Shown piece by piece: positions 1 to 64,000 of a stretch of DNA of 64,000 bases. The position numbers and the translations under genes are program-made. This stretch comes from an uncultured Verrucomicrobiaceae bacterium (lineage in GTDB: Bacteria > Verrucomicrobiota > Verrucomicrobiia > Methylacidiphilales > CAYYVW01), in the NCBI GenBank assembly GCA_964473925.1, contig CAYYVW010000002.1, positions 54,206 to 118,205 of the forward strand, written 5' to 3'. Below the pieces are notes generated by a model. That model was not told the origin of the DNA. It ran no database searches and worked only from the letters and a program-made list of their open reading frames with translations. The first letter of the stretch is position 1, and every line of letters begins with the position of its first letter.

Positions 1-853
1 TCAGATCGTTCACCGAAAAGTGCGCCGCCAAGTGCGCGTCCGTTGACGGATCCCATTCGCGCGTATCGATCCCGTTGAGGATCCCAATAAAATCTCGGCT
101 GCGGTTGTTCAGATACGGCGCCAACCCCCAGCCGCCCTCGGGCGTGCGGATTTCCTGGGCGTGCGTCGGCGAGACAGTCGTGATCGCATCAGCAAAATGG
201 ATTCCACCTTTGAGCAGGTTCGTCCCGCCGTGATCCTCAAACGCATCTGGGCTGAAGTGCTCCGCTCCGATTCCGAGGAACGAAAACGCGCTCGGTCCGT
301 ACTTCCCTTGGTAGCCGATGTTGTGGATCGTGAGTACCGTCGCAGTCGCCGAGAGCGGCGAGCCCCATTTATCCCACGTCTTGAGCAGCGCCGCGGTCGG
401 TGCCGTCTGCCAATCATGCAAGTGCATGACGTGGGGGATCCACGCGCGATCCTTGCAAAGCTGCAGCGCCGTCTTGCAGAGCAACGCAAAGCGCTGCGGA
501 TTGTCCGCATAATCGACGCCGTGCTCATTGTAGGTTCCCGGCCGGCCGAAAAAGCCGTCGTGCTCGAGCAGCCAAACCGGCACGCGGCCGCCCAGCGTCG
601 TCTCCCGCACGCCGACCCAGCATTCCGCGTTACCGCCCATGTGAACGCACGCCGCCGTCGCCGGGCCCACGCCAAAGCGCTGCCGGTCGATCGAGCCGTA
701 GAGCGGCAGCAGGATGCGCACGTCGTGCCCGCGCGCCGCCAGCGCCTGCGAAAGTCCTGCGACCATATCGCCCAGCCCGCCCGTCTTCGCCAGCGGCGAA
801 CATTCCGACGCGACCATCAGGATGCGCAGCGGCGTTACGGAATCGATCTTCAT
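1..853 (-). CDS. glgA: Glycogen (starch) synthase, N-terminal part; gene continues beyond the left window edge
   Basis: Absent from the ORF track because it is truncated. My minus-strand translation from the ATG at 853-851 reads MKIDSVTPLRILMVASECSPLAKTGGLGDMVAGLSQALAARGHDVRILLPLYG...HDWQTA...IHNIGYQG, including the KTGGL motif of GlgA-type GT5 enzymes. Confidence 0.85.
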   Translation of the reverse strand, partial: MKIDSVTPLRILMVASECSPLAKTGGLGDMVAGLSQALAARGHDVRILLPLYGSIDRQRFGVGPATAACVHMGGNAECWVGVRETTLGGRVPVWLLEHDGFFGRPGTYNEHGVDYADNPQRFALLCKTALQLCKDRAWIPHVMHLHDWQTAPTAALLKTWDKWGSPLSATATVLTIHNIGYQGKYGPSAFSFLGIGAEHFSPDAFEDHGGTNLLKGGIHFADAITTVSPTHAQEIRTPEGGWGLAPYLNNRSRDFIGILNGIDTREWDPSTDAHLAAHFSVNDL

Positions 854-875
854 GAAGATGCCTTAGAAATAAATT

Positions 876-1649
876 CTACACCTCAATCACCGCGCGGCTG
901 CGGGAATAGAGCGCCGCGACGTCGGCAGGCGTGGCGCGCGTGAAGGGGAGGGCGGCGTGCTCGAGCACGTCCACATCGCCAAACTGCGCGTCGAGGAGCA
1001 CAGGCCGCCCCCATCCGGCGATGATCGGGCGGTAGCGTGTGAAGTTGTCGTCATCCATTAAATCGTCTGGCTCATCGAGCAAGCAGTAGCCGGCAGGTCC
1101 GAGCAGGAGCAAGTCCACGTCCGTCTTTTTCCACGCACCGACGCCGGCGGCGATGCGGATCCCCTCGGCCGCGCGGGCGCTCGTGCGCGGATCGGTTGAA
1201 ATGACCACCAGCGTCCTGGGCAAACTTCCCGCAGGAGTCGTGGTGGGCAGCGGCGCGAGCGACGCATCGGCTGAAGAAAACATCGCGCTGCGCGCCCCAC
1301 CTGTTTTTTCTACCGACGGCGCGTCGCCAAACGCGATGAAGCGGTCCGTGCTAGCGATCATATCCGCGAGCACCGTCAGCCCCGAGTAGGCCGCCGCGTT
1401 GTCCATCGGCATCCCGCGCCGCTGCGCGCCGTACGCGCACGCGAAAAGATGAAAGCCAGGCCGGCCCTGCAGCGCCTGCACGCGCGGGTGGTGTACGCAC
1501 CGCACCCCCTCATCAATCGCGTAGCAGTAGACGCTCGCGCCGCGGGCCAGGGCGGCCTGGATTGCCCCCAGCGCCGGGTCAAAGTTCGGGTGGTCGGGGC
1601 CGGTGGTGAGCAAAAGGCCCAGTTTTTCGGCGGGCAGGGCAGGACTCAT
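876..1649 (-). CDS. Two-domain DsrE/DsrF-like (sulfur-relay fold) family protein, function uncertain
   Basis: 257-aa ORF. The N-terminal part (LGLLLTTGPDHP...VYCYAIDEGV...FACAYGAQRRG) and the C-terminal part (TLVVISTDP...IRIAAGVGAW) each resemble DsrE/DsrF/DsrH-type small domains. Assignment is from memory of the family only. Confidence 0.5.
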   Translation of the reverse strand: MSPALPAEKLGLLLTTGPDHPNFDPALGAIQAALARGASVYCYAIDEGVRCVHHPRVQALQGRPGFHLFACAYGAQRRGMPMDNAAAYSGLTVLADMIASTDRFIAFGDAPSVEKTGGARSAMFSSADASLAPLPTTTPAGSLPRTLVVISTDPRTSARAAEGIRIAAGVGAWKKTDVDLLLLGPAGYCLLDEPDDLMDDDNFTRYRPIIAGWGRPVLLDAQFGDVDVLEHAALPFTRATPADVAALYSRSRAVIEV

Positions 1650-1752
1650 GGGCAGAGCACCCTAGCATGCCCCCCCTCAAAAATCGACCGGCTAAAAAAA
1701 GACCGCAACCTCAGGTGGACAAACCCCGCCCCCTGCGGCATGGGGAGGGATT

Positions 1753-2175
1753 ATGAGCGCTAACGTCAGCCCCTCCGCTTCGCATATTCCCAAGTATCAC
1801 CCGGCAGCCCATGGTCAGCGCTTTGGAACCTTTTCTGGCTTTGGTGTTAATCCAAATAACCCTCCCCAGCACATCTGCACAGCTCCGTCTTACCTAGCTC
1901 GCTTGGCACTAAGAACTGCAGCCGCCCAGGCACGTTGGGAAACGCTTCCGGGGACCCGCCAAGATGGGGCAGTGTTTCAACAGCTTGCTGATCGACTTGT
2001 TCAAACTGCAGCGGTCGTACTTCCCGCCGACCTTCCTACGGCCGGCATCCTACGCGGAGTTGCTGGCGCTGAACGCGCCTTGCCGCATGTGGTGGAGGCT
2101 GCTGAGTTGCTGCGCCGAGTAGGCGCTCCTGTAGAAGGGGTCCCAAGGCCCTTAGCCTTAGAAGTCGGGCCTTAA
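1753..2175 (+). CDS. Hypothetical protein (weak call)
   Basis: It is the only sizeable ORF in the 1650-2237 gap. Its codons end in A/T much more often than in neighbouring genes, so it is either foreign or non-coding. I recognise no motif. Confidence 0.25.
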   Translation: MSANVSPSASHIPKYHPAAHGQRFGTFSGFGVNPNNPPQHICTAPSYLARLALRTAAAQARWETLPGTRQDGAVFQQLADRLVQTAAVVLPADLPTAGILRGVAGAERALPHVVEAAELLRRVGAPVEGVPRPLALEVGP

Positions 2176-2237
2176 TACGTCCGCCCAAAGCGGCTTCTTA
2201 AAAAGAGGCGACGCAAAAAATGCGCGCCGCTTTGCGC

Positions 2238-2501
2238 TTATACCAACCCCGCCTCTTTAAGCACAACATACGCGCCGCGCTTGGCGATAGTCTTGAGCGC
2301 GCGCGCCGTCATCTTGACGGTAACATACCGTCCTAATTCGGGCACATAGAGCCTCACTTGACGCAAGTTGGGCAAAAAGACGCGCTTGGTGTTGGCCGTT
2401 ACGTGCGTGCCGATGCCGCCCTTTTTCTTGGCTTTACCGCTGCGCAGGATGTGATGGCCTCTGGAGGGTTTGGCTCCGGTGATTTGACAAAGGCGGGACA
2501 T
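2238..2501 (-). CDS. rpmB: 50S ribosomal protein L28
   Basis: MSRLCQITGAKPSRGHHI...RVFLPNLRQVRLYVPELGRYVTVKMTARALKTI matches the L28 signature (MSRxCxxTGK...FLPNL). It has a single Cys. Confidence 0.9.
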   Translation of the reverse strand: MSRLCQITGAKPSRGHHILRSGKAKKKGGIGTHVTANTKRVFLPNLRQVRLYVPELGRYVTVKMTARALKTIAKRGAYVVLKEAGLV

Positions 2502-2534
2502 AAAATTGCGTTCCTTATGGAAGAATGGGTGGGG

Positions 2535-2771
2535 CTATTTGAAAAGCAAGAGCGTGCGCGCTTGCTTGATTGCGCGTGTGAGCTTGCGGTGATTTTTTGC
2601 CGTCATGCCCGTGATGCGGCGAGAGAGGATGTTGCCCTGCTCGGTCGCGAAGGACTTGAGGTATTCGGAATTGTCGGCACGAACTGCGGACATGTTGACG
2701 TCGAGGCGGCGCTTGCTGGTATTGCGGCCAAAGCGGCGCCGGCGAATATTCTTTTTGGGTTTGGGAGGCAT
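2535..2771 (-). CDS. rpsR: 30S ribosomal protein S18 (Cys-free form)
   Basis: ...[40 protein letters not shown] matches the S18 core (GKIxxRRxTG...QRxLxxAIKxAR). It has no cysteine. It sits next to rpmB rather than in the usual rpsF-ssb-rpsR-rplI context. Confidence 0.85.
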
Positions 2772-2831
2772 AACAGGATGATTATTGCAGGGGTGGTATT
2801 AAATTAGCAAGTGGGGGAACGCTGGGGGCGG

Positions 2832-3737
2832 TTATTCGGTTTCCGCCTCTTCCTCTGAGTCGGAATCTTTCTCGCGCTTACGGGGCGTTTCTTCTTCGTC
2901 GGAATCATCGTCTTCCTCGTCCGCTTCGGCCACATCCATGAACTGCGGGGAAGTATCCCACCGGCGGCGGCCGCGGTTGTCGCGCTCCATTTGCGCCTGG
3001 CATTCCAGCGTGAAACGGGCAAACGGGATTGCCTCGAGTCGCGTCACGGGGATGAGCTTTTGCGACATTTCGCAGACGCCGTAGGTGCCTTGCTCAATGC
3101 GCTTGAGGGCTTCTTCGACCTCGTAAAGCGCATCTTGCTCCTGCGACAGGAGGCTCAAGGCAAAATCTTTTTCGTACGCTTCGCTGCCCGCATCGGCCTG
3201 GTGCATACCAAACGCCGAGGCAGCGCTGCCCTCGGGACGGGAGCGCAGGTTGTCTTGCGCCACACCCTGCATCTGATCGAGCAAGTGGTCGCGCAGCTCG
3301 AGCAGGCGCTGCTTTTGCTTCTGCAAGAACGCCTTACGGGCAGCGTTCATCGGCAGCTTCATCGGAGCCGGAGCGTTTTCAGGGATAATGATACGGCGGC
3401 CTACCTGAGCGGAAGCGTGTGCATTCTTTCCTTTTCCTGCCGGAACCGACCCAAACTTGCGAAAGGGCGGGAGCGCCGGAAGGATGGTGATGCCCAGAGG
3501 GGTTGTCTTCTTGCGTCCTTTGGAAGAGGAGGAAGCGCTGGCACGGGACTTGGGCTTGGCTTTCGCCTTCACCTTAACGCTGCGCTGCGGCTTGCGGGCA
3601 GGCTTCGCCTTAGTCCGAACGGGGCGCTTGGCGCGCGCCGGCTTGGACTTGGCGGATGCTTTAGGCCGGGGTTGAGAAGTCCGTCCAGAACCCGAGCGGG
3701 ACGACTTCGCCCGGGAGCGCTTGGCTTTGGGCGGCAT
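2832..3737 (-). CDS. DksA/TraR-family protein with a lysine/alanine/proline-rich basic N-terminal extension and an acidic C-terminal tail
   Basis: Core: ...LLELRDHLLDQMQG...SAFGMHQADAGSEAYEKDFALSLLSQEQDALYEVEEALKRIEQGTYGVCEMSQKLIPVTRLEAIPFARFTLECQ. I trimmed the start to the ATG at 3737 (MPPKAKRSRAK...); the ORF extends to 3776. Only 2 of the 4 canonical zinc-finger Cys are present (C-E-M-S ... T-L-E-C). Confidence 0.8.
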   Translation of the reverse strand: MPPKAKRSRAKSSRSGSGRTSQPRPKASAKSKPARAKRPVRTKAKPARKPQRSVKVKAKAKPKSRASASSSSKGRKKTTPLGITILPALPPFRKFGSVPAGKGKNAHASAQVGRRIIIPENAPAPMKLPMNAARKAFLQKQKQRLLELRDHLLDQMQGVAQDNLRSRPEGSAASAFGMHQADAGSEAYEKDFALSLLSQEQDALYEVEEALKRIEQGTYGVCEMSQKLIPVTRLEAIPFARFTLECQAQMERDNRGRRRWDTSPQFMDVAEADEEDDDSDEEETPRKREKDSDSEEEAETE

Positions 3738-3839
3738 AGGAGCCGGGATACATAGCCAAGGGGGGCGCATTTGCAATCATAAAATACAGGCCGAGGTGTA
3801 AAAACCCGTTGAGGGCCGTTCCGCGGGCGGCTTCCCCGA

Positions 3840-4748
3840 CTAGGACTTACCGCCGCCCCACCGAGCCAGCGAGGCCTCGTGGAAGTGCTGCCGCCGGGTC
3901 CGCCAGCGGCTTGCAACGCCATAACGGGGGCTCACGATGCAGCTAATCAAAAAGGCACTGCCCAAGAGCAGAACGATGCAGGCGCCCGGAGGGATGTCCG
4001 TCCAGTAAGAGAGGAGCAGCCCGCCGCACGCCCCGAGCGCGCCCAGAGCCCCGCCTCCCCAGCACAGGCTGCGTGGGTCATTCGAATAGAGAAGAACTGT
4101 CGCTGCCGGGGCAATCAGCAAACTCAGCGCGAGGATGACGCCGACGGCCTGCAACGCCGTGAGCATGCACAGCACCAGCACCGTCACCAGTACTGCCCCC
4201 AGCGCGCCCACCGGGACTCCCTGGCTTTTCGCGGTCGCAGGCTCCAGCAGCATGAGCAGCAGCGGCCGCTGGAGCGTGATGAGCGTCGCGAGCGCCGCAA
4301 AGCTGATCGCATAGCACGTCCACAAATCCGCGTCCTGCACGCCGAGCACGTTGCCAAAAAGATAATGGCCCAGCTCGATCTGCCCCGGCGCGCGCGCGAC
4401 GAGCGCCAGGCCCAGCGCGAAAACCGTGGTAAAGAGAACTCCGATGGCAATTTCCTCCTTCACCCGGCCGCCCGCGCCAATCAAGACGCCGCCCAGCGCG
4501 ACGAGCAGTGCTGCAACGAGTCCACCAGCGAGAAGTCCCAGCGGGGCCAGACCAAAGAGCATCCAGCCGACGACGACTCCGGGGAAAAGCGTGTGCGCCA
4601 GCGCATCTGTCAGCAGCGCCATCCGCCGCAGCACGACATAGGCGCTCAAGAAGCCGTTCGTAAATCCAACCAGCGCGCAGACCAGCAGCGCACGCTGCAG
4701 AAACTCGTGATGGAGCGGTTCGAGGAGCCAGTTCATTTTATAAAACAT
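3840..4748 (-). CDS. Metal (Zn/Mn-type) ABC transporter permease, ZnuB/TroC family
   Basis: Polytopic membrane protein: ...FLQRALLVCALVGFTNGFLSAYVVLRRMALLTDALAHTLFPGVVVG... is typical of ABC-3 permeases. Start set at the ATG at 4748 (MFYKMNW). An alternative ATG at 4736 lies just past the ATPase stop. Confidence 0.85.
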   Translation of the reverse strand: MFYKMNWLLEPLHHEFLQRALLVCALVGFTNGFLSAYVVLRRMALLTDALAHTLFPGVVVGWMLFGLAPLGLLAGGLVAALLVALGGVLIGAGGRVKEEIAIGVLFTTVFALGLALVARAPGQIELGHYLFGNVLGVQDADLWTCYAISFAALATLITLQRPLLLMLLEPATAKSQGVPVGALGAVLVTVLVLCMLTALQAVGVILALSLLIAPAATVLLYSNDPRSLCWGGGALGALGACGGLLLSYWTDIPPGACIVLLLGSAFLISCIVSPRYGVASRWRTRRQHFHEASLARWGGGKS

Positions 4749-5487
4749 GTTGCGGCATCGTGCCGGAGAAGACGGGCGTGCCGAATGCGCGCGCAAGTTG
4801 CTCGGAGCCGAGCGCTTCTGCTGGCGCTCCAAATGCGATCAGCTCGCCATTGAGCAACGCCGCCGCGTCAAAATGCGCGCGGACGCGGTCCAGGTTATGC
4901 TCGGCCGCAATGATCAAATGCCCCGCCTTGGCCAAGTCGCGCAGCATCTTCTCGAGCTGCTCCTGCGTGGGTCGATCGAGCCCGGTGAACGGCTCATCCA
5001 ACAAAAGAACATGCGCCTGCTGCGCCAGCGCGCGCGCGATGAGCGCCCGCTGTTGCTGCCCGCCCGAGAGAGCGCCGATCGGACGCCGTGCGAAGTCGGC
5101 AATCCCAACCGCGGCCAGCGCGCGATCGACCGCCGCGGCGTCCTCCGCTCCGAACGCTCGCCACGCGCCCAGGTGCGCGTACCGGCCCGTCTCCACCAAT
5201 CCGCGAACAGTGATCGGAAAGTCCCAATCCAACGCCCCACGTTGCGGTAGATACGCAAACGCCGCCTGGCCTGCGCGCGCTGGGCGGCCGTGGAAGAAAA
5301 TGCTCCCCGTCTCATGCGCAGCCAGTCCCGCAATGGCTTTGAGCAGCGTCGACTTGCCCGCTCCGTTGGGCCCTACAAGCGCGACCATCCGGCCGCATCT
5401 CGTTCGCAGGCTGACATGGTGAATCGCCGGAACCCGGTCGTAGCTGACCGTCAGATCCTCGATTACCAGCTCATGCGAATCGGTCAC
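4738..5487 (-). CDS. Metal ABC transporter ATP-binding protein, ZnuC/TroB family
   Basis: Walker A GPNGAGKST, signature LSGGQQQR, Walker B LLLDEP. The track ORF runs to 5589, but a GTG at 5487 overlaps the stop of the upstream small ORF as GTGA, and the extra N-terminal 34 aa are low-complexity. Confidence 0.85.
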   Translation of the reverse strand: MTDSHELVIEDLTVSYDRVPAIHHVSLRTRCGRMVALVGPNGAGKSTLLKAIAGLAAHETGSIFFHGRPARAGQAAFAYLPQRGALDWDFPITVRGLVETGRYAHLGAWRAFGAEDAAAVDRALAAVGIADFARRPIGALSGGQQQRALIARALAQQAHVLLLDEPFTGLDRPTQEQLEKMLRDLAKAGHLIIAAEHNLDRVRAHFDAAALLNGELIAFGAPAEALGSEQLARAFGTPVFSGTMPQHVL

Positions 5488-5675
5488 GGCGCGGCTCCTT
5501 TCGAGCGTTGTTCCGAAGGCGACGCCGCGACCGCCGGCGCCGGGTCCGGGGCGGGAGCCAGCTGCCGCGTCAGCCGCGTCACCGGCCACAAAAGCGCCGC
5601 AAAGACCAAGGCCAGAAGAAGGAGCTGCCGGAGGGGGTGGGAACGCATCGACCAGGAGTGTAGAGCTTGCCCCAC
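5484..5675 (-). CDS. Small predicted membrane protein, translationally coupled to the ABC ATPase
   Basis: 63-aa ORF (or 54 aa from the second Met) with one hydrophobic helix, LLLLALVFAALLWPV. Its TGA overlaps the GTG at 5487 of the ATPase gene. An A/T-rich promoter-like region lies directly upstream. Confidence 0.35.
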   Translation of the reverse strand: MGQALHSWSMRSHPLRQLLLLALVFAALLWPVTRLTRQLAPAPDPAPAVAASPSEQRSKGAAP

Positions 5676-5786
5676 AAGAAAAAACAGAAAATCCTCCCCT
5701 TAAAAATAAACATTAAATCTTTGCCAATCAGGTAGACGAATCGAAGAAGCGAGGATAATGAGAAGAAATCATCCAAAAGGAAAAAT

Positions 5787-6269
5787 ATGTCTACCTCTAT
5801 AAAATTTGCCCTTCCGTCCCCCGAAGCTTGCGAAGTTGGCGGCGAAGCAACCACAGGCGCCGATCCCAATGGAAACACCCTAAAGCTTGAAGGCTCGTTT
5901 ACAGAGCGCGCTGCAGTCGCCGTCGGCGTTCTGCTTGTATTACAAGGTAACGACGGTGGACTGGACAAAGTACCGGATCGGAATTTGTGCGGCGCCCTGG
6001 GCATAGCTACTGTTGCTCTTATGGAGGGGGCGCTTTTGGATCGTGCTGCGATCTTCTCACGCTTATTACAAATTAAGCCCGGCCTGCCAAAGGACACAGC
6101 GGCGAGATATATCGGGTTGGCGGATGCCTTGGAAAGGGGTCCTGCCGCTCGTCGGCTTGAGTCCATTTGCTTACACCAGCGATGCCAGGGCCAAATTACC
6201 GTAGGCCCAGAAGAAACCACAAGAATCTGCCGTGAGTTTCGCGCTCAATTCCAGCCTTCGCCAGCTTAA
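5787..6269 (+). CDS. Hypothetical Cys-containing protein on the opposite strand inside the metal-transport cluster
   Basis: 160-aa ORF preceded by an A/T-rich stretch. Its codon usage is visibly less G/C-ending than its neighbours. It has 5 Cys, including C-LHQR-C. No recognisable family. Confidence 0.35.
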   Translation: MSTSIKFALPSPEACEVGGEATTGADPNGNTLKLEGSFTERAAVAVGVLLVLQGNDGGLDKVPDRNLCGALGIATVALMEGALLDRAAIFSRLLQIKPGLPKDTAARYIGLADALERGPAARRLESICLHQRCQGQITVGPEETTRICREFRAQFQPSPA

Positions 6270-6304
6270 GCAGCAGGCGTCGAGCTCCCTACCGCACCGG
6301 GCAG

Positions 6305-7372
6305 CTAGTTTCCCTTGGCGGGATCTTCCGCCTTTCCGCCCAGAGCGATGACAATCGCGCGGACGTTGGCGCGCATCATCCCTTCGTAGGTTGTAGCGTC
6401 GCCTGTCCCGGGAGCGTCGGTGAGCAGCGCCGGGCCCACGCGGGCGCCGGTCTCGCGCGCGAGTGCTTCCAGCTGCCGCGCCTCCCCTTGCGTTTCGGGG
6501 AAGAGCGCGCGGACTTTTTCGCGCTTGATCAGCCTCACGAGCCGCGCCATTTCCCCGGCGGAGGGCTCATCCTCGCTCGTCACGCCCCACGCCGGATAAA
6601 TCACTAAGCTATATTCACGCGCGAAATACTGGAATGCGTCGTGCGAGGTGACCATGCGCCGCGCGTCCGGTGGAATCGTCTCGACCATGCCACGCACCCA
6701 TTCATCCAGCTCATGCAATCGCATCTGATACGCCGCCGCGCGCTCCTGGTACTGCCGCGCACCGGACGGGTCCGCCGCTTCGAGCGCGCCGCGCACCACA
6801 TCGACTGCCGCGATCATATTCGGGACGCTGTGCCACCAGTGTGGATCGGGCGTGTTTTCAGATGCGGAACCGAAAGGGTCTTGCGGCTCCAGGCCCGAGC
6901 TCGTGTTTTCTTCCTGCTGCGAGTTGGCCGCGGGTCCGTGCGCGCATTTTTCCGAGTGCGTATGTCCCGCGCCTTTCCGGCGGAGCGGATTACCGAACAC
7001 ATCGCCGATTTTGACGATGCGCGCGCGCGACCGGGTGGACGCCTGCCAGCGCTGCAGGCCCGGCTCCATCCCCAGGCCGAGCGCCAGAATTAGTTTGGCA
7101 TCGGCGATCTTCGCTAGGTCCGCCGACGTGGGCTCGTACTGATGCGGGTCGGAGCCGCTGCGACCGAGCGTGTGAATTTGCACGCGCGCGCCGCCGATCT
7201 CCTGTGCTAGCTCTGTCGTAAATTTAGAAAGGCTGACGACGGAAACCGGAGTCGCGTTTTGTGCGCGAACCCAGGCAGCGCTCAGCGCGAGAACAGCCGC
7301 CGCCGCCATTCCCATTCCCATTCCCATTCCCGCAGTAAAGCGAAGTGCTTTCCAAAAAAATCGTGCGGCCAT
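6305..7372 (-). CDS. Metal ABC transporter substrate-binding protein, ZnuA/TroA family, with a His/acidic loop
   Basis: ...GSDPHQYEPTSADLAKIADAKLILALGLGME... and ...PDPHWWHS... are cluster-9 SBP motifs. The internal loop RRKGAGHTHSEKCAHGPAANSQQEENTSSGLEPQD resembles ZnuA-type flexible metal-rich loops. The N-terminal signal sequence contains GMGMGMGM. Confidence 0.85.
   Translation of the reverse strand: MAARFFWKALRFTAGMGMGMGMAAAAVLALSAAWVRAQNATPVSVVSLSKFTTELAQEIGGARVQIHTLGRSGSDPHQYEPTSADLAKIADAKLILALGLGMEPGLQRWQASTRSRARIVKIGDVFGNPLRRKGAGHTHSEKCAHGPAANSQQEENTSSGLEPQDPFGSASENTPDPHWWHSVPNMIAAVDVVRGALEAADPSGARQYQERAAAYQMRLHELDEWVRGMVETIPPDARRMVTSHDAFQYFAREYSLVIYPAWGVTSEDEPSAGEMARLVRLIKREKVRALFPETQGEARQLEALARETGARVGPALLTDAPGTGDATTYEGMMRANVRAIVIALGGKAEDPAKGN
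7307..7330. repeat. Hexanucleotide microsatellite (CATTCC)x4 inside the signal-peptide region of the binding protein
   Basis: Read directly: cattcc cattcc cattcc cattcc. It encodes GMGMGMGM on the minus strand. Confidence 0.9.
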
Positions 7373-7377
7373 CGCGT

Positions 7378-7387
7378 TGTTATAACA
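7378..7387. promoter_or_regulatory. Perfect 10-bp palindrome TGTTATAACA a few nt upstream of the binding-protein start codon; candidate Zur/Fur-family box
   Basis: Read directly at 7378-7387; the start codon complement is at 7370-7372. Zur boxes in several phyla are A/T-rich palindromes containing GTTAT/ATAAC half-sites. Confidence 0.3.
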
Positions 7388-7477
7388 CAGGTTCTGCCGA
7401 AATCCGATCCCAGAGTTGTGCGAGCGTGCTCTGCGCTTCGCCCTTGCTGGAGCGTCGGGTTTGGGCTAGTGACAGGC

Positions 7478-8095
7478 ATGCGCGCTTTTTCTTTTGCCGG
7501 ATGGAAACGCGCGGCGCTTGTCGTCGCGCTAGTAGCCGTCGCCGGAATTTTCACCGGCTGCAGCACGATCAACATCGAAGAGCTCGATCGCTCCGAGGCC
7601 AAGCTCTCGCCCAATCCGGACCGGATTTACGTCGCGCCGTTTGATACGTCGCACGGCCAGTGGCTCGTCGGCCGGCAAGGCGCCGAGCTGGAGAACTTCA
7701 AGCGCGAATACCAGACGCACTTCTCGCGCATCATGGAAGAGCGCCTGATGAAGGTGGCGCCGACCGAGCTACGCTGGACCGACCTGCCCAAGAGCGGGTG
7801 GCTCGTCGCGGGCGAATTCGTCAAGGTGTACCAGGGCAGCCGCGCGTTGCGTTACACGGTGGGCATGGGCGTGGGCTCCACGCGGCTGCAGACGATTGTG
7901 TATGTGTACGACCTGTCCAAGTCGCGGGATAAATATGTCCTGTGCTTCCGCACGGGCGTTCCCGAGAACGCCCAAGGCAAAGGGGCCGGCAGCGGACAAG
8001 AGCCGCCACGTGTGTCCGCCCTCGTCTCAGGCCTGACGTGGGACGCCATCCGCACCGCCCGCCGCGTGCGGGATGTGCTGATGGAGCATCGGTAG
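7478..8095 (+). CDS. Lipoprotein (DUF4410-like, tentative)
   Basis: Start trimmed to the ATG at 7478: MRAFSFAGWKRAALVVALVAVAGIFTGC, with lipobox FTGC. The upstream part of the track ORF overlaps the divergent gene. Confidence 0.7.
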   Translation: MRAFSFAGWKRAALVVALVAVAGIFTGCSTINIEELDRSEAKLSPNPDRIYVAPFDTSHGQWLVGRQGAELENFKREYQTHFSRIMEERLMKVAPTELRWTDLPKSGWLVAGEFVKVYQGSRALRYTVGMGVGSTRLQTIVYVYDLSKSRDKYVLCFRTGVPENAQGKGAGSGQEPPRVSALVSGLTWDAIRTARRVRDVLMEHR

Positions 8096-8132
8096 AAGCA
8101 CGCGAAACTCTGTTGCGCTCGATCTCGGCAGC

Positions 8133-9038
8133 TTAAACCGCCCGCATATTGAGCAGCAGCGCCTGCTGCCCTTGCCACGGAATCAGGTGGCCCCAGACAG
8201 AAAAATTGCGGCGGCCGGCGAGCTTGGAGCGGATCGTCTTTTGCTGGCCGATCATCTCGTGGAGCGGCGGCATCTCTTTTTCGACGAAAAGATCGGCCGT
8301 GGTAACAATGCCGTTGCCTAGGTCGGCCATCCCGAGCGCCGTTTGCGCCGCGATGTTGGAAGAGATGACCGCGCCTTCGAAGTTGACGACAAAGTTCAGG
8401 TCGCTGGGGTGCTCAAAAATCGCATGGAAGCCGCTTTGCGCTGTTTGAACCTGATCGGAAAGCCAGGCCTGTTGATGAAGAAGGAGAATTTGATTGTGCG
8501 CGACGGCCAGTCGCACGAGGAGCGCTTGAATTTCAAACGGCTTGGCAAGGTAGTCGTTGGCGCCGGCCTTGAGGATTTCCGTCAGGTCGCGCATGCCGCT
8601 GCGGGCCGTGATCGCGAGAATAAATGGAAGGTCGCCGCCGGGTTGCTGCCGAAGCCACCGGCAGACCGAAAGCCCGTCTTGGTCGGGCAAATTGATATCG
8701 AGCGTAATCAGATCGTACAGGCCGGGCTGATACGCCTTCTTGGCCTCCGTCGCCGTCATGGCTGTTTTGACCGCCCACTGGGTATCGCGCAGCGCGTCGG
8801 CAAAAAGCTCGTTGGCCTGCGGCTCATCCTCAACCACCAGCGCGCGCAGCGTCTTGGCTGGAGTCGGGGCAAGCTGGTCGGCGGCCATAAAGCTAGGGTA
8901 TTCCACCGCCCCGGGCTCCCAGGCTTGCATATCGGCTTCACCATCCCGGGGAGCATCCATGCGGGAGGTGCTCGTCGGGGGTTTGGCTTTTTTAGGGGGC
9001 ATGGGGTACGACTGCGATGGGTTGGATGGCAGGCTCAT
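8133..9038 (-). CDS. Response regulator: receiver domain plus C-terminal PAS-like domain, no DNA-binding domain
   Basis: LRALVVEDEP...YDLITLDINLPDQDG...DYLAKPF is a REC domain. The C-terminal ~110 aa (FHAIFEHPSDLNFVVNFEGAVISSN...) look PAS-like. Confidence 0.8.
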   Translation of the reverse strand: MSLPSNPSQSYPMPPKKAKPPTSTSRMDAPRDGEADMQAWEPGAVEYPSFMAADQLAPTPAKTLRALVVEDEPQANELFADALRDTQWAVKTAMTATEAKKAYQPGLYDLITLDINLPDQDGLSVCRWLRQQPGGDLPFILAITARSGMRDLTEILKAGANDYLAKPFEIQALLVRLAVAHNQILLLHQQAWLSDQVQTAQSGFHAIFEHPSDLNFVVNFEGAVISSNIAAQTALGMADLGNGIVTTADLFVEKEMPPLHEMIGQQKTIRSKLAGRRNFSVWGHLIPWQGQQALLLNMRAV

Positions 9039-9105
9039 ACTACCGCACTATCGGCAGAAAGTCCTGCAAATTTAGAAAAAAGAGAGAAAACAACAAAAAG
9101 CGTTC

Positions 9106-9266
9106 GTCATCCCGAGCTTGTCGAGGGACCTAGCGCCAAGGCATCTTGGATGTGAAGAAAATGAAAAGGGCTTAAAGAGACGCTCTTCTCTTTATCGAAG
9201 CAGTAAGAAATAAGCGCAACAACCTTGGCTCGTTGCAACCAGGTCCCTCGACAAGCTCGGGATGAC
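9106..9266. repeat. MITE-like hairpin element bounded by a perfect 25-bp inverted repeat
   Basis: gtcatcccgagcttgtcgagggacc at 9106-9130 is the exact reverse complement of 9242-9266. Additional pairing (gccaagg / ccttggc) and an inner hairpin (aaagaga..tctcttt) are present. It lies between fba and the response-regulator gene. Confidence 0.85.
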
Positions 9267-9294
9267 GCGGATGTGTAACGAAGTAAGAAGCGCG

Positions 9295-10272
9295 CTACCC
9301 CGGCTGCCCGCCGTTTTTCATCCCTTTGAGGGCTGCGCGCAGCGGGTCGAGCTGGTTGGCCGAGCCAAGCTTCGTGTTTTTGTGCGCGATGAACTTGGCG
9401 TATTCCTCCATGAAGACCTTGCCGGGTGCGCGGAAGTCAAACTCCTGCGGCTTATCGCGGAAGTACTCCCGGTGGACGCGCGTCCAGACCAGGCGTCCGT
9501 CGGTATCAATATTCACCTTGGTCACGCCGAGCCGGGCCGCGGGCAGGTACTCTTCCTCGTCCACGCCGCGCGCGCTCGGGTCGAGCTTGCCGCCCGCTTC
9601 GTTGATCCGCCGGACTTCTTCAACCGGGACGCTCGAGCTGCCGTGCATGACGATCGGCAGACCGGGGATTTTTTGGCTGATCGCCTCGATCACATCAAAG
9701 CGCAGGCTCTGCTTGCCCTTAAATTTGTACGCGCCGTGGCTGGTGCCGATCGCCGCGGCTAGGCAGTCGCAACCGGTTTGTTTGACGAATTCCACCGCTT
9801 CGTCGGGATTGGTCAGACACGCGTTGCCTTCGTCGACTTTGATATCCTCCTCCACGCCGCCGAGCATGCCTAGCTCGGCCTCAACGCTGATGCCTTTCGC
9901 ATGCGCGCGGTCGACGACGCGTTTGGTGATGGCGACGTTCTCCTCGAACGGATCGTGCGACGCGTCGATCATCACCGAGCTGTAGAAGCCCGAGTCGATG
10001 CAGTCGTAGCACGTCTGCTCGTCGCCGTGGTCGAGGTGAACGGCGAAAATGCACTCGGGGAAAATTCCGGCCGCCGCGCGGATCATCGCCTCGAGCAATG
10101 ACTTGTCCGTGTATTTGCGTGCCCCCTTGGAAATTTGGATGATGAACGGCGCCTTCGACCGCGCGCAGCCGCTGAACAGCCCCATGATCTGCTCGGCGTT
10201 ATTAATGTTGTACGCGCCGACGGCGAACTTTTTGTAAGCGACTTGGTAGAGAGCGGCAGTGGTAACGATCAT
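9295..10272 (-). CDS. fba: Fructose-bisphosphate aldolase, class II
   Basis: ...FAVGAYNINNAEQIMG...PFIIQISKGARKY...FAVHLDHGD...MIDASH...GTSHGAYKF...VMHGSS. Start trimmed to the ATG at 10272. Confidence 0.9.
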   Translation of the reverse strand: MIVTTAALYQVAYKKFAVGAYNINNAEQIMGLFSGCARSKAPFIIQISKGARKYTDKSLLEAMIRAAAGIFPECIFAVHLDHGDEQTCYDCIDSGFYSSVMIDASHDPFEENVAITKRVVDRAHAKGISVEAELGMLGGVEEDIKVDEGNACLTNPDEAVEFVKQTGCDCLAAAIGTSHGAYKFKGKQSLRFDVIEAISQKIPGLPIVMHGSSSVPVEEVRRINEAGGKLDPSARGVDEEEYLPAARLGVTKVNIDTDGRLVWTRVHREYFRDKPQEFDFRAPGKVFMEEYAKFIAHKNTKLGSANQLDPLRAALKGMKNGGQPG

Positions 10273-10392
10273 AATAAGAGCGGGCGCGGGCCCCGAGCTA
10301 AGTAAGACCGCGCCCTGCGTTGCGTCGAGAGGAAAACGAGGCAGCAAGTCCACGGGTTGACGCTGCGCTGCTACTGCGGTACTGAGCAGGCA

Positions 10393-10899
10393 ATGAACCG
10401 ACTTGGCCCTCTTCCCCGCCTGGCCTACGCGCTTGTTTTAGCGGGCGCTGTTGCAGGATGTCCTAAGCCCCCCGCGCCGGAGGGACCAAGCGTTCGGGAT
10501 CAGCTCACGCTGTTATGTCCCGAGTCCGGCGAAGGAGCGCCCGGGGTGATCGTGTCCATGCCCCACCCGGCACGCGGCAAAGTGGTCATCGTCACCGATT
10601 GTGGAAGCGTGCGCCAAGTCCTGGCGGCAACAGAGCCGGCTCCCCAGCCTAGCGGCAGCGGCCGCGAAGTTAATGTTTCAGCGCGGTCCCGCAGGGGTGT
10701 TGCCACGGCGCCCGGCAGCAGGGTTTTTTTAGCTGCCGGCAATCTGTCCCACGAGCCCATTAGCACAAGTGCCGAAGTGGCGCGGGAGAGCCTGGGCGTC
10801 TTGGTTGAGTCCGTCGAGGGCGGAACTTCACCGCAGCTTACGGCCCGGCGGGTCGAGGGCGCTGCCCGCGAATTGATGCGCGGCCCCGCAGGGTTTTAG
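10393..10899 (+). CDS. Hypothetical lipoprotein
   Basis: MNRLGPLPRLAYALVLAGAVAGC has a signal sequence and lipobox. No recognised domain. Confidence 0.5.
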   Translation: MNRLGPLPRLAYALVLAGAVAGCPKPPAPEGPSVRDQLTLLCPESGEGAPGVIVSMPHPARGKVVIVTDCGSVRQVLAATEPAPQPSGSGREVNVSARSRRGVATAPGSRVFLAAGNLSHEPISTSAEVARESLGVLVESVEGGTSPQLTARRVEGAARELMRGPAGF

Positions 10900-10991
10900 C
10901 GAGCGCCTACCCCCTTGCTCCTCGGCCCACTTTAAAAAAGGGATGGCGCGCGGACGCGCGGGCGGCTAGAACTTGAGGCCCGCTCTCTTTT

Positions 10992-11474
10992 ATGACCTCC
11001 GCCGATTCCCTTCCTGCGCTTCCGCCGCAACAGCTGGTAAAGACCCTACTCGATCATTTGGGTTACGATGCTGAAGTGGATGCCGCCGACCGCGGCGGAC
11101 ACGCAGTGCTCAACGTCCGCATCGCCGACTCCCGCCGCCTCATCGGGCGCGAAGGCCGGGCGCTCGAAGATTTGCAGTACCTCGTCAACCGGATGCTTGG
11201 CGGCCGGGAAGAGTCCACTGCGCGTGTCATCGTGGATATCGAAGGCTACCGCAACCGGCAGGAGACCGATTTGGTCGCGCAGGCCAAACAGCGCGCCGAC
11301 ACCGTCCGGCAGACAGGCCGCCCGCAGCCGCTCGAACCAATGAACGCATACGATCGGTGGCTCATTCACCAAGCATTCGCGGAAGATCCGGAAGTCTCCA
11401 CCCGCAGCGAAGAAACCGGCGGAAAATACAAACGCGTGATCCTCGAGCTGCGCGACAGTTCCGCAGCAGCTTAA
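10992..11474 (+). CDS. KH/R3H-domain RNA-binding protein (Jag/KhpB-like)
   Basis: ...[22 protein letters not shown] (KH-like) and ...[35 protein letters not shown] (R3H). Confidence 0.8.
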
Positions 11475-11487
11475 GCGGCTCTCTTTT

Positions 11488-12549
11488 ATGCGCCGCGCGC
11501 TCGTTACCGGCATTACGGGCCAAGATGGCTCGTACCTGGCCGAGCTGCTCCTAGGCAAAGGGTACGAGGTGCACGGCCTGATGCGCCGCGCGAGCACATT
11601 CAACACACAACGGATCGATCACCTCTACCGCGATCCGCACGAGAAGGGCGCGCGGCTTTTCCTCCATTACGCCGACCTGGCCGACGGCGCGTGCCTGGCG
11701 CGACTGCTGCACGAGCTCCAGCCCGATGAAGTTTACAACCTCGGCGCGCAGAGCCACGTCCGCGCGAGCTTCGATATCCCGGAGTATACCGGCAGCATCA
11801 CTGGCCTGGGCGCGCTGCGATTGCTTGAGGCGGCCCGGCACGCCGTCCCCACGGCGCGCATTTATCAGGCGTCCAGCAGCGAAATGTTTGGCAAAGCGCA
11901 CGCCGTGCCGCAGGACGAACAGACGCCCTTCCACCCGCGCAGTCCGTACGGCGTCGCGAAGGTGTATGCTTTTTGGGCAGGCGTCAATTACCGGGAGAGC
12001 TACCGCATGCACATCTCCAACGGCATTCTCTTTAATCACGAATCCCCCCGCCGCGGCGAAACATTTGTGACGCGCAAAATCACCCGGGCGCTTGCGCGCA
12101 TCAAGGCCGGACTGCAAGAGACGCTTTACCTGGGCAACCTGGACGCAAAGCGCGACTGGGGTTATGCACCTGAGTATGTCGAGGCGATGTGGCGCATGCT
12201 CCAGCAGGAAGAGCCCGATGACTACGTCGTCGCCACCGGAGAGACGCATACCGTGCGGGAATTTTTGGATGAAGCGTTCACCTGCGCCGGTCTCGAGTGG
12301 AAGAAATACGTCAAGATCGACCCGCGCTATAACCGCCCGGCCGAAGTGGATCTGCTCGTGGGCAACGCGGCCAAGGCCAAGCGCGCCCTGGGCTGGCAGC
12401 CGCGCGTGCAGTTCAAAGATCTGGTCCGCCTAATGGTCGATGCCGACATTGCGCTCTTGGAAAAAGAACGCCAGGGCCTCCCCTGCGGCGTCGCCGATGT
12501 ACCCGAAGATCTCGAAGCGATCTTGCGCGGCGAGAAGGCAGCGGTTTAG
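11488..12549 (+). CDS. gmd: GDP-mannose 4,6-dehydratase
   Basis: [27 protein letters not shown]...[15 protein letters not shown]...SSSEMFG...[12 protein letters not shown]...[17 protein letters not shown]. Confidence 0.95.
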
Positions 12550-12562
12550 GGCTCGGCGCCAG

Positions 12563-13216
12563 CTATCGAACTTCCTGCACCGGCGTCGCCCGGGTCACGC
12601 CGTCGCTTCTTGCTTCAACCGCCGCCGCGTCCGGCAATACTGAATCGCGCGCCGCAGGAGCCATCGGCACGCTCGTCGGTCCGACCCAGACGGCCCGCGG
12701 CACCAGACGTTTCTCTGGCAGTTCCATTTCCAAGTCTGTAATCCCCAGCTCCTTGATCCGCTGCCGCGCGGAGCCCTCCGCTAAATGCACCCATGTAGGC
12801 TTGGCTGTGCCCCCGGGCGCATGACGATATACAACTTCTCCAGCATCGAGCGTTTGGAATTCAAAAGCATGTTCACCGTCGTCGGCTCTCACCTTCACGG
12901 AGCACAAGGAATGCGGCAAGCCAAGAGCACGGCGGCGATAGACGATAAGATAGTCCGCGTCGGGTTCCATTCCTGCGCCGTTTGGTTTGAAGCCCCCCTT
13001 AAAAACCAGGCGAGGCGCTTCGTCTCCGGCGTCTAACACGACCGCAAGGGGATCGCCGTTATGCGTTCCGATAAAATCAATGCCCCAAGCCTTGCGCGCA
13101 TGGAACGTCGCCCCTACTCCGATTTGTCCGGCCCATGAACGTTGCGTCAAATCTCTCACCCCTTCCCGCGCAAGCTGCTGACGCGTGTTCCTAGCTGCCC
13201 CATCTAAAGACATCAT
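12563..13216 (-). CDS. Hypothetical protein inserted antisense between gmd and fcl
   Basis: 217-aa ORF with native-looking codon usage. It fills the gap between the two GDP-fucose genes. No motif recognised. Confidence 0.5.
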   Translation of the reverse strand: MMSLDGAARNTRQQLAREGVRDLTQRSWAGQIGVGATFHARKAWGIDFIGTHNGDPLAVVLDAGDEAPRLVFKGGFKPNGAGMEPDADYLIVYRRRALGLPHSLCSVKVRADDGEHAFEFQTLDAGEVVYRHAPGGTAKPTWVHLAEGSARQRIKELGITDLEMELPEKRLVPRAVWVGPTSVPMAPAARDSVLPDAAAVEARSDGVTRATPVQEVR

Positions 13217-13377
13217 GTATCCTGATGTACCCCGATGTGCTCCTTTTGCTAGGCTAATCTTGCATCAATGCCCTGCCTGCGGAATTAGCTCAAGCCGCAT
13301 TCCCAAGCTTGCCCGAGCGGCTGGGGCACCGCATGCTCCGACCGGCGCGTACTCTTCTCTGAATGCGCGCCCTTGGT

Positions 13378-14307
13378 ATGACTCCCCAGACCAAAATCTA
13401 CGTCGCAGGCCACCGCGGAATGGTCGGCTCGGCGCTGGTCCGGGCGCTCGAGGCACGCGGGCACAAAAACCTGGTGCTGCGGACGCGGCAGGAGCTCGAT
13501 CTGCGCGACGCGAAAGCCACGCAGGAGTTTTTTCAGCACGAAAAGCCTGAAGTCGTCCTGCTGGCCGCCGCGCGCGTGGGCGGGATCCTGGCCAACTGGC
13601 GCGAACCGGTGGAGTTTTTGCTGCAGAACCTGCAGATCCAAAACAACGCGATCGCCGCCGCGTTCGACGCGGGCGTGCAGCGGCTCCTCTTCCTGGGCAG
13701 TTCGTGCATCTACCCCAAGCACGCGCCGCAGCCGATCCCCGAGTCGGCGCTGCTCTCGGGCGCGCTCGAGCCGACCAATGAGCCGTACGCGCTGGCCAAA
13801 ATCGCGGGCATCCGCCTCTGCCAGGCGTACCGGCGCCAATATGGCGCTCGGTTTATTTCGGCGATGCCGTGCAACTTGTACGGGCCGCAGGATAATTTTG
13901 ATCTGGAGACCGCGCACGTGCTGCCGGCGCTGCTGCGCAAATTCCACGAAGCAAAGGAACGCGGTGAGAATCGCGTGGCGCTCTGGGGAACAGGCACGCC
14001 GCGCCGGGAATTCCTCCACGTCGACGACCTGGCCGACGCATGCCTATTCCTGCTCGAGAAATACGACGCGGACGAGCCAATCAACGTCGGCGCGGGGGAC
14101 GACCTCACCGTCGCCGAGCTCGCCGCACAGATTGCTCAGATCACCGGATTTTCCGGCGCGATCGAGTGGGACACCTCCAAGCCCGACGGTACGCCGCGCA
14201 AGTTGCTGGATATTTCCCGCATCCAAAAACTCGGCTGGTCGCCGAAGATCCCGCTGCCGGGCGGGATCGAGCGCACCTACGCGTGGTGGAAAGCTAGCGG
14301 GCGGTAA
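13378..14307 (+). CDS. fcl: GDP-L-fucose synthase (GDP-4-keto-6-deoxymannose epimerase/reductase)
   Basis: KIYVAGHRGMVGSALVR...LLAAARVGGI...LFLGSSCIYPK...EPYALAKIAG...NLYGP. An alternative start 5 codons upstream at 13363 is possible. Confidence 0.9.
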   Translation: MTPQTKIYVAGHRGMVGSALVRALEARGHKNLVLRTRQELDLRDAKATQEFFQHEKPEVVLLAAARVGGILANWREPVEFLLQNLQIQNNAIAAAFDAGVQRLLFLGSSCIYPKHAPQPIPESALLSGALEPTNEPYALAKIAGIRLCQAYRRQYGARFISAMPCNLYGPQDNFDLETAHVLPALLRKFHEAKERGENRVALWGTGTPRREFLHVDDLADACLFLLEKYDADEPINVGAGDDLTVAELAAQIAQITGFSGAIEWDTSKPDGTPRKLLDISRIQKLGWSPKIPLPGGIERTYAWWKASGR

Positions 14308-14322
14308 GCCGCCGCGTTTTTT
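14297..14322 (+). terminator. Intrinsic terminator-like hairpin plus T6 after fcl
   Basis: gcgggcgg-taag-ccgccgc (5 bp, a bulge, then 2 bp of G/C stem, with the stop codon in the loop), followed by tttttt at 14317-14322. It sits between convergent genes. Confidence 0.5.
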
Positions 14323-15258
14323 CTATTCCGGCGCTTGCCCGCGCTTGCCCGCGTTCGGTTCCTGACCGCCGGCCGGTGCCGTTGGCTCGCCTGCCGCTGC
14401 ATCGACCGCTGCAGTTGCTTCACGTCCCGCGGGCACAACGCCTGCTCCGCCATTTGAATTGAGCGGGATGGGCCTGCGCCATTCTGCGGGAAGCGCGCCT
14501 GCGCTTTCCTGAAACCGTTCTATGGGGAGGGCTTGATCGAAGGGAAAAGAGGATGGTGGGCCGTCCAATTTGCACCGGCGCCCAGAGGCCAGCTCGGGCC
14601 CGCCCGTGGTTGCGTAGCCATCATCAACGTCCACCGCCGCGGTTGCATAGACCGGATGGGGTCCGAAGGGCCCGCTTGGTGTCGTCGTGCGCGCAAGATC
14701 AAAGCGCAGCTCCTCGAGCCGGGCGGTTTGCCCGTCTGCATCGATATCAAAAGTGGCGCTGCTCAAATAAAAACCCGGATCGGCAGAGGCCGCTTCAGCG
14801 CCTGCGGCCATCGCTGGCTCTTCTTCGCTCGCCGGCGGCACAGCAACTTCATCCGGCGCGTTGAGCCATCCTGCCGCGTCGTCTTGGCTGAAGCGGCTGC
14901 GTGCTTCGGCCAGCCGCGCGCGAAGAACGGGGTTCTCCTCCAAGCGGGGATCGTGTTGGTAAAGAAGACGGACCTGCGAAGGGCTGGTAGTGCTCGCGCG
15001 CATTCGATAGCCGATGCCCACGAGAATCGGCCCATCTATAATAGCCGTGGGGGCGTCGTCTTGTGTTGCCGCTTGAGCGGCCGCGATCGCGCGGGCGTTG
15101 AGCACCTTAAAGTCTTGGCCCTTCCCATGAGGCGCGGCACAGTCGATTGAGTGATAAGCGCCGTCCGCGACCGCATCCACAACAGCCCCCGCACCGAGCC
15201 GCCGGGCCCAAGCTTCAACTGTTTCTGGAAGAGTAAAAAATGCGCTGGAGGTCGCCAT
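14323..15258 (-). CDS. Hypothetical Ala/Pro/Asp-rich protein
   Basis: Start trimmed to the ATG at 15258 (MATSSAFFTLPETVEAW...). The upstream 177 codons of the track ORF run antisense through the PHP gene and look like an artefact. Confidence 0.5.
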   Translation of the reverse strand: MATSSAFFTLPETVEAWARRLGAGAVVDAVADGAYHSIDCAAPHGKGQDFKVLNARAIAAAQAATQDDAPTAIIDGPILVGIGYRMRASTTSPSQVRLLYQHDPRLEENPVLRARLAEARSRFSQDDAAGWLNAPDEVAVPPASEEEPAMAAGAEAASADPGFYLSSATFDIDADGQTARLEELRFDLARTTTPSGPFGPHPVYATAAVDVDDGYATTGGPELASGRRCKLDGPPSSFPFDQALPIERFQESAGALPAEWRRPIPLNSNGGAGVVPAGREATAAVDAAAGEPTAPAGGQEPNAGKRGQAPE

Positions 15259-15444
15259 ACCTCGGAGCAATGCCGCACAGCAGCGCTGGCGTCTAGTTAA
15301 TTTTGAGCGGATAAATATTCGGGCGTTCCAATGCGACGGCGCGTCCTTACGATCCCCGCTTGCGCGCGGCGGCGGGGTTCGGGCACAATCCCCCTCCCGC
15401 CGCCCCAACTTCCTTCGAGAAGCGCGGCGAATTGGAATATCGTC

Positions 15445-16149
15445 ATGCGCCTCAGCCTCGACCTGCACTGTCACTCGCATTTTTCTGCGGACGGCGTCGC
15501 CGAGCCAGAGGAGATGGTCGCGCGCGCACGCGTGCTCGGCCTGCACGGCTTTGCGATCACCGATCACAACACCAGCGCCTGCTACGACTATTTTATCGAG
15601 AAAGGCTTCGCGCGCTCGGATGGTCACGCAGTCGACGGCCTGCTCATCATCCCCGGGCAAGAAATCACCACCGCCGCAGGGCACCTGCTCGCGATCGGCG
15701 TTTCGCTGCCGGATAATTTGAAGGGAATCGATCCGGCCAAAGCGGTCGCGCTCATCCACGAAAAGGGCGGCCTGGCAATTCCGCCGCACCCGTTTGATTA
15801 TTTCCGCGCGGGGATTCGCGAAGCCATTTTAGATGTTCTGCCCGTTGATGCGATTGAAGTGTTCAACGCCGCAACCACGCTCCGCCGCTGCAACCGGCAA
15901 GCGCTCGCGTACGCGCACCGGCGCGGGCTCCCGATGACGGCCGCGAGCGACGCGCATCACGCGGACGCGCTCGGCGTCGCCTACACGATGATCGATGTAG
16001 AAGAATTTTCCGTCGCCGGCGTCTTGCGCGGCATCACCGGCGGCACGTCGCTGCAGCAGCGCTACCTCAGCCCGCTCGCCGCGATCAAAAAAACGTGGAG
16101 CAACTGGATGCGCTTGCGGCGCCGTACGATCCCCGGCTCGGCGGCGTAG
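15445..16149 (+). CDS. PHP-domain metal-dependent phosphoesterase
   Basis: MRLSLDLHCHSHFSADG...GFAITDHNT...IPGQEI...IPPHPFD...ASDAHH is the classical PHP His/Asp pattern. Start trimmed to the ATG at 15445. Confidence 0.8.
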   Translation: MRLSLDLHCHSHFSADGVAEPEEMVARARVLGLHGFAITDHNTSACYDYFIEKGFARSDGHAVDGLLIIPGQEITTAAGHLLAIGVSLPDNLKGIDPAKAVALIHEKGGLAIPPHPFDYFRAGIREAILDVLPVDAIEVFNAATTLRRCNRQALAYAHRRGLPMTAASDAHHADALGVAYTMIDVEEFSVAGVLRGITGGTSLQQRYLSPLAAIKKTWSNWMRLRRRTIPGSAA

Positions 16150-16180
16150 CTCGCGGGAATTTCTCCTCGAATATTCTGCG

Positions 16181-16831
16181 CTACCGGGGCATTAAAACGT
16201 TGGCCAACTTATAACAATCGGCGAGCGGGCCGGGGGGCGCCTCCCCAAACACCCCCGCTTCTATGAGAGAGTAGGTTAAAGCCGCGGTCTTATCGTTCCC
16301 GCGGCTAAGCAGCAAGTTGGCAAAAAGTTTTCTACCGGCCCAGTCAGCCCGCCGCGCGGGGGAAACGCTTTTGGTTTTTCGCGTGCTCGGAGCAAAGCTT
16401 CGGACGGGATCCAAAATGCCGAATTGCTCGGGCGTAGCGCACATTGGCGTGATATTAATGCGCGAATAACTCTCCTCTCCCAATGGAACCGGACCTTCCA
16501 TCACCTTTGCGGCGCACTCCAACGCAAAATCAGCCAGTGGTTTTGGAACAATCAATTCCTTCGGCTCCAGCCCATGTTCCGGATCGGTGGAATATCCGCC
16601 ATCGAAAAGTGATACATGCACCGCTTCGGTGCAGGCCGCGGTCGGTGTGGCGGTTGGCGTCACGCTGGGGCCAGCCGTTTCTTGTGCCCCGAGATTTCTC
16701 GGCAACACCACCGCGCCCACAACCAAAAGCGCCGCGGCCCAGAGGTGCGGCAAGCGGCGAGCGAGCGGATTCCGCCCGCCTCTCTCAGAGGCACTGGTTC
16801 GAACATCTGCAGCAAGAGCGTCGCGTCGCAT
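16181..16831 (-). CDS. Hypothetical secreted protein
   Basis: The N-terminal hydrophobic segment LWAAALLVVGAVVL is followed by a Thr/Pro linker. No motif recognised. Start set at the ATG at 16831. Confidence 0.5.
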   Translation of the reverse strand: MRRDALAADVRTSASERGGRNPLARRLPHLWAAALLVVGAVVLPRNLGAQETAGPSVTPTATPTAACTEAVHVSLFDGGYSTDPEHGLEPKELIVPKPLADFALECAAKVMEGPVPLGEESYSRINITPMCATPEQFGILDPVRSFAPSTRKTKSVSPARRADWAGRKLFANLLLSRGNDKTAALTYSLIEAGVFGEAPPGPLADCYKLANVLMPR

Positions 16832-16958
16832 AAGAAGCCTGTAGTGCCGCGCGCGCGTCCTGTTGTCAACCGCGGTTCGGAGCGGCCGCGCGCGCAAGGC
16901 TTCCCATACGGAGATAAATGCGCGAGAGTTGCGCCTGGGCCTCCTCGCTCTCTTTTAT

Positions 16959-17417
16959 ATGACAACGCTCCCCGAACAAATTGAAGCCGACCTCAAAACC
17001 GCGATGCGCGCCAAAGACGCACTGCGGCTACAGGTCCTGCGCATGCTCAAGTCCGCCATCGCCTACGCCGGGATGGAAAAATCCGGCGCGGCCGCGGCTC
17101 CGGCAGATGCCGACGTGATCGCGGCGATCCGCAAGGAAGTCAAAAAGCGCGAAGAGGCCGCCACCAGCTTCGACCAGGCCGGCCGCAAAGAGCTCGCCGA
17201 TAAAGAACGCGCTGAGCTGGAAATTTTGGCCGCTTATCTTCCTCCCGCGCTTTCCGCAGAACAAATCGACGCGCTCGTGCGCGAAGCAATCGCGCAGACC
17301 GGAGCTTCGGCTCCCGCGCAAATGGGCGTCGTCATCAAAGCCGTCCAAGCCAAAGCGGGCGGCGCGGTCGACGGCAAGACGCTCAGTGATGCTGTTCGGC
17401 GCGCACTGGCGGGGTGA
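16959..17417 (+). CDS. GatB/YqeY-domain protein
   Basis: MTTLPEQIEADLKTAMRAKDALRLQVLRMLKSAI...EVKKREEAATSFDQAGRKELADKERAELEILAAYLP...MGVVIKAV. Start trimmed to the ATG at 16959. Confidence 0.8.
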   Translation: MTTLPEQIEADLKTAMRAKDALRLQVLRMLKSAIAYAGMEKSGAAAAPADADVIAAIRKEVKKREEAATSFDQAGRKELADKERAELEILAAYLPPALSAEQIDALVREAIAQTGASAPAQMGVVIKAVQAKAGGAVDGKTLSDAVRRALAG

Positions 17418-17458
17418 GTGCTCGTGCCGCACTTTTACTGATTCTTTAAAGTCGCGCC

Positions 17459-19294
17459 CTATTCCCCGTGCTCGATCACCTTTTCGGCTGGTCGAGCAAA
17501 AAGCAGGCGTGAGAGAAGCTGCTCCCGCTCAAAAATCAGTTCCTTGGGCAGCGAGTCGTAGATCTTCAAGATCAGATCGTCGCCCGAGCCGACTTCTTTC
17601 ACCCACTCCTGCGCGTCGATGGTCTGTGCTTCTTCAAACTGTGCGTGAGAGAAATTTTCCATCCCTTCCAGGTCGAAGTCTTCCGCGTGCGGCACCCAGC
17701 CCAGCGCCGTCTCCATCGCATTCGCGTGGCCGTGGCACCGTTGGACGATCCACTGCAACACGCGCATGTTCTCGCCAAAGCCCGGCCAGAGATATTCGCC
17801 CGCCGAATTCTTACGGAACCAGTTGACCTGGAATATGCGCGGCGCGTGCTTGAGGTAGCGGCGCATCCGGATCCAGTGCTGAAAGTAATCGCCCATGTTG
17901 TATCCGCAAAACGGCAGCATCGCCATCGGGTCGCGCCGCACGACGCCCGCCGCGCCAGTCGCGGCCGCGGTTGTCTCTGAGCCCATCGTCGCGCCCAGGT
18001 AAACGCCGTGCACCCAGTTGAAGGCTTGGAAAACGATCGGCAGCGTCGTCGCGCGCCGCCCGCCAAAGATAATTGCAGAGATCGGCACGCCCTTGGGGTT
18101 GTCCGCATCCACGTCGAGCACCGGGTTGTTGCGCATCGGCGCAGCGAAGCGGCTGTTGGGATGGGCGGCCTTTTCTTTCGACTCGGGCGTCCACTTGCGC
18201 CCTTGCCAATCCAAGCACTCCGCGGGCGGCGGGCCGTCTTTGCCCTCCCACCAGATATCGCCGCCGGGCAGCAGCGCGACGTTGGTGAAGATCGTGTCGC
18301 GCGCGATCGTCTTCATCGCGTTGGGGTTGGACTTGCTGTTGGTCCCGGGCATGACGCCGAAGTAGCCGTTCTCCGGGTTGATGGCATAGAGCTGTCCGTC
18401 GGGGCCCGGCTTCATCCAGGCGATGTCGTCGCCGACCGTCCACACCTTCCACCCGGCGAAACGCTTCGGCGGGATGAGCATCGCGAAATTGGTTTTGCCG
18501 CACGCGCTCGGGAACGCGGCCGCCACGTACGTCTTCTCGCCCTGCGGGGACTCAACGCCGAGGATGAGCATGTGCTCGGCCATCCAGCCTTCGCGTCGGC
18601 CCAGGTAAGAGCCGATGCGCAGCGCCAAGCATTTTTTGCCCAGCAGCACGTTGCCGCCGTAGTTGGAGTTGAGCGAGATGATCGCGTTGTCCTGCGGGAA
18701 ATGGGCGATGTACCGGCTGTCCGCGTTGAGGTCGAGCATGCTGTGCAGCCCGCGATTGAAGTGGGTGTCGGCGCCCAGGTGCTGGTAGGCGACTTGGCCC
18801 ATGCGCGTCATGATGCGCATGCTCAGCACGACGTAGATCGAGTCGGTTACTTCAATCCCGACCTTCGTCAGCGGCGAGCCCTTCGGGCCCATCAGGTACG
18901 GAACGACGTACATCGTCCGGCCCTTCATGCCGCCGCGCGCCAGCGCGTGGAGCCGGTGGTACATCGCCTCCGGATCGGCCCAGTTGTTAGTCGGTCCCGC
19001 CTCGTGTTGGGAGGGCGTGCAGATAAAAGTCCGGTCCTCAACCCGGGCGACATCTTTCGGATGCGAGCGATGGTAATAGCAGCCAGGCCATTTCTTCTGG
19101 TCGAGTTCAATCAAGATCCCCTGCTCCACCGCTTGGGCAGTCAGCTGCTCCTTCTCGGCCTCGGACCCGTCGCACCAGTAAACGGTGTCAGGCTGGCAGA
19201 GCCGAACCATCTCCTTGACCCAGCCTTTGACAGCGGAGTTGGTGGTGTTGGGCTCTCCCAAAACGCGGGACTGCAACCGGGTTGGCATAGGCAA
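17459..19294 (-). CDS. pckG: Phosphoenolpyruvate carboxykinase (GTP)
   Basis: 611 aa. ...YWCDGSEAE...RTFICT...AAFPSACGKTNFAML...WVGDDIAWM...NGYFGV...FGGRR... are diagnostic GTP-PEPCK motifs. Confidence 0.95.
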   Translation of the reverse strand: MPMPTRLQSRVLGEPNTTNSAVKGWVKEMVRLCQPDTVYWCDGSEAEKEQLTAQAVEQGILIELDQKKWPGCYYHRSHPKDVARVEDRTFICTPSQHEAGPTNNWADPEAMYHRLHALARGGMKGRTMYVVPYLMGPKGSPLTKVGIEVTDSIYVVLSMRIMTRMGQVAYQHLGADTHFNRGLHSMLDLNADSRYIAHFPQDNAIISLNSNYGGNVLLGKKCLALRIGSYLGRREGWMAEHMLILGVESPQGEKTYVAAAFPSACGKTNFAMLIPPKRFAGWKVWTVGDDIAWMKPGPDGQLYAINPENGYFGVMPGTNSKSNPNAMKTIARDTIFTNVALLPGGDIWWEGKDGPPPAECLDWQGRKWTPESKEKAAHPNSRFAAPMRNNPVLDVDADNPKGVPISAIIFGGRRATTLPIVFQAFNWVHGVYLGATMGSETTAAATGAAGVVRRDPMAMLPFCGYNMGDYFQHWIRMRRYLKHAPRIFQVNWFRKNSAGEYLWPGFGENMRVLQWIVQRCHGHANAMETALGWVPHAEDFDLEGMENFSHAQFEEAQTIDAQEWVKEVGSGDDLILKIYDSLPKELIFEREQLLSRLLFARPAEKVIEHGE

Positions 19295-19432
19295 GGCGGT
19301 ATGGTGGCAAAATCGGCTGCGGGCGCAACTTGTTTTTCCGTGTTTAGATGGAAAAACGGGCCTCTGATTTTTCCTGCAAAACAGGCTTAATTGATTGCGC
19401 CCGAGCAGCTTTTGAGAAGGCCGGGCCTCCGC

Positions 19433-19741
19433 CTATTTCCAAAGCCCGGCCGCCGCTTCGTGCACGGATGCCGTAGGGAGCTGATCGATCTTGGCTGCCA
19501 GCTGGTGGTCTTTGTCTGTTACCCCGTTGGCATCGTGGGTTAAGAGATAGAGCGTCACCCGATTGTAGCGCAGGTCGATGTCCGGGTGATGGCCGGCCTC
19601 TTCGGCCAGCGCGCCGACTTGGACGACAAACGCCACGGCTTCCGTAAAATCCTTCCAGGTAAAGGTTCTGCGCAGGCCCGCTGGCGTTACATCCCAGTTC
19701 GGCGAACAGCTGGTGGTCATAAGAGGTCCATTCAAGCGCAA
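19433..19741 (-). CDS. phhB: 4a-hydroxytetrahydrobiopterin dehydratase (PCD/DCoH)
   Basis: ...FTWKDFTEAVAFVVQVGALAEEAGHHPDIDLRYNRVTLYLLTHD... Confidence 0.85.
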   Translation of the reverse strand: MRLNGPLMTTSCSPNWDVTPAGLRRTFTWKDFTEAVAFVVQVGALAEEAGHHPDIDLRYNRVTLYLLTHDANGVTDKDHQLAAKIDQLPTASVHEAAAGLWK

Positions 19742-19783
19742 ATCCGGTCTTGGGGCAAGGGATTGAAACAGGAGGGCGGGGTC

Positions 19784-21583
19784 CTACTCCTCCACCTCGA
19801 CGACATCGCGAGCGTGCGCGCGGTGATAATCATTCCACAGCTGCGCGAAGGCGGGGCTTTGCTCCATGAGCTCGGTGAACGTCCCGCGCGCGGTGGCGCG
19901 GCCGGCTTCGATCCAGATGATCTGATCGAAGCTGGGTAAAAGATGCAGCCGATGGACCGAGGCGACAACGCACCAACCGCGTCCGGCTGAAAGCAGGCGG
20001 CGGTAGACCTCCGCCTCCGTCACCGCGTCGACGCTGCTGGTAGGTTCGTCCAACAGCAAGAGCTCGCTCTGCGCGTGACGCGCTGCAAAAAATCCGCGGG
20101 CGAGCGCGAGGCGCTGCTTTTGTCCGCCGGAAAGATTGACGCCTCGCTCCCGGATGTTCGTCTCAAGCCCCTTGGGCAACTCGGCGAGGACGCGCTCCAA
20201 ACAGGCGAGCCGGACAGCTTCCTGGATTTCCTCTTCGGTGTGCTCAACGCCGGCGCAGATGTTGTAGCGCAGCGTGTCCTCAAAAATCTCCGGGTCCTGC
20301 GGGATGAGCGTGGAGACGCTCGAGAGCGCAGCGAGCGGCTCTGTGCTTGCGCCGATTTGCAATTTTCCCTTGTCCGGGATGTAGATCCCGCGCAAGCAGG
20401 CCAGCAGCGTGCTTTTGCCGGCACCGCTGGTCCCGATGAGCGCTGTCGCGCGGCCGCGCTCGAGCACAATTCCATCTACTGCCAATGTCTGGCGGTGGTG
20501 CCGTTTGTCTTCGTAAGAGAATTCCAGCCCGTCAATCCTCAGCGCGGTCCACCCGGCGGGGAGCGGCGGCGGCTCCTGCCGCACGAAGCGGCGCTCGGCT
20601 TCCAGGATTGGCTCAATCGCGCCGACGTCCGTCCATTGCAGAATTGCTCCGTTATGGATTTGCGCAAACCAGTCGAAGCTGCGCCGCAGTTCCTGCAAGT
20701 ATTGATACAGCATGACCGCACTTCCCAAAAGCACGCCGTGCTGCGGGTCCCAGTGCCGCGCGATATACAGAAGGAGCGCAATTGCTTCGCCGATGACGAT
20801 CAGCACGCCCATGGTGCACCACTTGCACTCGATCCCAGTAATAAGTTTTCGCAGCGGCGCGAACGCGGTGGCTAGCCGTTTGCCCAGCTCGGTAGAAGTC
20901 AGTTTTTCGAGGCGAAGCGTGAGAACCGTCGTGATGTTGCTGACGTAATCGAAAAGCGTTGCGGCCGCGCCGTGCTCGCGCTCGTTGAATTCCCGCCGCT
21001 GGAGGCGGTTCTTCCGGTCGAATAAGTGCAGTATGAAAAAATTGACCGCTCCGATGCCCAGCACCGCTATTCCCACAACCGGATCGATGCATAACACGAT
21101 CACCATCGGCGCGATAAAGCGCACGGTCATCTCAATCCAGCCAAATTGCTCGTCAGCGAAAGAGTACAAGCTGCCGGCCGCTTTATTGATGCGGTTGATG
21201 GTGTCGCCGGAGTGATGGTCCTGGTGCCACGCCATCGGCAGAGACGTCACCGCGCGATAGAGGCGGTCGGTAAAGTTCTTGCGCACCCAAAACGCCAGCC
21301 GCCGCTCAATCACGCGCGAGGGTCCGTGGAAGCACCAAAAAAGCAGCGTCCCGCACAAAAAGAGACCCAAAAACTTAATGCAGTTTGCCATCACCTCGGG
21401 CCCGCCGCGCTGCAGCACGTTGAAGATCTGGCCCAGCGCATACGGTTGAACCAAAATAGCTAAGTTGGCCGCGACGCTCAGCGCGTAGAAGATGATCATC
21501 CCCCGGCGGCCGTTGCCGGCGTGCTCCCACACCGTGCGCACCAGCGAATACCAGGCGACTCCTTTTTGTGGCGGGCGGCTCAT
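19784..21583 (-). CDS. ABC exporter, fused permease/ATPase (MsbA-like type I exporter)
   Basis: N-terminal six-helix TMD. Walker A GTSGAGKST, signature LSGGQKQR, Walker B LLLLDEP. Confidence 0.9.
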   Translation of the reverse strand: MSRPPQKGVAWYSLVRTVWEHAGNGRRGMIIFYALSVAANLAILVQPYALGQIFNVLQRGGPEVMANCIKFLGLFLCGTLLFWCFHGPSRVIERRLAFWVRKNFTDRLYRAVTSLPMAWHQDHHSGDTINRINKAAGSLYSFADEQFGWIEMTVRFIAPMVIVLCIDPVVGIAVLGIGAVNFFILHLFDRKNRLQRREFNEREHGAAATLFDYVSNITTVLTLRLEKLTSTELGKRLATAFAPLRKLITGIECKWCTMGVLIVIGEAIALLLYIARHWDPQHGVLLGSAVMLYQYLQELRRSFDWFAQIHNGAILQWTDVGAIEPILEAERRFVRQEPPPLPAGWTALRIDGLEFSYEDKRHHRQTLAVDGIVLERGRATALIGTSGAGKSTLLACLRGIYIPDKGKLQIGASTEPLAALSSVSTLIPQDPEIFEDTLRYNICAGVEHTEEEIQEAVRLACLERVLAELPKGLETNIRERGVNLSGGQKQRLALARGFFAARHAQSELLLLDEPTSSVDAVTEAEVYRRLLSAGRGWCVVASVHRLHLLPSFDQIIWIEAGRATARGTFTELMEQSPAFAQLWNDYHRAHARDVVEVEE

Positions 21584-21656
21584 CTATTCCTCGAAGCCAG
21601 CGAGCCTAGGGCCTTTGGCAACCTGTTGAAAACTACGAATAACCTGTCGGCAACTC

Positions 21657-21718
21657 TTTTACGCGGGGCGTTATCCTGGACTTTAGGCGCTCTTATCTCC
21701 TATTTACCCCGCGTAAAA
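21657..21718. other. 12-bp perfect inverted repeat (ttttacgcgggg / ccccgcgtaaaa) enclosing a 38-nt loop
   Basis: Read directly. It lies in the divergent region between the ABC exporter and dnaN. The loop carries two TTATC-containing motifs. Confidence 0.6.
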
Positions 21719-21767
21719 AGCCAGTGCATAGATGCCTTTCTGAAGAGCTTGCGCGATCTGCCGCCAG

Positions 21768-21776
21768 TTATTCACA
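21768..21776 (+). promoter_or_regulatory. Consensus DnaA box TTATTCACA upstream of dnaN
   Basis: Exact match to TTATNCACA, followed by an A/T-rich stretch (tgttatatttatctcttagataaagaactattaag). I found only this one perfect box. Confidence 0.3.
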
Positions 21777-21857
21777 CCCGTTACTGCTGTTATATTTATC
21801 TCTTAGATAAAGAACTATTAAGCAGGTGGCTTGCTTGTGAAGAAGCCTCTCGCGTCC

Positions 21858-21957
21858 GTCATCCCGAGCGCAGTCGAGGGATCTGGGTTCTGTAGGTGGC
21901 GCATCACCCAGCTGGCGAAGATTTCTCGACTTCGGCTTCGCCTCCGCTCGAAATGAC
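21858..21957. repeat. Second member of the GTCATCCCGAGC...GTCGAGGGATC inverted-repeat element family
   Basis: Arm 1 is gtcatcccgagcgcagtcgagggatc (21858-21883). Arm 2 is gatttctcgacttcggcttcgcctccgctcgaaatgac (21920-21957), an imperfect inverted copy carrying an insertion. Confidence 0.7.
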
Positions 21958-22030
21958 GTTTCTTCCAAGGCAAGCTACTAGTAACTGCACGCTTGAGTTT
22001 TGCTCGTGCGCTCGCTACTACTACGGCGCA

Positions 22031-23122
22031 ATGGAATGTATCTTGTCGCGAGAAGCGTTGGTCGAAGGACTTCAAAACAACGTCGTGAGCGGCCGGCCCA
22101 CTACGCTGCCGATTCTGGCCAATGCGCTGCTCCAGGCCAAGGACGGCAAGCTGGTGATTTCCACAACCGATTTGGATACGGGCCTGCGCACCAGCGTCGA
22201 GGCCAAGGTTGAGAAACCGGGCGCGACGACGCTCCCCGCTCGCCGCTTACTGGCGATTGTGCGCGAGCTGCCCGGAACCGAGCTGACGCTTAAGGTGGAT
22301 TCTAAAAACACCGCGACCATTCAGTCGGGCAATTCCGTCTTCAAAATCCTCGGCCTGCCGGCGGAAGATTTCCCGACGTTCCCCAAGCCCGAGGGCGGCC
22401 GCGTTTTCAAGCTCAAGCAGGCCACGCTGCGCGACATGTTCAAAAAAACGTCGTACGCGATTTCGATGGACGAGAGCCGGTACGTGCTCAACGGCGTTCT
22501 CCTTTCGCTGCACGATGGCAAGATGATGATGGTCGCGACCGACGGTCGGCGCCTGGCGCTGGTGGAGGAAGAGCTCGAGTTTCCCAAAAGCAGCGAGTGC
22601 GACGCGATCTTGCCGACCAAGGCGGTGCAGGAGCTGCTGCGCTCTCTCGAGGGCGACGGAACAGTGACGCTCACGCTGACTGATAGCCAAGCCTCGTTTG
22701 ATCTGGGCAGCGTTTATCTTGTCTCGAAATTGATCGAGGGTAACTATCCGAACTACCGCCAGGTCATACCCGCTGAAACCAAAGAGCGCGTGGCGCTCGA
22801 GCGCGAAACGTTGCACAACGCGGTGCGCCGCGTGGCGCTGCTCTCCAGCGATAAATCCAGCTCGGTCAAACTACACTTCACGCGCGGTCAGCTGGATATT
22901 ACTGCCAATACCCCGGAAGTCGGCGAAGCCAAAGAGAGCCTGCCCACCGCGTACAAGGGCAAGGACCTGACGATCGCGTTCAACCCAGAATTTTTAATGG
23001 ATCCGCTGCGCGCGCTGGATGTGGATGAGGTCTCTTTCGATCTGATTGATGAGACGAGCCCCGGCGTTCTGCGCACGGCCAAACCGTTTTTGTACGTGAT
23101 CATGCCGATGCGCACCGCGTAG
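22031..23122 (+). CDS. dnaN: DNA polymerase III beta sliding clamp
   Basis: MECILSREALVEGLQNNVVSGRPTTLPILANALLQAKDGKLVISTTDL...LNGVLL...MVATDGRRLA...YPNYRQVIP...FLYVIMPMR. Start trimmed to the ATG at 22031. Confidence 0.9.
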   Translation: MECILSREALVEGLQNNVVSGRPTTLPILANALLQAKDGKLVISTTDLDTGLRTSVEAKVEKPGATTLPARRLLAIVRELPGTELTLKVDSKNTATIQSGNSVFKILGLPAEDFPTFPKPEGGRVFKLKQATLRDMFKKTSYAISMDESRYVLNGVLLSLHDGKMMMVATDGRRLALVEEELEFPKSSECDAILPTKAVQELLRSLEGDGTVTLTLTDSQASFDLGSVYLVSKLIEGNYPNYRQVIPAETKERVALERETLHNAVRRVALLSSDKSSSVKLHFTRGQLDITANTPEVGEAKESLPTAYKGKDLTIAFNPEFLMDPLRALDVDEVSFDLIDETSPGVLRTAKPFLYVIMPMRTA

Positions 23123-23123
23123 C

Positions 23124-24281
23124 GTGGGTGACGTGACGCCCGCCTCCACGCATCGTTCCGAGCCACTGCGCGAACTAGTTCTGCGGCTGCGCGCGTTCCG
23201 GTGTCATCCCACGCTCGAGCTCGCGCTGTCGCCGGGCCGGACGCTGCTTGTCGGAAGCAACGGCTGCGGCAAGACATCGATCCTGGAGGCGTTGTATCTC
23301 GTGGGCCGCCTCCGCTCGTTTCGGACGCAGCAACCGCGCGAACTGCTTTCGTGGGGCGCGGACGCGCTGTACGTCGAGGCTCGACTGGACCAGGGGTCGC
23401 CGCTGGGGCCCGAAGCGTTGGCATATATTTGGAAAGACGGCGCGCGCCGGTTGGAGCACAACGGCTCGTCCGAACCGAGCGCGGCCGCATTTTGGGGCCG
23501 CCTGCCCGTCGTCCTTTTTTCATCCGCGGATCGGTTGTTAGTCGCGGGCCCCGCAGCGATTCGACGGCGGTGGATAGACGCTCTCCTGGCGCTGCGGGAT
23601 CCCGGCTACTTGCTTCTGGCGCGGCGCTACCAGCGGGCTCTCTCGCAGCGCAACGCGACGTTGCGCGCTCGCACGCTCGACACGCGGCTCCTCAGCGCCA
23701 TCAGCGAACAGCTCAATGCATTAGGAAGGGAAGTGACGGCAACACGCGCAGCGCTTTTGCCGCAGATTCAACAGACGTTGCGCGCGCAGCTGCAGGCGCT
23801 GGGCGGACCGAACCCGGCGTCGGCTGAGACTGCGAGCCGCTTGGAAACTATTTATAAGCAAGGGAACTCCGCCGACGCTTCATCCGTCCACGGGCGCGCG
23901 CTATTGGAAAGAGAGCGCCGGATGGGGGCGACGCTCACCGGGCCGCATCGGGATGAGTGGGCGCTTTTGTGGGACGGCAAGCCGCTGGCGCGGTTTGGAT
24001 CGGAAGGGGAACAGCGGCTGGCGGCACTCGCGCTGCGCTTGGCCGAGGCGACGCTCATTGAGCGGGCGCGCGGGTGCTGGCCCGTGCTCTTGCTCGACGA
24101 CGTGCTGGCGCCGCTCGATGCGGTGCGGCGGGAGCGCTTTCTGGCGCAGATCCCGGCTGCGGCGATCAGCCTCTTTGCCGCGCCGACGCTTTCAGGAGAA
24201 GATTCGGACGGGCTCGCAGCGCCGGCACGCATCTACAGCGTTGAGCCGGGTCAGGTAAGGGAGATTTCGCAGGGCGCCTAG
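23124..24281 (+). CDS. recF: DNA replication and repair protein RecF
   Basis: The GTG start lies 2 nt after the dnaN stop. Walker A GSNGCGKTSILEA; ...SGEQRLAALALRLAE...LLLDDV. Confidence 0.9.
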   Translation: MGDVTPASTHRSEPLRELVLRLRAFRCHPTLELALSPGRTLLVGSNGCGKTSILEALYLVGRLRSFRTQQPRELLSWGADALYVEARLDQGSPLGPEALAYIWKDGARRLEHNGSSEPSAAAFWGRLPVVLFSSADRLLVAGPAAIRRRWIDALLALRDPGYLLLARRYQRALSQRNATLRARTLDTRLLSAISEQLNALGREVTATRAALLPQIQQTLRAQLQALGGPNPASAETASRLETIYKQGNSADASSVHGRALLERERRMGATLTGPHRDEWALLWDGKPLARFGSEGEQRLAALALRLAEATLIERARGCWPVLLLDDVLAPLDAVRRERFLAQIPAAAISLFAAPTLSGEDSDGLAAPARIYSVEPGQVREISQGA

Positions 24282-24863
24282 CGTCCACCGCGCTCGAGCT
24301 GGCGGCGCCGCTGCCGCTCCTTGCGATTCTGAACGGTCGCCACCACCCCAAAAGCCGCCGCATCACGAGCGGCAGAGGTGACAGGGCCGGCAACGCGGGC
24401 GACGGCGCCCCCAACCCCGCGGAATACAGCAGCAGCAGCTCTAACGAAAGGCATAGGTAATTTCCCGGGGTGTAAAATAGGTCTCCAACGAGAAAGTAAT
24501 ACGGGTGCGGGTGTTTGTCATATTAATTTTTATCTTTTTTTAAGATATGGGCTGGGCTGGGCAAAAGGCCCGAGGGGGCAGGCTTCGGCATAAAGGCATC
24601 CCGCAATGAACCACAGCCGAGAACAGCAGGAGACTGCTCGGCCGCCTTCAAGGAAGCCAAAACATATGTAACGCATTTATAATGAGCTATAAACAAAAAA
24701 CACGCGCTGTATTTAGATTGCTTTTCTTTTGAAACACACTAAAAAGAAATACAGCGAAACACAGAAAGTCCTAAAATAAATAGGCCGCCAGCCGAACGCT
24801 ACATCCCACGGGACCTCTTCTCGAGATCCCGCACTTAAAAAACCAAAAGAAAGGGACACCGTC

Positions 24864-25184
24864 ATGATGGCACGAGGCGTAATCAAATGGTTCGACAACC
24901 GCAAGGGATTCGGCTTCATCGCTCAGGAGGGGGGGTCGGATATTTTTGTCCACTACACCTCTCTGGCAGGGGCGGGCTACAAAACGCTCGATGAAGGAGA
25001 CTTGGTCCAATACGAGCTACAGCAGACAGGCAAAGGGCCGAAGGCGACGAACGTCGTCCGCGTTGCCCAAGCGCTGGAAGCAGCTCAACGCCAGCAGGAT
25101 GGCGATAATGTAGAAAGCTCGCGTGCCCGCACTCCCGCCGCCGCTGCGCCTGTGCTGGAAGAGTTGTCCGCCGAATCTGCCTAG
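24864..25184 (+). CDS. Cold-shock protein (CspA family) with an Ala/Glu-rich C-terminal extension
   Basis: GVIKWFDNRKGFGFIAQEGGSDIFVHYTSL contains the RNP1/RNP2 motifs. It is preceded by a long A/T-rich leader with a TATAAT hexamer at 24678-24683. Confidence 0.9.
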   Translation: MMARGVIKWFDNRKGFGFIAQEGGSDIFVHYTSLAGAGYKTLDEGDLVQYELQQTGKGPKATNVVRVAQALEAAQRQQDGDNVESSRARTPAAAAPVLEELSAESA

Positions 25185-25405
25185 GCCCGCGTCTCATTTA
25201 GGTGCCTGTCTCCCTGGCCGCATTCGGTCAGGGCGGGCTGCTTAGAATGCGGAAAGAGGAGGCGCGGCTTAGGGCACAACATTCCCTTGCGGACCACAAG
25301 CGGCTTGCGGTAAGTTCCCCGTCCCTCAGAGTTCGCTGGCTGCCCGGGCCAGCGCTCCGCGCCGCCTTGAAAAGGGTGGAGAGGCCCACCCGGCAGATGC
25401 TTTTT

Positions 25406-25477
25406 TCCGGAGTAGCTCAGTGGTAGAGCGGTCGGCTGTTAACCGATTGGTCGTAGGTTCGAGCCCTACCTCCGGAG
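25406..25477 (+). tRNA. tRNA-Asn (anticodon GTT)
   Basis: Hand-folded cloverleaf: acceptor tccggag/ctccgga, anticodon loop ct-GTT-aa, T arm gtagg-ttcgagc-cctac. Confidence 0.9.
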
Positions 25478-25502
25478 CGTTGACGCCACTAATACTACGT
25501 CA

Positions 25503-27578
25503 TCAAGCCTCATCCAAGATGGCTCGCATGGCCTTGAGCAAGGCTCTCGCTGTATAAGGTTTCCTCAGAAAGTGTTTAAGGCTGACCCCAGACGTCTTGT
25601 TCGTACTGCCGTTGGCGTGCAGGCCGCTTGCCGCGATGATTTTGATCCGCGGATTTATTTTTGTCAGGGCGCGAATAACGGACGCGCCATCCATGATCGG
25701 CATCGCCATGTCGGTCAGAACCGCGGCGATTTCGTTCTTGTGCTCCAGGTAAATGGCCACGGCCTCCGCGCCATCGGTGGCGGTCAAAACTCGGTAGCCG
25801 AATTCCTCCAGGGTCTGGCGGGTGATGGTAATGATGGGGATTTCGTCATCGATCACCAGAATCGTCTCGCCGTTTCCACGCAGCAGGCCAACTTCCGGCG
25901 TCGCCTCGCTTTGTCCTTTGCCGGCAGCTTCCATTACGGGCAGATACACTCGGAAGGTCGTGCCTTTGCCCGGTTCGCTGTAAACATTGATGATCCCCTC
26001 ATGACTCTTCACGATGGCCATGACCGTCGACAGACCAAGGCCGGTGCCTTTGTTGAGCTCTTTGGTGGTGAAGAACGGCTCGAAGATTTTGTCGAGCAGG
26101 TCCGGCGGGATGCCCGTTCCAGAATCGGTCACGCAGATCTTGATGTAACGCCCTACTTTGGCCTGGATATTCATCGCGACGTACTGCGCATCCAACGTGC
26201 AGTTTTCAACGCTGATGGTTAAAGTGCCGCCGTTGGGCATCGCATCGCGGGCATTGACGCAAAGATTCAGCAGTATCTGATGGAGCTGCGTGGGGTCACC
26301 CAAAACCGTCCATAGGTCATTGGGAATGGAGAACCGCAGCTGGATGTCTTTGGGGAAGGTGTCCTTGATAATGCTTTCGAGATCCTTCATCAAATGCTTG
26401 GGCTGCACTTCGATTCGCTCGCCGTCGACGCCGCGGCCAAACGAGAGTACCTGCCGCACGATGTCGGCGCCCCGTTTCGCGCTGACTTCGATGGTTTCCA
26501 AAATGCTCTTTGACTGCGGATCGGTGGTTTTGGCCTGGAGCATCTCGATCGACATCATGATGGGGGCCAGGATGTTGTTTAGGTCGTGAGCAATGCCGCC
26601 GGCCAACCGGCCAATACTTTCCATGCGCTGCGCGCGCAGAAACTGATGCTCGAGTTTTTGGCGTTCGGTCAGATCGAGCACGAAACACACGCCTTCGTCC
26701 GGGCTGTCCTCGAAAGCCGCTAGGCCCAGAAGGATTGGCACGCGCGAGCCGTCTTTGCAGATGAATTCCTTCTCATACGGTAAGCCGGTGCCGCTCGCGG
26801 CGATTTCTTGCAGGGCTTTGCGGTCGAGTCCGGCGTATTCCAGCGGCGTCATCGCCACCCAATTGAGGCGCTTTGCTTCCAGATCCTCGCGACTGTAGCG
26901 CACGAGGCGCAGGAAGGCATCGTTGGCCTCGGTAATGTCACCCTGGGTGTTCCAAAACATCACGCCCTGCACGTTGGAGTTCACTAGTCGGCGGAAGCGC
27001 GCTTCGCTTCGCTTGCGTTCGGTGATATCGCGGATATTGCACTGGATGAGCCGCTGCTGGTCCACGAGATACGCGTTGCTGATGAACTCGACCTCGACGC
27101 GCACGCCATCCTTTGTCTCCAGGGCCAGCGCTTCGTAGCGAATGCGGTCGGCGTGCTGCAATTCCGCGAAAGCGATTTTGGAAGCCGCTACGCCTTTGAA
27201 CGGCCCGATTTCCCACAGTTTTTTCCCCAGGAATTCTTCCTCCGAATAGCCAAGCAAGTCTTTCATGAACGGGTTGGCGTCCACCACCTGCCCGGTCTTG
27301 GCGTCGAGAATCAGAATGCCGTCCTGCGCCGTTTCGAACAATCGTCTGTAACATAGCTCAGACGCGAGAATCGCCTCAACGGTCCTGGCCTCCGCCTGCT
27401 GCGTCCGGGTATTGGCTTGATCGGTCCGCGCCTCCGCCTCCTTAACGCGCGGGTCTTGCCGAGGCCGGCCGCCATTCTGGCCGTTCTTTATCTCGACTAC
27501 ATCAAGGGCGACGGCTTTACCTGGGGCCATGGCCAGCGACGGCGGTCCCTTTGGGATTAAGGAGGTTTTGAATTTCAT
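25503..27578 (-). CDS. Hybrid sensor histidine kinase (PAS-PAS-HisKA-HATPase-REC)
   Basis: H-box [11 protein letters not shown]; N/G boxes [11 protein letters not shown] and DSGTGIP...GTGLGLS. The C-terminal receiver has ILVIDDE...[12 protein letters not shown]. Start trimmed to the ATG at 27578. Confidence 0.9.
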
Positions 27579-27813
27579 GGGGGATCCTCTCCACAGAGAA
27601 ACTCTGTGATGAATATGGGTGGCATCCCATGGATCGTCCCCGACGTGTTGCCCCTTCAACAATTACAACAGTTACAGACAGAGGGAATAGGTATTTAGAG
27701 AATAGGCTGGGCTGGAATCCGAGTGTAACACGCGTTCCACCTTTAGCAATAGCTGCGTTAATAGCTGTTAGAGAGCCGACATAAGCCCTTCCAGGTGAAT
27801 AGGAAGAGATCGA

Positions 27814-27879
27814 AGCCGCACTCCAAAATCCACAATCTCCTGGTAATGCCGGGTTCGTAATGTGGCCACCAAGTGGAGC
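27814..27879. repeat. Left copy of a 66-bp direct repeat bracketing the metal cassette
   Basis: 60 of 66 positions match 29784-29849 in the same orientation. The 36-bp core taatgccgggttcgtaatgtggccaccaagtggagc (27844-27879) is identical. Confidence 0.9.
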
Positions 27880-27938
27880 TTTGCAAACCGGGACACAGCT
27901 AAAAATTCTTAAAGAAACTTCGGCTAGGAATTCCGTAT

Positions 27939-27967
27939 TTGACAATATACCCCCAGTGGGTATATTG
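27939..27967 (+). promoter_or_regulatory. Sigma70-like promoter (TTGACA-N16-TATATT) overlapped by a 25-bp CsoR-type palindrome
   Basis: TTGACA at 27939-27944 and TATATT at 27961-27966. Palindrome caatataccc-ccagt-gggtatattg at 27943-27967 has 10-bp perfect arms with A/T-rich ends and a central C/G tract. Confidence 0.6.
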
Positions 27968-27971
27968 GCTT

Positions 27972-28613
27972 GTGAAAAGTTTATTCACTTCGATACTGGC
28001 GGTTATGCTTCTCTTCGATGGCGAAGCCTGGGCACAAGCCGTAACCGCTAAGGGAACTACGCAATGGCGTTCTTATCTTGCGCCTGAAATTCAGCAAACC
28101 ACCGCCGCTTATTCTTTCAGTCCCACTCAGTCCATTGGCATTACGGGGCTGCGAATTGATAAGGGCGATGCCGATGTCCACCGGCTCATTGGGCTCGTGG
28201 AGTATGCTCACTTGCTGAAGCGCTGGTACGGAGAGGATTATCAAGCGAATATCTATGCCGGAGCAGGAATTGGCGGCGGGGCAGGAGATTTTGACGGCAG
28301 CGAGCCCGCCGGCTCTGCTTTTTTGCAAGCGGACTGGGAAACGCGCCGTTGGTTCGCGATGGCCAGCCTGCACGATTACGTCGGCCAGAGCTTCAATCAT
28401 TTGGTGATGACCGGCCAAGTTGCGTGGGCTCCTTACAAGGCGGACTATCAGGATTTAGCCACGTGGTTTGTGCTACAAGCCGAGTACATCACCGAAACAG
28501 ACGCCCGCTTGCGGATCACGCCGATGCTTCGCTTTATGAAGGGAAATTATTTTGTCGAAGTGGGCAGCAGTCTAATGGGCGAGCCGCAATTGAATTTCCG
28601 AATTACTTTTTAA
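27972..28613 (+). CDS. Putative small outer-membrane beta-barrel protein
   Basis: A GTG at 27972 gives the signal peptide VKSLFTSILAVMLLFDGEAWA-QA. The body has alternating amphipathic stretches and a C-terminal ...NFRITF ending in Phe, as in OM barrels. The track ORF begins at a TTG at 27939, which I read as the -35 box. Confidence 0.55.
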   Translation: MKSLFTSILAVMLLFDGEAWAQAVTAKGTTQWRSYLAPEIQQTTAAYSFSPTQSIGITGLRIDKGDADVHRLIGLVEYAHLLKRWYGEDYQANIYAGAGIGGGAGDFDGSEPAGSAFLQADWETRRWFAMASLHDYVGQSFNHLVMTGQVAWAPYKADYQDLATWFVLQAEYITETDARLRITPMLRFMKGNYFVEVGSSLMGEPQLNFRITF

Positions 28614-28634
28614 CAACATCAATCACCATACTCT

Positions 28635-28979
28635 ATGAAAACACACATACGGCATTCCATCATCGCCGTCGGGCTTGCGCTCGCGCTTCTCACGACAGGT
28701 TGGGCGCAATCGAAACCTCAAACCATTCAAGTCTCTGTACAAGGAATGGTCTGTAACTTTTGCGCGGTCGGCATTGAAAAGTCGCTTCGCAAGGTCAATG
28801 GCGTTGACGGCATTTACATCAATCTCGACAAGCGGCTGGTGGCCGTCACGACCAAGCCCGGAGCCACTGTGACAACCGACCAAATTGCCAAGACGGTGAA
28901 GGATTCAGGTTTCAAAGTGGTAAAGATCGAAACTACAGACAAAGCACTCGATCAAATCAAGAAGGAGACAAACAAATGA
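28635..28979 (+). CDS. Periplasmic heavy-metal-associated (HMA) domain protein, MerP/CopZ-like
   Basis: Signal peptide ...LLTTGWA-QS, then VQGMVCNFCAVGIEKSL, the GMxCxxC metal-binding loop. Confidence 0.8.
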   Translation: MKTHIRHSIIAVGLALALLTTGWAQSKPQTIQVSVQGMVCNFCAVGIEKSLRKVNGVDGIYINLDKRLVAVTTKPGATVTTDQIAKTVKDSGFKVVKIETTDKALDQIKKETNK

Positions 28980-29356
28980 GCAAATCATCACAGCAAGGCG
29001 TTCTTTCGTGGTTTATTCTAATTAGCAGTTCCAGCACGCTTCTCTGCTGCGCCCTCCCGGCGCTTATGGTGGCGCTCGGGGCGGGGGCAGTCTTTGGTTC
29101 ATTTGTGGCGCAAGTTCCGGGCCTCATTTGGATTAGTGAGCACAAGACAGGCGTGTTCATTTTCGCAGGCGTCATGCTCACGCTTGGCGGCTTCGCCCGC
29201 TGGCAAGCAGCGCGCCGCCCATGCCCCACAGATCCCAAGCTTGCCCATGCCTGCCAAGCGAGCCGTGGTTGGTCAAAATGGATCTATTTTGCTTCGTTGT
29301 CCGCCTACGGGACGGGACTTTTTTTCGCCTATGTCGCGCCTCTACTTTTCGCTTAA
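28976..29356 (+). CDS. MerT-like small membrane protein with a vicinal Cys pair in the first helix
   Basis: Its ATG overlaps the upstream stop as ATGA. Cys24-Cys25 lie in STLLCCALPALMVALG, and a second pair, C83/C93 (RRPCPTDPKLAHAC), lies in a loop. This resembles the MerT arrangement (CC in TM1 plus a loop Cys pair). Confidence 0.6.
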   Translation: MSKSSQQGVLSWFILISSSSTLLCCALPALMVALGAGAVFGSFVAQVPGLIWISEHKTGVFIFAGVMLTLGGFARWQAARRPCPTDPKLAHACQASRGWSKWIYFASLSAYGTGLFFAYVAPLLFA

Positions 29357-29363
29357 ATAAATT

Positions 29364-29666
29364 ATGAAGAAACGCAACAGCTGCCCCCCTCCAACGGACA
29401 TTCATCCCGACCATGGCGCCGAGCATGCCCGCCTGAATCGCATCGTCGGTCAGATCGAAGGCATCCGCCGCATGATTGACGAACGGCGTTACTGCCCGGA
29501 AATCCTCGGGCAAGTGGCTGCCGCCCGTGCCGCGCTCCAAGGCTTAGCGGCGTCCCTTTTAGAGAGGCATTTGTCCCACTGTGTAAATAGCGCCATGTCT
29601 AAAGGGCAAGACACTAAAAAGGCGGTCAATGAAGTAGTAGAAATTTTTCGGAAGTATTCGGAATGA
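29364..29666 (+). CDS. csoR: CsoR-family metal-sensing repressor with the Cu(I)-type C-H-C ligand set
   Basis: LNRIVGQIEGIRRMIDERRYCPEILGQV...LERHLSHC. Cys44, His69 and Cys73 have the same 25/4 spacing as the CsoR C-H-C triad. Confidence 0.85.
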   Translation: MKKRNSCPPPTDIHPDHGAEHARLNRIVGQIEGIRRMIDERRYCPEILGQVAAARAALQGLAASLLERHLSHCVNSAMSKGQDTKKAVNEVVEIFRKYSE

Positions 29667-29783
29667 GGCACGCCACATCTCTTGGGTTAGCAGCTATAAC
29701 CAGCATGAATTATGGGCGAGCGAGGCAAAAACGATTGATTTCAAACGCTTCACACAAGATCAAAACTCTTTGGTACCCGCCTC

Positions 29784-29849
29784 AGCCGCACCACAGAACC
29801 CACAAGCTCCTGATAATGCCGGGTTCGTAATGTGGCCACCAAGTGGAGC
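29784..29849. repeat. Right copy of the 66-bp direct repeat
   Basis: See 27814-27879. It lies just past the stop codon of the minus-strand VOC gene and 118 nt after the csoR stop. Confidence 0.9.
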
Positions 29850-29877
29850 GGCAGCCTTTGATTCAGCGCAATCGCTA

Positions 29878-30282
29878 CTACTTTTTGCAGTTGAGCATCC
29901 ACTGAAAGCCAAAGCGGTCGACAAGCATGCCGAAATAGGCGCCCCAGAACATATCGGCCAGGGGCATGGTGACCTTGCCGCCATCGCTGAGCGCTGCAAA
30001 AAGCTTGTCGGTTTCGGCGACGGTTTCGGGGTGAACGCTGATGGAAACGCTGTCGCCCATTACCGGAACGCCCTGGCAGTTGTCCGAGGCCATGAGGCAG
30101 AAATCTCCCTGGGTCAGGCACGCGTGCATGATTTTGTCTTTGTCCGCCGGAGAAGCAGAGCCCGGGTCAGGCGCGTCGCCATAGGTCACCAACTCTAATT
30201 TGCCCCCGAAGCACTGCCTGTAAAAGCCCATCGCGTCGCGGCAATTCCCGTTGAAGAACAGATAGGGAACAAGCGGCTTCAT
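29878..30282 (-). CDS. VOC (glyoxalase/PhnB-like) family protein
   Basis: MKPLVPYLFFNGNCRDAMGFYRQCFGG...FWGAYFGMLVDRFGFQWML is typical of the PhnB/YjdN-like VOC subfamily. Confidence 0.75.
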   Translation of the reverse strand: MKPLVPYLFFNGNCRDAMGFYRQCFGGKLELVTYGDAPDPGSASPADKDKIMHACLTQGDFCLMASDNCQGVPVMGDSVSISVHPETVAETDKLFAALSDGGKVTMPLADMFWGAYFGMLVDRFGFQWMLNCKK

Positions 30283-30320
30283 AACTTTGTCGTATTAGAA
30301 TGGCGGGAAAGGATAAAAAC

Positions 30321-30692
30321 TTATTTACGTTTCTGTGCGCCGGCGATGACTTTAAACCCGCCACAGGCCATGCGCTTGCAATCAAACGGCATGCTACCCA
30401 CGCACTGTTTTTTGATGCGAGGATCTGCCATGACCTTCGCATTCACTCGGTCGCGGTCTCGCCGGGATTTATATACGATGTATGAAAAGACAACCGTCTC
30501 GTTCTTTTTTGTGCGGATGACTTTGGAAAAAGGAATCGCGCCACCCTGAACGCGGAGGTCTTCTGCCAAACACTCGTTGAAATCCAGGGCGCCATGTTCG
30601 ATCCAGATTTTGCCCGCGGACGCCGCGAGCTTTTGATAGGCTTTAATTTTACTTTTGGACAAGGGAAGCAAAAAACCATCAACGTATGCCAT
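30321..30692 (-). CDS. DUF1428-family protein
   Basis: MAYVDGFLLPLSKSKIKAYQKLA...IWIEHGAL...VVFSYIVYKSRRDRDRVNAKVMADPR...MPFDCKRMACGGF. Confidence 0.7.
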   Translation of the reverse strand: MAYVDGFLLPLSKSKIKAYQKLAASAGKIWIEHGALDFNECLAEDLRVQGGAIPFSKVIRTKKNETVVFSYIVYKSRRDRDRVNAKVMADPRIKKQCVGSMPFDCKRMACGGFKVIAGAQKRK

Positions 30693-30775
30693 GGGGATTC
30701 TCCTTTATAATAGGGTTGCTCAAGAAGATCGGTTTTTCTTGGGGATTAAGGCGGCATTTTTGTTTTGCGCGCGGC

Positions 30776-31825
30776 CTAGGCTTTGAGTGACGCCATGTCG
30801 ATGCAGAAGCGGTACTTCACGTCCGACTTGAGCAGGCGCTCGTAAGCCTCGTTGACTTTCTGGATGGGGATGATCTCCACGTCGGCGGTGATGTTGTGCT
30901 TGCCGCAAAAGTCGAGCATCTCCTGCGTCTCCGCGATGCCGCCGATCCCGGAGCCGGCGAAACTGCGGCGGCCCGTAATCAGTGGGAACGCGCCTACGGA
31001 AAGCGGGTGCTCCGGCGCGCCGACGAGCGTCAGCGTTCCGTCGAGCTTCAGCAGGTTCAAGTACGCGTTGATATCGTGCTGGGCGGAAACAGTATCCAAA
31101 ATGAAGTCGAAGCTGCGGGCCTGTTGCTTCATGGCTTCGGAATCTTTGGAGATCACTACTTCGTGGGCGCCGAGCCGCCGGGCGTCCTCCACTTTGCCGG
31201 GAGATGTGGTAAAAAGAACGACCTGCGCGCCGAACGCGTGGGCGAATTTGACCCCCATGTGCCCCAAGCCGCCCAGGCCGACGATGCCGACTTTCTGGCC
31301 GGGGCCGACATTCCAGTGGCGCAGCGGAGAGTAAGTGGTGATGCCGGCGCACAAGAGAGGCGCGGTGGCGGCCAAGTCCATTCCTTCCGGCACGCGCAGC
31401 ACAAAGGCTTCGTCCACCACGATGCGGGTGGAGTATCCGCCGAACGTCTGGCCGCCAAGATGCTTATCCGGACTATTGTAAGTCCAAGTGGGAGCGGCCA
31501 AGCAATATTGCTCGAGCCCGGCTACGCAGCTGGAACAGGCGCGGCAGGAATCCACCATACAACCCACCGCGCTTGTATCGCCCGGCTTAAAATTCTTCAC
31601 ACGATTGCCCACACGCGTAACGCGCCCGACAATTTCGTGGCCGGGCACACAGGGATACGAGGTGCCGGACCATTCGTTGCGCGCTATGTGCAGGTCGGAG
31701 TGACACACGCCGCAGTATAAAATATCGATCTCAACATCCGAAGGGCCGGGGTCGCGTCGCGGAATAGTGGCGGAAGCCAGGGGTGAGGTGGCGCTGGCGG
31801 CGGAGTAAGCTTTGGTGTTGTGCAT
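30776..31825 (-). CDS. Zinc-dependent NAD(P) alcohol dehydrogenase (cinnamyl-ADH/YahK-like)
   Basis: ...ILYCGVCHSDLH...PCVPGHEIVG...GCMVDSCRACSSC...GIVGLGGLGH. Start trimmed to the ATG at 31825. Confidence 0.9.
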   Translation of the reverse strand: MHNTKAYSAASATSPLASATIPRRDPGPSDVEIDILYCGVCHSDLHIARNEWSGTSYPCVPGHEIVGRVTRVGNRVKNFKPGDTSAVGCMVDSCRACSSCVAGLEQYCLAAPTWTYNSPDKHLGGQTFGGYSTRIVVDEAFVLRVPEGMDLAATAPLLCAGITTYSPLRHWNVGPGQKVGIVGLGGLGHMGVKFAHAFGAQVVLFTTSPGKVEDARRLGAHEVVISKDSEAMKQQARSFDFILDTVSAQHDINAYLNLLKLDGTLTLVGAPEHPLSVGAFPLITGRRSFAGSGIGGIAETQEMLDFCGKHNITADVEIIPIQKVNEAYERLLKSDVKYRFCIDMASLKA

Positions 31826-31857
31826 GATGTGAAAACCCTCGTGGTTAGAGTATTTAA

Positions 31858-32253
31858 TTAAATTTCGTATTGCGCGTCGGTGACTTTTTCCATCCAGTCG
31901 GCCATCGTTCCTTCCAGCGGCTCTTGAACGGCGATGTGGGTCATCGCCGTGGTGGGCGCGGCGCCGTGCCAATGCTTTTCGCCGGGGGGAAACCAGATGA
32001 CGTCGCCCGGCCGGATTTCTTCGACGGGTCCTTCCCAGCGCTGCGCGCGTCCGCAGCCCGCCGTTACGATCAAGGTTTGGCCAAGCGGATGGCTATGCCA
32101 CGCCGTCCGAGCGCCCGGCTCAAACGTCACACAGACCCCGAACGCTCGAGCCGGAGCTTTGGCTTGGAATAAGGGATCAATACGCACCGTACCTGTAAAA
32201 TACTCGGCTGGCCCTTTACCGGAAGGTTGTGAGCCGCTGCGTTGAATTTCCAT
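31858..32253 (-). CDS. Cupin-domain protein
   Basis: ...[20 protein letters not shown]...[16 protein letters not shown] contains the two cupin motifs. Confidence 0.75.
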
Positions 32254-32348
32254 TTTTCAATACTGACGCCCTAAGCTTAAGTTAACAGCCAAAAGCGCCC
32301 GCGATTCCGCAAGGAATAATCGCCGCTTCGTGCTAGCGTGCCAGGATC

Positions 32349-33407
32349 ATGTTTTTTACAGGGCTTGGAACGGCAGCCCCTCCGCAGCGTTACACCCAAC
32401 TCGAATGCCTGGAGGCGATCCGAGCGTGCGGGCTCTGGCGACAATTGGCCCCGCGATCGCAGGAGCTGCTACAGAAAGTTTTCTCAGGCAAAAATGGAAT
32501 TGAGACGCGCCACCTGGCGATTACCGACTGGGAGAAGTTTTTCGTTCTGAGCCCCGATGTCCTGCAGGCTCGCTTTACAGAGCAAGCGCCAAAATTGGCG
32601 ACAGAAGCGGCGCAACGCGCGCTTGCCGCAGCGCGGCTTAAGCCAGAAGAAATCGATGCGGTGATTATCAGCACGTGCACGGGGTATCTTTGTCCGGGAC
32701 TGACAAGTTATGTGAGCGAGCGTTTGGGACTGCGGCCCGACGTTCACGCGCTGGACTTGGTGGGGCAGGGCTGCGGCGCCGCGATGCCAAACGTGCGGAC
32801 GGCGGAAGCGTTGTTGGCCGGGGGCCGAGCACGCCATGTTTTATCCGTTTGCGTCGAGGTGTGCAGCGCCGCGTTTTATTTGGATGACGACCCGGGCGTG
32901 CTCATCAGCGCATGTCTGTTTGGTGACGGAGCCGGAGCCGCGGTGCTTTCCGCCGAGCCGAATCAAAATTCGCGGCGCATCGAATGGAAAACAATGGAGA
33001 GCTTTTTAAGTCCGGAAGACCGTGATTGTTTGCGCTTCGAGCATCGCCACGGAATGCTGCGCAATATCCTGACCCGTGAGGTTCCAGTGCTGGCGGGCAA
33101 GCAGGTTAAAAAGATTTTGGAGCAAGCGCTCAAGGCCGCCGACTTAAAGCAGGCGGACATCACCGGCTGGATCTTTCATGCGGGCGGCCGCGAAGTGCTC
33201 GCCGCGCTGCAAAAATATGTCGGCGTTACCGAGGCAGATTTGCGCCTGAGCGCTTCGGTCCTGCGCGATTTCGGCAACGTGAGCAGCCCGTGCGTATTTT
33301 TTGTGCTCGAGCGCGCGCTCCAGCAACAGCAGCCCGGCGGTTGGTGGTGGCTCTCGTCCTTCGGGGCCGGGTTCAGCTGCTACGGGGCGTTATTGAAAGT
33401 CGATTAG
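32349..33407 (+). CDS. Type III polyketide synthase (chalcone/stilbene synthase superfamily)
   Basis: The Cys-His-Asn triad is in its canonical contexts: LVGQGCGAAM, WIFHAGGREVL, FGNVSSPCVFFVL. Confidence 0.9.
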   Translation: MFFTGLGTAAPPQRYTQLECLEAIRACGLWRQLAPRSQELLQKVFSGKNGIETRHLAITDWEKFFVLSPDVLQARFTEQAPKLATEAAQRALAAARLKPEEIDAVIISTCTGYLCPGLTSYVSERLGLRPDVHALDLVGQGCGAAMPNVRTAEALLAGGRARHVLSVCVEVCSAAFYLDDDPGVLISACLFGDGAGAAVLSAEPNQNSRRIEWKTMESFLSPEDRDCLRFEHRHGMLRNILTREVPVLAGKQVKKILEQALKAADLKQADITGWIFHAGGREVLAALQKYVGVTEADLRLSASVLRDFGNVSSPCVFFVLERALQQQQPGGWWWLSSFGAGFSCYGALLKVD

Positions 33408-33412
33408 AAGCC

Positions 33413-34117
33413 ATGCGCCGCATCGTTGAGCCGGAGCTCCTGGACGAATTGCAGCCCGCGGATTTGCGAGCGATCGGCTCTCGCGGAGATCTTCAACGGC
33501 TCAATGGAATCATGGGGCACGCGGCCATTCTTGCGCGCGCGCTACGGGGCTGCTTGCGCCTTGAAGCTTCTTCCTCGCGTCGCTTGCAATTGATGGAGCT
33601 GGGCGCAGGCGACGGCACGCTGCTTTTGAAAGTAGCGCAACAATGCTCGATGCGCGGATTGAGCGCCGACGTAATTTTGGTGGACCGCCAGAACTTGATT
33701 TCAGAACAAACGCAGCGGGCATTTGCCGCGCTCAACTGGTCTATTAAAATCATGACGGCCGATGCGCAGGAAGCGCTGGAGCGCGCACCTCAACGCGTCG
33801 ACGTAATTTGCGCGAATCTGTTTCTGCATCACTTTGCCGACGATGCGTTGCGCGCTCTTTTGCAGACAGCGGCGCAAAAAACGAATTTGTTTGTCGCGTG
33901 TGAACCGCGTCGATGCGTGCGGGGATTGGTAGCGGCGCGGTTCTTGGGACTGATCGGGTGCAACGCGATTACGCGGCATGACGCCCGGGTCAGCGTGCGG
34001 GCCGGATTCGCGGGGAAGGAACTCTCTGTTCTGTGGCCGGCCGCAGAGAGCTGGGAGCTGCACGAGCGCTCCGCCGGATTCTTCAGCCATTTTTTTAGCG
34101 CCACACGTCATGCGTAA
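33413..34117 (+). CDS. Class I SAM-dependent methyltransferase
   Basis: Motif I LMELGAGDGTLL. It starts 6 nt after the PKS stop, and its stop overlaps the next gene (ATGCGTAA). Start trimmed to the ATG at 33413. Confidence 0.8.
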   Translation: MRRIVEPELLDELQPADLRAIGSRGDLQRLNGIMGHAAILARALRGCLRLEASSSRRLQLMELGAGDGTLLLKVAQQCSMRGLSADVILVDRQNLISEQTQRAFAALNWSIKIMTADAQEALERAPQRVDVICANLFLHHFADDALRALLQTAAQKTNLFVACEPRRCVRGLVAARFLGLIGCNAITRHDARVSVRAGFAGKELSVLWPAAESWELHERSAGFFSHFFSATRHA

Positions 34118-35144
34118 GCCCATTACCGTCGTGGGGGGCGGACTCGCGGGACTGGCCCTCGGGATCGGCCTGCGTCAGCGAGAGGTTCCGGTCGTGCTCT
34201 GGGAAGCGGGGCGGTATCCGCGGCATCGCGTCTGCGGCGAGTTTATCAGCGGCCAAGGGCAAGAATCCTTGCGGCGGCTTGGGTTGCTTGAAATGGTGAA
34301 TCGCGCGCGCGCGCAGCAAGCGACCAGCGCCGCATTTTTCCTCGAGCAGAGAGCGTTTCCCAAGCGCGATCTGCCTGAGCCCGCCCTCTGCATTTCGCGT
34401 TTTATCTTGGATGAGCTGCTCGCGGGCGAATTCCAACGCTTGGGTGGAGAACTCCGCGCCGGACAACGTTGGGACGGAAAATATGGCGAAGGAATCGTCC
34501 GAGCGAGCGGGCGTCACCCGCGGCCAATCACCGAGGGCTGGAGGCTCTTCGGATTGAAAATCCATGCTAGCAACGTCCCGCTGAAGGCGGACTTGGAAGT
34601 TCATTTTACGCCGTCCGGATACGTCGGCCTTTGCCGCTTGGTGGACGGGAAGACGAACATCTGCGGCTTGTTCCGCAGCAAGACGACGGTACCCGATCTC
34701 GCGCAGCGTTACCGCGAATGGCTGAGCGGCCCGCCAGGCTCGAGGCTCAGCGCGCGGCTGAGCGCGGCGCAGCTGGACGAGGGGTCGCTTTGTTCGGTCG
34801 CGGGCCTTTCCCTTGCTCCCCAACGAGCGGTCGATCGACACGAGTGCTGCGTCGGCGATGCGCTCACGATGATTCCGCCGGTCACCGGCAACGGCATGTC
34901 GATGGCGTTTGAGTCGGCAGAGCTGGCAATCGCGCCGTTGGCGAAATTTAGCCGGGGCGAGATGACATGGGCGCAGGCGCAGCGCTCCATCGCGGCGCAG
35001 TGTGACGCTCGGTTTGCGCGGCGGTTGCAGTGGGCGGGGCGGCTGCAAACGATTTTGTTTCGGCCGCGTCTGCGCGCGGCGCTTTTATTCCTGGGGGCGC
35101 ATTCGCAGTGGCTGTGGCGCGCGTGCTTCCATCAAACGCGTTAA
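34110..35144 (+). CDS. FAD-dependent oxidoreductase/monooxygenase (geranylgeranyl-reductase-like fold)
   Basis: N-terminal Rossmann motif ITVVGGGLAGLALGIGL. It overlaps the methyltransferase gene by 8 nt. Confidence 0.8.
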   Translation: MRKPITVVGGGLAGLALGIGLRQREVPVVLWEAGRYPRHRVCGEFISGQGQESLRRLGLLEMVNRARAQQATSAAFFLEQRAFPKRDLPEPALCISRFILDELLAGEFQRLGGELRAGQRWDGKYGEGIVRASGRHPRPITEGWRLFGLKIHASNVPLKADLEVHFTPSGYVGLCRLVDGKTNICGLFRSKTTVPDLAQRYREWLSGPPGSRLSARLSAAQLDEGSLCSVAGLSLAPQRAVDRHECCVGDALTMIPPVTGNGMSMAFESAELAIAPLAKFSRGEMTWAQAQRSIAAQCDARFARRLQWAGRLQTILFRPRLRAALLFLGAHSQWLWRACFHQTR

Positions 35145-35203
35145 AGGGCCCGTGGTGTGCGATTGACAGCGGCCGCCGCGTGCGTAGAGGTTAAAGGCTT
35201 CCG

Positions 35204-35410
35204 ATGAGCGACAAACTGACGTGGAAAGATTCCGAAGAAATCGCCTGGGCGCTGGTCGATAAATTCCCGGAGCAGGACCCGCTCAAGCTCAGTTTCCCCA
35301 AACTCCATGCGATGATCCTGGAGCTGGAAGATTTTAGCGATGACCCTCAAAAATCGAACGAAGCCGTTCTCGAATCCATTCAGATGGCTTGGTACGAAGA
35401 AAAACAGTAA
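35204..35410 (+). CDS. iscX: Fe-S cluster assembly protein IscX (YfhJ)
   Basis: LTWKDSEEIAWALVDKFPEQDPLKLSFPKLHAMILELEDFSDDPQKSNEAVLESIQMAW closely parallels E. coli IscX as I remember it. Confidence 0.85.
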   Translation: MSDKLTWKDSEEIAWALVDKFPEQDPLKLSFPKLHAMILELEDFSDDPQKSNEAVLESIQMAWYEEKQ

Positions 35411-35433
35411 CCCCACCCCCCTCCTCCCATTCT

Positions 35434-35844
35434 ATGCAAGCCTGCGACGCCTCCACCGAATGCATCATCAAAAGCGCCGACGCGCCACCCGCGATCGGGC
35501 CGTACAGCCAAGCCATCCGTAGCGGCGACTTTGTGTTCTGCTCGGGCGCACTCGGAGTGATCGGCGATACAGGCAAGTTTGCCGGGGATACCATCGAGGC
35601 GCAGACCGAGCAGGTGCTCAAAAATCTGCAGCATGTGTTGAAAGCCGCCGGGCTGGGGCTGGAGTCCGTCGTCAAGGCAACGGTCTTTTTGCAGGATATG
35701 AATCAGTTTCCGGCGATGAATGAGGTCTACGGAAAATACTTCCCGAAGAATCCGCCGGCGCGCTCGACCGTTCAAGTCGCGCGGTTGCCGAAGGACGCGA
35801 TGGTGGAGATTGAAGCAATTGCCTGCGCCCGCGCGGCCGCATAA
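35434..35844 (+). CDS. ridA: RidA/YjgF-family reactive-intermediate deaminase
   Basis: ...APPAIGPYSQAIRSGDFVFCSGALG...QTEQVLKNLQHVLKAAG...VKATVFLQDMNQF...PARSTVQVARLPKDAMVEIEAIA. Confidence 0.9.
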   Translation: MQACDASTECIIKSADAPPAIGPYSQAIRSGDFVFCSGALGVIGDTGKFAGDTIEAQTEQVLKNLQHVLKAAGLGLESVVKATVFLQDMNQFPAMNEVYGKYFPKNPPARSTVQVARLPKDAMVEIEAIACARAAA

Positions 35845-35863
35845 GAAAAAAGAGCCCGCTTTC

Positions 35864-36469
35864 ATGCAAGCCGCGCCAGCTCCTTCAACACAAACAGACG
35901 CGACCGAGCGCGTACTGGCGGCGTTCCGCCAAACGGGCGCGCTGCTCGAAGGGCATTTTATCCTGCGCTCGGGGCTGCGGAGCCGGCAGTATTTTCAGTG
36001 CGCGCATTTGCTCGAGCACGCGCGGTTCGCCTCCGAGGTCGTGGGCCTGCTCGCGGAAGAAGTGCGGCGGCAGGGGGTGGCGTTTGACCTGGTCGTCTCG
36101 CCCGCGATGGGCGGGATCATCGTCGGGCAAGAGCTCGCGCGGCATTTGGATTCGCGCCACGCATTCACCGAAAAGCAGGACGGCAAGCTCGTCCTCCGGC
36201 GCTTCCAGCTCAAGCCGGGCGCGCGGGTGCTGATCGCCGAGGACGTCGTCACCACGGGGAGCGCCGTCCGTGAGACGATGGAAGCGGTTCAGGGGGCAGG
36301 CGCTGTCCCGGTCGCGGTCGCGGTAATTGTCGACCGAAGCGGCGAGGGCTCCGTTGACTTTGGCGTTCCATTCCTGCCGCTCATTCGCATGAAAGTGGAG
36401 ACATATCCCGCCGACGCGCTGCCGCCCGACTTAGCCGCGCTTCCTCCTGTGAAGCCGGGGAGCAAGTAG
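35864..36469 (+). CDS. pyrE: Orotate phosphoribosyltransferase
   Basis: ...GHFILRSGLRSRQYFQC... and the PRPP motif VLIAEDVVTTGSAV. Start trimmed to the ATG at 35864. Confidence 0.9.
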   Translation: MQAAPAPSTQTDATERVLAAFRQTGALLEGHFILRSGLRSRQYFQCAHLLEHARFASEVVGLLAEEVRRQGVAFDLVVSPAMGGIIVGQELARHLDSRHAFTEKQDGKLVLRRFQLKPGARVLIAEDVVTTGSAVRETMEAVQGAGAVPVAVAVIVDRSGEGSVDFGVPFLPLIRMKVETYPADALPPDLAALPPVKPGSK

Positions 36470-36500
36470 GAGCACGCGCTCTTCTACGAAAGAATTTCCC

Positions 36501-37682
36501 ATGAATGCACGGCCGCGCTCTTTAATTTTAGCGGTGGTAGCAGCTGTCGTGCTCGCCGGGTGCAGCAAGCCAGAGGGCCCGAAGAGCACCGGCAACGGCG
36601 CTCCGATCCGCATTGGGGTGGTGACATCGCTGACGAAAATCCCGGTCGTGGGGAACGGCTACCGGCACGGCGTCGAGCTTTTCATCGAGCAGGCGAACGC
36701 GCGCGGCGGTGTTTTGGGTCGGAAGCTGGAGGCGGTCGTCCGCGACGACATGGCGGACCCCGGAACGGCGCTGCGCGTTGCCGAGGAGCTGGTGCGCCGC
36801 GACAGCGTCTTTGCGGTCACCGGGCCGTTCCTGGATAACGTGACCATGGCGCTGTCGGAATTCGCGCGGCAAAACAAAGTGCTGTTTGTGAACGGCTACG
36901 GCGCGACAGATCAACTGACGCAGGAAAAACAGCACGCGTACGCCTTCATCGTTCAGCATGGGCTCACCTTCTGGACCGGCGCGCTTGCGCAAGAGGCGGC
37001 GAAACTCCCGGCCAAGCGCTGGGCGACGATTGCGCCCAATTATGTTTTTGGCCGAGACACCGTGGAAGCGTTCCGCCGGCAACTTAAGGCGCTGCGGCCC
37101 GACGTGGAGTTTGTCGCGGAAGCGTGGCCGGCCACGCTTAAAATCGACGCGGGCGCAACGCTGCAGGCGCTCAGCCGCGGCAAGCCCGAGGCGGTTTTCA
37201 GCGTGTTATTTGGCAGCGACCTCGCGCAGCTGGTCCGTGAAGGCGGCAAGCGTGATTTCTTTGCCGACAAGACCGTTATCAATGTGAACCTAGGCCTGCC
37301 CGAAGAGATGAACGCGCTTGGCGCCGACTCCCCTGGCGGCTGGATCTGCAACGGCTATCCATGGCAGTTCATCGAAGGCGCAGAGCATCACGCGTTCGTC
37401 GCCGCTTACGAAAACAAATACAACCAGCCGCCGAACTTCTCCGCGCTCGTCGGATACGTGGCGACGCAATTTCTCATTGCGGGAATTGAGAAGGCGGGCG
37501 CCGTCGAATCCGAGCGCGTGATTAGAGCGCTCGAAGGCTTGAGCGTCCCCTCCCCTGTCGGGTCTCTCCTGATGCGCGCGCGGGATCATCGCTCGACCCT
37601 GGGTGTTTGGGTGGGGCGGACCGCGGTACATGACGGACACGGCGTGATGCGCGATTGGAAATATGTTTCCGGCGAGCAGTAG
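36501..37682 (+). CDS. ABC-type substrate-binding lipoprotein, LivJ/branched-chain amino-acid-binding family (paralog 1)
   Basis: Lipobox LAGCS, then IRIGVVTSLT...GVELFIEQANARGGVLGRKLEAVVRDDMADP... Confidence 0.85.
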   Translation: MNARPRSLILAVVAAVVLAGCSKPEGPKSTGNGAPIRIGVVTSLTKIPVVGNGYRHGVELFIEQANARGGVLGRKLEAVVRDDMADPGTALRVAEELVRRDSVFAVTGPFLDNVTMALSEFARQNKVLFVNGYGATDQLTQEKQHAYAFIVQHGLTFWTGALAQEAAKLPAKRWATIAPNYVFGRDTVEAFRRQLKALRPDVEFVAEAWPATLKIDAGATLQALSRGKPEAVFSVLFGSDLAQLVREGGKRDFFADKTVINVNLGLPEEMNALGADSPGGWICNGYPWQFIEGAEHHAFVAAYENKYNQPPNFSALVGYVATQFLIAGIEKAGAVESERVIRALEGLSVPSPVGSLLMRARDHRSTLGVWVGRTAVHDGHGVMRDWKYVSGEQ

Positions 37683-37700
37683 CCCCTTGCTTAAATTATA

Positions 37701-38897
37701 ATGCGACCTTCTCAACGCCTCTCCATCGCGCTTACTGCCATTATTTGCGCGGGGCTTCTGGCCGCGTGCAGCAAGTCGGCGCTGGAAAAAAGAGCGGCCG
37801 CGCATTCTCCTGCGGCACCAATCCGCGTCGGCGAGTTAATGAGCTACACGCAGTACGCCGAAGTAGCGACGCATTGGAAGCGCGGCTGGCAGCTGGCATT
37901 GGATGAGGTGAACGCGGCGGGCGGCATCCACGGGCGGCCGCTGGAAGTTGTTTCCCGCGATGACGGCGGCAACCCGAATGACGCCGTGCGCGTGGCCGAA
38001 GAGTTGACGCACCGCGACGGGGCCTGCCTGCTTTTCGGCACTATTTTTGACCACGTGAGCTTGGCGGTTTCCGATTTTGCCAAGCGCAGCCGCATTATTT
38101 TAATCAAGGGACATGGCGGGACCGATCGACTGATTCGCGAGGCGGGGCATCGGTATTTTTTCAGGATTCAACCGAGCGTCTCGTTTTACGCAGACCTCCT
38201 CGCGGAAGAAGCGGCGCGCTGGCCGGCCAAGCGGTGGGCGACGATCGCGCCTAACTATGAGTTTGGCCACGCGAGCGTCGAGTCGTTCCAAAAGGCGCTC
38301 ACGCGTCTCCGGCCGGATGTGGAGTGGGTCTCCCAAGCGTGGCCTATGCTAGGCAAGCTCGATCCCGGGCCGACCGTGCAGGCGCTCTTGAGCGCTCGGC
38401 CCGACGCGATTTTCAACGCAACGTTCACGGGGGACACGATGCGCTTGCTGCGCCAAGGAAAGTCGCGCGGTCTTTTCGAAGGGCGGCCGGTTGCGAGCAT
38501 GTTTTCGGGCCTCCCTGAGTTTTTGGATCAATTTGGTGCGGAAGTTCCGCAGGACTGGCTGACCTCGGGCTATCCGGCGGAAGAGATCTCCGCGCGCGAA
38601 CACAAGGCGTTCGCGGAGCGCTATTACAAGCGGTACGGCGAGTCGCCGCGGGAGGGATCGCTGGTGGGCTATGTCACGCTGAAAGCGGTTGCAACGTTGC
38701 TAACCCGCGCGAACTCGACTGAGTCAGAACGCCTCGTTGATACGCTTGCCGGAATGCAGTTTGAAACGCCGATCGGACCCCTCACCTTTGATGTGCAAAC
38801 GCATCAGTCGAACATGGGAACGTGGATCGGCAAGACCGCGCTCGTAGGCGGTAAACCAGCATTCCTTGAGGGGAAGTATCAAGCGCCGAAAAAGTGA
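37701..38897 (+). CDS. ABC-type substrate-binding lipoprotein, LivJ family (paralog 2)
   Basis: Lipobox LAACS. It is collinear with paralog 1 (e.g. AKRWATIAPNY.FG...E.F...L..LRPDVE.V...WP). Confidence 0.85.
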   Translation: MRPSQRLSIALTAIICAGLLAACSKSALEKRAAAHSPAAPIRVGELMSYTQYAEVATHWKRGWQLALDEVNAAGGIHGRPLEVVSRDDGGNPNDAVRVAEELTHRDGACLLFGTIFDHVSLAVSDFAKRSRIILIKGHGGTDRLIREAGHRYFFRIQPSVSFYADLLAEEAARWPAKRWATIAPNYEFGHASVESFQKALTRLRPDVEWVSQAWPMLGKLDPGPTVQALLSARPDAIFNATFTGDTMRLLRQGKSRGLFEGRPVASMFSGLPEFLDQFGAEVPQDWLTSGYPAEEISAREHKAFAERYYKRYGESPREGSLVGYVTLKAVATLLTRANSTESERLVDTLAGMQFETPIGPLTFDVQTHQSNMGTWIGKTALVGGKPAFLEGKYQAPKK

Positions 38898-38905
38898 GTA
38901 CGCAC

Positions 38906-38922
38906 ACAAGCTCGGGATGACG
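38906..38922. repeat. Solo half-copy of the inverted-repeat element arm
   Basis: acaagctcgggatgacg is identical to 9251-9267. Confidence 0.5.
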
Positions 38923-39000
38923 TGAGGCTGGATACAGCCCCGCCTTGTGTATTGCGACAAGCGTGGCGCGCTGGCTAAAGTTCCCCCTCGAGAGCGGGAT

Positions 39001-39690
39001 ATGTTTCACGATCTGGGCTTGTTTTTTGCGGCGGCGGTTCTCGTGATTTGGACGCCCGGGCCGGACACGATTTTGATTGCGGCGCGAACGGGGAGCGAGG
39101 GACCGCGCGCAGGCCTATTATCCGTGGGGGGAATTTGCGCCGGCTTTTTAGTTCATGCGCTGGCGGTAGCGCTGGGGGTTTCAGCGGCGGTTGCGGCGTT
39201 GCCAGGCGCGCTCAAGCTACTGCAGGCAGCGGGCGGCCTCTATCTCATCTACTTTGGAGCGCAGATGGCTCGCCGGGGATTCTGGCCCCAAGAACTGCAA
39301 CCTGCTCTTAATGAGCTAGTTGTTACAGAAGAAAAAAGAATTTCGAAGAGATCCTGGGCCGTGGGAGCTTTTGGGCAGGCGCTCATGACCAATCTACTCA
39401 ATCCCAAGGTGGTTCTATTTTTCATCGCATTTTTGCCCCAATTTATCGCCCCAACAAATTCATGGGGCGTTCGGGCTGTGGGACTTGGAGCATTGGGGGT
39501 CAGCTTCCTGATAATGGCAGGACTCTGGGGCCTCTTGATTGTTGGGGCCGTTGCCTACGGGGGCCGATGGGTTTCTGGGATGATGGGGGGCCCGGGGCGC
39601 TCTTTCCCCTGGAAACGAGTAATAGCGGGAGCCGGAGGACTCTTTTTTATCCTATTGGGCTTGCGTCTGGTTTTGGGCTGCTTAAACTGA
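39001..39690 (+). CDS. LysE/RhtB-family amino-acid exporter
   Basis: ...VIWTPGPDTILIAARTG...LNPKVVLFFIAFLPQFI... Start trimmed to the ATG at 39001. Confidence 0.8.
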   Translation: MFHDLGLFFAAAVLVIWTPGPDTILIAARTGSEGPRAGLLSVGGICAGFLVHALAVALGVSAAVAALPGALKLLQAAGGLYLIYFGAQMARRGFWPQELQPALNELVVTEEKRISKRSWAVGAFGQALMTNLLNPKVVLFFIAFLPQFIAPTNSWGVRAVGLGALGVSFLIMAGLWGLLIVGAVAYGGRWVSGMMGGPGRSFPWKRVIAGAGGLFFILLGLRLVLGCLN

Positions 39691-39811
39691 GGACAAGCGA
39701 GTTGCGGCATTTATTATCATAAATTAAGGAAAAACTTATTGCCTTTGTGCTACTTTTCATATAGCGTCGCGTGAAAGCTGGCTATTTGTCATTGCAGCAG
39801 AGGCTGTTGTC

Positions 39812-40810
39812 GTGAAAAAGAAATTTCTCAATCCATTTCTGTTAGGGGCCATAGCGCTTGGCGTGATCAGCGTATTTCTGGTCATGAAATATTTGGACGC
39901 GCACACGGCGGATCTCAAGCGGGCCAATGATGAGCGCATCGCGGCCCTGCGGCGCGAGTTTGAAGATAAGCTCAAATCCGGCGGCAACGTCGTCCTCGAC
40001 AAAAAGCCCGAGCGCCCGGTTGTCTACGCGAAGCAGCCCATCGCTGCCAACCAGCGCATCGAAGCCGTCCTCGTTGAAATCAAGCAAACGCCGAAGGAGC
40101 TCATCGCGAACGGATTACAGTCGGTTGAAGAAGTGGCCGGCAAGTTCGCTTCCAAGCCGATTGAAATTGGCGAGCCGCTGACCACCGGAAACGTAACGGC
40201 TGAAGCGCAGACCATGTCCCAGCGGCTGACGCCCGGCCTGCGCGCGGTCTCCCTTCCGGTGCTTTCGCAGGCGAACGTCTCGGGCGGCTTTATCGCCAGC
40301 GGCGACCGCGTTGACCTTCTCTTTACCTACCCCGAGCCCGGCGTGCCGGGGCTGCGGACCGTGACGGCGTTGCAAAATGTGCGAGTGCTGTGGGTCCCTG
40401 GAAGCCCGGTTGAAACCAAGCAGACGGCGGGGCTCGCGCCCGCGCAGGCGCAGATTTCCAGCGGCGGCGTCACGTTTGAAGTAACTCCTTCCGAGGCAGA
40501 AATTTTGACCAACATGACCACCATCCGCGGCGGCGTCTTCAGCGTCGTGTTGCGATCGAAGACGGATGAGTCGATGGTCCGCACGCCTGGTCAGCGCCAG
40601 TCCGAGTTCCTGGAAAATCCGGGCGCGGTGCAACGCAAGTCCGATCGGTCGCAGGCGCAGACCCGCGAATTTTTAAAGCAGCTGGAAGAGCGCCGCGCCC
40701 AAGCGCAGGCACAAGAAGCAGCTGCCAGCTCTACCAACGCCGCACCCGCGGTTGAGGCGGCGGCGCCTACTGCTCCTGCCTCTGCTCCGACCGGAGAATC
40801 TCCCCAATGA
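39812..40810 (+). CDS. cpaB: Flp/Tad pilus assembly protein CpaB/RcpC
   Basis: GTG start, N-terminal TM anchor, SAF-like segment ...PIAANQRIEAVLVEIK...KPIEIGEPLTTGNV, and the C-terminal RcpC-type domain. Confidence 0.85.
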   Translation: MKKKFLNPFLLGAIALGVISVFLVMKYLDAHTADLKRANDERIAALRREFEDKLKSGGNVVLDKKPERPVVYAKQPIAANQRIEAVLVEIKQTPKELIANGLQSVEEVAGKFASKPIEIGEPLTTGNVTAEAQTMSQRLTPGLRAVSLPVLSQANVSGGFIASGDRVDLLFTYPEPGVPGLRTVTALQNVRVLWVPGSPVETKQTAGLAPAQAQISSGGVTFEVTPSEAEILTNMTTIRGGVFSVVLRSKTDESMVRTPGQRQSEFLENPGAVQRKSDRSQAQTREFLKQLEERRAQAQAQEAAASSTNAAPAVEAAAPTAPASAPTGESPQ

Positions 40811-43476
40811 AAATAACTATACGATTGTGCAAACGTGAGCCAAAGGCCCGCGCCCGACAGTGGATCGCGGCCGGTTTGGTTGCCGGATTTGCGGGCCTTG
40901 TCGCGGTTGTGGGCTTGAGCGGGGCGCTTGCGCCTTCCGCACACGCTCAGGCCGATGCAGGTCCGGCTATCCGCACCGAGCATCTGGATATTGGCCTCAC
41001 CGAAACTAAAACGCTGACGTTCGATCACGCGGTGGAAGATTTTACTGTCTCCGCGCCGGCGTTCGTAAATGTGGATCGCGCGGAAGGCAGTCAATCGCAG
41101 CTGACAGTCAGCGGGTTGGTGCTTGGCAGCGCGAACGTGCGCGTGCGCGTCGGCGGGCAGACGATCGATTATCTAGTCACGGTCACGCCGCAACCGGAAC
41201 GCATTTACATCAACATCCCCGAGTCCAAGCGGCTGACGTTCGCCAAACCGGTGGACGATGTTGCTGCATCCAAGGCGGGAGTAGTGCGGATCGTCCAGCC
41301 GAACGACAACGTAGTTCTTTTAGAAGCGCTCGATGGCGGACAAGGCAATGCCAAGACGACGGTGACGGTTCAATCGGGCGGGCAGCTGTACCGGTACTTC
41401 GTTTCAACGCTGGAGAATCGCGGCGCGGACATGCTGGAAATCCAGAACGCATTTGCAGCCAAGGGATACAAAAATCTGGTTGTCGCGTTTGACCGGGATC
41501 AGGTGACGATCACTGGGTCGGTCCCCACGCAGGAAGAACTCGATGATGCCGTGCGGATCGTCAAGCAGTACACTCCGTACGTAATTGTCCGGGCGGCGCT
41601 CGGCACGCCGACGGTCAGCGGACAGTTCGAGCAGGAAGAAGCGTTTATCGTCAACAGCATCAAGCGCATCTCGGGCGTGCCGAAGCTGACGGTGGTGGTG
41701 CAGTTCCCGCCGCCGCAGGTGGTGGAATCTTTTGAAGAGCGCTTCCAGGGGGGTGATACTTTTAATGCAGGCGACACGGTGATTGGACAGTCGGGGGTGA
41801 CAACGACTTCCAGCGGCCGGTTTGATTCGCCGCGCGACGACGAAGGCAACAACCGTCCGCCGCCAAGGCCGCGGGCGGGGACCGAGCGTCGCCGCGCGAC
41901 GACGATCAACCGGACAGTGCCGCAAAAGATTTTTTTGTATGGTGAGCTCGAAGACGATTTGCAGGAAGCCCGCGTGCTGCGCGTGGCGCGGACGTTTTGC
42001 CCGTACGTGGTCTCGTTCCTGCAGGTGAAAGACCCCATCCAGTTACGCGTTCGCCTTTCGTTCATCGAAGTGGACCTCACCCGCGGCCGCGAGATGGGCG
42101 TGCTCTGGTTTAACTCGAACTCTGGAACTGATCCGGTAACCGGTCTGCCCGTTTTTTCCGGCCCCAATGTTTCGCTGGATAATTTGAGCACCAGCTACTC
42201 GAATTTGGCGTCGGGCTCATTCGGTTCGCAGCTCTTGAGCAACCTGACGTACGGCCTGACGATGGATTGGTCGGCGACCTTGCGCTTTACTGAGTCGCGC
42301 GGGATTACCAAGACGGTGCAGTCGGCGACGCTCTTTTTGCTCAACGGCCAGCCGGGGACCTATCAAGACGGCGGTAACGTGCCCGTTGTGATTGGCTTTA
42401 CCTCGGGCGGTCCGGGATCTCCACCCGTGCCAGTGGTGGGCCAGCAGGAAGTGGGCATTACCGTCCTCATCCAACCGCTGACGGCCGAGCGCGGCCAGCA
42501 GGCGGCGGTGACGGGCGGGGCGCGGTCGGATCTGGTGGTCAATTTCCCTAACAGTTTGAGCAACACCAACCTCGGAGAGGTCGCGTCGCTGGGCAAGTAC
42601 ATGAACTTGCTGACGGCTCCTTACAACGGCCAGATCGACGAGAGCGTCAAATACGTCGGCGAGAACGGGCTGATCGGCATGAACGTGCGCACGCAGATTG
42701 CCGCGCCCGCCGGGAATGTGCTAGTCGCAGGGCAAGAGACCTCTTCGTTTAGCGTACGCAACGTCAATACGCGCGCGTTCGTCAACAACGGCCAATCCGT
42801 CGTTGTGTCGGGCTTGAATGACAAATCCCGCCGGATCTCTTCCAATGAGATTCCGTGGGTGAGCCGCATTCCAATTTTGGGTTACCTCTTCAAAAATCCG
42901 TCACGCAGCGAACGCGACCGGGAAATTTTGCTGGTGGTCTCTCCCGAGATTGTTCGGATGAAGGGCCCGCAGAGCGGATTTACACCTAAGCCAACCCTGC
43001 CCGAAACGCAGGAGCAAATGACCGAGCAAGGACCCGATGGCGTCGTGCCGGTGGCTTCAGGGGTCGAGCGGTATGAGCCGCCGCGGCCCAAGGCGCGTCC
43101 TTCCAAGAGGACCAAGACCGTCGCGAGCGCTTCTACTCGCCGCAAATCGACGACGGCTGCTCCCGCACTGCGTTCCGGGGTGGAGCCGACGGCCACGATT
43201 ACTTTACCTGCTCCGGAAGGATCCACTGAGCCAGCGCCGACAATTGCGCCGATCGCTATCGATCGTGCTCCCGTGCGCCCGCGCCCACCCGAGCCCGAGC
43301 CCGAGCCCGAGCCCGCTGCCGCTCCTCCTGAACCGCAGGCCCCGCCCTCGGGAACGGTGATTGATGCGGCCGCCGCCGCGCCGCCTTCTTCTCCTGCTTC
43401 CAGCGCTCCAGCTGCAGACGCGAACCAGAACGGGGCCGCGGCGGATGCGCCGGACCCTGCTGGAACGCTGCCATGA
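40807..43476 (+). CDS. cpaC: Tad secretin CpaC/RcpA, unusually long (889 aa) with a Pro/Ala-rich C-terminal tail
   Basis: It overlaps cpaB as ATGA. Two pilus-N-type repeats, a BON-like segment (VTITGSVPTQEELDDAVRIV), and a secretin core ending ...REILLVVSPEIVRM, followed by ~190 low-complexity residues. Confidence 0.85.
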   Translation: MKITIRLCKREPKARARQWIAAGLVAGFAGLVAVVGLSGALAPSAHAQADAGPAIRTEHLDIGLTETKTLTFDHAVEDFTVSAPAFVNVDRAEGSQSQLTVSGLVLGSANVRVRVGGQTIDYLVTVTPQPERIYINIPESKRLTFAKPVDDVAASKAGVVRIVQPNDNVVLLEALDGGQGNAKTTVTVQSGGQLYRYFVSTLENRGADMLEIQNAFAAKGYKNLVVAFDRDQVTITGSVPTQEELDDAVRIVKQYTPYVIVRAALGTPTVSGQFEQEEAFIVNSIKRISGVPKLTVVVQFPPPQVVESFEERFQGGDTFNAGDTVIGQSGVTTTSSGRFDSPRDDEGNNRPPPRPRAGTERRRATTINRTVPQKIFLYGELEDDLQEARVLRVARTFCPYVVSFLQVKDPIQLRVRLSFIEVDLTRGREMGVLWFNSNSGTDPVTGLPVFSGPNVSLDNLSTSYSNLASGSFGSQLLSNLTYGLTMDWSATLRFTESRGITKTVQSATLFLLNGQPGTYQDGGNVPVVIGFTSGGPGSPPVPVVGQQEVGITVLIQPLTAERGQQAAVTGGARSDLVVNFPNSLSNTNLGEVASLGKYMNLLTAPYNGQIDESVKYVGENGLIGMNVRTQIAAPAGNVLVAGQETSSFSVRNVNTRAFVNNGQSVVVSGLNDKSRRISSNEIPWVSRIPILGYLFKNPSRSERDREILLVVSPEIVRMKGPQSGFTPKPTLPETQEQMTEQGPDGVVPVASGVERYEPPRPKARPSKRTKTVASASTRRKSTTAAPALRSGVEPTATITLPAPEGSTEPAPTIAPIAIDRAPVRPRPPEPEPEPEPAAAPPEPQAPPSGTVIDAAAAAPPSSPASSAPAADANQNGAAADAPDPAGTLP
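43291..43314. repeat. Hexanucleotide microsatellite (GAGCCC)x4 in the secretin tail
   Basis: Read directly. It encodes EPEPEPEP. Confidence 0.9.
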
Positions 43477-44720
43477 TTGATGTTTTTCTCGTTTGCGACG
43501 ACGTCGACCGGGCGTCCGCCGTGCGCGCCGCCATCGCGGCGGACTCCGAGTTTGCGCTCGCTAGCGACGTACGAACAGGACGGGAAGGGATCTTCGCCAC
43601 CTCATCCATCGCGCGCGGGCACCCACGCCTTTTGGTAGTCCGCCTCGCGCTGGGCGACATGAACGGGTTGGAGGTAATTTCCCAAGTCCGCCAGAAATCG
43701 CCGGACATGTGGGTCGTTCCTATTTTGGAAGGGAACGAAGGCGGGCAGACGTGGCAGAGCCTGCTTCAGATGGAATTGCGTGACGTGATTGTCGGTCCGA
43801 TGCCGCCCGCGGAGATGCTCAAAGTCCTCCGCGCGGCAGGCGCACACGCGCAGGAGCTTTACAACGCCAACCGTGGGGTGCACGGCCCGATGACGGGAGA
43901 GGCGTATATCATCACGGTGGCCGGCGCGCGTTCCGGCGTTGGCAAATCCGTCATCGCCTGCAACTTGGCCGCTGTCTTGGCACGGCATAATCCCAACACT
44001 GCCTTTTTGGACTTTAGCCTCCATGCAGGCGACGTGATCGTCATGCTCGATGAGGTGCCGCGCAATACGATTCTGGAAGCGGTCGGCGCGGGCGGTGGGA
44101 TCGATGCCGAGTTGCTTAACAACCTGCTGGCGACGCATCCCAAGTACCGGATGCGCTACCTTGCCTGCCCTAATCAAGATTTTGATGCGTCGACCTTTGA
44201 TTACAACATCGCTCTTTCGATCGTGCAGACGATGCGTCACGTCAGCCAGTACGTGGTGATCGATACTGGCATGGCCTCCGTGGGCCCCACGATTGCAGCA
44301 GTGGATGCCAGTGATTTGACGTTTGTCGTCACGACGCGCGACGTGATCCGGCTGCTGGCGACTCAGCGCTTCCTCAAATATTTGAAAACCGACCGCAACG
44401 TTCCGAATGAGAAGATCAAGGTTCTGGTGAACCAGTCTGAGATCGGGGCGGAGATCTCCGAGAGTGAAATCGAGGCGCTGCTGGAACACCCAGTGGCGGC
44501 TTACCTGCCCTCAAACCCGGTCCCGGTTGCATTCTCAGTCAATAGCGGCAGCCCCATTACGATTGCCGAGCCGCAATATCCTATTTCCGTCGTGCTCAGC
44601 AAGCTGGCTGAGCTCTGTCTGCACCGTTGGCAGGAGCCGGTGAAGGGTTCGACTGCCAGTGGGGGACGAAGCGCCGGCGGAGGGCGGACGGGGCTTCCAA
44701 CAAAGATAAATTTACGTTAA
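43473..44720 (+). CDS. cpaE: CpaE/TadZ: receiver-like N-terminal domain plus ParA/MinD-like ATPase domain
   Basis: It overlaps cpaC by 4 nt. Deviant Walker A ITVAGARSGVGKSVIACNLA. Confidence 0.8.
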   Translation: MIDVFLVCDDVDRASAVRAAIAADSEFALASDVRTGREGIFATSSIARGHPRLLVVRLALGDMNGLEVISQVRQKSPDMWVVPILEGNEGGQTWQSLLQMELRDVIVGPMPPAEMLKVLRAAGAHAQELYNANRGVHGPMTGEAYIITVAGARSGVGKSVIACNLAAVLARHNPNTAFLDFSLHAGDVIVMLDEVPRNTILEAVGAGGGIDAELLNNLLATHPKYRMRYLACPNQDFDASTFDYNIALSIVQTMRHVSQYVVIDTGMASVGPTIAAVDASDLTFVVTTRDVIRLLATQRFLKYLKTDRNVPNEKIKVLVNQSEIGAEISESEIEALLEHPVAAYLPSNPVPVAFSVNSGSPITIAEPQYPISVVLSKLAELCLHRWQEPVKGSTASGGRSAGGGRTGLPTKINLR

Positions 44721-44884
44721 TCAAACGCGGATGGTCTTGTTGGATAAGAAGCAATTTGTGTATTAGATTAGATGAGAACAGGGAGAGGGGCAGGCGCAGA
44801 CCGACAGGCGCGCTTGGCTATTTTCCAACGCCGCTTTTTGCCGGGAGTCTGGGCTAGGCCGACTCACGGCTTGCGATATTTTTT

Positions 44885-46426
44885 ATGACACCGCCACCAC
44901 CACCGAATTTGGGAAGGCTTGCGCCCCCTCCCCCGCCTAATCTTGGCGGCGGATCTGTGCCGGCGGCGCCGCCTCCTGCAGCAGGAATGGGAATGCGTCC
45001 CGCCGCACCTCCGCCGTCTATGCCGTCGAGCTTGTTAAGCGGCGGCGGGCAAGCCGCGGCGTCCGCAGGCGGACATGGCGGCGCGGTCCAAGCGAGTTTT
45101 TCCGGAGGACGGGCGGGGAGCAACGCCCACGACCCGGCCCAAGAATTTGTCCATCAATTTAAAAAACAGCTTCTGCCGTATTTGGTTCAAGCCATTGAGC
45201 CGCGCCTTCTTGAAAAAGGAAATGAAGCGGCTTTGCGGGCGCGCATCGAGCAGCTGGTCGATGAGCGCTTAACAGCAGACAAGGTGCCAATCGGCCGTCA
45301 ACTGCGCGTCAAACTGCTCGGCGATATCATCAACGAAATGATCGGGTATGGCCCTTTGGAGGATTTGCTCAAGGACGACACCGTTTCGGAAATCATGGTC
45401 AACTATCCAATTGTTTACACGGAAATAAAGGGCCAAATCCTGCTTTCGCCGGTCCGGTTTGTGGATGAGGAGGGCTGCCGCCGCGTGATCGATCGCATTC
45501 TTTCTCCTTTGGGGCGCCGCGTGGATGAATCGAGCCCCATGTGTGACGCGCGCCTGCCGGATGGCTCGCGCGTCAACGTCATCATTCCGCCGCTGGCGCT
45601 CAACGGCCCGGTCATAACGATCCGCAAATTCAGCAAGAAGCCGCTGACGATGGAGCGGATGATCGAGTTTAAAACCCTCTCTCAGAGCATGGCGATGTTC
45701 CTGCGGGCTTCCGTCCACTGCACGCTCAACATCGTCATTTCAGGCGGCACCGGCTCCGGAAAAACGACGATGCTCAACGCACTCTCGTCCTACATTCCGC
45801 CGGCGGACCGCATCATCACAATCGAGGATGCCGCAGAATTACAGCTGCAGCAAGAGCACGTGGTGCGCCTGGAGAGCAAGCCGAAGAACATTGAAGGCAA
45901 GGGTGAGGTCACGATTCGTGACTTGGTGCGCAACTCGCTGCGTATGCGCCCCGACCGGATTGTCATCGGGGAGTGCCGCGGCGGAGAAGCGCTCGACATG
46001 ATTCAAGCGATGAACACGGGCCACGATGGTTCAATGACCACGACGCACGCCAACTCTCCCCGCGACGCGATCGCGCGTCTGGAGACGCTGGTGCTGATGG
46101 CAGGCATGGATCTGCCGCAGCTGGCCATCCGTCAGCAGATCGCCGGCGCCGTGCACTTGATCGTTCAGATCAGCCGTCTATCGGACCACTCGCGCAAGAT
46201 CACGTGCATCAGCGAAGTTCAGGGGATGGAGGGGAACATGGTGACGATGCAGGACATCTTTAAGTACGAGCAGACGGGCGTCACGCCGGAGGGCAAGCTG
46301 ATTGGCGTCACCCGCGGACTGGGAATTGTGCCTAAGAATCAAGTGCGGTTTAACGCCAACGATTTGAATATTCCCGTCGAGATTTATCAGAGCGTTCTTT
46401 ATCACAACGATCCCAATCAGGCCTAA
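44885..46426 (+). CDS. cpaF: CpaF/TadA secretion ATPase with a proline-rich N-terminal extension
   Basis: Walker [17 protein letters not shown]; ...[11 protein letters not shown]...[38 protein letters not shown]. Confidence 0.9.
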
Positions 46427-46440
46427 ACTCTAAACCGCAT

Positions 46441-47421
46441 ATGATGATTTTATTGGCCCTTACGGTGGTCGGCACATTTGCGCTAGCCGCGATGGCGATC
46501 GTGCAAGCGCAAGGAGCGCCGGGCGTTGATTTGCGCCAGAAACTCAAGAGCCTCACGAGCCAGCCGGAAGGATTGGTCAAAGAGGTTTCCTTGGGAATCG
46601 AGGAGCGCAAGCTGCCGCGTTTTGATTTTCGCAAAATCTTTAGTCGTTTCACTGGGCAAGCATATATCGAATCGGTTGAGCGCGCGCTGGTTCAGTCCGA
46701 CATCCCGATGCGCGCGGGTGAGTTTTTGTTGCTTCGAGTGGGCATGATCCTTGGAGCATTTTTAATTGTGCAGTTTTTTACGGGAGTTTTCGGGTACGCG
46801 GTGGCGGCGGCGGCACTGGCGGCGATTATCCACATTCCTTTCATGAGCATTAAGCGCGGAATGCGCATCAATAAATTCGTCGGCCAGCTGGCCGAGTTTT
46901 TGATCTTGGTGACCAACTCGCTGCGCGCCGGACAGACATTTTTGCAGGGGGTGGATATTGCCAGTAAAGAGTCGCCCAATCCGATTGGCCTGGAGTTTCG
47001 TCAGTTGCTCAAGGAGACAAGCCTGGGTCTGCCGGTCGACCAAGCCTTCACGAACATGCTGCAGCGGGTGCCCAGCGAGGATCTGCAGATTGTGATGAGC
47101 GCGTTCACCATTCAGCGCAATATCGGCGGTAATTTGGCGGACATTATGGATCAGGTTGCGGCGACGATTCGCCAGCGCATTCAAATCCAGGGGCAAATTC
47201 GCGTGCTTACCACCCAAGGAAAGCTTTCGGGCGCGATCGTCGGCCTTTTGCCAATTGGCTTGGGCACGATTGTCAGTTTCATGAATTACGACTACATGGC
47301 GCTTTTGTGGCGGCATGATCCCATCGCCGGCTGGGCCGGGCCCATCATGCTGGGCATCGGCATTTTCATGCAGCTGCTCGGCTGCTTTGTCATTCACAAG
47401 ATTTGCCAAATTGAAGTTTAG
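46441..47421 (+). CDS. tadB: TadB (type II secretion system F-domain membrane protein)
   Basis: T2SSF-type domain ...LAEFLILVTNSLRAGQTFLQGVDIA... with flanking TM helices. Confidence 0.85.
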   Translation: MMILLALTVVGTFALAAMAIVQAQGAPGVDLRQKLKSLTSQPEGLVKEVSLGIEERKLPRFDFRKIFSRFTGQAYIESVERALVQSDIPMRAGEFLLLRVGMILGAFLIVQFFTGVFGYAVAAAALAAIIHIPFMSIKRGMRINKFVGQLAEFLILVTNSLRAGQTFLQGVDIASKESPNPIGLEFRQLLKETSLGLPVDQAFTNMLQRVPSEDLQIVMSAFTIQRNIGGNLADIMDQVAATIRQRIQIQGQIRVLTTQGKLSGAIVGLLPIGLGTIVSFMNYDYMALLWRHDPIAGWAGPIMLGIGIFMQLLGCFVIHKICQIEV

Positions 47422-47445
47422 AACCTAACCCATTCATTTTTTTCC

Positions 47446-48390
47446 ATGATGACGCTACTCATCGCGCTGACCTTGCTGGGGGCCTTTGTGCTTCTGGGAA
47501 TCGGCATGCTTCCGGCGGAGGCGTCGTCGATCGGCAAGCGGCTGGAAGGCTTGCAAGCCGCGGCAGCAGGAACGGACGTCAAAGCCTCCCTGCGGGATGC
47601 GGAGGAAATGAACAAGAGCTTCATCGTCCGCGTGATGCTTCCCTTGGCAGACCGGTTTTCAAAAATTTTCTCGACCATCACGCCGGTTGGCATGATGGAC
47701 CGCGCGCGCAAGGATATCGCCGCGGCTGGGATGATCGGCAAGGTGACGGCTGTTCAGCTCACCACGCTCTCATGGATTTTGATGATCGGCCTACCTGGTA
47801 TCATGTGGATGGCGACGGCGTCCAAACCGCGCAGTTTTTCGGAATGGGGCTTTATTTTGCTCGCGCTGATGCTGGGCTATCGGCTGCCGATCGGCGTCGT
47901 CAAAAGCCGCGCCAAGCGCCGGCAAACCGCGGTTTTGCGGTCACTTCCCTTTACGCTGGATCTGATTTGCATCAGCGTGGAGGCCGGCGTTTCATTTGAC
48001 GGCGCCATTCAAATCGTAACCGAAAAAACTAAAGGACCGCTGACCGACGAGTTGGCGCTCGCCCTGCGCGAGGTGCGTCTGGGCAAAGGCCGCAACGAAG
48101 CGCTCTTGGATATTGCGCAACGGACGGGCGTGGAGGATCTCAGGAACTTTCTTTCGGCAGTGGTCTACATTTCCCGTCTGGGCGGCAGCTTGGTCAACGT
48201 CATCCGGATTCAGGCTGACGCGATCCGAATTCGCCGCCGCCAGCGCGCGGAAGAAAAGGCGATGAAAACGCCGGTTAAAATCATGATCCCGCTGGTGCTC
48301 TTCATCTTTCCGGCGATGTTCATTGTCATCCTGGGTCCTGCGGGGATTCGCTTGATGCAAAACATGGCCAACTCCGTCTTGTCTCCCTAA
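47446..48390 (+). CDS. tadC: TadC (type II secretion system F-domain membrane protein)
   Basis: ...LPFTLDLICISVEAGVSFDGAIQIV...RRQRAEEKAMKTPVKIMIPLVLFIFPAMF. Confidence 0.85.
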   Translation: MMTLLIALTLLGAFVLLGIGMLPAEASSIGKRLEGLQAAAAGTDVKASLRDAEEMNKSFIVRVMLPLADRFSKIFSTITPVGMMDRARKDIAAAGMIGKVTAVQLTTLSWILMIGLPGIMWMATASKPRSFSEWGFILLALMLGYRLPIGVVKSRAKRRQTAVLRSLPFTLDLICISVEAGVSFDGAIQIVTEKTKGPLTDELALALREVRLGKGRNEALLDIAQRTGVEDLRNFLSAVVYISRLGGSLVNVIRIQADAIRIRRRQRAEEKAMKTPVKIMIPLVLFIFPAMFIVILGPAGIRLMQNMANSVLSP

Positions 48391-48401
48391 AGAGGTCTTT
48401 T

Positions 48402-48998
48402 ATGTACAAACTGATTCGCCGCAAAAGTAAGAACGCTGCGGCGCCGCTGCGGGCAGGGACGCGGCGGAGGAACCAGGCGCAGACCACGGTCGAGTTCGCG
48501 CTGATCGTCTGGCCATTTCTGCTTTTGCTTTTCGCAACCATTGATTACGCGCAGCTTTATTTCTACGACTCCTCACTGCGCCATGCGCTGCGCGAGGCAG
48601 GGCGGTTTGCCACCACGGGCAACGTGATGCGGACCAATTTCGTTCTCTCCAACGGGCCGTTGCAAAGCAGTTACGAGGCCAACAAGCCAATTTCACGGAT
48701 GGAAAGCATTCGGCGCATCTTTCAGACCAATTGCCTCGTGAACACGCCGATTACTAATATTGTTGTTGAGAGTTGGCCCGGGCTTGCGGAAACGGGGACC
48801 GAAGCAGCCCCCAATAAAGGGCCTGGAGACGCGGACGATAATGTGCGCATTAAAGTGAGCGCCGAAGTGCCGATGATTACGCGGCTTTTTTTTACGAATA
48901 CCAAGTATAAGACAACGGTTACATCTGTGTTTCGCAATGAGCCGTCGCGCAATTTTTTGAACACCATTACAACCAACTACTATGGAGCGGAGCCTTAG
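48402..48998 (+). CDS. tadE: TadE-like pseudopilin 1
   Basis: N-terminus ...RRNQAQTTVEFALIVWPFLLLLFATIDYAQ is the TadE signature (xxVEFALxxP). Confidence 0.8.
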   Translation: MYKLIRRKSKNAAAPLRAGTRRRNQAQTTVEFALIVWPFLLLLFATIDYAQLYFYDSSLRHALREAGRFATTGNVMRTNFVLSNGPLQSSYEANKPISRMESIRRIFQTNCLVNTPITNIVVESWPGLAETGTEAAPNKGPGDADDNVRIKVSAEVPMITRLFFTNTKYKTTVTSVFRNEPSRNFLNTITTNYYGAEP

Positions 48999-49001
48999 GC
49001 C

Positions 49002-49613
49002 ATGAAAACGCTTCCTATTTTCATTCGGCAAGGCCGCCGCCGCTGCCGCAGCCAGTCCTTGGTTGAGTTTACGCTGATCCTGCCGATCTTTTTGACGCTG
49101 ATGTGCGCCGTTTTTGACTACGGCTACATGATTACCAATGCCCAGATTTTGGCGATGGCAGCGCGGGAAGGGGCCAGTACCGCGACCCGGCAGGTTATTT
49201 TGCCCATTGAAGCTGGCCTTCAAGCAGTGACCAACGCGGCACATCCCCGCCTTAATCTGGCCGGGCCGACGGGCGCGTGCATCATCACCAAAGTGGTATA
49301 TGATCCTTCGACCAGCACCAACTATGTGTATGTACCCACCCCGGTTGATTCCTACTGCCTTTACCTGGGCGGGCTTTGGGGCGGCACGGCGAATGATGTC
49401 TGCAATAAAAGCCGGATTCTTTCCGCGGACGGGACCGACCCACAGCCATGGAAGTGCCGCCGCCGCCAGCTTCCTTTTGCCGGTTCTTGGCTCGCCACCA
49501 ACCAAGAGATGTACGTGGTGGAAGTCTTTCTCACCAATCAGTTTGTAACGCCGATTGGAAGATTGATCGGCTTGGTGACGCCCCCCATCCTTTACGACGC
49601 TGCTTTCTTCTGA
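49002..49613 (+). CDS. tadE: TadE-like pseudopilin 2
   Basis: ...CRSQSLVEFTLILPIFLTLMCAVFDYGYM. Confidence 0.8.
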   Translation: MKTLPIFIRQGRRRCRSQSLVEFTLILPIFLTLMCAVFDYGYMITNAQILAMAAREGASTATRQVILPIEAGLQAVTNAAHPRLNLAGPTGACIITKVVYDPSTSTNYVYVPTPVDSYCLYLGGLWGGTANDVCNKSRILSADGTDPQPWKCRRRQLPFAGSWLATNQEMYVVEVFLTNQFVTPIGRLIGLVTPPILYDAAFF

Positions 49614-49659
49614 CATGTTACAACAGGGCCCAAAATAACTTTTAACGAACGGATTCTTT

Positions 49660-51852
49660 ATGAAGCGCAACCCTCGTTCCAGTCAGACGTTCGTTTTTTT
49701 TCTCATCTCGTTCGGAGCCATTTGGCTGCTCTGCGGCCTGGGCCTGGATGGAGCGCTGCTTTATTTATCAAAAGCCCGCATCAGCCGGGCGTGTGACGCC
49801 GCGGTTATTTCCGGCGTCAAAAACTTCCCCAAGGGCCGGGATCAAGTGTCGGCCATTATGCGCAATATTGCGGCAGCAAATTACACGGACTTGTCCGTTG
49901 TTCCATCAACGCCGACCAGTGTAGCCACCAACAATCTTGCGGGCGGCGACATCGAGTACGTTTATCTTTATACCAACGCAGCGAGAGGCAACAGCGTTAC
50001 CTGTACGATCGGAACGGGCTCGGCCGGGCAGGTGACGCGGGCCCAATGTGATGCGAGCGTCAAGCAGCGGACGCTCTTTATGTCTTTCACCGGGCTGGAC
50101 CGGGTGACGAACTTTCGCGTGCATGCGCTTGCCGAAGCGCAGCGGCGCCCGCGCCTGATTATGCTCGTCCTCGACCGCTCGTGGTCCCTCCGGGTTCAGA
50201 ACACCGGGTATCTGACGCTGCCTCCGGCCGTTTCGAACTTCCTGACGCTTTTTGATACGAATGCGGATCGCATCGGCATGGTTTCCTTCTCCGATTTTGC
50301 GCGACTGGAAATGCCGATTACCAACAACTTTATTGTGTTGGGAACTAATAAACTATCGTCAGCAGATTCGATCCTGGCGACAGATAACCCATCGGGCATC
50401 AAGTTCGGAGGTTCCACGGCGGCGGAAGAAGGGATGCGCTTGGGGCTCGAAACGCTTAAGGCCGATAGCGGGTACACCGATCCGCGCACGCTTAAGTACA
50501 TCGTTTTCTTTACGGACGGTGAATTTAACTCCGTCAGATCGTTGTATGCCTCGCCATGCTGGACCAACACCGTGTATGTGCCGTCTGGCGCGACGGGCGC
50601 GCAACTCAGGACGAATATTCTCCAAATGCCCAATGTTACTAACATCCCATTTGCAACGGCTGCCCGGATAGGCGCCCCCACAAATTATTTACGGCCTACG
50701 ACCAATACCGCGACCGGCAGCACCGCCTATTCCACCAATTTGGATATTTGGATGATGCCTGGATCCATCAATTTCACATTCCGTACCGGAAACACAAACC
50801 CTGTTATTACGATTAGCCAGCTGACCAACATGAGCATTTCAGTCAAGCTGGTGCCCGGCGAGACCAACATGCTCGTTGTTCCAGGTTTTGTCATCGATGG
50901 CGTGGGATATAGCAAGCACGACACAGCAATCAGCCAGTACAGCAGCGCGTCCTTTATTAGGTGGCCTGACACGGCAACCCCCAGCCTGTCAACACTGCGC
51001 AGGTATATGGTGCGGCACCCAACCAATCTGTGGGGGGGGCTGCGCGTCTATAAACCGGACGATCCGGATCTGAACGGTGACGGCCAGCCTGACAATCTGA
51101 GCGGAAGCAATCAGTATCCGGCGGGAGCCTTTTACTGGCCAATGAACACGGTAAAGCTTCTGAGCAGCTCTTCTTTCGCTGTGGGACAAGTGCCTTGGAT
51201 GTCGACAAACCTAAGCGAGTCCGATTGGCGCGCCGCGGGCAGCTTATTTTACAACTCGAGCGGCCAAATGGCGGCCGATGCCGCGTGGCAGGTGGACGCG
51301 CCAGACTGGGTCACCAACGCATTTGCGAGCATCATGACTAATGATGCAGCGACAAAACAATGGCGGCCCATTTCCTATCGTGGCGTGCCGCTGGCTTCCG
51401 TAACGGCGGGGAGCCTGCCCACGCTTTACGGCATCCCCACGGCTACGCGCGGGGCAGTGCTATTGGCGGACGGGACCACGAATGTTAACGCAATGGCATG
51501 GGGATGTATGCCGACGCATTTTTATGATGCGGTAAATGCAGGGTGGCGGCCCTTCACTAACTTCACCGATATGTCCATTCAGTTGCTGGCAGTCGGCAAC
51601 TGGAAGACAAGACGGTACTGCGATGAGGCCCGGCAAGACAGCGTGACGATCTACACGCTTGGGTTCGGAAGCGGCGTGCCGGCGTCCCAGGGCACAGTCC
51701 TGCGTGCCATGGCCAATGACCCGACGGTAGGCTCTCCAACATTCCAGGCCGACCAGCCGATCGGAAAGTATTACTTCACGACCAACGCAGCGGATCTCTT
51801 TAGTTACTTCAAGGAAATCGCGGAGCGAATCCAGGCAGTCATCACGCAGTAG
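49660..51852 (+). CDS. tadG: TadG-like protein with a von Willebrand factor A domain (730 aa)
   Basis: N-terminal TadG-type hydrophobic segment FVFFLISFGAIWLLCGLGLDGALLY. vWA MIDAS motif LVLDRSWSL, later VFFTDGEFN and IYTLGFG. Confidence 0.8.
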   Translation: MKRNPRSSQTFVFFLISFGAIWLLCGLGLDGALLYLSKARISRACDAAVISGVKNFPKGRDQVSAIMRNIAAANYTDLSVVPSTPTSVATNNLAGGDIEYVYLYTNAARGNSVTCTIGTGSAGQVTRAQCDASVKQRTLFMSFTGLDRVTNFRVHALAEAQRRPRLIMLVLDRSWSLRVQNTGYLTLPPAVSNFLTLFDTNADRIGMVSFSDFARLEMPITNNFIVLGTNKLSSADSILATDNPSGIKFGGSTAAEEGMRLGLETLKADSGYTDPRTLKYIVFFTDGEFNSVRSLYASPCWTNTVYVPSGATGAQLRTNILQMPNVTNIPFATAARIGAPTNYLRPTTNTATGSTAYSTNLDIWMMPGSINFTFRTGNTNPVITISQLTNMSISVKLVPGETNMLVVPGFVIDGVGYSKHDTAISQYSSASFIRWPDTATPSLSTLRRYMVRHPTNLWGGLRVYKPDDPDLNGDGQPDNLSGSNQYPAGAFYWPMNTVKLLSSSSFAVGQVPWMSTNLSESDWRAAGSLFYNSSGQMAADAAWQVDAPDWVTNAFASIMTNDAATKQWRPISYRGVPLASVTAGSLPTLYGIPTATRGAVLLADGTTNVNAMAWGCMPTHFYDAVNAGWRPFTNFTDMSIQLLAVGNWKTRRYCDEARQDSVTIYTLGFGSGVPASQGTVLRAMANDPTVGSPTFQADQPIGKYYFTTNAADLFSYFKEIAERIQAVITQ

Positions 51853-52540
51853 GCCGGCGCGCGCGGTGGATTGCGACTACGCCGAAAGTGAGACGCTTGA
51901 CGGAAACGGCTTCATATCCGGCGCACACGAGCTCTTCGGTCAGCGCTGCAGCATTTGGGAAAGCCCGAATCGATCGGCCTAAGTATTCGTAGTCTTCATG
52001 CGGCGCGCCCAGCGCGCGGGCAATGTGCGGCAGAACGCGCCGTAAATAAAAAAAGTGCATCGGCCGCAGGAAGCGCCACGGCTGGGAAAACTCCAAGATG
52101 TAGAGCCAGCCGCCCGGGGCGAGGCCGCGTTTCCATTCTTTGAGCGCTGCCGTGCGATCGGGCAGATTGCGCAGGCCAAACGCGATGGTGATGGCATCGA
52201 GCGATGCATCGGGGAGCCGCAGCGCGGTGGCATCGCCGAGCATCAGCTGTTCATCTGGGAGGCCCTTGGACTTGGCGCGCTCGAGCATATCAGCAGAAAA
52301 ATCCAGGCCGCGCGGCGGTTCTACGCATGCCTTGGCGCGTTGGAGCGCCAAGAGAACGTCTCCGCTTCCCGTGGCCAGATCCACCAAGCGGCGGGGTCGT
52401 TGCTCTGCTACTTGTTGCGCGAGCTGGCGGCGCCAAGCGCGATCCAGGCCGAAACTTAAAACCCGGTTGAGTCGATCGTACCGCTGCGAAACGCGGGCAA
52501 ACATCTCCCGAACGTTCGGCGCCGGGGCTTGCGGAGCCAT
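51842..52540 (-). CDS. ubiE: Demethylmenaquinone/ubiquinone C-methyltransferase (UbiE/MenG)
   Basis: MFARVSQRYDRLNRVLSFGLDRAWRR...LVDLATGSGDV...FGLRNLPD. Start trimmed to the ATG at 52540. It converges on tadG with an 11-nt overlap. Confidence 0.85.
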   Translation of the reverse strand: MAPQAPAPNVREMFARVSQRYDRLNRVLSFGLDRAWRRQLAQQVAEQRPRRLVDLATGSGDVLLALQRAKACVEPPRGLDFSADMLERAKSKGLPDEQLMLGDATALRLPDASLDAITIAFGLRNLPDRTAALKEWKRGLAPGGWLYILEFSQPWRFLRPMHFFYLRRVLPHIARALGAPHEDYEYLGRSIRAFPNAAALTEELVCAGYEAVSVKRLTFGVVAIHRARRPTA

Positions 52541-52568
52541 AGGAGAAAAAAACGCGGACGCGGTCCAA

Positions 52569-53633
52569 CTACCAACCCGCTTGCCGACGTGCGTGGAATT
52601 TTTCCACCAGCGCTTTGGCTTGCGGGAAGAGCGTCGGACAACAGCCGATGGAGTGACAGAATGCTTTGCTAAAGTGGCTGAGGCTGGAGTAGCCGACTTG
52701 CAATGCGGCTTCGGTGACGTTGTGCCGTCCTCCGAGAAGCAGCTCGGCGGCGCGCTGCATCCGGACTTCACGGATGTACTGGGAAAGCGTCATGCCAGTC
52801 TCTTTCGAGAAAAGCCGGCTCAAGTAGAATGGACTGCAACCGATTTCGCGGCCGAGCGTTTCCAGATCGGGCGGCTCAGCATATTGCGCGCGAAGAATGG
52901 AGACGGTTTTTTCAACGCGCTCTTGCGTCAGGCGCTTGTGCCGCTGGCAGAAAAGCTCGTTGGAGGGCGGCGCTGCGAAAAGGAGCTGGCAGAGGAGCTC
53001 GAGCGCCTTGCTCTGGTACCACAGCGGATACGCGGCAGGGGCAATCGGCGGCGTGCCCAGCGCCAAGAAGAGAGACCGCATGGCCGGCGTCATCGGCATT
53101 ACAGAGCCCGCATGGCCCGCGCCGCCGGTCCGGCCCATCCATTTGCGCACGGCAGGGTGAAGGGCATCCGCCGCGCCTTCCAGCTGTTCGGTGATAAACG
53201 GCCGGGACATTTCAATGGTGATAAACGCGTGGGCTTGATTGGCTTCGCGGCGGGCGCCCAGATCATGGCGCGCGTTGCAGTAAAAGCCGGCGGTATGCGG
53301 CGTGAAGCGGGACTGCCGGGTTTTGTCCTGCACATGCCCGTCGCCGGCGACGTTCAGGCAAATTTCTAGGCTGTGCTCGTGAAAGCTTTGCGACCAATCG
53401 ACCGGCTCCTGGGCGGAAAACTGATGATGTTCGACGGCCAAACCCAAACGGTTGAAACAGCCAAAGAGGCGCCGCTGGCCGGTTTTGGCGCTGTTCCAGC
53501 CGACACACGGTGCCGCACCCGTTGTGGTCTTGGAAAGAACGGGCGTACGCGGCGAGCGGGCGACTCGCGACACGCGCGAAGCCCGAACGGAAGAAATGCC
53601 AGCCTTTGTCCTCATAAGCAAATGGGGACCCAC
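52569..53633 (-). CDS. AraC-family transcriptional regulator
   Basis: C-terminal double HTH: ...LETLGREIGCSPFYLSRLFSKETGMTLSQYIREVRMQRAAELL...VTEAALQVGYSSLSHFSKAF. Confidence 0.85.
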   Translation of the reverse strand: MGPHLLMRTKAGISSVRASRVSRVARSPRTPVLSKTTTGAAPCVGWNSAKTGQRRLFGCFNRLGLAVEHHQFSAQEPVDWSQSFHEHSLEICLNVAGDGHVQDKTRQSRFTPHTAGFYCNARHDLGARREANQAHAFITIEMSRPFITEQLEGAADALHPAVRKWMGRTGGAGHAGSVMPMTPAMRSLFLALGTPPIAPAAYPLWYQSKALELLCQLLFAAPPSNELFCQRHKRLTQERVEKTVSILRAQYAEPPDLETLGREIGCSPFYLSRLFSKETGMTLSQYIREVRMQRAAELLLGGRHNVTEAALQVGYSSLSHFSKAFCHSIGCCPTLFPQAKALVEKFHARRQAGW

Positions 53634-53788
53634 GGTATCGCAAAACCCGCTTGGTGCGAGCTAAAATTTTATAAGGAGAGAGCGCAAACCCAAGAGGATT
53701 AAAAGAGATTTACAAAGCGCTGCCTGGCTCCAACTGCTTGGCAGGAATTGACTTGCTACAGGCCGGTTGACTTGGCAGACCTGCCCCT

Positions 53789-55063
53789 GTGTTTCGAGTG
53801 CGAATGATAAGCGCGGCAGCCGCGCTGCTACTGTTGGCGGCGGTGAGCGCGCAGGCCGACTGGGAGGTCGTGCAGCATCGTGGGGCCGATTACGTGACGC
53901 TGCGTTCTTTCTGTGATTTTTACGGCCTCGCACGCGCATCCGGAGAATCCAGCCGACGAGCGGTTTGCCAAAATGCCCAAGCGACGGTTACGTTTTCCCA
54001 AGACAGCCGCGAATGTTGGTACAACGGCAAGCGATACTGGCTGAGTCTGGGAACGGCGCAGACCGAGCAGGGGTGGCTGGTTTCGAAGACGGACGTCATC
54101 AAGCTGTTCGATCCGCTTCTGCGTCCGCACGCGATCGAGCCAAAAAAACCGGTGCAAGGCGTGGTGATTGATCCGGGCCACGGCGGCTCGGATAACGGCG
54201 CCATCAGCCGCGCACGCAAATACGAAAAAACCTACACGCTGGATACGGCCAAGCGGCTCGAAGCGGTGCTCAAGGCTGCCGGTATACGAACGGTGCTCAC
54301 GCGTCGGACCGATGTTTTTGTCGACTTATACGAACGAGCCAAGCGGGCCGCGCTCTATCCAGACTATATTTTTGTCAGTATCCATTACAATTCGGCGGAC
54401 GCGTCTGCGCGCGGGATTGAGACGTACGCCTGTTCGGCGAAGGGAACGCCGTCAACCTCCTCGGGGGAGCGGATCCGCCGGTCCGATTATCAGCGGCTGC
54501 CGGGCAATGCCAACGATGCGTATAACGCCTTGCTCGCCTCTGCCATTCATCGAGAGATTACGGGGCTCAATCCAAATGATGCCGAAGGAGATCGCGGGCT
54601 CAAGCGCGCGCGGTTCGTCGTGCTCAAACAATGCCAATTGCCCGGCGTGCTCGTGGAGGGCGGTTTTCTCTCCAACCGGCAGGAGGCGGCGCGCATCGAG
54701 ACGCCGGAATACCGGCAGGCGTTGGCCGAGTCGATCGCGCGTGGCATTTTGAAGTATTCCGCATGGATGAGCGGCAGCGCTTCGGCAGCAACCGCTTCGG
54801 CGATCTCCATTTCGGCGCCGGCACCCACACGGACACCAGCAGCTGCAGCTCCGCAAAAAACAGTGCTCGCCGCTCCAGCTGAACCCGAGCCGCCGACGGT
54901 CGTGTATCATCCGGAAGCCGCCGGCACCCCGGCCCCAGCTTTTCCGATAGCCCCGCGACCGGACACCGGCCTTGTTCAGGAGCCATCGCCTCCCATAGAA
55001 AATCCGCAAGCTGAAGAAGGAGCGGTGCTCATCTACGACGAGTCGGAGCCCGAAGAGCATTAA
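53789..55063 (+). CDS. N-acetylmuramoyl-L-alanine amidase (Amidase_3) with a Pro/Ala-rich tail
   Basis: Signal peptide; VVIDPGHGGSDNGA...FVSIHYNS...GIETY...RFVVLK...PGVLVEGGFLSN. GTG start at 53789, with an alternative ATG at 53804. Confidence 0.85.
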   Translation: MFRVRMISAAAALLLLAAVSAQADWEVVQHRGADYVTLRSFCDFYGLARASGESSRRAVCQNAQATVTFSQDSRECWYNGKRYWLSLGTAQTEQGWLVSKTDVIKLFDPLLRPHAIEPKKPVQGVVIDPGHGGSDNGAISRARKYEKTYTLDTAKRLEAVLKAAGIRTVLTRRTDVFVDLYERAKRAALYPDYIFVSIHYNSADASARGIETYACSAKGTPSTSSGERIRRSDYQRLPGNANDAYNALLASAIHREITGLNPNDAEGDRGLKRARFVVLKQCQLPGVLVEGGFLSNRQEAARIETPEYRQALAESIARGILKYSAWMSGSASAATASAISISAPAPTRTPAAAAPQKTVLAAPAEPEPPTVVYHPEAAGTPAPAFPIAPRPDTGLVQEPSPPIENPQAEEGAVLIYDESEPEEH

Positions 55064-55078
55064 GCGACCCAGGACGCG

Positions 55079-56077
55079 CTATAAGAAAAGGCGCGCGATC
55101 TGCACGTCTTGAATCGCCAGGCCCGTGAGGTCCGCGATTGAAATCGCATCGGCGGCGCGCTTGGGGCGGCGCGGCTCTTCCAGCAGACGGCCCATTTCAA
55201 CGAGCTGGTCTTCTTCCACAAAGCCTTCCTTGAGCGCGTAGCTGCTTTCGCCGTGGTCGCGGCATTGCGCGATTGAATCAACCACGCACAACGCGGCTTT
55301 GCTAAAGAGCGCCGGATCGAGCTCCTGCTTCCCGCTGCTATCGGCGCCGACAGCGGTGATGTGCGTGCCAGGCTGCACGTCTTCGCTTTGAAGCAGCGGC
55401 GTGTGAGAAGACGTGGCGGTGACAATCAAGTTGCAGCTCTTCGCGACCATGCGGACGTCCCGAGTTGTTTCGAGGCGAAATCCTTTGGGCTGCATATGCG
55501 CTTGGTACTTGGCCAGGCGCTCGGCACTGCGACCCCACACAATCACTTCGCGGCAGCGGACGGCATGACGCAAATAGTCCAACTGCAAACGCGCTTGAAT
55601 GCCGGTGCCGATAATCCCGATGCGCTCCACCTTGGCCGGCGCCATGTACTTAGCAGCGATGAGGCCCGCGATTGCGGTGCGGGTGTCGGTCAAATATCCT
55701 TGGTCAAGGAGGACAGCCTGCAGGACCCCTGTTTCGCGATCCATCGCCAGCATCAGTCCGTGACTGTTGGGCAGTCCGCGCGAGTTGTTGTCATGAAAGC
55801 CGGTCGCGACTTTAATGAGGAAGAAATTATCTCCTTCCAGATAGCCGCACTTCACGTGGCAGTCGCCCGTCGGCCGCTCGAAAGAAAGGTGCGTCACCGG
55901 AGGCGCTAACACGCGGCGCTGCGAGTAAGCGACAAAGGCCGTCTCCTGCGCGCGGACCATCACCTCAAACGCGTCTGGCTGCGCGAGGCGGGCTTTTATT
56001 TGCTCAAGAGAAATGACGCGCAGTTGCTGTTGACTGGGTTCCATGACGCGAGAAAGTGAAGCCGATGCGGCGGCCAT
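55079..56077 (-). CDS. Ornithine cyclodeaminase/mu-crystallin family protein
   Basis: ...RIGIIGTGIQARLQLDYL...IVTATSSHTPLL...GTHITAVGADSSGKQELD. Confidence 0.85.
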   Translation of the reverse strand: MAAASASLSRVMEPSQQQLRVISLEQIKARLAQPDAFEVMVRAQETAFVAYSQRRVLAPPVTHLSFERPTGDCHVKCGYLEGDNFFLIKVATGFHDNNSRGLPNSHGLMLAMDRETGVLQAVLLDQGYLTDTRTAIAGLIAAKYMAPAKVERIGIIGTGIQARLQLDYLRHAVRCREVIVWGRSAERLAKYQAHMQPKGFRLETTRDVRMVAKSCNLIVTATSSHTPLLQSEDVQPGTHITAVGADSSGKQELDPALFSKAALCVVDSIAQCRDHGESSYALKEGFVEEDQLVEMGRLLEEPRRPKRAADAISIADLTGLAIQDVQIARLFL

Positions 56078-56127
56078 GAATACTGACAGGCTGGGTGCCT
56101 TTTTACCAAGGTAAATTCATTAGAGCG

Positions 56128-57450
56128 CTAGGCCGCCGAAATCTTTTTTTGCAGATTGCGCAGGCCCTGAATAATCCCAGCCGCACGCTCCAGCTGTCGG
56201 TCTGCGGGCGGCGCGGCGGACTTGGCCTTCACCAGCGGCACACGGGCCAGAAAAAGCGCGCGCTCTTCTTGTTCGGTGATCGGCGCGATGATGTCGGGCG
56301 AAACACCGACCTCATGAATTTTTTGGTGCGAGGGCGTGTAATAATGCGCGGTCGTCAGCCGGAGGCCCACGCCGCCGCCCAAATCTTGCACCGATTGGAC
56401 GGAGCCTTTGCCAAACGTGGTCTCGCCTAAAAGAACTGCTCGACGCAAATCGCGCAGCGCCCCGGCGATAATCTCGGCACCGCTCGCGCTGTACGCATTG
56501 ACGAGGATCACGATCGGATACGCCGCCCGCTGTTGACTATTGTGGGAGTGGTACTGGTTGTTGTGCTCGGGCTTGCGGCCTTCGGTGGAGACGACGAGCT
56601 GGTTCGGCGGCAAAAATTCTCCGGCGATATCCACCGCCGCATCGAGCAACCCGCCCGGGTTGTTGCGTAGGTCCAACACCAGGCCGTCCATGCCCTTGTC
56701 GTCCAATTGATTCAAAGCCCGGTTAAATTCCGCCGCGGTATTTTCTCCGAGCTGCTCGATTCGAATGTAGCCGATGCGCGCGCTGCCGCTGAGCGCGGGA
56801 GGGAGCAGCTTGGCGTCGCGCACCGTCGCAACCTTGATGAGTTCGCGCACCAGCTTGACCTCAAACACCTGTCCTGCCGCGGAAGGATCTCCGGCTGCCG
56901 ACCGGCCGATCGTGAGCGTGACTGGCTCACCTCGTTCTCCGCGCAAGCGTTTGGTCGCTTCATGCAGCGGCATCGTTTCAGTGGTTTTGCCGTCGATTTT
57001 GAGAATCCGATCCCCGGGCAGCAACCCGGCGCGAAAGCCGGGCGTGTCTTCCATCGGCGCGCTGACGATGAGCTGGCCGCGCTGCGTTGTGACGACCAGC
57101 CCGACACCCGAAAATTCGCCTTTGGTTTCTTTCTGCAGCTCAGCGAGCGCCTCCTCGTCCAAGAACTGGCTGTGCGGATCCAGGTTTTCGAGCATGCCGC
57201 GAAGGCCCGCGTAAATGAGGCTGCGATATTCGGTCTTGGAAGGGTCGACATACTCTTGCCGGATCAGCTCCAGCACGCGAGTTGAAAGCCACGTTGCTTC
57301 GTATGCCTCTTCGCCTTTTTTGCTCTCTTGTTTACGCCCGGTGTTGGGACGGCCTTCAGCGCTGTGGGCGGCGATTGCAAAAAACAAAATCAGGCAGCAC
57401 GTCGCAACGCCCCATCCCGCTTTTTTGAACCAAGTGCGCATAAGATTCAT
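56128..57450 (-). CDS. ctp: Carboxy-terminal processing peptidase (S41, PDZ-containing)
   Basis: ...GVGLVV...GFRAGLLPGDRILKIDG (PDZ) ...LVLDLRNNPGGLL...VILVNAYSASGAEI...GETTFGKGSVQ. Confidence 0.9.
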   Translation of the reverse strand: MNLMRTWFKKAGWGVATCCLILFFAIAAHSAEGRPNTGRKQESKKGEEAYEATWLSTRVLELIRQEYVDPSKTEYRSLIYAGLRGMLENLDPHSQFLDEEALAELQKETKGEFSGVGLVVTTQRGQLIVSAPMEDTPGFRAGLLPGDRILKIDGKTTETMPLHEATKRLRGERGEPVTLTIGRSAAGDPSAAGQVFEVKLVRELIKVATVRDAKLLPPALSGSARIGYIRIEQLGENTAAEFNRALNQLDDKGMDGLVLDLRNNPGGLLDAAVDIAGEFLPPNQLVVSTEGRKPEHNNQYHSHNSQQRAAYPIVILVNAYSASGAEIIAGALRDLRRAVLLGETTFGKGSVQSVQDLGGGVGLRLTTAHYYTPSHQKIHEVGVSPDIIAPITEQEERALFLARVPLVKAKSAAPPADRQLERAAGIIQGLRNLQKKISAA

Positions 57451-57515
57451 GAGGAGGGAATAAGGCAGCTATAGCGCGGCGCAGGTAACGCGCCAAGCAA
57501 ATGTGCGGCAGCGCG

Positions 57516-58574
57516 TTACCCGCCTCCGCCGAGTTCTTGAATCAGATGCACGAGCGGCAGGAAGAGCGAGAGAACCACTCCGCCGACGATCACCCCCAAC
57601 AGCGCGCTGAGCACCGGCTCGACCAGACCCGTGAGCCGAGCGATCGTCGTTTCGACCTGTTGGTCGTACAGGTCCGCCGCGCGCAGCAGCATCTGCCCCA
57701 GTCGCCCAGTTTCTTCTCCGACCTGCACCAGACTGGAGACCATCGCCGGGAAGTGGCGGGATGCGGCCAACAGGCGTCCGAGCGGCTGCCCCTGCTGAAC
57801 TTGCTCCCGCAAATGCGCCAGTGCCCGCGCGAGCTTTGGATCACGGCCCATCGTTTGGGTGATTTCCAGCGCGGATAAGAGCGGCACGCCGGATTCGACG
57901 AGCGTTCCGAGCGTGCGCGTAATCTGTGCCAGTGCGATTTTTTCTGCGGCAGGCCCCACGAGCGGTATCCAGCGCGGAATTTGTTGCCCGCTCCATCGAG
58001 AGGCCAGCCACGTTCTTCCCAACCAAACGGCAACGATTCCTGCGGACAGGAGGCCCACCACCCAGATAGTTCGCTGCGTGATCCAGTCGCTGGCGCCCAG
58101 CACGGTTTGCGTGAGGAGAGGGAGCGGGCGATTTTCAAACGCGCCCAGCAGCAGGCTCTTAAATTCCGGAATAACCCAGACGAGTAAAAAAATAAAAATG
58201 AGCGCTGCGGCAATCAGTACAGCAGCGGGATAGAGCAGCGCGGTTACCACGCGTGCGCGGAGCCGCTCCATTCGCTCTTGAAAATCCGCGAGCCGCGCGA
58301 GAAGTTCCGGTAACGCTCCGCCCGCTTCTCCGGCGCGCACGAGCGAAACGTAGAGCGGGCCAAACGCGTCGGGCTGCGTTGCGAGCGCTTCGGAGAGCGC
58401 GTGCCCCGTCTGCACGAGCCCCGCGACGGAGGCAAGCCGCGCGCGGCGCTCCGGCATTTCTTCCTGCTCGACGAGTAGCTGCAAACTCCGCGCTAGCGGA
58501 ACCCCCGCGCCGACCAAGACCGCCAACTGGCGCGTGACCAGCGCCGGAATGCGCGCGCGGCTGGCAAATATCAT
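57516..58574 (-). CDS. gspF: GspF/PilC-family platform protein (two T2SSF domains, short N-terminus)
   Basis: ...LAVLVGAGVPLARSLQLL... and ...TRTLGTLVESGVPLLSALEIT. Its start overlaps the upstream stop as ATGA. Confidence 0.85.
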   Translation of the reverse strand: MIFASRARIPALVTRQLAVLVGAGVPLARSLQLLVEQEEMPERRARLASVAGLVQTGHALSEALATQPDAFGPLYVSLVRAGEAGGALPELLARLADFQERMERLRARVVTALLYPAAVLIAAALIFIFLLVWVIPEFKSLLLGAFENRPLPLLTQTVLGASDWITQRTIWVVGLLSAGIVAVWLGRTWLASRWSGQQIPRWIPLVGPAAEKIALAQITRTLGTLVESGVPLLSALEITQTMGRDPKLARALAHLREQVQQGQPLGRLLAASRHFPAMVSSLVQVGEETGRLGQMLLRAADLYDQQVETTIARLTGLVEPVLSALLGVIVGGVVLSLFLPLVHLIQELGGGG

Positions 58575-59791
58575 GCCACGGCTCCCAGCACTTCCTCCGC
58601 CGTCGTTTCACCAGCGAGCACACGCTGGCGGCCGCTGGACCGGAGAGAATCAAACCCGCATGCTTGCGCCGCCCGGCGCAACTCCACCGCGGGCGCGCGC
58701 TCGTGGATCAGCGCGTGCAAGGCCGGCGTGATTGGCCAGAGCTCCACCAGCGGCAAGCGTCCGCGGTAACCGGTGCCATGGCAATCATCGCAGCCGATTC
58801 CTTTGTGGAAATGCACGGCCGGCATCCCCGGCGCATCGAATCCGAATTCTTTCAGCAATTCCGGGGACGGCGCGAACGCGTGCCGGCAGGACGGACAAAT
58901 CCGCCGCACGAGCCGTTGCACGACCACGCCGGTGAGCGTCGCGCAGAGCAAGTACGGCTCAATCCCCAAATCAAGCAGTCGTGCGATCGCCCCGGCGCCA
59001 TCATGCGTGTGCAATGTGGTGAGGACGAGATGCCCCGTGAGCGCCGCCTGCACCGCCATCTGTGTCGTTTCGGCGTCGCGCATCTCGCCGACCATCAACA
59101 CGTCTGGGTCGTGTCGCAGGAGAGATCGCAGTGCCTGCGCAAAGCCCAGGCCGATCGCTTCCTCCACTTGCACCTGCACCGCGCCGGGCAGCTCGTATTC
59201 GACCGGGTCTTCCACCGTGACGATTTTTGCGCCGGGCCGGTTGAGCGTCTGCAAGTACGCATAGAGCGTCGTCGTTTTGCCAGAGCCGGTCGGTCCGGTC
59301 ACGACGACCAGCCCATGCGGCCGCTGCGTCCATTTTTCCAGCTGCTCCCGCACCGCGATGGGCAGGCCCAGCGCTTCTGGATCCAGCGCGACCGCCGTTT
59401 GATCGAGCACTCGCAACACGGCGCTCTCGCCCCATTGCGTCGGCAGCGTGCTGAGGCGCAAGTCGACCGTGCGTCCTTCCGCGGTGAAAGAGAAGCGACC
59501 ATCCTGCGGCGCGCGTTGCTCGGCGATATCCAATCGCGCGAGGACCTTTAAACGCGTTGCGATCGTTTTGCCCAGGAACGCGGGCGCAGGCGCCATCTCA
59601 TGCAGGGCTCCGTCGACGCGGTAGCGAATTTTCAGCTCATGCTCAAACGGTTCGAAATGAATGTCGCTGGCCCGTGCACGGACCGCTTGCGTCAGCACCG
59701 CCTCGACCAGCTCCACCAGCGGCGTTCCGGTTTGAGTCGGCGCGTGTTTGCGCCGGGCATCCTTGGGCGCCTTAATGCGGATCCCCTTCAT
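58571..59791 (-). CDS. gspE: GspE/PilB-family secretion ATPase, paralog 1 (no N-terminal N1E/GSPII domain)
   Basis: Walker A VTGPTGSGKTTTL, Walker B VLMVGEMRD, His box TGHLVLTTLHT, and tetracysteine CPSC...CDDC. Confidence 0.9.
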   Translation of the reverse strand: MKGIRIKAPKDARRKHAPTQTGTPLVELVEAVLTQAVRARASDIHFEPFEHELKIRYRVDGALHEMAPAPAFLGKTIATRLKVLARLDIAEQRAPQDGRFSFTAEGRTVDLRLSTLPTQWGESAVLRVLDQTAVALDPEALGLPIAVREQLEKWTQRPHGLVVVTGPTGSGKTTTLYAYLQTLNRPGAKIVTVEDPVEYELPGAVQVQVEEAIGLGFAQALRSLLRHDPDVLMVGEMRDAETTQMAVQAALTGHLVLTTLHTHDGAGAIARLLDLGIEPYLLCATLTGVVVQRLVRRICPSCRHAFAPSPELLKEFGFDAPGMPAVHFHKGIGCDDCHGTGYRGRLPLVELWPITPALHALIHERAPAVELRRAAQACGFDSLRSSGRQRVLAGETTAEEVLGAVA

Positions 59792-60996
59792 GCCGGTTCC
59801 TCCATCGTCGCGCGGAGCACTTCCAGCGGCGTCGTCAATCCTGCGAGCGCTTTGAGCGCACCATCCTCCCGCAGCGTCCGCATGCCACAGGCACGTGCGT
59901 GGGAGCGCACCGCCGCCGGGCCAATGCCGGTATGAACGTGCTGTCGCACGGTTTCATCTAGCCGCCACAATTCAAACAGGCCGAGTCGGCCGGAAAATCC
60001 GCTGCCCCGGCACTGCGCGCATCCGGCCGGTCGCCGCCACGTTGAGGAGGAGGCAACCTCGTGCGGCAACCCGAGCGCGGCGAGCTCTTGCGCGGACGGG
60101 CGATACTTCGCGCCGCACGCCGGGCAAAGTTGTCGTACGAGCCGCTGGCCCAGCACTCCGCGCAGGGAAGAGGCAACCAAGTACGCGGGCACGCCCAGAT
60201 CGACGAGTCGCAGCGCGGCGCTCGTCGCGTCGTTGGTGTGTAGTGTGGAAAGAATGAGGTGCCCCGTCAGCGCGGCTTGCACGGCGATGCGCGCCGTCTC
60301 GCGATCCCGGATTTCACCCACCATAATAATATTAGGAGCTTGCCGCAGCATGGCTCGTAGCGCGCTGGCAAAGGAGAGGCCCGCCGCCTCGTGCACCTGC
60401 GCCTGGTTCACGCCCGCGAGTTGATACTCCACCGGATCCTCGACTGTCAGAATCTTGCGGCTGGAAGAATTGAGCGCCTGCAAGCATGCATATAACGTCG
60501 TCGTTTTTCCCGCTCCCGTCGGACCGGTTACCAGCAGCAGGCCGTCGGGCAGCGCCAGCAGTTCTTCCAGCGCCTGCCGGTCCTGCGCGCGCAAACCCAG
60601 TTGCGAAAGCCCCGGCGCTCCCGCCGCAGGATCGAGCAATCGGAGGGCGACGCTCGGCCCATGCCGTGCCGGCACCACCGACACACGAACGTGCAACGGC
60701 TTGCCGTTTTCCAGCTCGAGGAGAATCCGTCCGTCCTGCGGTAGGCGTTGTTGCGCGATATCCAGATGCGCAAGAATCTTGATGCGGTTGATGATCGCCG
60801 CCGGATCGAGCTCGTCCGGCCCCGGACGAAATTCCAGCACGCCGTCGATCCGCCGCCGCACCACGAGCCCGCGTGCGGTTGATTCCAGATGAAGATCGCT
60901 GGCCCGTTGCTCGTGCGCCTCTTCGATCAGCCGCTGCACCCATCGAATGACCGGGGCTTCTGAGGCGGTGTGGCGCGGCGCGGTGAGCGAAGGCAT
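59788..60996 (-). CDS. gspE: GspE/PilB-family secretion ATPase, paralog 2
   Basis: Walker A VTGPTGAGKTTTL, IIMVGEIRD, TGHLILSTLHT, and CPAC...CAQC. ATGA overlap with paralog 1. Confidence 0.9.
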   Translation of the reverse strand: MPSLTAPRHTASEAPVIRWVQRLIEEAHEQRASDLHLESTARGLVVRRRIDGVLEFRPGPDELDPAAIINRIKILAHLDIAQQRLPQDGRILLELENGKPLHVRVSVVPARHGPSVALRLLDPAAGAPGLSQLGLRAQDRQALEELLALPDGLLLVTGPTGAGKTTTLYACLQALNSSSRKILTVEDPVEYQLAGVNQAQVHEAAGLSFASALRAMLRQAPNIIMVGEIRDRETARIAVQAALTGHLILSTLHTNDATSAALRLVDLGVPAYLVASSLRGVLGQRLVRQLCPACGAKYRPSAQELAALGLPHEVASSSTWRRPAGCAQCRGSGFSGRLGLFELWRLDETVRQHVHTGIGPAAVRSHARACGMRTLREDGALKALAGLTTPLEVLRATMEEPA

Positions 60997-61005
60997 AGGA
61001 AAATT

Positions 61006-61797
61006 CTAAATAGGCACAATCAGCTGCATCCCATCATACGCAACCTCGATGCCCGCGGGCAGCTCGGAAGATCGCTGGCTGTGCGTTTTTTGATGCGTCA
61101 AATGAGTGAGGAACGTGCGGCCCGCGCCAATCGTGCGAGTGGCCTCGATCGCTTCCGGGATCGATTGATGTGTCGGGTGCACTTCATCGCGCAGGCCGTC
61201 GAGGATGAGGATCGGAATGCCCGCTAGCTGCGCGCGCACCGCTTGCGGAATCTCTTTGGCATCACAAAAATATCCCAGCAGCGGACGACCCGCCTGCGCA
61301 AAAAGATAGCCGACCGTCTGCACATCTGCGTGCGGCACTTCCAGCGGCGTGATCGTCAACCCGCCCAGTTCCAGTGGCGCGCCGGGCGTCAGCTCGTGCG
61401 GCGTCACGCGCACATAGCCAGTCCCCTCGGGCGCATCAAAGGCCCAGTAAAAATTCCGGCGCAGCGCGGCGAGTGTCTGCCCGCACGCGTAGATCGGTAG
61501 CGCCGTTTTTTGCACTGCGCAAAATTGCCGCAGATCATCGAACCCCGCGATGTGGTCGGCATGCTCGTGGGTGAAGAGAACGGCGTCCACGCGCGTCAGC
61601 CGCTCCCGCAGTGCCTGCTGCCGCAGCTCGGGCGACGTATCGACCAGAATCCGCGTGCCGTCCGGCGTCGTCATATAAAGCGAGCAGCGCGTCCGCGAGT
61701 CGCGCGGGTCGGGGGAGCGGCAGACCGCGCAGTCGCACGCCACCATCGGCACGCCCTGCGACGTGCCGCAGCCCAAAATGGTCGCCTCCAGTTGCAC
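61006..61797 (-). CDS. MBL-fold metallo-hydrolase (PhnP-like)
   Basis: ILGCGTSQGVP...C.C..C...VLFTHEHADHIAG (HxHxDH). It ends 9 nt before the first gspE start. Confidence 0.8.
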   Translation of the reverse strand: MQLEATILGCGTSQGVPMVACDCAVCRSPDPRDSRTRCSLYMTTPDGTRILVDTSPELRQQALRERLTRVDAVLFTHEHADHIAGFDDLRQFCAVQKTALPIYACGQTLAALRRNFYWAFDAPEGTGYVRVTPHELTPGAPLELGGLTITPLEVPHADVQTVGYLFAQAGRPLLGYFCDAKEIPQAVRAQLAGIPILILDGLRDEVHPTHQSIPEAIEATRTIGAGRTFLTHLTHQKTHSQRSSELPAGIEVAYDGMQLIVPI

Positions 61798-61834
61798 TCG
61801 AATGGTCTACGCTCCGCTTGCTCGGGGCGCAACT

Positions 61835-62602
61835 CTACTTGCGTGGGCGCTCATGCATCCCAGGAGGTTTTTCCCACCGCCGCCGGATTCCAAATAAAGA
61901 TTGCGCGGCCAGCCACGCCGTTCGCCACGCCGCCTCAAACGCGATCGCGCCCGACATCTTCGAGTCGCCCGACTGCCGCCCTTCGAACGTGATTGGGTGT
62001 TCCGCCATCGGCACGCCCTGCCGCCAGAGGCTGTGGGTAATCTCAATCTGAAAGGCGTAGCCGTTGGCGCGAATCTTCGGCCAGTCGATCTTCTCTAGTG
62101 CCGAGCGGCGGAAGCACTTGTATCCGCCCGTCGGATCCGAGAGCGGCATCCCAGTCAGCAGCCGCACGTATTGCGCCGCGGCCAAACTCAGCAGGAGCCG
62201 CGCGATCGGCCAATTCACCACGCGCACGCCGCCCGAGAAACGCGAGCCAATCACCGCTTCCACCGCATCCAATCGCTCGAGCATCTTCGGGATCTCCACC
62301 GGATCGTGCGACAAGTCCGCGTCCATCTGCACGATTTGCGCGTAGGGCCGCTCCAGCGCCCAGCGAAAGCCCGCCGCGTACGCCGTTCCCAGCCCCTGCT
62401 TGCCGGGCCGCGCGATCAGGTGGAGCGTCTTGCCAAAGCCCGGCTGCGCGCGGACCCACGCCGGCGTTCCGTCGCCCGAGGCGTCGTCCACGATCAGCAC
62501 GTGCGCACGCTCGCGCACCGCATGCAGGCGGCGGAGGAACTCGGGCAAATTTTCCCGCTCGTGGTAAGTCGGGACGATGACCAGGAGAGAATCGTGTTGC
62601 AT
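61835..62602 (-). CDS. GT2 polyprenol-phosphate mannosyltransferase (Dpm1-like)
   Basis: LLVIVPTYHERENL...VLIVDDASGDGT...GLGTAYAAGF...VQMDADLSHDP. Confidence 0.85.
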   Translation of the reverse strand: MQHDSLLVIVPTYHERENLPEFLRRLHAVRERAHVLIVDDASGDGTPAWVRAQPGFGKTLHLIARPGKQGLGTAYAAGFRWALERPYAQIVQMDADLSHDPVEIPKMLERLDAVEAVIGSRFSGGVRVVNWPIARLLLSLAAAQYVRLLTGMPLSDPTGGYKCFRRSALEKIDWPKIRANGYAFQIEITHSLWRQGVPMAEHPITFEGRQSGDSKMSGAIAFEAAWRTAWLAAQSLFGIRRRWEKPPGMHERPRK

Positions 62603-62804
62603 GGGCGGCGCGCGCTAATCCAACGCGCGAGGGGGTTCTGCCGCTCACGCTACCAAAGCTGGGCGGGCCAGGGCGCGCTTTTTTCTTCTCCACGAATGCT
62701 GGCTCAGCGCGCGGGTATGCGTTTGACAACCGCCCCCTACCTCGAGAAAGATACGCCCCGCGCGCGCTTCCCGAGAAATCCCGCTAGCGCCGCAATCTAA
62801 AAAC

Positions 62805-62875
62805 TACCCGATGGTGTAACGGTAACACAGCGCCCTTTGGAGGCGTTATTCATGGTTCGAATCCATGTCGGGTAA
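62805..62875 (+). tRNA. tRNA-Gln (anticodon TTG)
   Basis: Hand-folded: acceptor tacccga/tcgggta, anticodon arm gcgcc-ct-TTG-ga-ggcgt, T arm catgg-ttcgaat-ccatg. Confidence 0.85.
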
Positions 62876-62893
62876 ATAGAGCGCGCTATATGT

Positions 62894-63286
62894 TTAGCGC
62901 TGTCGCTCTCTCTCAGCGAGACGCTGCTCGCACGCCGCCATGCATTGCTGCTGTTCCGCTTGAGTTGCGACTACCGAGCCGGTGCGTGTGCACGATCCTA
63001 CGGCTGCACAGATTTCCGTCCGCTCGCGTTTTGCTGCGCCCTTATGCGTTTCGTTCAGCTGCCATACGCCAAATCCTGCTACCGAAACGCCCGCCGCCAA
63101 CGTTGCCCAGCGGGTTGCTTTTCTTAGCTGAGCTAATCTCGGATGCGCTTCGCTCCAGTGTTTGTCCAACTTGGCGGTCGCCTCATTTTTCCATGCAGGC
63201 CGCAAGGTCAACTCTCTCAAGGCAGGACCGGTAAGCCACTCCGTAAAAGGAGGACGATATTCAGCAGGATTCACATATTCATTCAT
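62894..63286 (-). CDS. Hypothetical small membrane-anchored Cys-containing protein (paralog A)
   Basis: 130 aa with the central hydrophobic segment WATLAAGVSVAGFGVW and a C-terminal Cys/Gln-rich region. It is similar to the next ORF. Confidence 0.5.
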   Translation of the reverse strand: MNEYVNPAEYRPPFTEWLTGPALRELTLRPAWKNEATAKLDKHWSEAHPRLAQLRKATRWATLAAGVSVAGFGVWQLNETHKGAAKRERTEICAAVGSCTRTGSVVATQAEQQQCMAACEQRLAERERQR

Positions 63287-63333
63287 ATTTTCTTCTTATG
63301 CCGGCGCTTTCGGTTGCCGCCCATCCGGGCTCG

Positions 63334-63624
63334 TCAGGGCGTAGGGCAAGGGCAGTGACGCTGTGCTTGCTGTGCCGCCAGAAGCTGTTCGCAATCGGTT
63401 GCGGCAGGAACCGCTGAGCCTGTGCGAAGTGAGCTTGTTGCGACAGATTGCTTAGGTACGGAGGACTGAGAAGGGCCGCGGAGACCGAGCCACATTGTTC
63501 CTGTGAATGCCAGCGCTACAAGGAAAGGTCCCGCAATTTGGTCTAGAGCGCCCCGGACTGGGTGCGCCTTAAGCCAGGCTTCATGCCGCATCTGTTCTAC
63601 ATATTCGCCACGGGAGCTTGTCAT
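63334..63624 (-). CDS. Hypothetical small membrane-anchored Cys-containing protein (paralog B)
   Basis: The track ORF extends to 63735, but that would overlap tRNA-Arg. The ATG at 63624 (MTSSRGEYVEQ...) aligns with the MNEYVNP start of paralog A. Shared features: HP after an acidic/aromatic stretch, a TM segment, RTGS.V, and a C-terminal CEQ.L. Confidence 0.45.
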   Translation of the reverse strand: MTSSRGEYVEQMRHEAWLKAHPVRGALDQIAGPFLVALAFTGTMWLGLRGPSQSSVPKQSVATSSLRTGSAVPAATDCEQLLAAQQAQRHCPCPTP

Positions 63625-63720
63625 AACAAACCTCGTACCGCACCAAAGGCATCTCGTCCAACCACTTTTTACTTGCTGGAGCGTCCGGCCCAGGGTTGTG
63701 TGTGTGGTCTTCCTGTCAAA

Positions 63721-63794
63721 GCGCCCGTAGCTCAATTGGATAGAGCGTTGGCCTCCGAAGCCAAAGGTTGTGAGTTCGACCCTCGCCGGGCGCA
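63721..63794 (+). tRNA. tRNA-Arg (anticodon CCG)
   Basis: Hand-folded: acceptor gcgcccg/cgggcgc, anticodon arm ttggc-ct-CCG-aa-gccaa, T arm gtgag-ttcgacc-ctcgc. Confidence 0.9.
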
Positions 63795-64000
63795 GGTTCA
63801 GATCCTCATCGGAGGGGTGGCCTTCCGCGCTAGGACGGATGTTTTTACCGCTTTGTTCGTAAGCATAAGACGCTTATAACCAGATAGTTATGCGAATATA
63901 AAGCGACCTTCATATTAATGTGGTATTTTGTTTCAAGGAAGCGGGCCAGGAATATCAGCAGAATTCCTGCCCAGTTCCCCGACTTTTATGAACGCTGAAA

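Follow-up and report, generated by a model that had tools for sequence, protein, structure and literature searches.

Two 66-bp direct repeats bracket a complete, CsoR-controlled four-gene metal cassette in the stretch of Verrucomicrobiota DNA analysed here (64 kb, referred to as the window), and we see an even chance that these repeats are the recombination scar of a Campbell-type insertion of a 1970-bp circle carrying the cassette. The enclosed genes form an uncharacterised but recurrent and conserved module, in which a CsoR repressor controls a pore of the outer membrane, an HMA protein of the periplasm and a MerT-like protein of the inner membrane. Coordinates of the repeats, the cassette and the host genes on both sides are collected in Table 1.

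Table 1. Features of the repeat-bracketed cassette and its host flanks (window coordinates).
Feature	Coordinates	Strand	Basis or remark
Left host flank: PAS-PAS-HisKA-HATPase-REC hybrid histidine kinase	25503..27578	-	best relatives in Verrucomicrobiota
Left copy (copy 1) of the 66-bp direct repeat	27814..27879	.	host-side on the left, cassette-side on the right; identical core 27844-27879
Cassette promoter TTGACA-16-TATATT, sigma-70, 11/12 matches	27939..27966	+	promoter search, sequence
Inverted repeat ATATACCC-CCAGT-GGGTATAT, candidate CsoR-type operator	27945-27965		overlaps the promoter; sequence
Outer-membrane 12-strand beta-barrel, ~213 aa	27972..28613	+	AF2 model, fold comparison, alignment
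Periplasmic HMA protein, CopZ/MerP-like, signal peptide	28635..28979	+	Pfam HMA 1.1e-9
126-aa membrane protein, MerT-like	28976..29356	+	sequence features, homologs
CsoR/RicR-family metal-sensing repressor	29364..29666	+	Pfam Trns_repr_metal 1.6e-25
Right copy (copy 2) of the 66-bp direct repeat	29784..29849	.	identical core 29814-29849
Right host flank: VOC/PhnB-like protein	29878..30282	-	same strand as the kinase

A repeat search reproduced every number that an earlier note had given for the repeat pair: the two copies lie in the same orientation with a start-to-start spacing of 1970 bp, they agree at 60/66 positions (91%), and their right 36 nt, the 36-mer TAATGCCGGGTTCGTAATGTGGCCACCAAGTGGAGC, are identical in both. 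The homology between the copies ends at the 66-bp limits as given in the table. The 36-mer occurs exactly twice in the window, with 0 occurrences expected from 100 shuffles; neither a third copy of it at up to 3 mismatches nor weaker copies of the repeat (blastn-short, nhmmer) were detected in the 64 kb, and the pair is the only long repeat family there, the rest being short chance-like matches. Both copies are intergenic and non-coding. Open frames exist on both strands, but a protein-coding repeat was discarded because these frames have no common start, diverge beyond the repeat and overlap real genes in antisense. The placement of the copies was also described correctly before: copy 1 ends 59 nt ahead of the -35 hexamer at 27939, where about 60 bp had been estimated, copy 2 adjoins the VOC gene and ends 28 nt from its stop codon, and exactly the barrel, HMA, MerT-like and CsoR genes are enclosed.

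The repeats thus delimited bracket one autonomous unit, which runs from promoter and operator through to the regulator, plus 117 nt. The inverted repeat overlapping the promoter is presumably the operator, judged by its resemblance to known CsoR sites, and a related inverted repeat, ATACTCCC-A-TGGGGTAT, is found at the same position in a locus elsewhere (L085). The barrel probably starts with GTG at 27972, its N-terminus being fixed by alignment with three distant homologs; no family model in Pfam or NCBIfam matches the protein, and its all-beta AF2 model (pLDDT 74, pTM 0.70) finds its best PDB folds among porins of the KdgM/NanC type. The matches of the HMA protein to the NCBIfam models for CopZ and MerP stay below their cut-offs, as does that of the repressor to RicR (4.5e-20). 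The MerT-like protein, for which Pfam and NCBIfam likewise hold no matching model, carries two cysteine pairs, CC in its first helix and CPx..C close to the C-terminus, and has 384 homologs, one of which is named MerT in UniRef. In unrelated genomes the module recurs: L085 has all four genes in this order behind an operator of this kind, and three-gene or rearranged versions of the module occur in L082-L084 and L086/L087; none of these related modules in L082-L087 is flanked by repeats, and their neighbourhoods are unrelated. A CsoR operator within the 66-bp repeat itself was dismissed, as by inspection CCAC-CAA-GTGG is only loosely like an operator of the form ATACCC-N5-GGGTAT.

In its composition the cassette stands apart from its surroundings, in line with the earlier observation that the enclosed genes are less G+C-rich than the flanking kinase gene. 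The G+C content of 27880-29783 is 0.523 compared with 0.603 for the window, a value within the lowest 0.3% among windows of 1904 nt, and the interval is the lowest-G+C 1.9 kb of the 64 kb; GC3 is 0.58-0.60 in the cassette versus 0.73 in the kinase, 0.76 in VOC and 0.77 in ADH. This anomaly is real but modest, because two ordinary neighbours, DUF1428 (0.57) and LysE (0.585), have an equally low GC3. The cassette is oriented antisense between two co-directional genes of the minus strand, VOC and kinase, and its deletion in silico together with one repeat leaves, by the coordinates, a plain 329-nt spacer between these genes. The named relatives of the MerT-like protein are Bdellovibrio species, whereas those closest to the kinase belong to Verrucomicrobiota, a contrast that favours insertion. 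The locus adjoins dnaN-recF, genes by which the origin region is usually marked, and 2.3 kb to its left there is a tRNA-Asn gene.

All 6 differences between the copies fall into the left 30 of the 66 positions (29784-29813 in copy 2; P = 0.0065 under random placement), so that left arms identical at 24/30 positions, i.e., 20% diverged, stand beside 36 identical nt. This clustering fits what is expected of one crossover between two similar, non-identical parental sites, and it is not expected from the uniform decay of a duplication that was once identical. Selective constraint or gene conversion acting on the right half could be an alternative source of the same pattern.

In the mechanism proposed here, a circular DNA of ~1970 bp, made up of one repeat segment and the CsoR-controlled barrel/HMA/MerT-like/CsoR module, would integrate by one reciprocal crossover at a similar, non-identical 66-bp segment located in the spacer between VOC and kinase. 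The crossover would occur inside the 36 bp common to both partners, and copy 1 would therefore keep the left arm of the host and copy 2 the left arm of the incoming DNA; the two 66-bp repeats would then be hybrid junction sites resembling attL and attR. The reaction may be catalysed by a site-specific recombinase that is encoded elsewhere and acts in trans, or by RecA, for which 36 bp is about the minimal length of homologous exchange, and the same repeats would permit a rare and precise loss of the cassette. We infer both the integration event itself and its catalyst from the arrangement of the locus. An attL/attR pair or a duplicated site had been suggested in the earlier note, and this reading remains the best fit to the bracketing of a complete module, its composition, its antisense orientation and the mismatch pattern; what did not turn up for it is a recombinase, an empty site, a second instance or any sign of excision.

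The absence of an integrase from the locus, as previously remarked, extends to the whole window, since none of the 52 ORFs scanned across it has an integrase, transposase or other recombinase domain, and no relaxase or ICE remnant is present in the 64 kb. Overlap with a tRNA or with the end of a gene, often seen in classical att sites, is absent from the repeat. A tRNA-derived att site was rejected, as ARAGORN and Rfam place no tRNA at the repeats and the repeat is unrelated to tRNA-Asn, the 3' end of which has no second copy in the window. An attC site was rejected as well, as both copies, together with their 10-nt flanks, are free of RYYYAAC and GTTRRRY motifs on both strands, and the only exact inverted repeat shared by both copies is the 8-bp palindrome GTGGCCAC within the core. 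Insertion of the XerCD/dif type (IMEX) would require, in the vicinity of the replication terminus, a 28-bp site in which two inverted 11-bp arms flank a 6-bp spacer; the repeat contains no inverted 11-bp arms, and the locus lies beside dnaN-recF.

An empty site was sought through the relatives of both host genes. Among 79 loci with kinase relatives of at most 73% amino acid identity there was no synteny and no homolog of the repeat, a copy of which was also missing from the 1.3 Mb that these related loci comprise; the search via VOC, the best non-self match of which is 70% identical, found no empty site either. Exact scans with a 24-mer of the core gave 0 matches in genome and metagenome contig collections, a second 20-mer of the core gave 0 in metagenome contigs and a 20-mer gave 0 in viral contigs, and the region 27700-29950 has no match among plasmid and phage records (blastn, distant mode). 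All of the tested proteins (10/10) fall into singleton 90% clusters; an empty or a second occupied site was not found because the lineage is without a close relative in public collections. Exact-protein look-ups led to no more than two Logan contigs, both short and both from the same strain. One of them (L002), an independent assembly of another sample, joins kinase, copy 1 and cassette at 100% identity; the other (L001) corresponds to 27844-29843 of the window with a 30-nt terminal overlap. L001 was not accepted as a circle, given that a 36-bp repeat in a k=31 graph, a missing right-hand branch and patchy coverage would produce the same contig, and coverage in the Logan samples is indeed patchy, VOC, DUF1428, ADH and kinase not being assembled whole.

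These contigs bear on the explanation that we find hardly credible, namely an assembly artefact in which a separate small replicon, or DNA of another strain, would have been joined to the chromosome at a common short sequence. The window is part of a metagenome-assembled genome, its right-hand junction from copy 2 to VOC is seen in the window only, and L001 closes on itself. Against this, L002, from another sample, continues unbranched from the kinase across copy 1 to the cassette, the start of L001 at the first shared k-mer implies, by reasoning, that the left flank was attached in that sample too, and metagenome assemblers work with reads and large k-mers that exceed a repeat of 36-66 bp in length. 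Unlikely, in our judgement, is also that the 66-mer is a short repeat dispersed throughout the genome, REP- or MITE-like, two copies of which are found by chance in intergenic regions next to each other, where they would provide at most homology for recombination and not a site dedicated to the cassette. The intergenic, non-coding nature of the unit would suit such an element, as would the imperfect hairpin that can be drawn on the minus strand with its base at the repeat ends and 19 pairs kept in both copies. Nevertheless, there are just two copies among 64 kb and ~50 intergenic regions and none in the 1.3 Mb from related loci, the two are neighbours with the same orientation whose positions coincide with the limits of the compositional outlier, and the hairpin does not exceed shuffled sequence in stability (z -0.55 to -1.36), there being neither a stable hairpin nor terminal inverted repeats.

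The remaining explanation, to which we attach a rather low probability, holds that the repeat has a function in cis and is there in two copies, either as protein-binding DNA sites, for example a pair that loops or insulates the operon, or as an RNA element of the minus strand (a small RNA or part of a UTR) situated ahead of the kinase and within the VOC 3' UTR, and that selection keeps the right 36 nt identical. Such selection would account for 36 identical nt beside 30 nt with 20% divergence, and the core contains the palindrome mentioned above. The pairing of cuuggu with accagg, which had been pointed out before, does exist, but on both strands the fold is no better than that of shuffled sequence, with z-scores of about -0.5 to -1.4 for the copies on either strand, and the minimum-energy structures of the two copies differ. 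In the drawable hairpin 3/6 differences affect predicted pairs, and in each case a one-sided change preserves the pairing; an alignment fold of the two sequences is not significant and contains no compensatory double changes. The Rfam scan proposed in the earlier note yielded no match for the repeats at the gathering threshold (Rfam 15), and under relaxed thresholds, up to E <= 10, it added nothing for the repeat beyond two chance-level matches outside its core (E 0.12 and 2.7), with none at copy 2. With no promoter-like or terminator-like site in or beside either copy, and with the sequence absent from the related loci and collections searched, the structured-RNA or regulatory module once offered as an alternative found no support in these two sequences. 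The insertion scar might be extended to an active, integrase-free, non-integron cassette, in which a recombinase encoded at another place in Verrucomicrobiota genomes would recognise the 36-bp core, excise the 1970-bp unit as a circle and re-insert it, as a lineage-specific exchange system for small regulated operons; this we hold to be very improbable.

If the insertion scar is the true reading, the locus shows cleanly, and on a very small scale, how a complete self-regulated metal operon drops into a chromosome, leaving short hybrid repeats that make the gain reversible, and it would be useful for reading islets without mobility genes in metagenome-assembled genomes. The bracketed cassette is an ordinary kind of feature and opens no new question by itself; the cargo, a recurrent uncharacterised CsoR-controlled set, may be more interesting than the repeats.

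Among known systems, the tRNA-targeting genomic islands share with this locus a compositionally distinct cargo between direct repeats, and a tRNA-Asn gene is near, whereas the repeat is unrelated to tRNA-Asn or any other tRNA. Integron cassettes and CALINs (attC clusters that have no integrase) resemble it in the small cargo, in similar sites of ~60 bp that point the same way, in the lack of a nearby integrase and in a mobile form that would be a circle with one site; they differ in that the repeat here has neither RYYYAAC/GTTRRRY cores nor a strong imperfect palindrome, and in that the usual single promoterless ORF is replaced here by four genes under a promoter and a repressor of their own. 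CIMEs (cis-mobilizable elements) are likewise segments of cargo only between direct repeats, without recombinase or transfer gene, and here the barrel, HMA protein, membrane protein and CsoR are all that is enclosed, by repeats with an identical core and a diverged arm as in hybrid att sites, whose att function is putative. Unlike described CIMEs, the cassette is far smaller (~1.9 kb), has no ICE or IME remnant and ends in a repeat without a tRNA or protein gene end; a related ICE or IME integrase for the same att site is absent within the 64 kb, and the core is absent from genome, metagenome and viral collections. Compared with Campbell-type integration, perfect identity extends here over just 36 bp, near the lower limit for RecA, but the insert lies between two directly oriented copies of the common segment and the differences are partitioned to one side of the crossover, as in that process.

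Both copies of the 66-bp repeat lie in direct orientation with a start-to-start distance of 1970 bp, and a repeat search revealed that they are identical at 60 of 66 positions, with a core of 36 identical nucleotides at their right-hand end. The earlier note had described exactly these values and had named the barrel, HMA, MerT-like and CsoR genes as the only genes enclosed; its observation of the repeat is correct, and its initial interpretation as an attL/attR-like pair or a regulatory or structured-RNA module was reasonable. With up to three mismatches allowed, the window still contains just two occurrences of the core 36-mer, against 0 in 100 shuffles. Within the 64 kb neither weaker copies (blastn-short and an nhmmer profile of both copies) nor a comparable repeat (window-wide repeat search) were detected. 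In gapped alignments the similarity ends at the repeat boundaries, and all six mismatches fall within the left 30 positions (P = 0.0065 under random placement).

Coordinates of the repeat copies, the cassette, its flanking genes and the cargo module in different loci
Feature	Location	Strand	Remarks
Hybrid kinase	25503-27578	-	PAS-PAS-HisKA-HATPase-REC; left flank
Repeat copy 1	27814-27879		core 27844-27879
Promoter	27939-27966	+	TTGACA-16-TATATT; near-consensus
Barrel protein	start probably GTG at 27972	+	~213 aa
HMA protein		+	HMA domain and signal peptide
Membrane protein		+	126 aa; paired cysteines
CsoR		+	CsoR/RicR-family repressor
Repeat copy 2	29784-29849		core 29814-29849
VOC/PhnB-like protein	29878-30282	-	right flank
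DUF1428, zinc alcohol dehydrogenase (ADH), cupin		-	right flank
Cargo module, window	27939-29666
Cargo module, L085	555-2240
Cargo module, L084	2225-3509
Cargo module, L086	4979-6369
Cargo module, L082	9277-11513

Enclosed between the copies are an upstream spacer of 59 nt, noticed before as a distance of about 60 bp, promoter and operator, the four genes and a 117-nt tail; what the repeats enclose is thus a whole unit with its own regulation. An inverted repeat, ATATACCC-CCAGT-GGGTATAT, overlaps the promoter, and we take it to be a CsoR operator from its resemblance to known CsoR sites. Within 27961-27975, the probable GTG start of the barrel gene, fixed by homolog alignment, lies only ~6 nt past the -10 hexamer, so that the operon would be transcribed with no leader or almost none. 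The barrel protein matched no Pfam or NCBIfam family, and it is predicted to form a 12-strand beta-barrel in an AlphaFold model (pLDDT 74, pTM 0.70), with KdgM/NanC-type porins as best PDB matches. Only three non-self homologs were found among 5.8 billion proteins in a word-indexed search, and tblastn identified further copies in L085, L084, L086 and L082, loci carrying versions of the cassette. For the membrane protein 384 unannotated homologs exist, one of them named MerT by UniRef. With its predicted outer-membrane barrel, periplasmic HMA protein, MerT-like inner-membrane protein and CsoR, the cargo forms a recurrent but uncharacterised metal module under CsoR control; its arrangement suggests a CsoR-controlled metal route across the whole envelope, and it is worth studying in its own right. 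A second predicted metal-uptake system in the window (3840-7372) is a zinc/manganese-type transporter made up of an ABC-3 permease and a periplasmic binding protein resembling ZnuA.

In L085, an ENA metagenome contig (G+C 0.49), the four genes are ordered as in the cassette, with amino acid identities of 30, 40, 60, and 47%, respectively. The leader is likewise short (~10 nt) and the -10 region is overlapped by the palindrome ATACTCCC-A-TGGGGTAT; in the module, the -10 is covered by a putative ATAC(C/T)CCC...GGGTAT operator. L084 and L086/L087 contain the barrel, HMA and membrane protein genes, and L082/L083 a rearranged version with CsoR first. The neighbourhoods of the L082-L087 modules are unrelated to each other and to the window, and these loci show neither flanking direct repeats nor similarity to the 66-mer.

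The enclosed 1904 nt have a G+C content of 0.523 compared with 0.603 for the window, which is within the lowest 0.3% of same-size windows. The GC3 of the four cassette genes is 0.58-0.60 versus 0.73 for the kinase, bearing out the earlier impression of a lower G+C content than in the kinase gene, 0.76 for VOC and 0.77 for ADH; because DUF1428 (0.57) and LysE (0.585) are equally low, this anomaly is real but modest. Both flanking genes run on the strand opposite to the cassette, and after removal of cassette and one repeat the coordinates leave VOC and kinase co-directional with a 329-nt spacer. Farther left of the kinase follow tRNA-Asn, a cold-shock gene, recF and dnaN (21896-25478); upstream of dnaN lies an opposite-strand ABC transporter gene, not dnaA, and a stretch of G+C 0.47 (24400-25000) is the csp upstream region. 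The best relatives of the kinase are encoded in Verrucomicrobiota MAGs (Methylacidiphilales and similar; 63-73% amino acid identity), and 1.3 Mb of these loci contained no synteny and no repeat homolog. The best non-self homolog of VOC is 70% identical, and since its best named relatives are from Nitrosotenuis and Legionella (63-67% amino acid identity), not Verrucomicrobiota, the right flank may also be of mixed history. At 90% identity each of the 10 proteins tested from the window forms a singleton cluster, and their only known occurrences are in one 268-kb NCBI contig and two Logan samples. No exact match of the core was found in GTDB (one genome per species), JGI metagenomes or IMG/VR, and a blastn search of plasmid and phage records with the cassette region was negative. 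Elsewhere in the window, an adjacent type III polyketide synthase, methyltransferase and FAD-dependent monooxygenase (32349-35144; ORF calls overlap) look like a small alkylresorcinol-like biosynthetic cluster. A Tad/Flp-type pilus locus (39812-51852) comprises RcpC, secretin, ParA-like/REC, T2SSE, two T2SSF, two TadE and a VWA protein; it is followed by another, oppositely oriented cluster (57516-60996) with one T2SSF and two T2SSE ATPases.

We give about an even chance to the repeats being a recombination scar of cassette insertion; a part of the probability is assigned neither to this reading nor to its three rivals. Membership in a dispersed-repeat family is unlikely, as neither blastn-short nor nhmmer found a further copy in the 64 kb. 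A duplicated functional cis-element appears quite unlikely: the structured-RNA alternative raised earlier found no counterpart in Rfam, neither at gathering thresholds nor, around each of the two copies, with the E-value limit relaxed to 10, and with fold z-scores of -0.55 to -1.36 for both strands of both copies the repeat folds no better than shuffled sequence. The copies prefer different structures; a 19-pair consensus hairpin is possible on the minus strand, with pairing kept at the three variable paired positions, but all three changes are one-sided and two sequences offer no statistical power. Misassembly is highly improbable, given that the Logan contig L002 (SRR13608705; window 27414-29509) joins the kinase, via copy 1, to the cassette. 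The other Logan contig, L001 (SRR13608702; 2000 nt, window 27844-29843), begins with the shared core's first base and stops after 30 nt of the second core, so that its ends overlap by k-1 = 30. This gives it a circular look, but a k=31 de Bruijn graph yields the identical contig if the core-to-VOC branch is missing. With its start on the first k-mer common to both copies, L001 implies an attached left flank in its sample. In the Logan samples csp, cupin and PKS were assembled whole and VOC, DUF1428, ADH and kinase were not, and coverage is therefore patchy. A circle or tandem form would fit L001, but a missing low-coverage branch explains it equally well, and we do not take it as evidence for such a form.

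Several known element types were rejected. The repeat is not tRNA-derived, it lacks attC core motifs, and it has no dif-like architecture, since the palindrome GTGGCCAC is the only exact inverted repeat common to both copies. A protein-coding repeat was likewise dismissed, the reading frames having no common start and diverging beyond the repeat. A scan of 52 ORFs from the whole window revealed no integrase, transposase or resolvase domain, in line with the integrase-free cassette reported before.

For the recombination scar, a single reciprocal crossover is the most economical account. A circular DNA of 1970 bp, consisting of one site and the module, would have met a similar site within the VOC-kinase spacer, and exchange inside the shared 36 bp would have left the host arm in copy 1 and the incoming arm in copy 2. 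This would explain the one-sided mismatches by the retained arms, and by the single crossover the direct orientation, the exact fit of the repeats around an autonomous module that occurs as a unit in other loci, and the contrast in strand and composition with the flanks. Judged from the two copies, the distribution of differences argues that they predate the insertion, because later divergence of 20% in 30 nt should also have touched the adjacent 36 nt; alternatively, these 36 nt may be under constraint or homogenised via gene conversion. The proposed crossover could have been catalyzed by RecA acting on the 36-bp identity or by a recombinase encoded outside the window and acting in trans. As direct repeats around an acquired islet without mobility genes, the feature belongs to a well-known kind, and if a trans-acting recombinase was involved, the cassette would be a miniature analogue of a cis-mobilizable element (CIME; defined in PMC5704250).

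Follow-up and report, generated by a model that had tools for sequence, protein, structure and literature searches.

A Tad pilus gene cluster without an adjoining pilin or prepilin peptidase gene in an uncultured Verrucomicrobiaceae bacterium

Introduction

Canonical tad loci start with flp and tadV/cpaA, as in Aggregatibacter (flp-tadV-rcpCAB-tadZABCDEFG) and Caulobacter (pilA-cpaA-K). The window analysed here, a stretch of 64,000 nucleotides from an uncultured Verrucomicrobiaceae bacterium, carries a Tad/Cpa cluster at 39812-51852 that begins with neither. What does such a machine polymerize, and which enzyme matures its pilins? A first-pass annotation had left three answers standing: the fibre subunit and peptidase are encoded elsewhere, the TadE-like proteins are the only filament subunits, or the machine has been repurposed, for example for secretion or for adhesion through its vWA protein. 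The content of the cluster, its relatives and its published counterparts are examined here in turn, and they favour the first.

Architecture of the Cluster

Nine co-oriented genes occupy the plus strand in the order rcpC/cpaB, secretin, tadZ/cpaE, cpaF/tadA, tadB, tadC, two tadE-like genes and a tadG-like gene with a vWA domain. ORF positions and Pfam families confirm this part of the first-pass annotation: all nine ORFs match the families expected of them, and their catalytic and MIDAS motifs are intact. The locus is a real Tad (type IVc) pilus cluster and is intact. Its description as a complete-looking machine holds for the nine core families but not beyond them, as no TadD-type TPR lipoprotein or RcpB was found by Pfam among the nine cluster genes. 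Published models class TadD and RcpB as accessory components (PMC6668835). Likewise, the "several" 4-nt overlaps first described come down to two, at 40807-40810 and 43473-43476; the remaining junctions are gaps of 3-46 nt and a single gap of 164 nt (44721-44884), which widens to 272 nt with a cpaF start at 44993, the one used in a database gene call (P0001).

The envelope-spanning part of the machine is encoded first. RcpC/CpaB, a periplasmic alignment-ring protein of 332 aa with an N-terminal transmembrane segment (39812..40810), matches PF16976 above the Pfam cut-off (E 5.9e-15), has a SAF domain and scores 111.8 bits against the NCBIfam CpaB model TIGR03177 (cut-off 71). The outer-membrane secretin of RcpA/CpaC type (889 aa, 40807..43476) overlaps rcpC by 4 nt; it matches PF00263 above cut-off over aa 618-717 (E 6.3e-25), has a weak BON match and ends in a Pro/Ala-rich tail of about 170 aa. 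RcpC would form the periplasmic ring and the secretin the channel through the outer membrane. TadZ/CpaE, the putative positioning protein, is a ParA/MinD-family protein of 415 aa with a receiver-like N-terminal domain (43473..44720). It scores 28.2 bits for CbiA (cut-off 25.4), with additional ParA and Response_reg matches, and carries the P-loop GARSGVGKS; its best NCBIfam match is a CpaE homologue model, below the cut-off of that model.

The motor ATPase CpaF/TadA (44885..46426) is 513 aa long from the first ATG and 477 aa from the alternative start. It matches PF00437 (T2SSE) with E 2.5e-62, and its Walker A, Walker B, Asp box and His box are intact. Its top homologues, 60-85% identical, bear the name CpaF, and among the NCBIfam models the TadA family scores best, with 316 bits where the cut-off is 373. 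CpaF would drive the inner-membrane platform formed by TadB (46441..47421; 326 aa, PF00482 E 2e-14, five predicted transmembrane segments) and TadC (47446..48390; 314 aa, PF00482 E 4.8e-21). Each of these adjacent proteins has one T2SSF domain, in contrast to the two-domain GspF/PilC-type protein at 57516-58574. The latter belongs to a second type-IV-filament module at 57516-60996, 5.7 kb from the cluster, which comprises two GspE/PilB-like ATPases and one GspF/PilC-like platform. The cluster itself is not of the type II secretion kind: Pfam found no GspC/L/M or GspG-type genes in it, and its ATPase is CpaF/VirB11-like, scoring just 49 bits with the GspE model.

Three genes for pilin-like proteins close the cluster. 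TadE-like minor pilin 1 (48402..48998, 198 aa) and TadE-like minor pilin 2, in the TadF position (49002..49613, 203 aa), both match PF07811 above cut-off, with E values of 1.2e-10 and 5.4e-12. The TadG-like large minor pilin (49660..51852, 730 aa) contains a vWA domain (PF00092, E 1.5e-7) whose MIDAS metal-binding motif is intact, with D172-x-S174-x-S176, T253 and T285-D286-G287 invariant in two alignments. Its Tad N-terminal domain (PF13400) scores 21.9 bits, just under the cut-off of 22.3, and 11 of 12 TadG homologues have a precomputed match to this family. An AF2 model gives residues 10-160 as a long N-terminal helix followed by a β-sheet at pLDDT 70-86, a pilin-like appearance, and is of low confidence elsewhere (mean pLDDT 50).

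The Search for a Pilin and a Peptidase

The reported absence of an Flp pilin gene from the cluster and its gaps is confirmed and extends over the whole window. Six-frame translation of the four gaps (39691-39811, 44721-44884, 48391-48401 and 49614-49659) gave no pilin-like sequence. A six-frame search of all 64 kb for the pilin motif [GAS]x3-4E[aromatic/aliphatic] with a hydrophobic stretch behind it returned, TadE-like 1 aside, only matches lying within unrelated long ORFs or antisense frames. None of the small ORFs of the window with a transmembrane segment is Flp-like, and 81 small or intergenic window ORFs, scanned with Pfam at E<=1, gave no match to Flp_Fap (PF04964). A short pilin ORF overlooked within the cluster was thus looked for, and none was found. 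Nor are pilins encoded by two small genes of uncertain family at 62894-63735, close to the GspE/GspF module. The peptidase is equally absent, as the first-pass annotation had noted for the cluster: no TadV/A24 peptidase is encoded in the 64-kb window, where all ORFs of at least 100 aa with at least three predicted transmembrane segments belong to the ABC-3, ABC_membrane, LysE or T2SSF families.

The region directly upstream of rcpC holds a σ70-like promoter element on the plus strand at 39736..39765, about 50-75 nt from the gene, consisting of TTATTG, an 18-nt spacer and TATAGC. In an alignment of the sequences upstream of rcpC from 7 loci, it lines up with a stronger TTGACG...TATACA element of relatives. 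Judged from sequence, this suggests that transcription of the unit begins at rcpC and that no flp lies upstream within it.

Related Loci

Ten further loci from related metagenomic organisms, of which the few with names are Verrucomicrobiota or Methylacidiphilales, show that this layout is not peculiar to one genome. A metagenome scan with a TadG alignment gave 5 loci, and a scan of a genome collection with TadG gave a single contig (L007), short and distant. Eight of the ten (L003, L004, L010, L011, L018, JGI 3300075153, L005/L006 and L013) share the order rcpC-secretin-tadZ-cpaF-tadB-tadC-tadE-tadE-tadG, two of them (L005/L006 and L013) with a kinase and a regulator inserted between tadC and the first tadE. 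A ninth, L012, lies on a fragmentary contig that covers tadZ to tadG, in unchanged order. The tenth, L009, has the six core machine genes alone; neither tadE nor tadG was found within 10 kb. The genes flanking the cluster vary from locus to locus.

No called gene of the ten loci matches Flp_Fap or Peptidase_A24, no Flp-like ORF was found in their accessible flanks of up to 10 kb (less at the upstream edges of L011 and L018), and scans of L011-L014 for multi-transmembrane ORFs gave no candidate of A24 size. A constant gene order amid differing flanks, with no flp or A24 gene, points to a stable module under selection and not to one that has been cut short. The flp-less layout is therefore a trait of the lineage and not an accident, and flp, if it exists in these relatives, lies consistently remote from the cluster. 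Locus L009 adds that the pilin-type genes are separable from the machine genes within the lineage.

Several small genes at these loci were considered as candidates for Flp or TadV. The genes of 79 and 94 aa at L003 are not pilins, and neither is a 77-aa gene at L010. A gene of about 160 aa adjoins tadG in L003, L010, L018 and JGI 3300075153; its product has one N-terminal transmembrane segment and a β-rich domain, is not multi-transmembrane and carries no cleavage motif. This gene was not found in the window.

Leader Motifs of the TadE-like Pair and TadG

TadE-like 1 has a predicted class-III leader ending ...NQA26 before QTTVEF, and TadE-like 2 one ending ...CRS17 before QSLVEF. Across the window and its relatives, both proteins keep the class-III motif: the −1 residue is exclusively G, A or S, while Glu+5 and Phe+6 are invariant. 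TadG likewise keeps a small −1 residue, ahead of QTFVFF. The restriction to small residues in the TadE-like pair looks like that of a maintained cleavage site, and the retention of the class-III motif there and of the small residue in TadG implies a peptidase acting on these proteins.

In the window, the −1 residues of TadE-like 1, TadE-like 2 and TadG are A, S and S, so that none of the three has the canonical Gly. Bacterial PilD is poor at processing sites of this kind. Since Gly is missing here, cleavage of these leaders may be inefficient or may depend on an unusual enzyme.

Comparison with Known Tad Systems

A comparison of the cluster with the canonical Tad/Cpa loci reveals a shared machine and different surroundings. 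RcpC/CpaB, secretin, TadZ/CpaE, TadA/CpaF, TadB, TadC, two TadE/F-type pseudopilins and TadG are common to both, in the same relative order. The window, in contrast, lacks flp/pilA and tadV/cpaA, at the operon head as in all 64 kb, and lacks TadD and RcpB. Its secretin is far longer with its Pro/Ala-rich tail, its TadG has a vWA domain, and its leaders have A or S rather than G at −1.

Other bacteria are already known to have Tad clusters with no flp or peptidase gene alongside, both genes lying elsewhere in the genome. In the Kil system of Myxococcus xanthus, the major pilin KilP (mxan_5121) is encoded at a distance from the two kil clusters; the peptidase encoded with the cluster, KilA, does not process it, and its maturation is probably due to a peptidase outside the cluster (PMC12075869). 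In the same system, TadE/F/G homologues form tip complexes in which the large TadG-like protein exposes a C-terminal domain that varies (PMC12075869). The window shares the TadE/F/G module, here adjoining the machine genes, and would share the remote pilin. Kil, however, consists of two clusters with four tip sets, the short peptidase KilA and a T3SS-like partner apparatus, and serves predation (PMC8460266, PMC12075869), whereas the window holds one compact operon with one tip set, no peptidase or T3SS genes and no sign of predation.

In Bdellovibrio bacteriovorus, which lacks TadV, Flp1 is cleaved by the PilD of the T4aP system (bioRxiv 10.64898/2026.07.08.737194). The Verrucomicrobiaceae cluster resembles this case in lacking a dedicated TadV in the tad locus and in having a second filament system co-resident, in this case in the window. 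The Bdellovibrio genes are, however, spread over six dispersed tad loci that include a TadZ-TadA fusion, and its flp genes have been identified (bioRxiv 10.64898/2026.07.08.737194); the window has its machine genes in one operon and no flp in 64 kb. A separately encoded peptidase is also allowed for in the initial MacSyFinder model of Tad, where tadV is a "loner" that may be encoded apart (PMC6668835). Finally, all MSH pilus loci of Denise et al. (2019) are without a prepilin peptidase, which is presumably borrowed from another system (PMC6668835). These type-IV-filament loci lack the peptidase systematically, as does the window cluster, but belong to another, T4aP-derived clade whose pilin genes are known.

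Together with the class-III motifs and L009, these precedents favour the explanation that placed the fibre subunit and peptidase elsewhere, while no flp or A24 gene was found in the 64 kb to go with it. The locus probably encodes a normal Tad machine with a TadE/TadF/TadG tip module, the major pilin and the peptidase being encoded elsewhere in the genome. The major fibre subunit would most likely be a small Flp-type pilin. For the peptidase, an orphan TadV and an enzyme of PilD/GspO type are both candidates, and in the latter case it could be common to the Tad machine and the GspE-GspE-GspF system. That module, too, needs a prepilin peptidase, and the two may share one. The TadE-like pair and TadG would form a minor-pilin priming or tip module, with the vWA/MIDAS domain at the tip of the pilus, serving as a metal-dependent adhesin; TadG is a probable tip adhesin on this evidence. 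Repurposing for adhesion through the vWA protein, as the first-pass annotation suggested, fits in this respect, yet it is no rival to an elsewhere-encoded pilin: Tad pili normally have, as their tip component, a TadG whose C-terminal module varies. Scattered Tad loci have been called "very rare" (PMC6668835), which weighs against an elsewhere-encoded pilin and peptidase. The non-Gly −1 residues and the lack of flp in the accessible flanks of relatives also count against it.

Alternative Explanations

A truly Flp-less machine would have the TadE-like pair and TadG as its sole pilin-like substrates and would build a short pseudopilus, a "tip-only" vWA display or a T2SS-like piston, with no long fibre. 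No accessible flank of any related locus holds flp, the three minor-pilin genes stay with the machine genes everywhere except in L009, and the drift of the −1 Gly to A or S in all three window proteins could reflect altered or reduced processing. We nevertheless regard this as unlikely. All Tad systems studied have TadE, TadF and TadG as minor components and depend on a separate major pilin; deletion of kilP abolishes Kil function in Myxococcus (PMC12075869). The lack of an adjoining tadE or tadG in L009 makes adjacency no guide to what the machine uses. In addition, the TadE-like proteins have the usual size and domain of minor pilins, with no sign of adaptation to fibre formation; that they are the only subunits, one of the explanations first offered, finds no positive support. 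The bolder form of this idea, a Verrucomicrobiota clade with a Flp-less Tad in which a minimal pseudopilus presents or extrudes the MIDAS adhesin and a peptidase accepts Ala or Ser at −1, or no cleavage occurs, appears quite improbable.

The CpaF/TadB/TadC/RcpC set is typical of Tad, and all Tad systems known to us polymerize Flp-type pilins. This makes it unlikely as well that the major subunit is encoded elsewhere yet is not of the Flp type, whether a T4a-like pilin shared with the GspE/GspF-type system or a member of an undescribed small pilin family. The presence of the second filament system in the window speaks for such a subunit, as does the speed with which small pilins diverge; the 97-aa KilP of Myxococcus was overlooked for years by standard annotation (PMC12075869). 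A decaying remnant, or an assembly artefact that removed flp and tadV, could be suspected in what is apparently a metagenome-assembled genome but is very improbable, given nine intact ORFs with conserved catalytic motifs, identical junctions in independent assemblies of the same organism (L001), a layout common to related loci from other samples and a conserved promoter-like element directly upstream of rcpC.

Implications

If the pilin and peptidase are indeed encoded elsewhere, a probable Verrucomicrobiota lineage joins Myxococcus and Bdellovibrio in keeping these genes away from the machine operon. Annotation pipelines should then not score a Tad locus without flp and tadV as incomplete, and small pilin genes need a genome-wide search. 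The consistent choice of G, A or S at −1 and the vWA-bearing TadG offer modest leads, open to testing, on how pilins are processed and on tip adhesins in a phylum that has been little studied. Should there be no Flp at all, the finding would be weightier, namely a minimal Tad-derived pseudopilus.

A minor point concerns regulation. A σ54 promoter upstream of rcpC was considered for the window and rejected, as the region has a mere GG-N12-GC look-alike and no activator gene is present. Relatives with an adjoining σ54 activator have GG-N10-GC elements upstream of rcpC.

Gene content of the cluster

The nine co-oriented ORFs that the first-pass annotation placed at 39812-51852 (+) are borne out in position by ORF calls and Pfam. 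RcpC/CpaB carries PF16976 and SAF domains and scores above the NCBIfam CpaB cut-off, the secretin (40807-43476) matches PF00263, and TadZ/CpaE is of the ParA/MinD type, with a receiver-like domain at its N-terminus. The CpaF/TadA ATPase, whose longest ORF starts at 44885, matches T2SSE (E 2.5e-62) and in NCBIfam falls closest to TadA and VirB11, not GspE or PilB; its Walker A (GGTGSGKTT), Asp box, Walker B and His box motifs are all intact. Its nearest database homologues are 60-85% identical and labelled CpaF; the few with organism names are Verrucomicrobiota or Candidatus Methylacidiphilales MAGs. TadB and TadC have one T2SSF domain each, TadE1 and TadE2 (from 48402) both exceed the curated cut-off for the TadE domain PF07811, and the 730-aa TadG, ending at 51852, joins a vWA domain to a borderline PF13400 N-terminus (21.9 bits against a cut-off of 22.3). 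The genes on either side have no relation to the cluster: upstream lies a LysE-type translocator and downstream, in convergent orientation, a UbiE-type methyltransferase.

Overlaps of 4 nt occur at just two junctions, rcpC/secretin and secretin/tadZ, and the remaining junctions are short gaps. The longest cpaF ORF opens with a proline-rich repeat (PPPPPNLG twice, 44885-44992), and the start in P0001, the database entry of this protein, lies 108 nt further on, at 44993. Between tadZ and cpaF there are 164 nt with the first start and 272 nt with the second. The secretin has 889 aa, ending after the secretin domain in a Pro/Ala/Glu-rich, probably disordered tail of ~170 aa (aa ~720-889); in relatives its length is 615 to 867 aa.

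Absence of pilin and peptidase genes

Six independent checks confirm the lack of flp and of a peptidase gene noted for the cluster and extend it to the full 64 kb. Six-frame translation of the four cluster gaps reveals nothing pilin-like. When all six frames of the window are scanned for the pattern small residue, 3-4 residues, Glu, aromatic or aliphatic residue, hydrophobic stretch, TadE1 is recovered, and the other matches lie just in unrelated long ORFs or antisense frames. Sixteen small ORFs predicted to have a transmembrane segment were inspected in the window, none of them Flp-like, and none of its 81 small or intergenic ORFs matches Flp_Fap in individual Pfam runs (E<=1). An A24 peptidase necessarily has several membrane spans; none is found among window ORFs of at least 100 aa with at least three predicted transmembrane segments, which are ABC-3, an ABC exporter, LysE, TadB, TadC and a GspF/PilC-like protein, and no others. 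TadD and RcpB are likewise not in the cluster.

Conservation of the layout

The same junctions are found in independent Logan assemblies of the same organism (L001). Ten further loci from related organisms were compared. The nine genes recur in the same order in L003, L004, L010, L011, L018 and JGI contig 3300075153, and L012, a fragment, runs from tadZ to tadG in unchanged order. L005/L006 and L013 keep this order and add a histidine kinase and a LuxR-type regulator between tadC and tadE1. No called gene of the related loci has a recorded match to Flp_Fap or Peptidase_A24, motif scans of these loci recover TadE proteins alone, and a multi-transmembrane scan of L011-L014 finds no A24-sized ORF. 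Flanking genes vary from locus to locus. The layout without flp and tadV is thus conserved in a clade, not an accident of one genome. L009 (5910-13388) has just rcpC-secretin-tadZ-cpaF-tadB-tadC, and neither tadE nor tadG occurs within 10 kb, so pilin-type genes can be detached from the machine genes in this lineage.

The L009 CpaF is 61% identical, its source labels this relative Blastochloris sp., and housekeeping genes directly follow tadC. The kinase-regulator insert of the deeper-branching loci (HisKA_3 and a LuxR-type response regulator; L005 13425-15208, L006 10615-12398, L013 6534-8275) has the look of a regulator built into the minor-pilin module. A ~160-aa gene adjoins tadG in either orientation in L003 (16771-17262), L010 (17468-17953, -), L018 (12186-12662, -) and JGI 3300075153 (12387-12884), and is not in the window. 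Its copies are weakly alike (BLASTP E about 0.002) and lack a Pfam match; a beta-rich domain comes after their N-terminal transmembrane segment.

Leaders and the tip module

The leaders of TadE1 (...NQA/QTTVEFALIV, -1 = A26) and TadE2 (...CRS/QSLVEFTLIL, -1 = S17) both place Glu at +5 and Phe at +6 before a hydrophobic helix; that of TadG reads ...SS/QTFVFFLISF (-1 = S8). Gly, Ala or Ser, and no other residue, precedes the conserved Gln in the window and at the homologous positions of L003-L018. In L005 and L013, which branch deepest, all three proteins have Gly at -1, and the window genome has Ala or Ser, never Gly. This restriction to small residues resembles a maintained cleavage site and makes it very probable that a class-III signal peptidase acts on all three proteins, and its breadth across the clade suggests an enzyme tolerant of Ala and Ser at -1. 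Bacterial PilD strongly prefers Gly at this position; archaeal enzymes accept Gly, Ala or Ser.

The vWA MIDAS residues of TadG (D172-x-S174-x-S176, T253, T285-D286-G287) are invariant in alignments of 5 and 12 sequences. The AF2 model is poor overall (mean pLDDT 50), with residues 10-160 (pLDDT 70-86) forming a long N-terminal helix and then a beta-sheet, as expected of a pilin-like protein; the vWA fold appears to be interrupted by a ~330-residue insert, itself modelled at low confidence. At the pilus tip of the Myxococcus Kil system, homologues of TadE, TadF and TadG assemble into a complex in which TadG is the backbone and exposes a variable C-terminal module, an arrangement predicted for other Tad pili as well (PMC12075869). 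Given this precedent, the invariant MIDAS and the modelled pilin-like N-terminus, tadE1, tadE2 and tadG may be read as encoding a module for the tip or for priming, on which a metal-dependent adhesin is exposed.

Probable remote pilin and peptidase genes

As the annotation had it, flp/pilA and tadV/cpaA stand at the head of canonical tad loci (Aggregatibacter, Caulobacter), and documented exceptions exist. In Myxococcus the gene for the major Kil pilin, KilP (mxan_5121), lies a long way from either kil cluster and was overlooked for years; the kil cluster's own peptidase does not process KilP, and PilD is suspected (PMC12075869). Bdellovibrio has tad loci without TadV, and its T4aP PilD cleaves Flp1 in E. 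coli (bioRxiv 10.64898/2026.07.08.737194). The initial MacSyFinder Tad model treated tadV as a "loner" that may be encoded apart, the peptidase is missing from all MSH pilus loci, and the authors of that model term scattered Tad systems "very rare" (PMC6668835). With such exceptions published, the locus is most probably a Tad machine whose pilin and peptidase genes lie elsewhere, a kind already known and now seen in a probable Verrucomicrobiota lineage.

Three explanations had been offered: genes elsewhere, a filament of TadE-like proteins only, and repurposing, for instance for secretion or for adhesion through the vWA protein. That interpretation is supported in part, since the first is favoured and the adhesion idea fits within it. 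A major subunit that is not of Flp type is unlikely. A truly Flp-less machine, with the TadE-like pair and TadG as sole substrates, would be considerably more interesting if true and is likewise unlikely. With ORFs and motifs intact, and with conservation across samples, it is very unlikely that the locus is in decay or an assembly artefact.

In the proposed mechanism the machine part is of the standard kind: a CpaF hexamer drives the TadB/TadC platform, TadZ positions the machine, and RcpC and the secretin form the conduit through periplasm and outer membrane. The last three genes would provide the tip or priming module with its adhesin on display, the fibre subunit and peptidase most probably being encoded elsewhere in the genome. 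A second type-IV-filament module at 57516-60996 (-) comprises a tandem pair of GspE/PilB-like ATPases, each of ~400 aa, and a GspF/PilC-like platform protein with two domains, with no pilin, secretin or peptidase gene adjoining. This module also needs a prepilin peptidase, so a PilD/GspO-type enzyme common to both filament systems would be a reasonable candidate. The tandem ATPases align to GspE and PilB models only from position ~100 or ~170 on and thus lack the N-terminal domain. An MBL-fold gene and a GT2 gene (61006-62602) precede the module upstream in the same direction.

Upstream region and other features

A sigma-70-like element (TTGACG, ~17-nt spacer, TATACA) lies 50-75 nt upstream of rcpC and aligns in seven loci, being weaker in the window than in the others; this suggests that the transcription unit starts at rcpC. 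Most close relatives have a GT87 glycosyltransferase gene directly upstream of rcpC (regions L003 1681-4546, L004 2120-4963 and L010 1951-4875; also L018 1-738 and JGI 3300075153), and three have a divergent sigma-54 activator (REC-AAA-HTH_8) beside it and, in the leader of rcpC, GG-N10-GC elements. At this place the window has instead the LysE gene, two periplasmic binding-protein genes and only a GG-N12-GC look-alike.

Elsewhere in the window, 27939-30198 has lower GC (0.53-0.55 against about 0.61) and carries small genes, among them one for an HMA heavy-metal-binding protein and another for a CsoR-type metal-sensing repressor; it could be a metal-resistance island that was acquired. At 32349-35144, a type III polyketide synthase-like gene and, next after it, one for an FAD-dependent monooxygenase may form a small secondary-metabolite or alkylresorcinol-type pair.

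Follow-up and report, generated by a model that had tools for sequence, protein, structure and literature searches.

Two adjacent secretion ATPases, a platform protein and a metallo-beta-lactamase-fold enzyme are encoded side by side in the genome of an uncultured Verrucomicrobiaceae bacterium, which raises the question of whether they form a dedicated operon for a new motor or a variant of a system already common in the phylum. The window was the whole 64,000-nucleotide stretch of DNA that was analysed. ORF calls gave four minus-strand genes (MBL, E1, E2 and F), with a 9-nt gap between MBL and E1 and 4-nt ATGA overlaps at E1/E2 and E2/F; coordinates and spacing were as described in an earlier reading made without database searches (the sequence-only reading). 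The features are as follows.

62805-62875 (+): tRNA-Gln, bounding the co-directional run upstream
61835-62602 (-): GT2, family-2 glycosyltransferase (Pfam Glycos_transf_2, E 8e-24), first gene of the co-directional run
61006-61797 (-): MBL, 263 aa, GTG start
59788-60996 (-): E1, PilB/GspE-class ATPase, 402 aa
60502-60525 (-): E1 Walker A, GPTGAGKT, aa 158-165 (calculated from the start of E1, 60996)
60010-60126 (-): E1 tetracysteine zinc motif, CPAC at aa 291 and CAQC at aa 326
58571-59791 (-): E2, PilB/GspE-class ATPase, 406 aa
59273-59296 (-): E2 Walker A, GPTGSGKT, aa 166-173
58781-58897 (-): E2 tetracysteine zinc motif, CPSC at aa 299 and CDDC at aa 334
57516-58574 (-): F, PilC/GspF platform protein, 352 aa
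56128-57450 (-): S41 (Ctp-type) peptidase with a PDZ domain (Pfam Peptidase_S41, E 5e-55)
39812-51852: Tad locus with its own TadA, TadB/C and secretin, ending 5.66 kb from F

Two independent SRA assemblies (L001 and L099) were 100% identical to the window over the four-gene stretch, so the arrangement is no assembly artefact. For the MBL start, the Logan gene call favoured a 256-aa version. The four genes had been taken for an MBL-led operon. The co-directional run instead begins at GT2 and extends beyond F, in the order GT2, MBL, E1, E2, F, S41 peptidase and ornithine cyclodeaminase-like gene, with gaps of 37 nt (GT2/MBL), 65 nt (F/S41 peptidase) and 50 nt (S41 peptidase/ornithine cyclodeaminase-like gene). 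Because the run extends both ways, the adjacency of MBL and E1 carries little functional weight.

MBL was assigned to Pfam Lactamase_B_2 (E 6e-38), with a motif of the HxHxDH type (HEHADH, aa 77-82) and an N-terminal cysteine cluster (Cys21/23/26). Its closest solved relative was PDB 6B9V, matched over the full length (residues 3-259) with an E of 4.5e-57 and ~45% identity. 6B9V is an FAD photoproduct diphosphatase (PMC7599082) of the PhnP family, with the same HxHxDH motif and N-terminal cysteine cluster. The match to PhnP (3g1p) had an E of 1.6e-16, and MBL scored below the NCBIfam cutoffs for PRK02113, GPMC-system MBL and PhnP. The metal motif, the cysteine cluster and the full-length likeness to a characterised member assign it to the PhnP family.

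Gene neighbourhoods were compared in 80 related, species-representative genome loci (MAGs named as PVC phyla, except two odd bins and one metagenome assembly). MBL was upstream of E1 in 0/80, and an MBL homolog lay within 10 kb of the motor genes at only 1/80, 6 kb downstream of F. It was likewise absent in L002, L003, L005 and L007, and beyond the 80 loci no related contig showing DNA 5' of E1 had it there. These counts answer the proposal that MBL, E1, E2 and F are a dedicated minimal operon, with the MBL-fold enzyme a functional part of a new secretion or pilus motor. The 9-nt gap on one strand, the lack of any above-chance terminator-like signal separating MBL from E1, and the repetition of the arrangement in three assemblies of the same organism speak for it. 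The proposal is nevertheless very improbable: the run starts at GT2 and continues past F to the S41 peptidase and the cyclodeaminase-like gene, the enzyme resembles a flavin-damage diphosphatase over its full length, and co-occurrence with E-E-F modules, which the sequence-only reading had named as a check on MBL as a motor partner, was not conserved. The unconserved linkage, an outcome that the sequence-only reading had itself named as refuting, already largely refutes a dedicated operon. Since it was never found upstream of E1 and is ~45% identical to 6B9V, MBL is most likely a housekeeping PhnP-family diphosphatase, as predicted from its sequence, and a chance neighbour of the motor genes.

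E1 and E2 matched Pfam T2SSE (PF00437) with E-values of 7e-120 and 1.5e-128, the matches running from profile position 3-6 to 369-370 (of 370). MshEN/T2SSE_N (PF05157) gave no Pfam match in either protein, and both are reduced to the N2 domain and the C-terminal ATPase domain, with starts that correspond to approximately residue 167-180 of full-length orthologs. Upstream of the starts of the three motor genes the frame is open for only 3, 54 and 11 codons (as read in L001), so longer N-termini are impossible for the motor proteins. Walker A, Asp box, Walker B and His box were located at residues 158 (GPTGAGKT), 185, 223 and 244 of E1 and at residues 166 (GPTGSGKT), 193, 231 and 252 of E2; with the tetracysteine motif present in both, the description of two ATPases that lack N-terminal domains and keep their motifs holds. 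The tetracysteine zinc motif is a feature of assembly ATPases, in contrast to PilT.

Scores against the GspE equivalog TIGR02533 were 510 bits for E2 and 500 for E1 (cutoff 630), and against the PilB equivalog TIGR02538 477 and 444 bits (cutoff 676). Both cutoffs were missed, as they just were by full-length orthologs (581-627 bits on the GspE model, 546-609 on the PilB model). For PilT/PilU, at least 319 bits on TIGR01420, a length of ~340-370 aa and no zinc motif were required; the two ATPases reached 172 and 185 bits. Judged by profile scores and motifs, E1 and E2 are both assembly-class (PilB/GspE) and not of the PilT/PilU retraction class. The suggestion of separate extension and retraction ATPases finds no support in these scores, nor in relatives, which carry a true PilT between E1 and E2 (451 bits on the PilT model).

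F contained two T2SSF stretches (Pfam, E 2e-58) and had no Pfam match to T2SSF_N, the N-terminal beta-beta-alpha-beta N-domain. This domain was also absent in the alignment with relatives (A1), in which F is without the ~65-100 N-terminal residues that they possess. Pfam and alignment thus agreed with the claim that the 352-aa protein begins at its first T2SSF domain. F is the core only (Cyto1, TMS1, TMS2, Cyto2, TMS3), with hydrophobic segments at residues 107-146, 168-190 and 311-348 (three transmembrane segments). In an AF2 model (pLDDT 81), Cyto1 reached target-normalised TM-scores of 0.77-0.88 when compared with crystal structures of OutF, EpsF and PilC, and the whole chain matched the Myxococcus PilC model 3jc8_Ca. 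The best F matches were all PVC. Among the best 120 homologs all except one (from contig L004) were 403-444 aa long, and nearly all carried T2SSF_N.

Gene order in the 80 loci was E1-E2-F in 29 and E1-PilT-E2-F in 25 (together 54/80). The tandem ATPases, which had been regarded as special, are normal in Verrucomicrobiota and their relatives. As a working definition, the module comprised E1, E2 and F in that order on the same strand, each gene assigned to an ortholog clade of its own. It is conserved in Verrucomicrobiota and, beyond them, in some further PVC bacteria. The window has the order. Clade membership was assessed with a neighbour-joining tree of the ATPases (200 bootstraps), in which window E2 fell inside the E2 clade in 165/200 and was sister to L004 E2 in 198/200, and window E1 fell in the E1 clade in 95/200 (48%), a weak value that was counted against the best explanation. 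The two were sisters in only 1/200. They are 46% identical to each other. Mean identities of E1-clade proteins were 51.2% with E1 of the window and 44.5% with its E2; those of E2-clade proteins were 52.5% with its E2 and 45.3% with its E1. The nearest relatives of E1 were 51-57% identical, the complete ones ~567 aa long with MshEN; E2 orthologs were 53-62% identical, mostly ~560 aa and with MshEN. E1 and E2 appear from these data to be ancient paralogs, each with its own ortholog clade, E1 being less firmly placed than E2 and F.

The window shares with the Verrucomicrobiota/Lentisphaerae E1-(PilT)-E2-F cluster its gene order, tight spacing, single platform gene and two assembly-class ATPases with zinc motifs. 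Relatives differ in having 155-210 additional residues (MshEN/N1) on both ATPases and 65-100 on F, and many of them also carry PilT and one to six prepilin genes, of which the window has neither. A prepilin-type ORF was found within 1 kb after F in 41/75 related loci, with at least three such ORFs in ten loci. The full-length architecture, with a prepilin gene after F in about half of the loci, is therefore not that of the window, where the S41 peptidase fills the site at which many relatives carry the prepilin gene. In L002 and L003 the same triad stands amid unrelated housekeeping contexts. Relatives that hold these genes inside a fuller set had been named in advance as a finding that would count against a separate minimal system, and such sets, with pilin genes and PilT, were at least partly found. 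No new system is present here: the module is a common one, and the locus is an unusual form of it. Genome annotations call the cluster genes of relatives PilB/GspE, PilT and PilC/GspF; in the literature searched, no paper describing the cluster as such and no experimental study of two assembly-class ATPases per platform in this phylum was found.

Two paralogs that have been kept throughout the phylum could also work as one ring. In that case E1 and E2 would form mixed hexamers on F and not separate homohexamers, which we consider distinctly unlikely. Translational coupling of E1 and E2 (the ATGA overlap) and their adjacency in 29/80 loci are in keeping with it, and at least 90% of E1-clade members have A-x-N instead of D-x-D immediately ahead of Walker B, which hints at a specialisation of one subunit. 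The active site is nonetheless complete in both paralogs. In 25/80 loci E1 and E2 are parted by a PilT gene, and in Cephaloticoccus primus E1 is found on the opposite strand, 8 kb away from E2-F. The known PilB, PilT and PilU ATPases moreover work as homohexamers, as two reports state for PilT and PilU (PMC6821130, PMC6858323).

What is unusual at the window is that E1, E2 and F are all without N-terminal domains while their cores are intact. In a search of 5.8 billion protein clusters, a single further contig (L004) had the same N-less E2 and F. Its E2 was 62% and its F 53% identical to those of the window, F again being 352 aa long, and many E2 substitutions at otherwise conserved sites were common to both. 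Of the columns at least 95% conserved in their clades, window E1 keeps 128/151 and E2 132/155 (~85%), as against ~99% in ordinary members; E1 has the longest branch in its clade and E2 one of the longest. The lost columns and long branches fit either a changed function or relaxed constraint.

Relaxed constraint would suit a decaying relic, in which the type IV filament machine has been or is being lost and E1, E2 and F are leftovers that assemble no filament. N-terminal domains are gone from all three proteins, the branches are long, and substitutions occupy ~15% of the positions that are near-invariant in the clades. Neither the pilin gene nor the PilT found alongside the module in many relatives is present, and the complete Tad system of the organism could cover adhesion. 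We regard such decay as unlikely. The reading frames are intact and join in precise ATGA overlaps, neither ATPase has lost a catalytic or zinc motif, and the points of loss fall on domain boundaries, unlike random truncations. The persistence of the N-less E2 and F in a relative of 53-62% identity, with shared E2 substitutions, argues for long maintenance under selection. The N-domain of PulF is experimentally dispensable: PulF without it continues to oligomerise and sustains both secretion and the assembly of pili, though with reduced efficiency (PMC10790770). The partner of the platform N-domain is still not known (PMC10790770).

The motor genes were compared with known systems. As in the type II secretion motors EpsE/EpsF and PulE/PulF, the ATPase cores align end to end with EpsE 1p9r (349-368 bits); against 1p9r, which is without its first 90 residues, E1 aligns to residues 28-410, and it also aligns to the PilF core fragment. 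Cyto1 of F superposes on EpsF/OutF structures with an rmsd of 1.1-2.5 Å. The locus differs from type II secretion in having two ATPases, not one, in the lack of GspC, D and G-M genes and in scores below the GspE and GspF equivalog cutoffs; since the N1E domain is missing, the window ATPases have no GspL-binding site. Likeness to PilB was as high as to GspE (333-368 bits), which is shared with the type IVa PilB-PilT-PilC systems (Myxococcus, Geobacter, Thermus PilF), and in relatives the cluster includes a true PilT and is followed by pilin genes. The differences from type IVa pili are that the second ATPase is PilB/GspE-class and not PilT, and that the window is without PilT, pilin, PilMNOPQ and the N-terminal domains. 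Firmicutes ComGA-ComGB share an N1-less ATPase and a platform with the first T2SSF repeat at its very start, and the models were matched over positions 2-266 of 267 (ComGA) and 7-332 of 332 (ComGB), but with scores of 266 and 235 bits against a cutoff of 300 for ComGA and 110 against 240 for ComGB. Because the window genes descend from PVC clades, this likeness is attributed to convergent domain loss.

The best explanation, which we hold to be probable, is that E1-E2-F is a lineage-specific, core-only copy of the Verrucomicrobiota type IV filament motor module. The module would be the inner-membrane motor of a type IV filament machine, either a type IVa pilus or type II secretion-like. The full-length matches of E1 and E2 to hexamer-forming EpsE and PilF fragments favour this explanation. 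Counted against it are the scores of E1, E2 and F below every NCBIfam equivalog cutoff and the composition of the 64-kb window, in which no pilin, secretin, prepilin peptidase, PilM/N/O or PilT gene accompanies the module. Outside the Tad locus, no GspD, pseudopilins GspG-K, GspC/L/M or prepilin peptidase were found in the window, as the sequence-only reading had noted for pseudopilin, secretin and GspL/M-type genes nearby; it had also correctly described the Tad locus as ending ~5.7 kb away and having its own ATPase. No prepilin-type ORF or PilT was found across the whole window, nor any PilMNOPQ gene. Pilins, prepilin peptidase, alignment complex, secretin and any PilT would be encoded outside the window or have been lost.

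E1 and E2 would each form ATP-driven hexamers, and each hexamer would dock via its N2 domain on the ring of cytoplasmic domains of the F oligomer. The proposed docking is the contact seen in the published 6:3 model of PulE(deltaN1D):PulF(deltaN), in which E and F touch through the N2D and Cyto domains only and whose domain content equals that of the window proteins (PMC10790770). The E-F complex may then drive the insertion of pilin subunits into the filament, and E1 and E2 probably alternate on the single platform F, perhaps to serve different sets of pilins or different conditions. Ordinarily it is the N1 domain that, by way of GspL- or PilM-type partners, tethers the ATPase or regulates it, so the window motor would run without that tether. 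That the locus encodes a working minimised motor, with two N1-less ATPases on one N-less F, no GspL/PilM tether and possibly no PilT, is conceivable but doubtful.

For annotation, a GspE-GspE-GspF tandem without neighbours should be read as the standard Verrucomicrobiota motor layout, whose other parts are often encoded elsewhere, and the adjoining MBL gene should stay out of the motor system. Akkermansia is among the relatives for which genetic tools now exist. If active, the window variant is a naturally occurring counterpart of the deltaN1D and deltaN constructs engineered for modelling how E and F touch, and could help to reveal the purpose of the N-terminal domains. If the locus does encode such a minimised working motor, the joint loss of all three N-terminal domains in one lineage would mean that the N1 domains of the ATPases and the N-domain of the platform form one circuit, for anchoring or regulation, that a lineage can shed as a whole.

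The four genes of the note were located in consecutive minus-strand reading frames, separated by a 9-nt gap followed by two ATGA overlaps, in agreement with the sequence-only reading:

61006-61797, minus strand: MBL, PhnP-like metallo-beta-lactamase-fold gene (263 aa, GTG start, Pfam Lactamase_B_2)
59788-60996, minus strand: E1, first PilB/GspE-class ATPase gene (402 aa, Pfam T2SSE)
58571-59791, minus strand: E2, second PilB/GspE-class ATPase gene (406 aa, Pfam T2SSE)
57516-58574, minus strand: F, GspF/PilC platform gene (352 aa, two Pfam T2SSF stretches)

MBL had been taken to lead the operon; the co-directional run begins earlier and continues past F (GT2, MBL, E1, E2, F, S41 peptidase, cyclodeaminase-like; gaps of 37, 9, -4, -4, 65 and 50 nt), and is limited upstream by a plus-strand tRNA-Gln. 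Scanning of 55-64 kb gave 1 promoter-like site (1.3 expected) and 10 terminator-like sites (10.0 expected), counts at chance level that therefore do not inform the operon limits.

The T2SSE matches of E1 and E2 spanned essentially all 370 positions of the Pfam profile. No Pfam match to MshEN/T2SSE_N was obtained in E1 or E2, or to T2SSF_N in F, and Walker A, Asp box, Walker B, His box and both CxxC pairs were found in each ATPase. Two earlier observations, that the ATPases lack N-terminal domains and keep their motifs and that F begins at its first T2SSF domain, were thus borne out. Wrong start codons were rejected as the reason for the short proteins, since the upstream frame is open for only 3, 54 and 11 codons before the E1, E2 and F starts (read on L001, an SRA assembly contig identical to the window). 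Over 57410-63769 the window sequence was reproduced with 100% identity in two independent SRA assemblies. An assembly or frameshift artefact was rejected because all three assemblies agree, the upstream frames leave no room for longer proteins, and the protein lengths recur in a divergent relative.

E1 and E2 are 46% identical to each other. In end-to-end alignments both scored 323-368 bits against the hexamer-forming cores (N2 domain and C-terminal ATPase domain) of Vibrio EpsE, Myxococcus and Geobacter PilB and Thermus PilF; against PilT they reached only 80-133 bits. Their PDB bit scores were equal for GspE and PilB. In NCBIfam, E1, E2 and F were under every curated equivalog cutoff, and full-length orthologs of both paralogs fell just short of the GspE and PilB cutoffs. 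Relatives were sought in a protein collection of 5.8 billion clusters, where homolog names throughout indicated Verrucomicrobiota. The closest relatives of E1 were 51-57% identical, complete ones having ~567 aa with MshEN; those of E2 were 53-62% identical, nearly all of ~560 aa with MshEN, and included named sequences from Opitutaceae, Cephaloticoccus, Didemnitutus, Verrucomicrobium and Methylacidiphilales. The MshEN c-di-GMP-binding motif, searched as a regular expression with an unverified pattern, had 0 matches in 117 full-length N-termini, a result that does not bear on c-di-GMP control.

One genome per species was scanned with the F alignment, yielding 80 loci, nearly all from Verrucomicrobiota MAGs, with a few from Lentisphaerae, Kiritimatiellae and Auribacterota, one metagenome assembly and two bins with odd names. 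Two contigs, L051 and L021, whose MAGs bear the names Haliangiales and Bifidobacterium, have E1-PilT-E2-F and E2-F loci of the Verrucomicrobia type and are probably mis-binned. The order E1-E2-F was found at 29/80 loci and E1-short ATPase-E2-F at 25/80; ~11 of the 80 had F with no ATPase-like gene in the upstream sequence present, and at the remainder a contig end interrupts the locus. The short ATPase in the middle belongs to the PilT/PilU family (451 bits, NCBIfam cutoff 319). Loci with a middle PilT, e.g. L007:8891-9961 and L057:6903-8042, come from Verrucomicrobiota and Lentisphaerae (within L008-L087). The arrangement tracks taxonomy roughly, being present in Opitutae, Limisphaerales and subdivision 3 and mostly absent in Verrucomicrobiales, Akkermansiaceae, Chthoniobacterales and Methylacidiphilales. 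Prepilin-type ORFs (GFTLIELL..., then a hydrophobic stretch) started no more than 150 nt from the F stop codon at 28/75 loci and no more than 1 kb from it at 41/75, and ten of these 75 loci had at least three such genes. From the middle PilT and the prepilin ORFs near F in relatives, it is concluded that the module serves as motor in a type IV filament machine.

The same triad lies amid housekeeping genes of different kinds, following gatCAB in L002 and nusA-infB in L003. In L002 (9538-11233) E1 occupies two overlapping ORFs, a 172-aa MshEN and a 410-aa T2SSE, a pattern that suggests a frameshift or an error in sequencing and not a genuine short E1. In two Opitutae-type loci (L005:282-4773 and L007:4791-8855) coaE-rho stands immediately before E1. 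The pilus-like MUL2 locus of Akkermansiaceae has PilM, a pilin-like protein and a secretin adjoining coaE-rho (PMC13174399); the shared neighbour hints at an ancestral pilus supercluster, of which coaE-rho next to E1 and MUL2 may be a remnant. No paper describing the two-ATPase module as such was found in the literature searched; a review of type IV filaments treats the chlamydial T2SS as atypical, without GspL/M, and does not mention Verrucomicrobia (PMC6668835).

Complete E1 and E2 proteins of the 80 genome loci all had 145-250 additional N-terminal residues, and every F uncut by a contig end had tens, typically 65-100, whereas the window proteins have none. In the collection of 5.8 billion clusters only one other 352-aa F without its N-domain was found, on L004, a 2.7-kb JGI contig with an E1 tail, a 395-aa E2 without its N-domain and then F. 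When 1.84 billion cluster representatives were searched exhaustively with HMMER, no further close relative of F emerged; the best remaining hit was 43% identical, and short F-like proteins appeared in lineages further off. Metagenome contigs scanned with an alignment of the two shortened F proteins yielded distant relatives only (28-38% identity) and no added members of the lineage. N1/MshEN is missing from E2 alone, adjoining an F with its N-domain, in L007:10001-11299 (432 aa) and L101:191-1504 (437 aa); this is an independent, partial form of the window's loss, representing at least one further event.

The F model (AF2, pLDDT 81) was all-helical with the expected core. When its Cyto1 domain was superposed on crystal structures of OutF, EpsF and PilC, the target-normalised TM-scores were 0.77-0.88, and the whole chain matched the Myxococcus PilC model.

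Neighbour-joining (NJ) trees placed E1 and E2 orthologs in separate clades of 57 and 69 sequences. Bootstrap support (NJ, 200 replicates) was computed for a subset of 44 sequences with four reference cores derived from PDB entries. PilT-like sequences were excluded from both trees by length and score filters, PilT identity being given by the NCBIfam score. The E2 clade including the window was recovered in 165/200 replicates, the E1 clade including the window in 95/200, and the pair of window E2 and L004 E2 in 198/200. E2 joined the GspE references in 67/200 and E1 the PilB references in 27/200; E1 and E2 were exclusive in 17/200, counts that favour no one relation to the proteobacterial GspE and PilB. 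A lineage-specific duplication was rejected, as the window E1 and E2 were sisters in 1/200 replicates and are 46% identical, compared with 51-53% to their own orthologs; these reciprocal identities match the clade assignment. The E1/E2 duplication is older than the sampled radiation. In the NJ trees no branch of the E1 clade is deeper or longer than that of the window E1, and the window and L004 proteins together split off at the base of the E2 clade. Among columns at least 95% conserved in their own clades, window E1 keeps 128/151 and window E2 132/155, compared with ~99% in ordinary members, and many of the E2 changes are common to the window and L004. Just ahead of Walker B (ATPase alignment columns 206/208), at least 90% of the E1 clade carries A-x-N, including the window (aa 220-222, 'APN'); E2 and reference GspE/PilB carry D-x-D.

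MBL is a PhnP-family MBL-fold hydrolase, as first proposed, with the Lactamase_B_2 match, HEHADH at residues 77-82, an N-terminal cysteine cluster and ~45% full-length identity to PDB 6B9V (E 4.5e-57). That entry is labelled FAD photoproduct diphosphatase (PMC7599082). The suggestion that MBL is a partner of E-E-F failed when co-occurrence was checked: MBL was upstream of E1 in 0/80 genome loci, and the one homolog located inside 10 kb, that of L035, was 6 kb downstream of F. MBL was absent in L002, L003, L005 and L007 too. Because it is never upstream of E1 in these relatives, its adjacency is treated as incidental, that of a chance neighbour; co-transcription with its neighbours is possible.

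A second filament system lies nearby:

39812-51852, plus strand: complete Tad/Flp pilus locus (RcpC, secretin, TadZ-like, TadA, TadB, TadC, two TadE, TadG-VWA)

Its end is 5.66 kb from F and it encodes TadA, consistent with the earlier description of a Tad locus ~5.7 kb away with its own ATPase. A receiver domain lies at the N terminus of the TadZ-like protein (43473-44720). The secretin, at 889 aa, is long, and its match to a BON domain is weak, under the Pfam cutoff. Neither PilT nor a prepilin-type ORF was found in the 64-kb window, so the noted lack of pilin genes extends throughout it.

Other window genes are housekeeping genes (dnaN-recF, PEPCK, fructose-bisphosphate aldolase, ZnuABC, sugar-nucleotide enzymes). 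dnaN and recF are adjacent (21896-24281, plus strand) and the window may lie near a replication origin; cumulative GC skew has no sharp turn there. GC falls to 0.53-0.57 at 26000-32000, from ~0.61 elsewhere, and 28.6-30.7 kb holds small ORFs only, one with a heavy-metal-binding type GMVCNFCA motif (28635-28979) and one that resembles, by eye, a CsoR/RcnR-type metal repressor (29364-29666); the stretch may be an islet for metal handling that was acquired. At 32349-35144 (plus strand) a type III polyketide synthase gene precedes genes for a methyltransferase and an FAD-binding protein, together a putative small secondary-metabolite cluster. Long ORFs without Pfam matches (213-488 aa; minus strand 14323-15789, 16181-16897, 12563-13216 and 5579-6220; plus strand 27939-28613) may in some cases be spurious in GC-rich DNA.

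In Klebsiella, the PulF N-domain is peripheral and mobile, is not needed for stability or trimerisation, and is non-essential for secretion or pilus assembly, with lower efficiency in its absence (PMC10790770). In a high-confidence 6:3 model of PulE(deltaN1D):PulF(deltaN) every Cyto domain touches an ATPase N2 domain, and the membrane anchor PulL is bound by the ATPase N1 domain (PMC10790770). The domain content of the window E1, E2 and F is exactly this core-only set. By this correspondence, E1 and E2 would still form hexamers that dock on F by N2D-Cyto contacts, and the shortened lineage would have given up N1-mediated tethering or regulation. E1 and E2 are favoured to alternate on F as homohexamers, because PilT parts E1 from E2 in many relatives and the Cephaloticoccus E1 sits 8 kb from E2-F; the same two arrangements count against mixed rings of E1 and E2 on F, which are less favoured. 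The suggested split into extension and retraction ATPases is unlikely, as E1 and E2 are both assembly-class and relatives carry a PilT of their own.

Overall, the sequence-only observation is borne out, and its interpretation in part. The window proteins are a predicted GspE/PilB-GspF/PilC-like motor that lacks the N-domain features defining those families, and by descent a Verrucomicrobial E1-E2-F module; their architecture converges on the ComGA/ComGB type, yet without membership. The pair of assembly-class ATPases is a feature of the whole phylum. The window locus is an altered form of this common module, with three N-domains lost and pilin and PilT genes absent alongside, and its genes may encode an active core-only motor or may be a relic.
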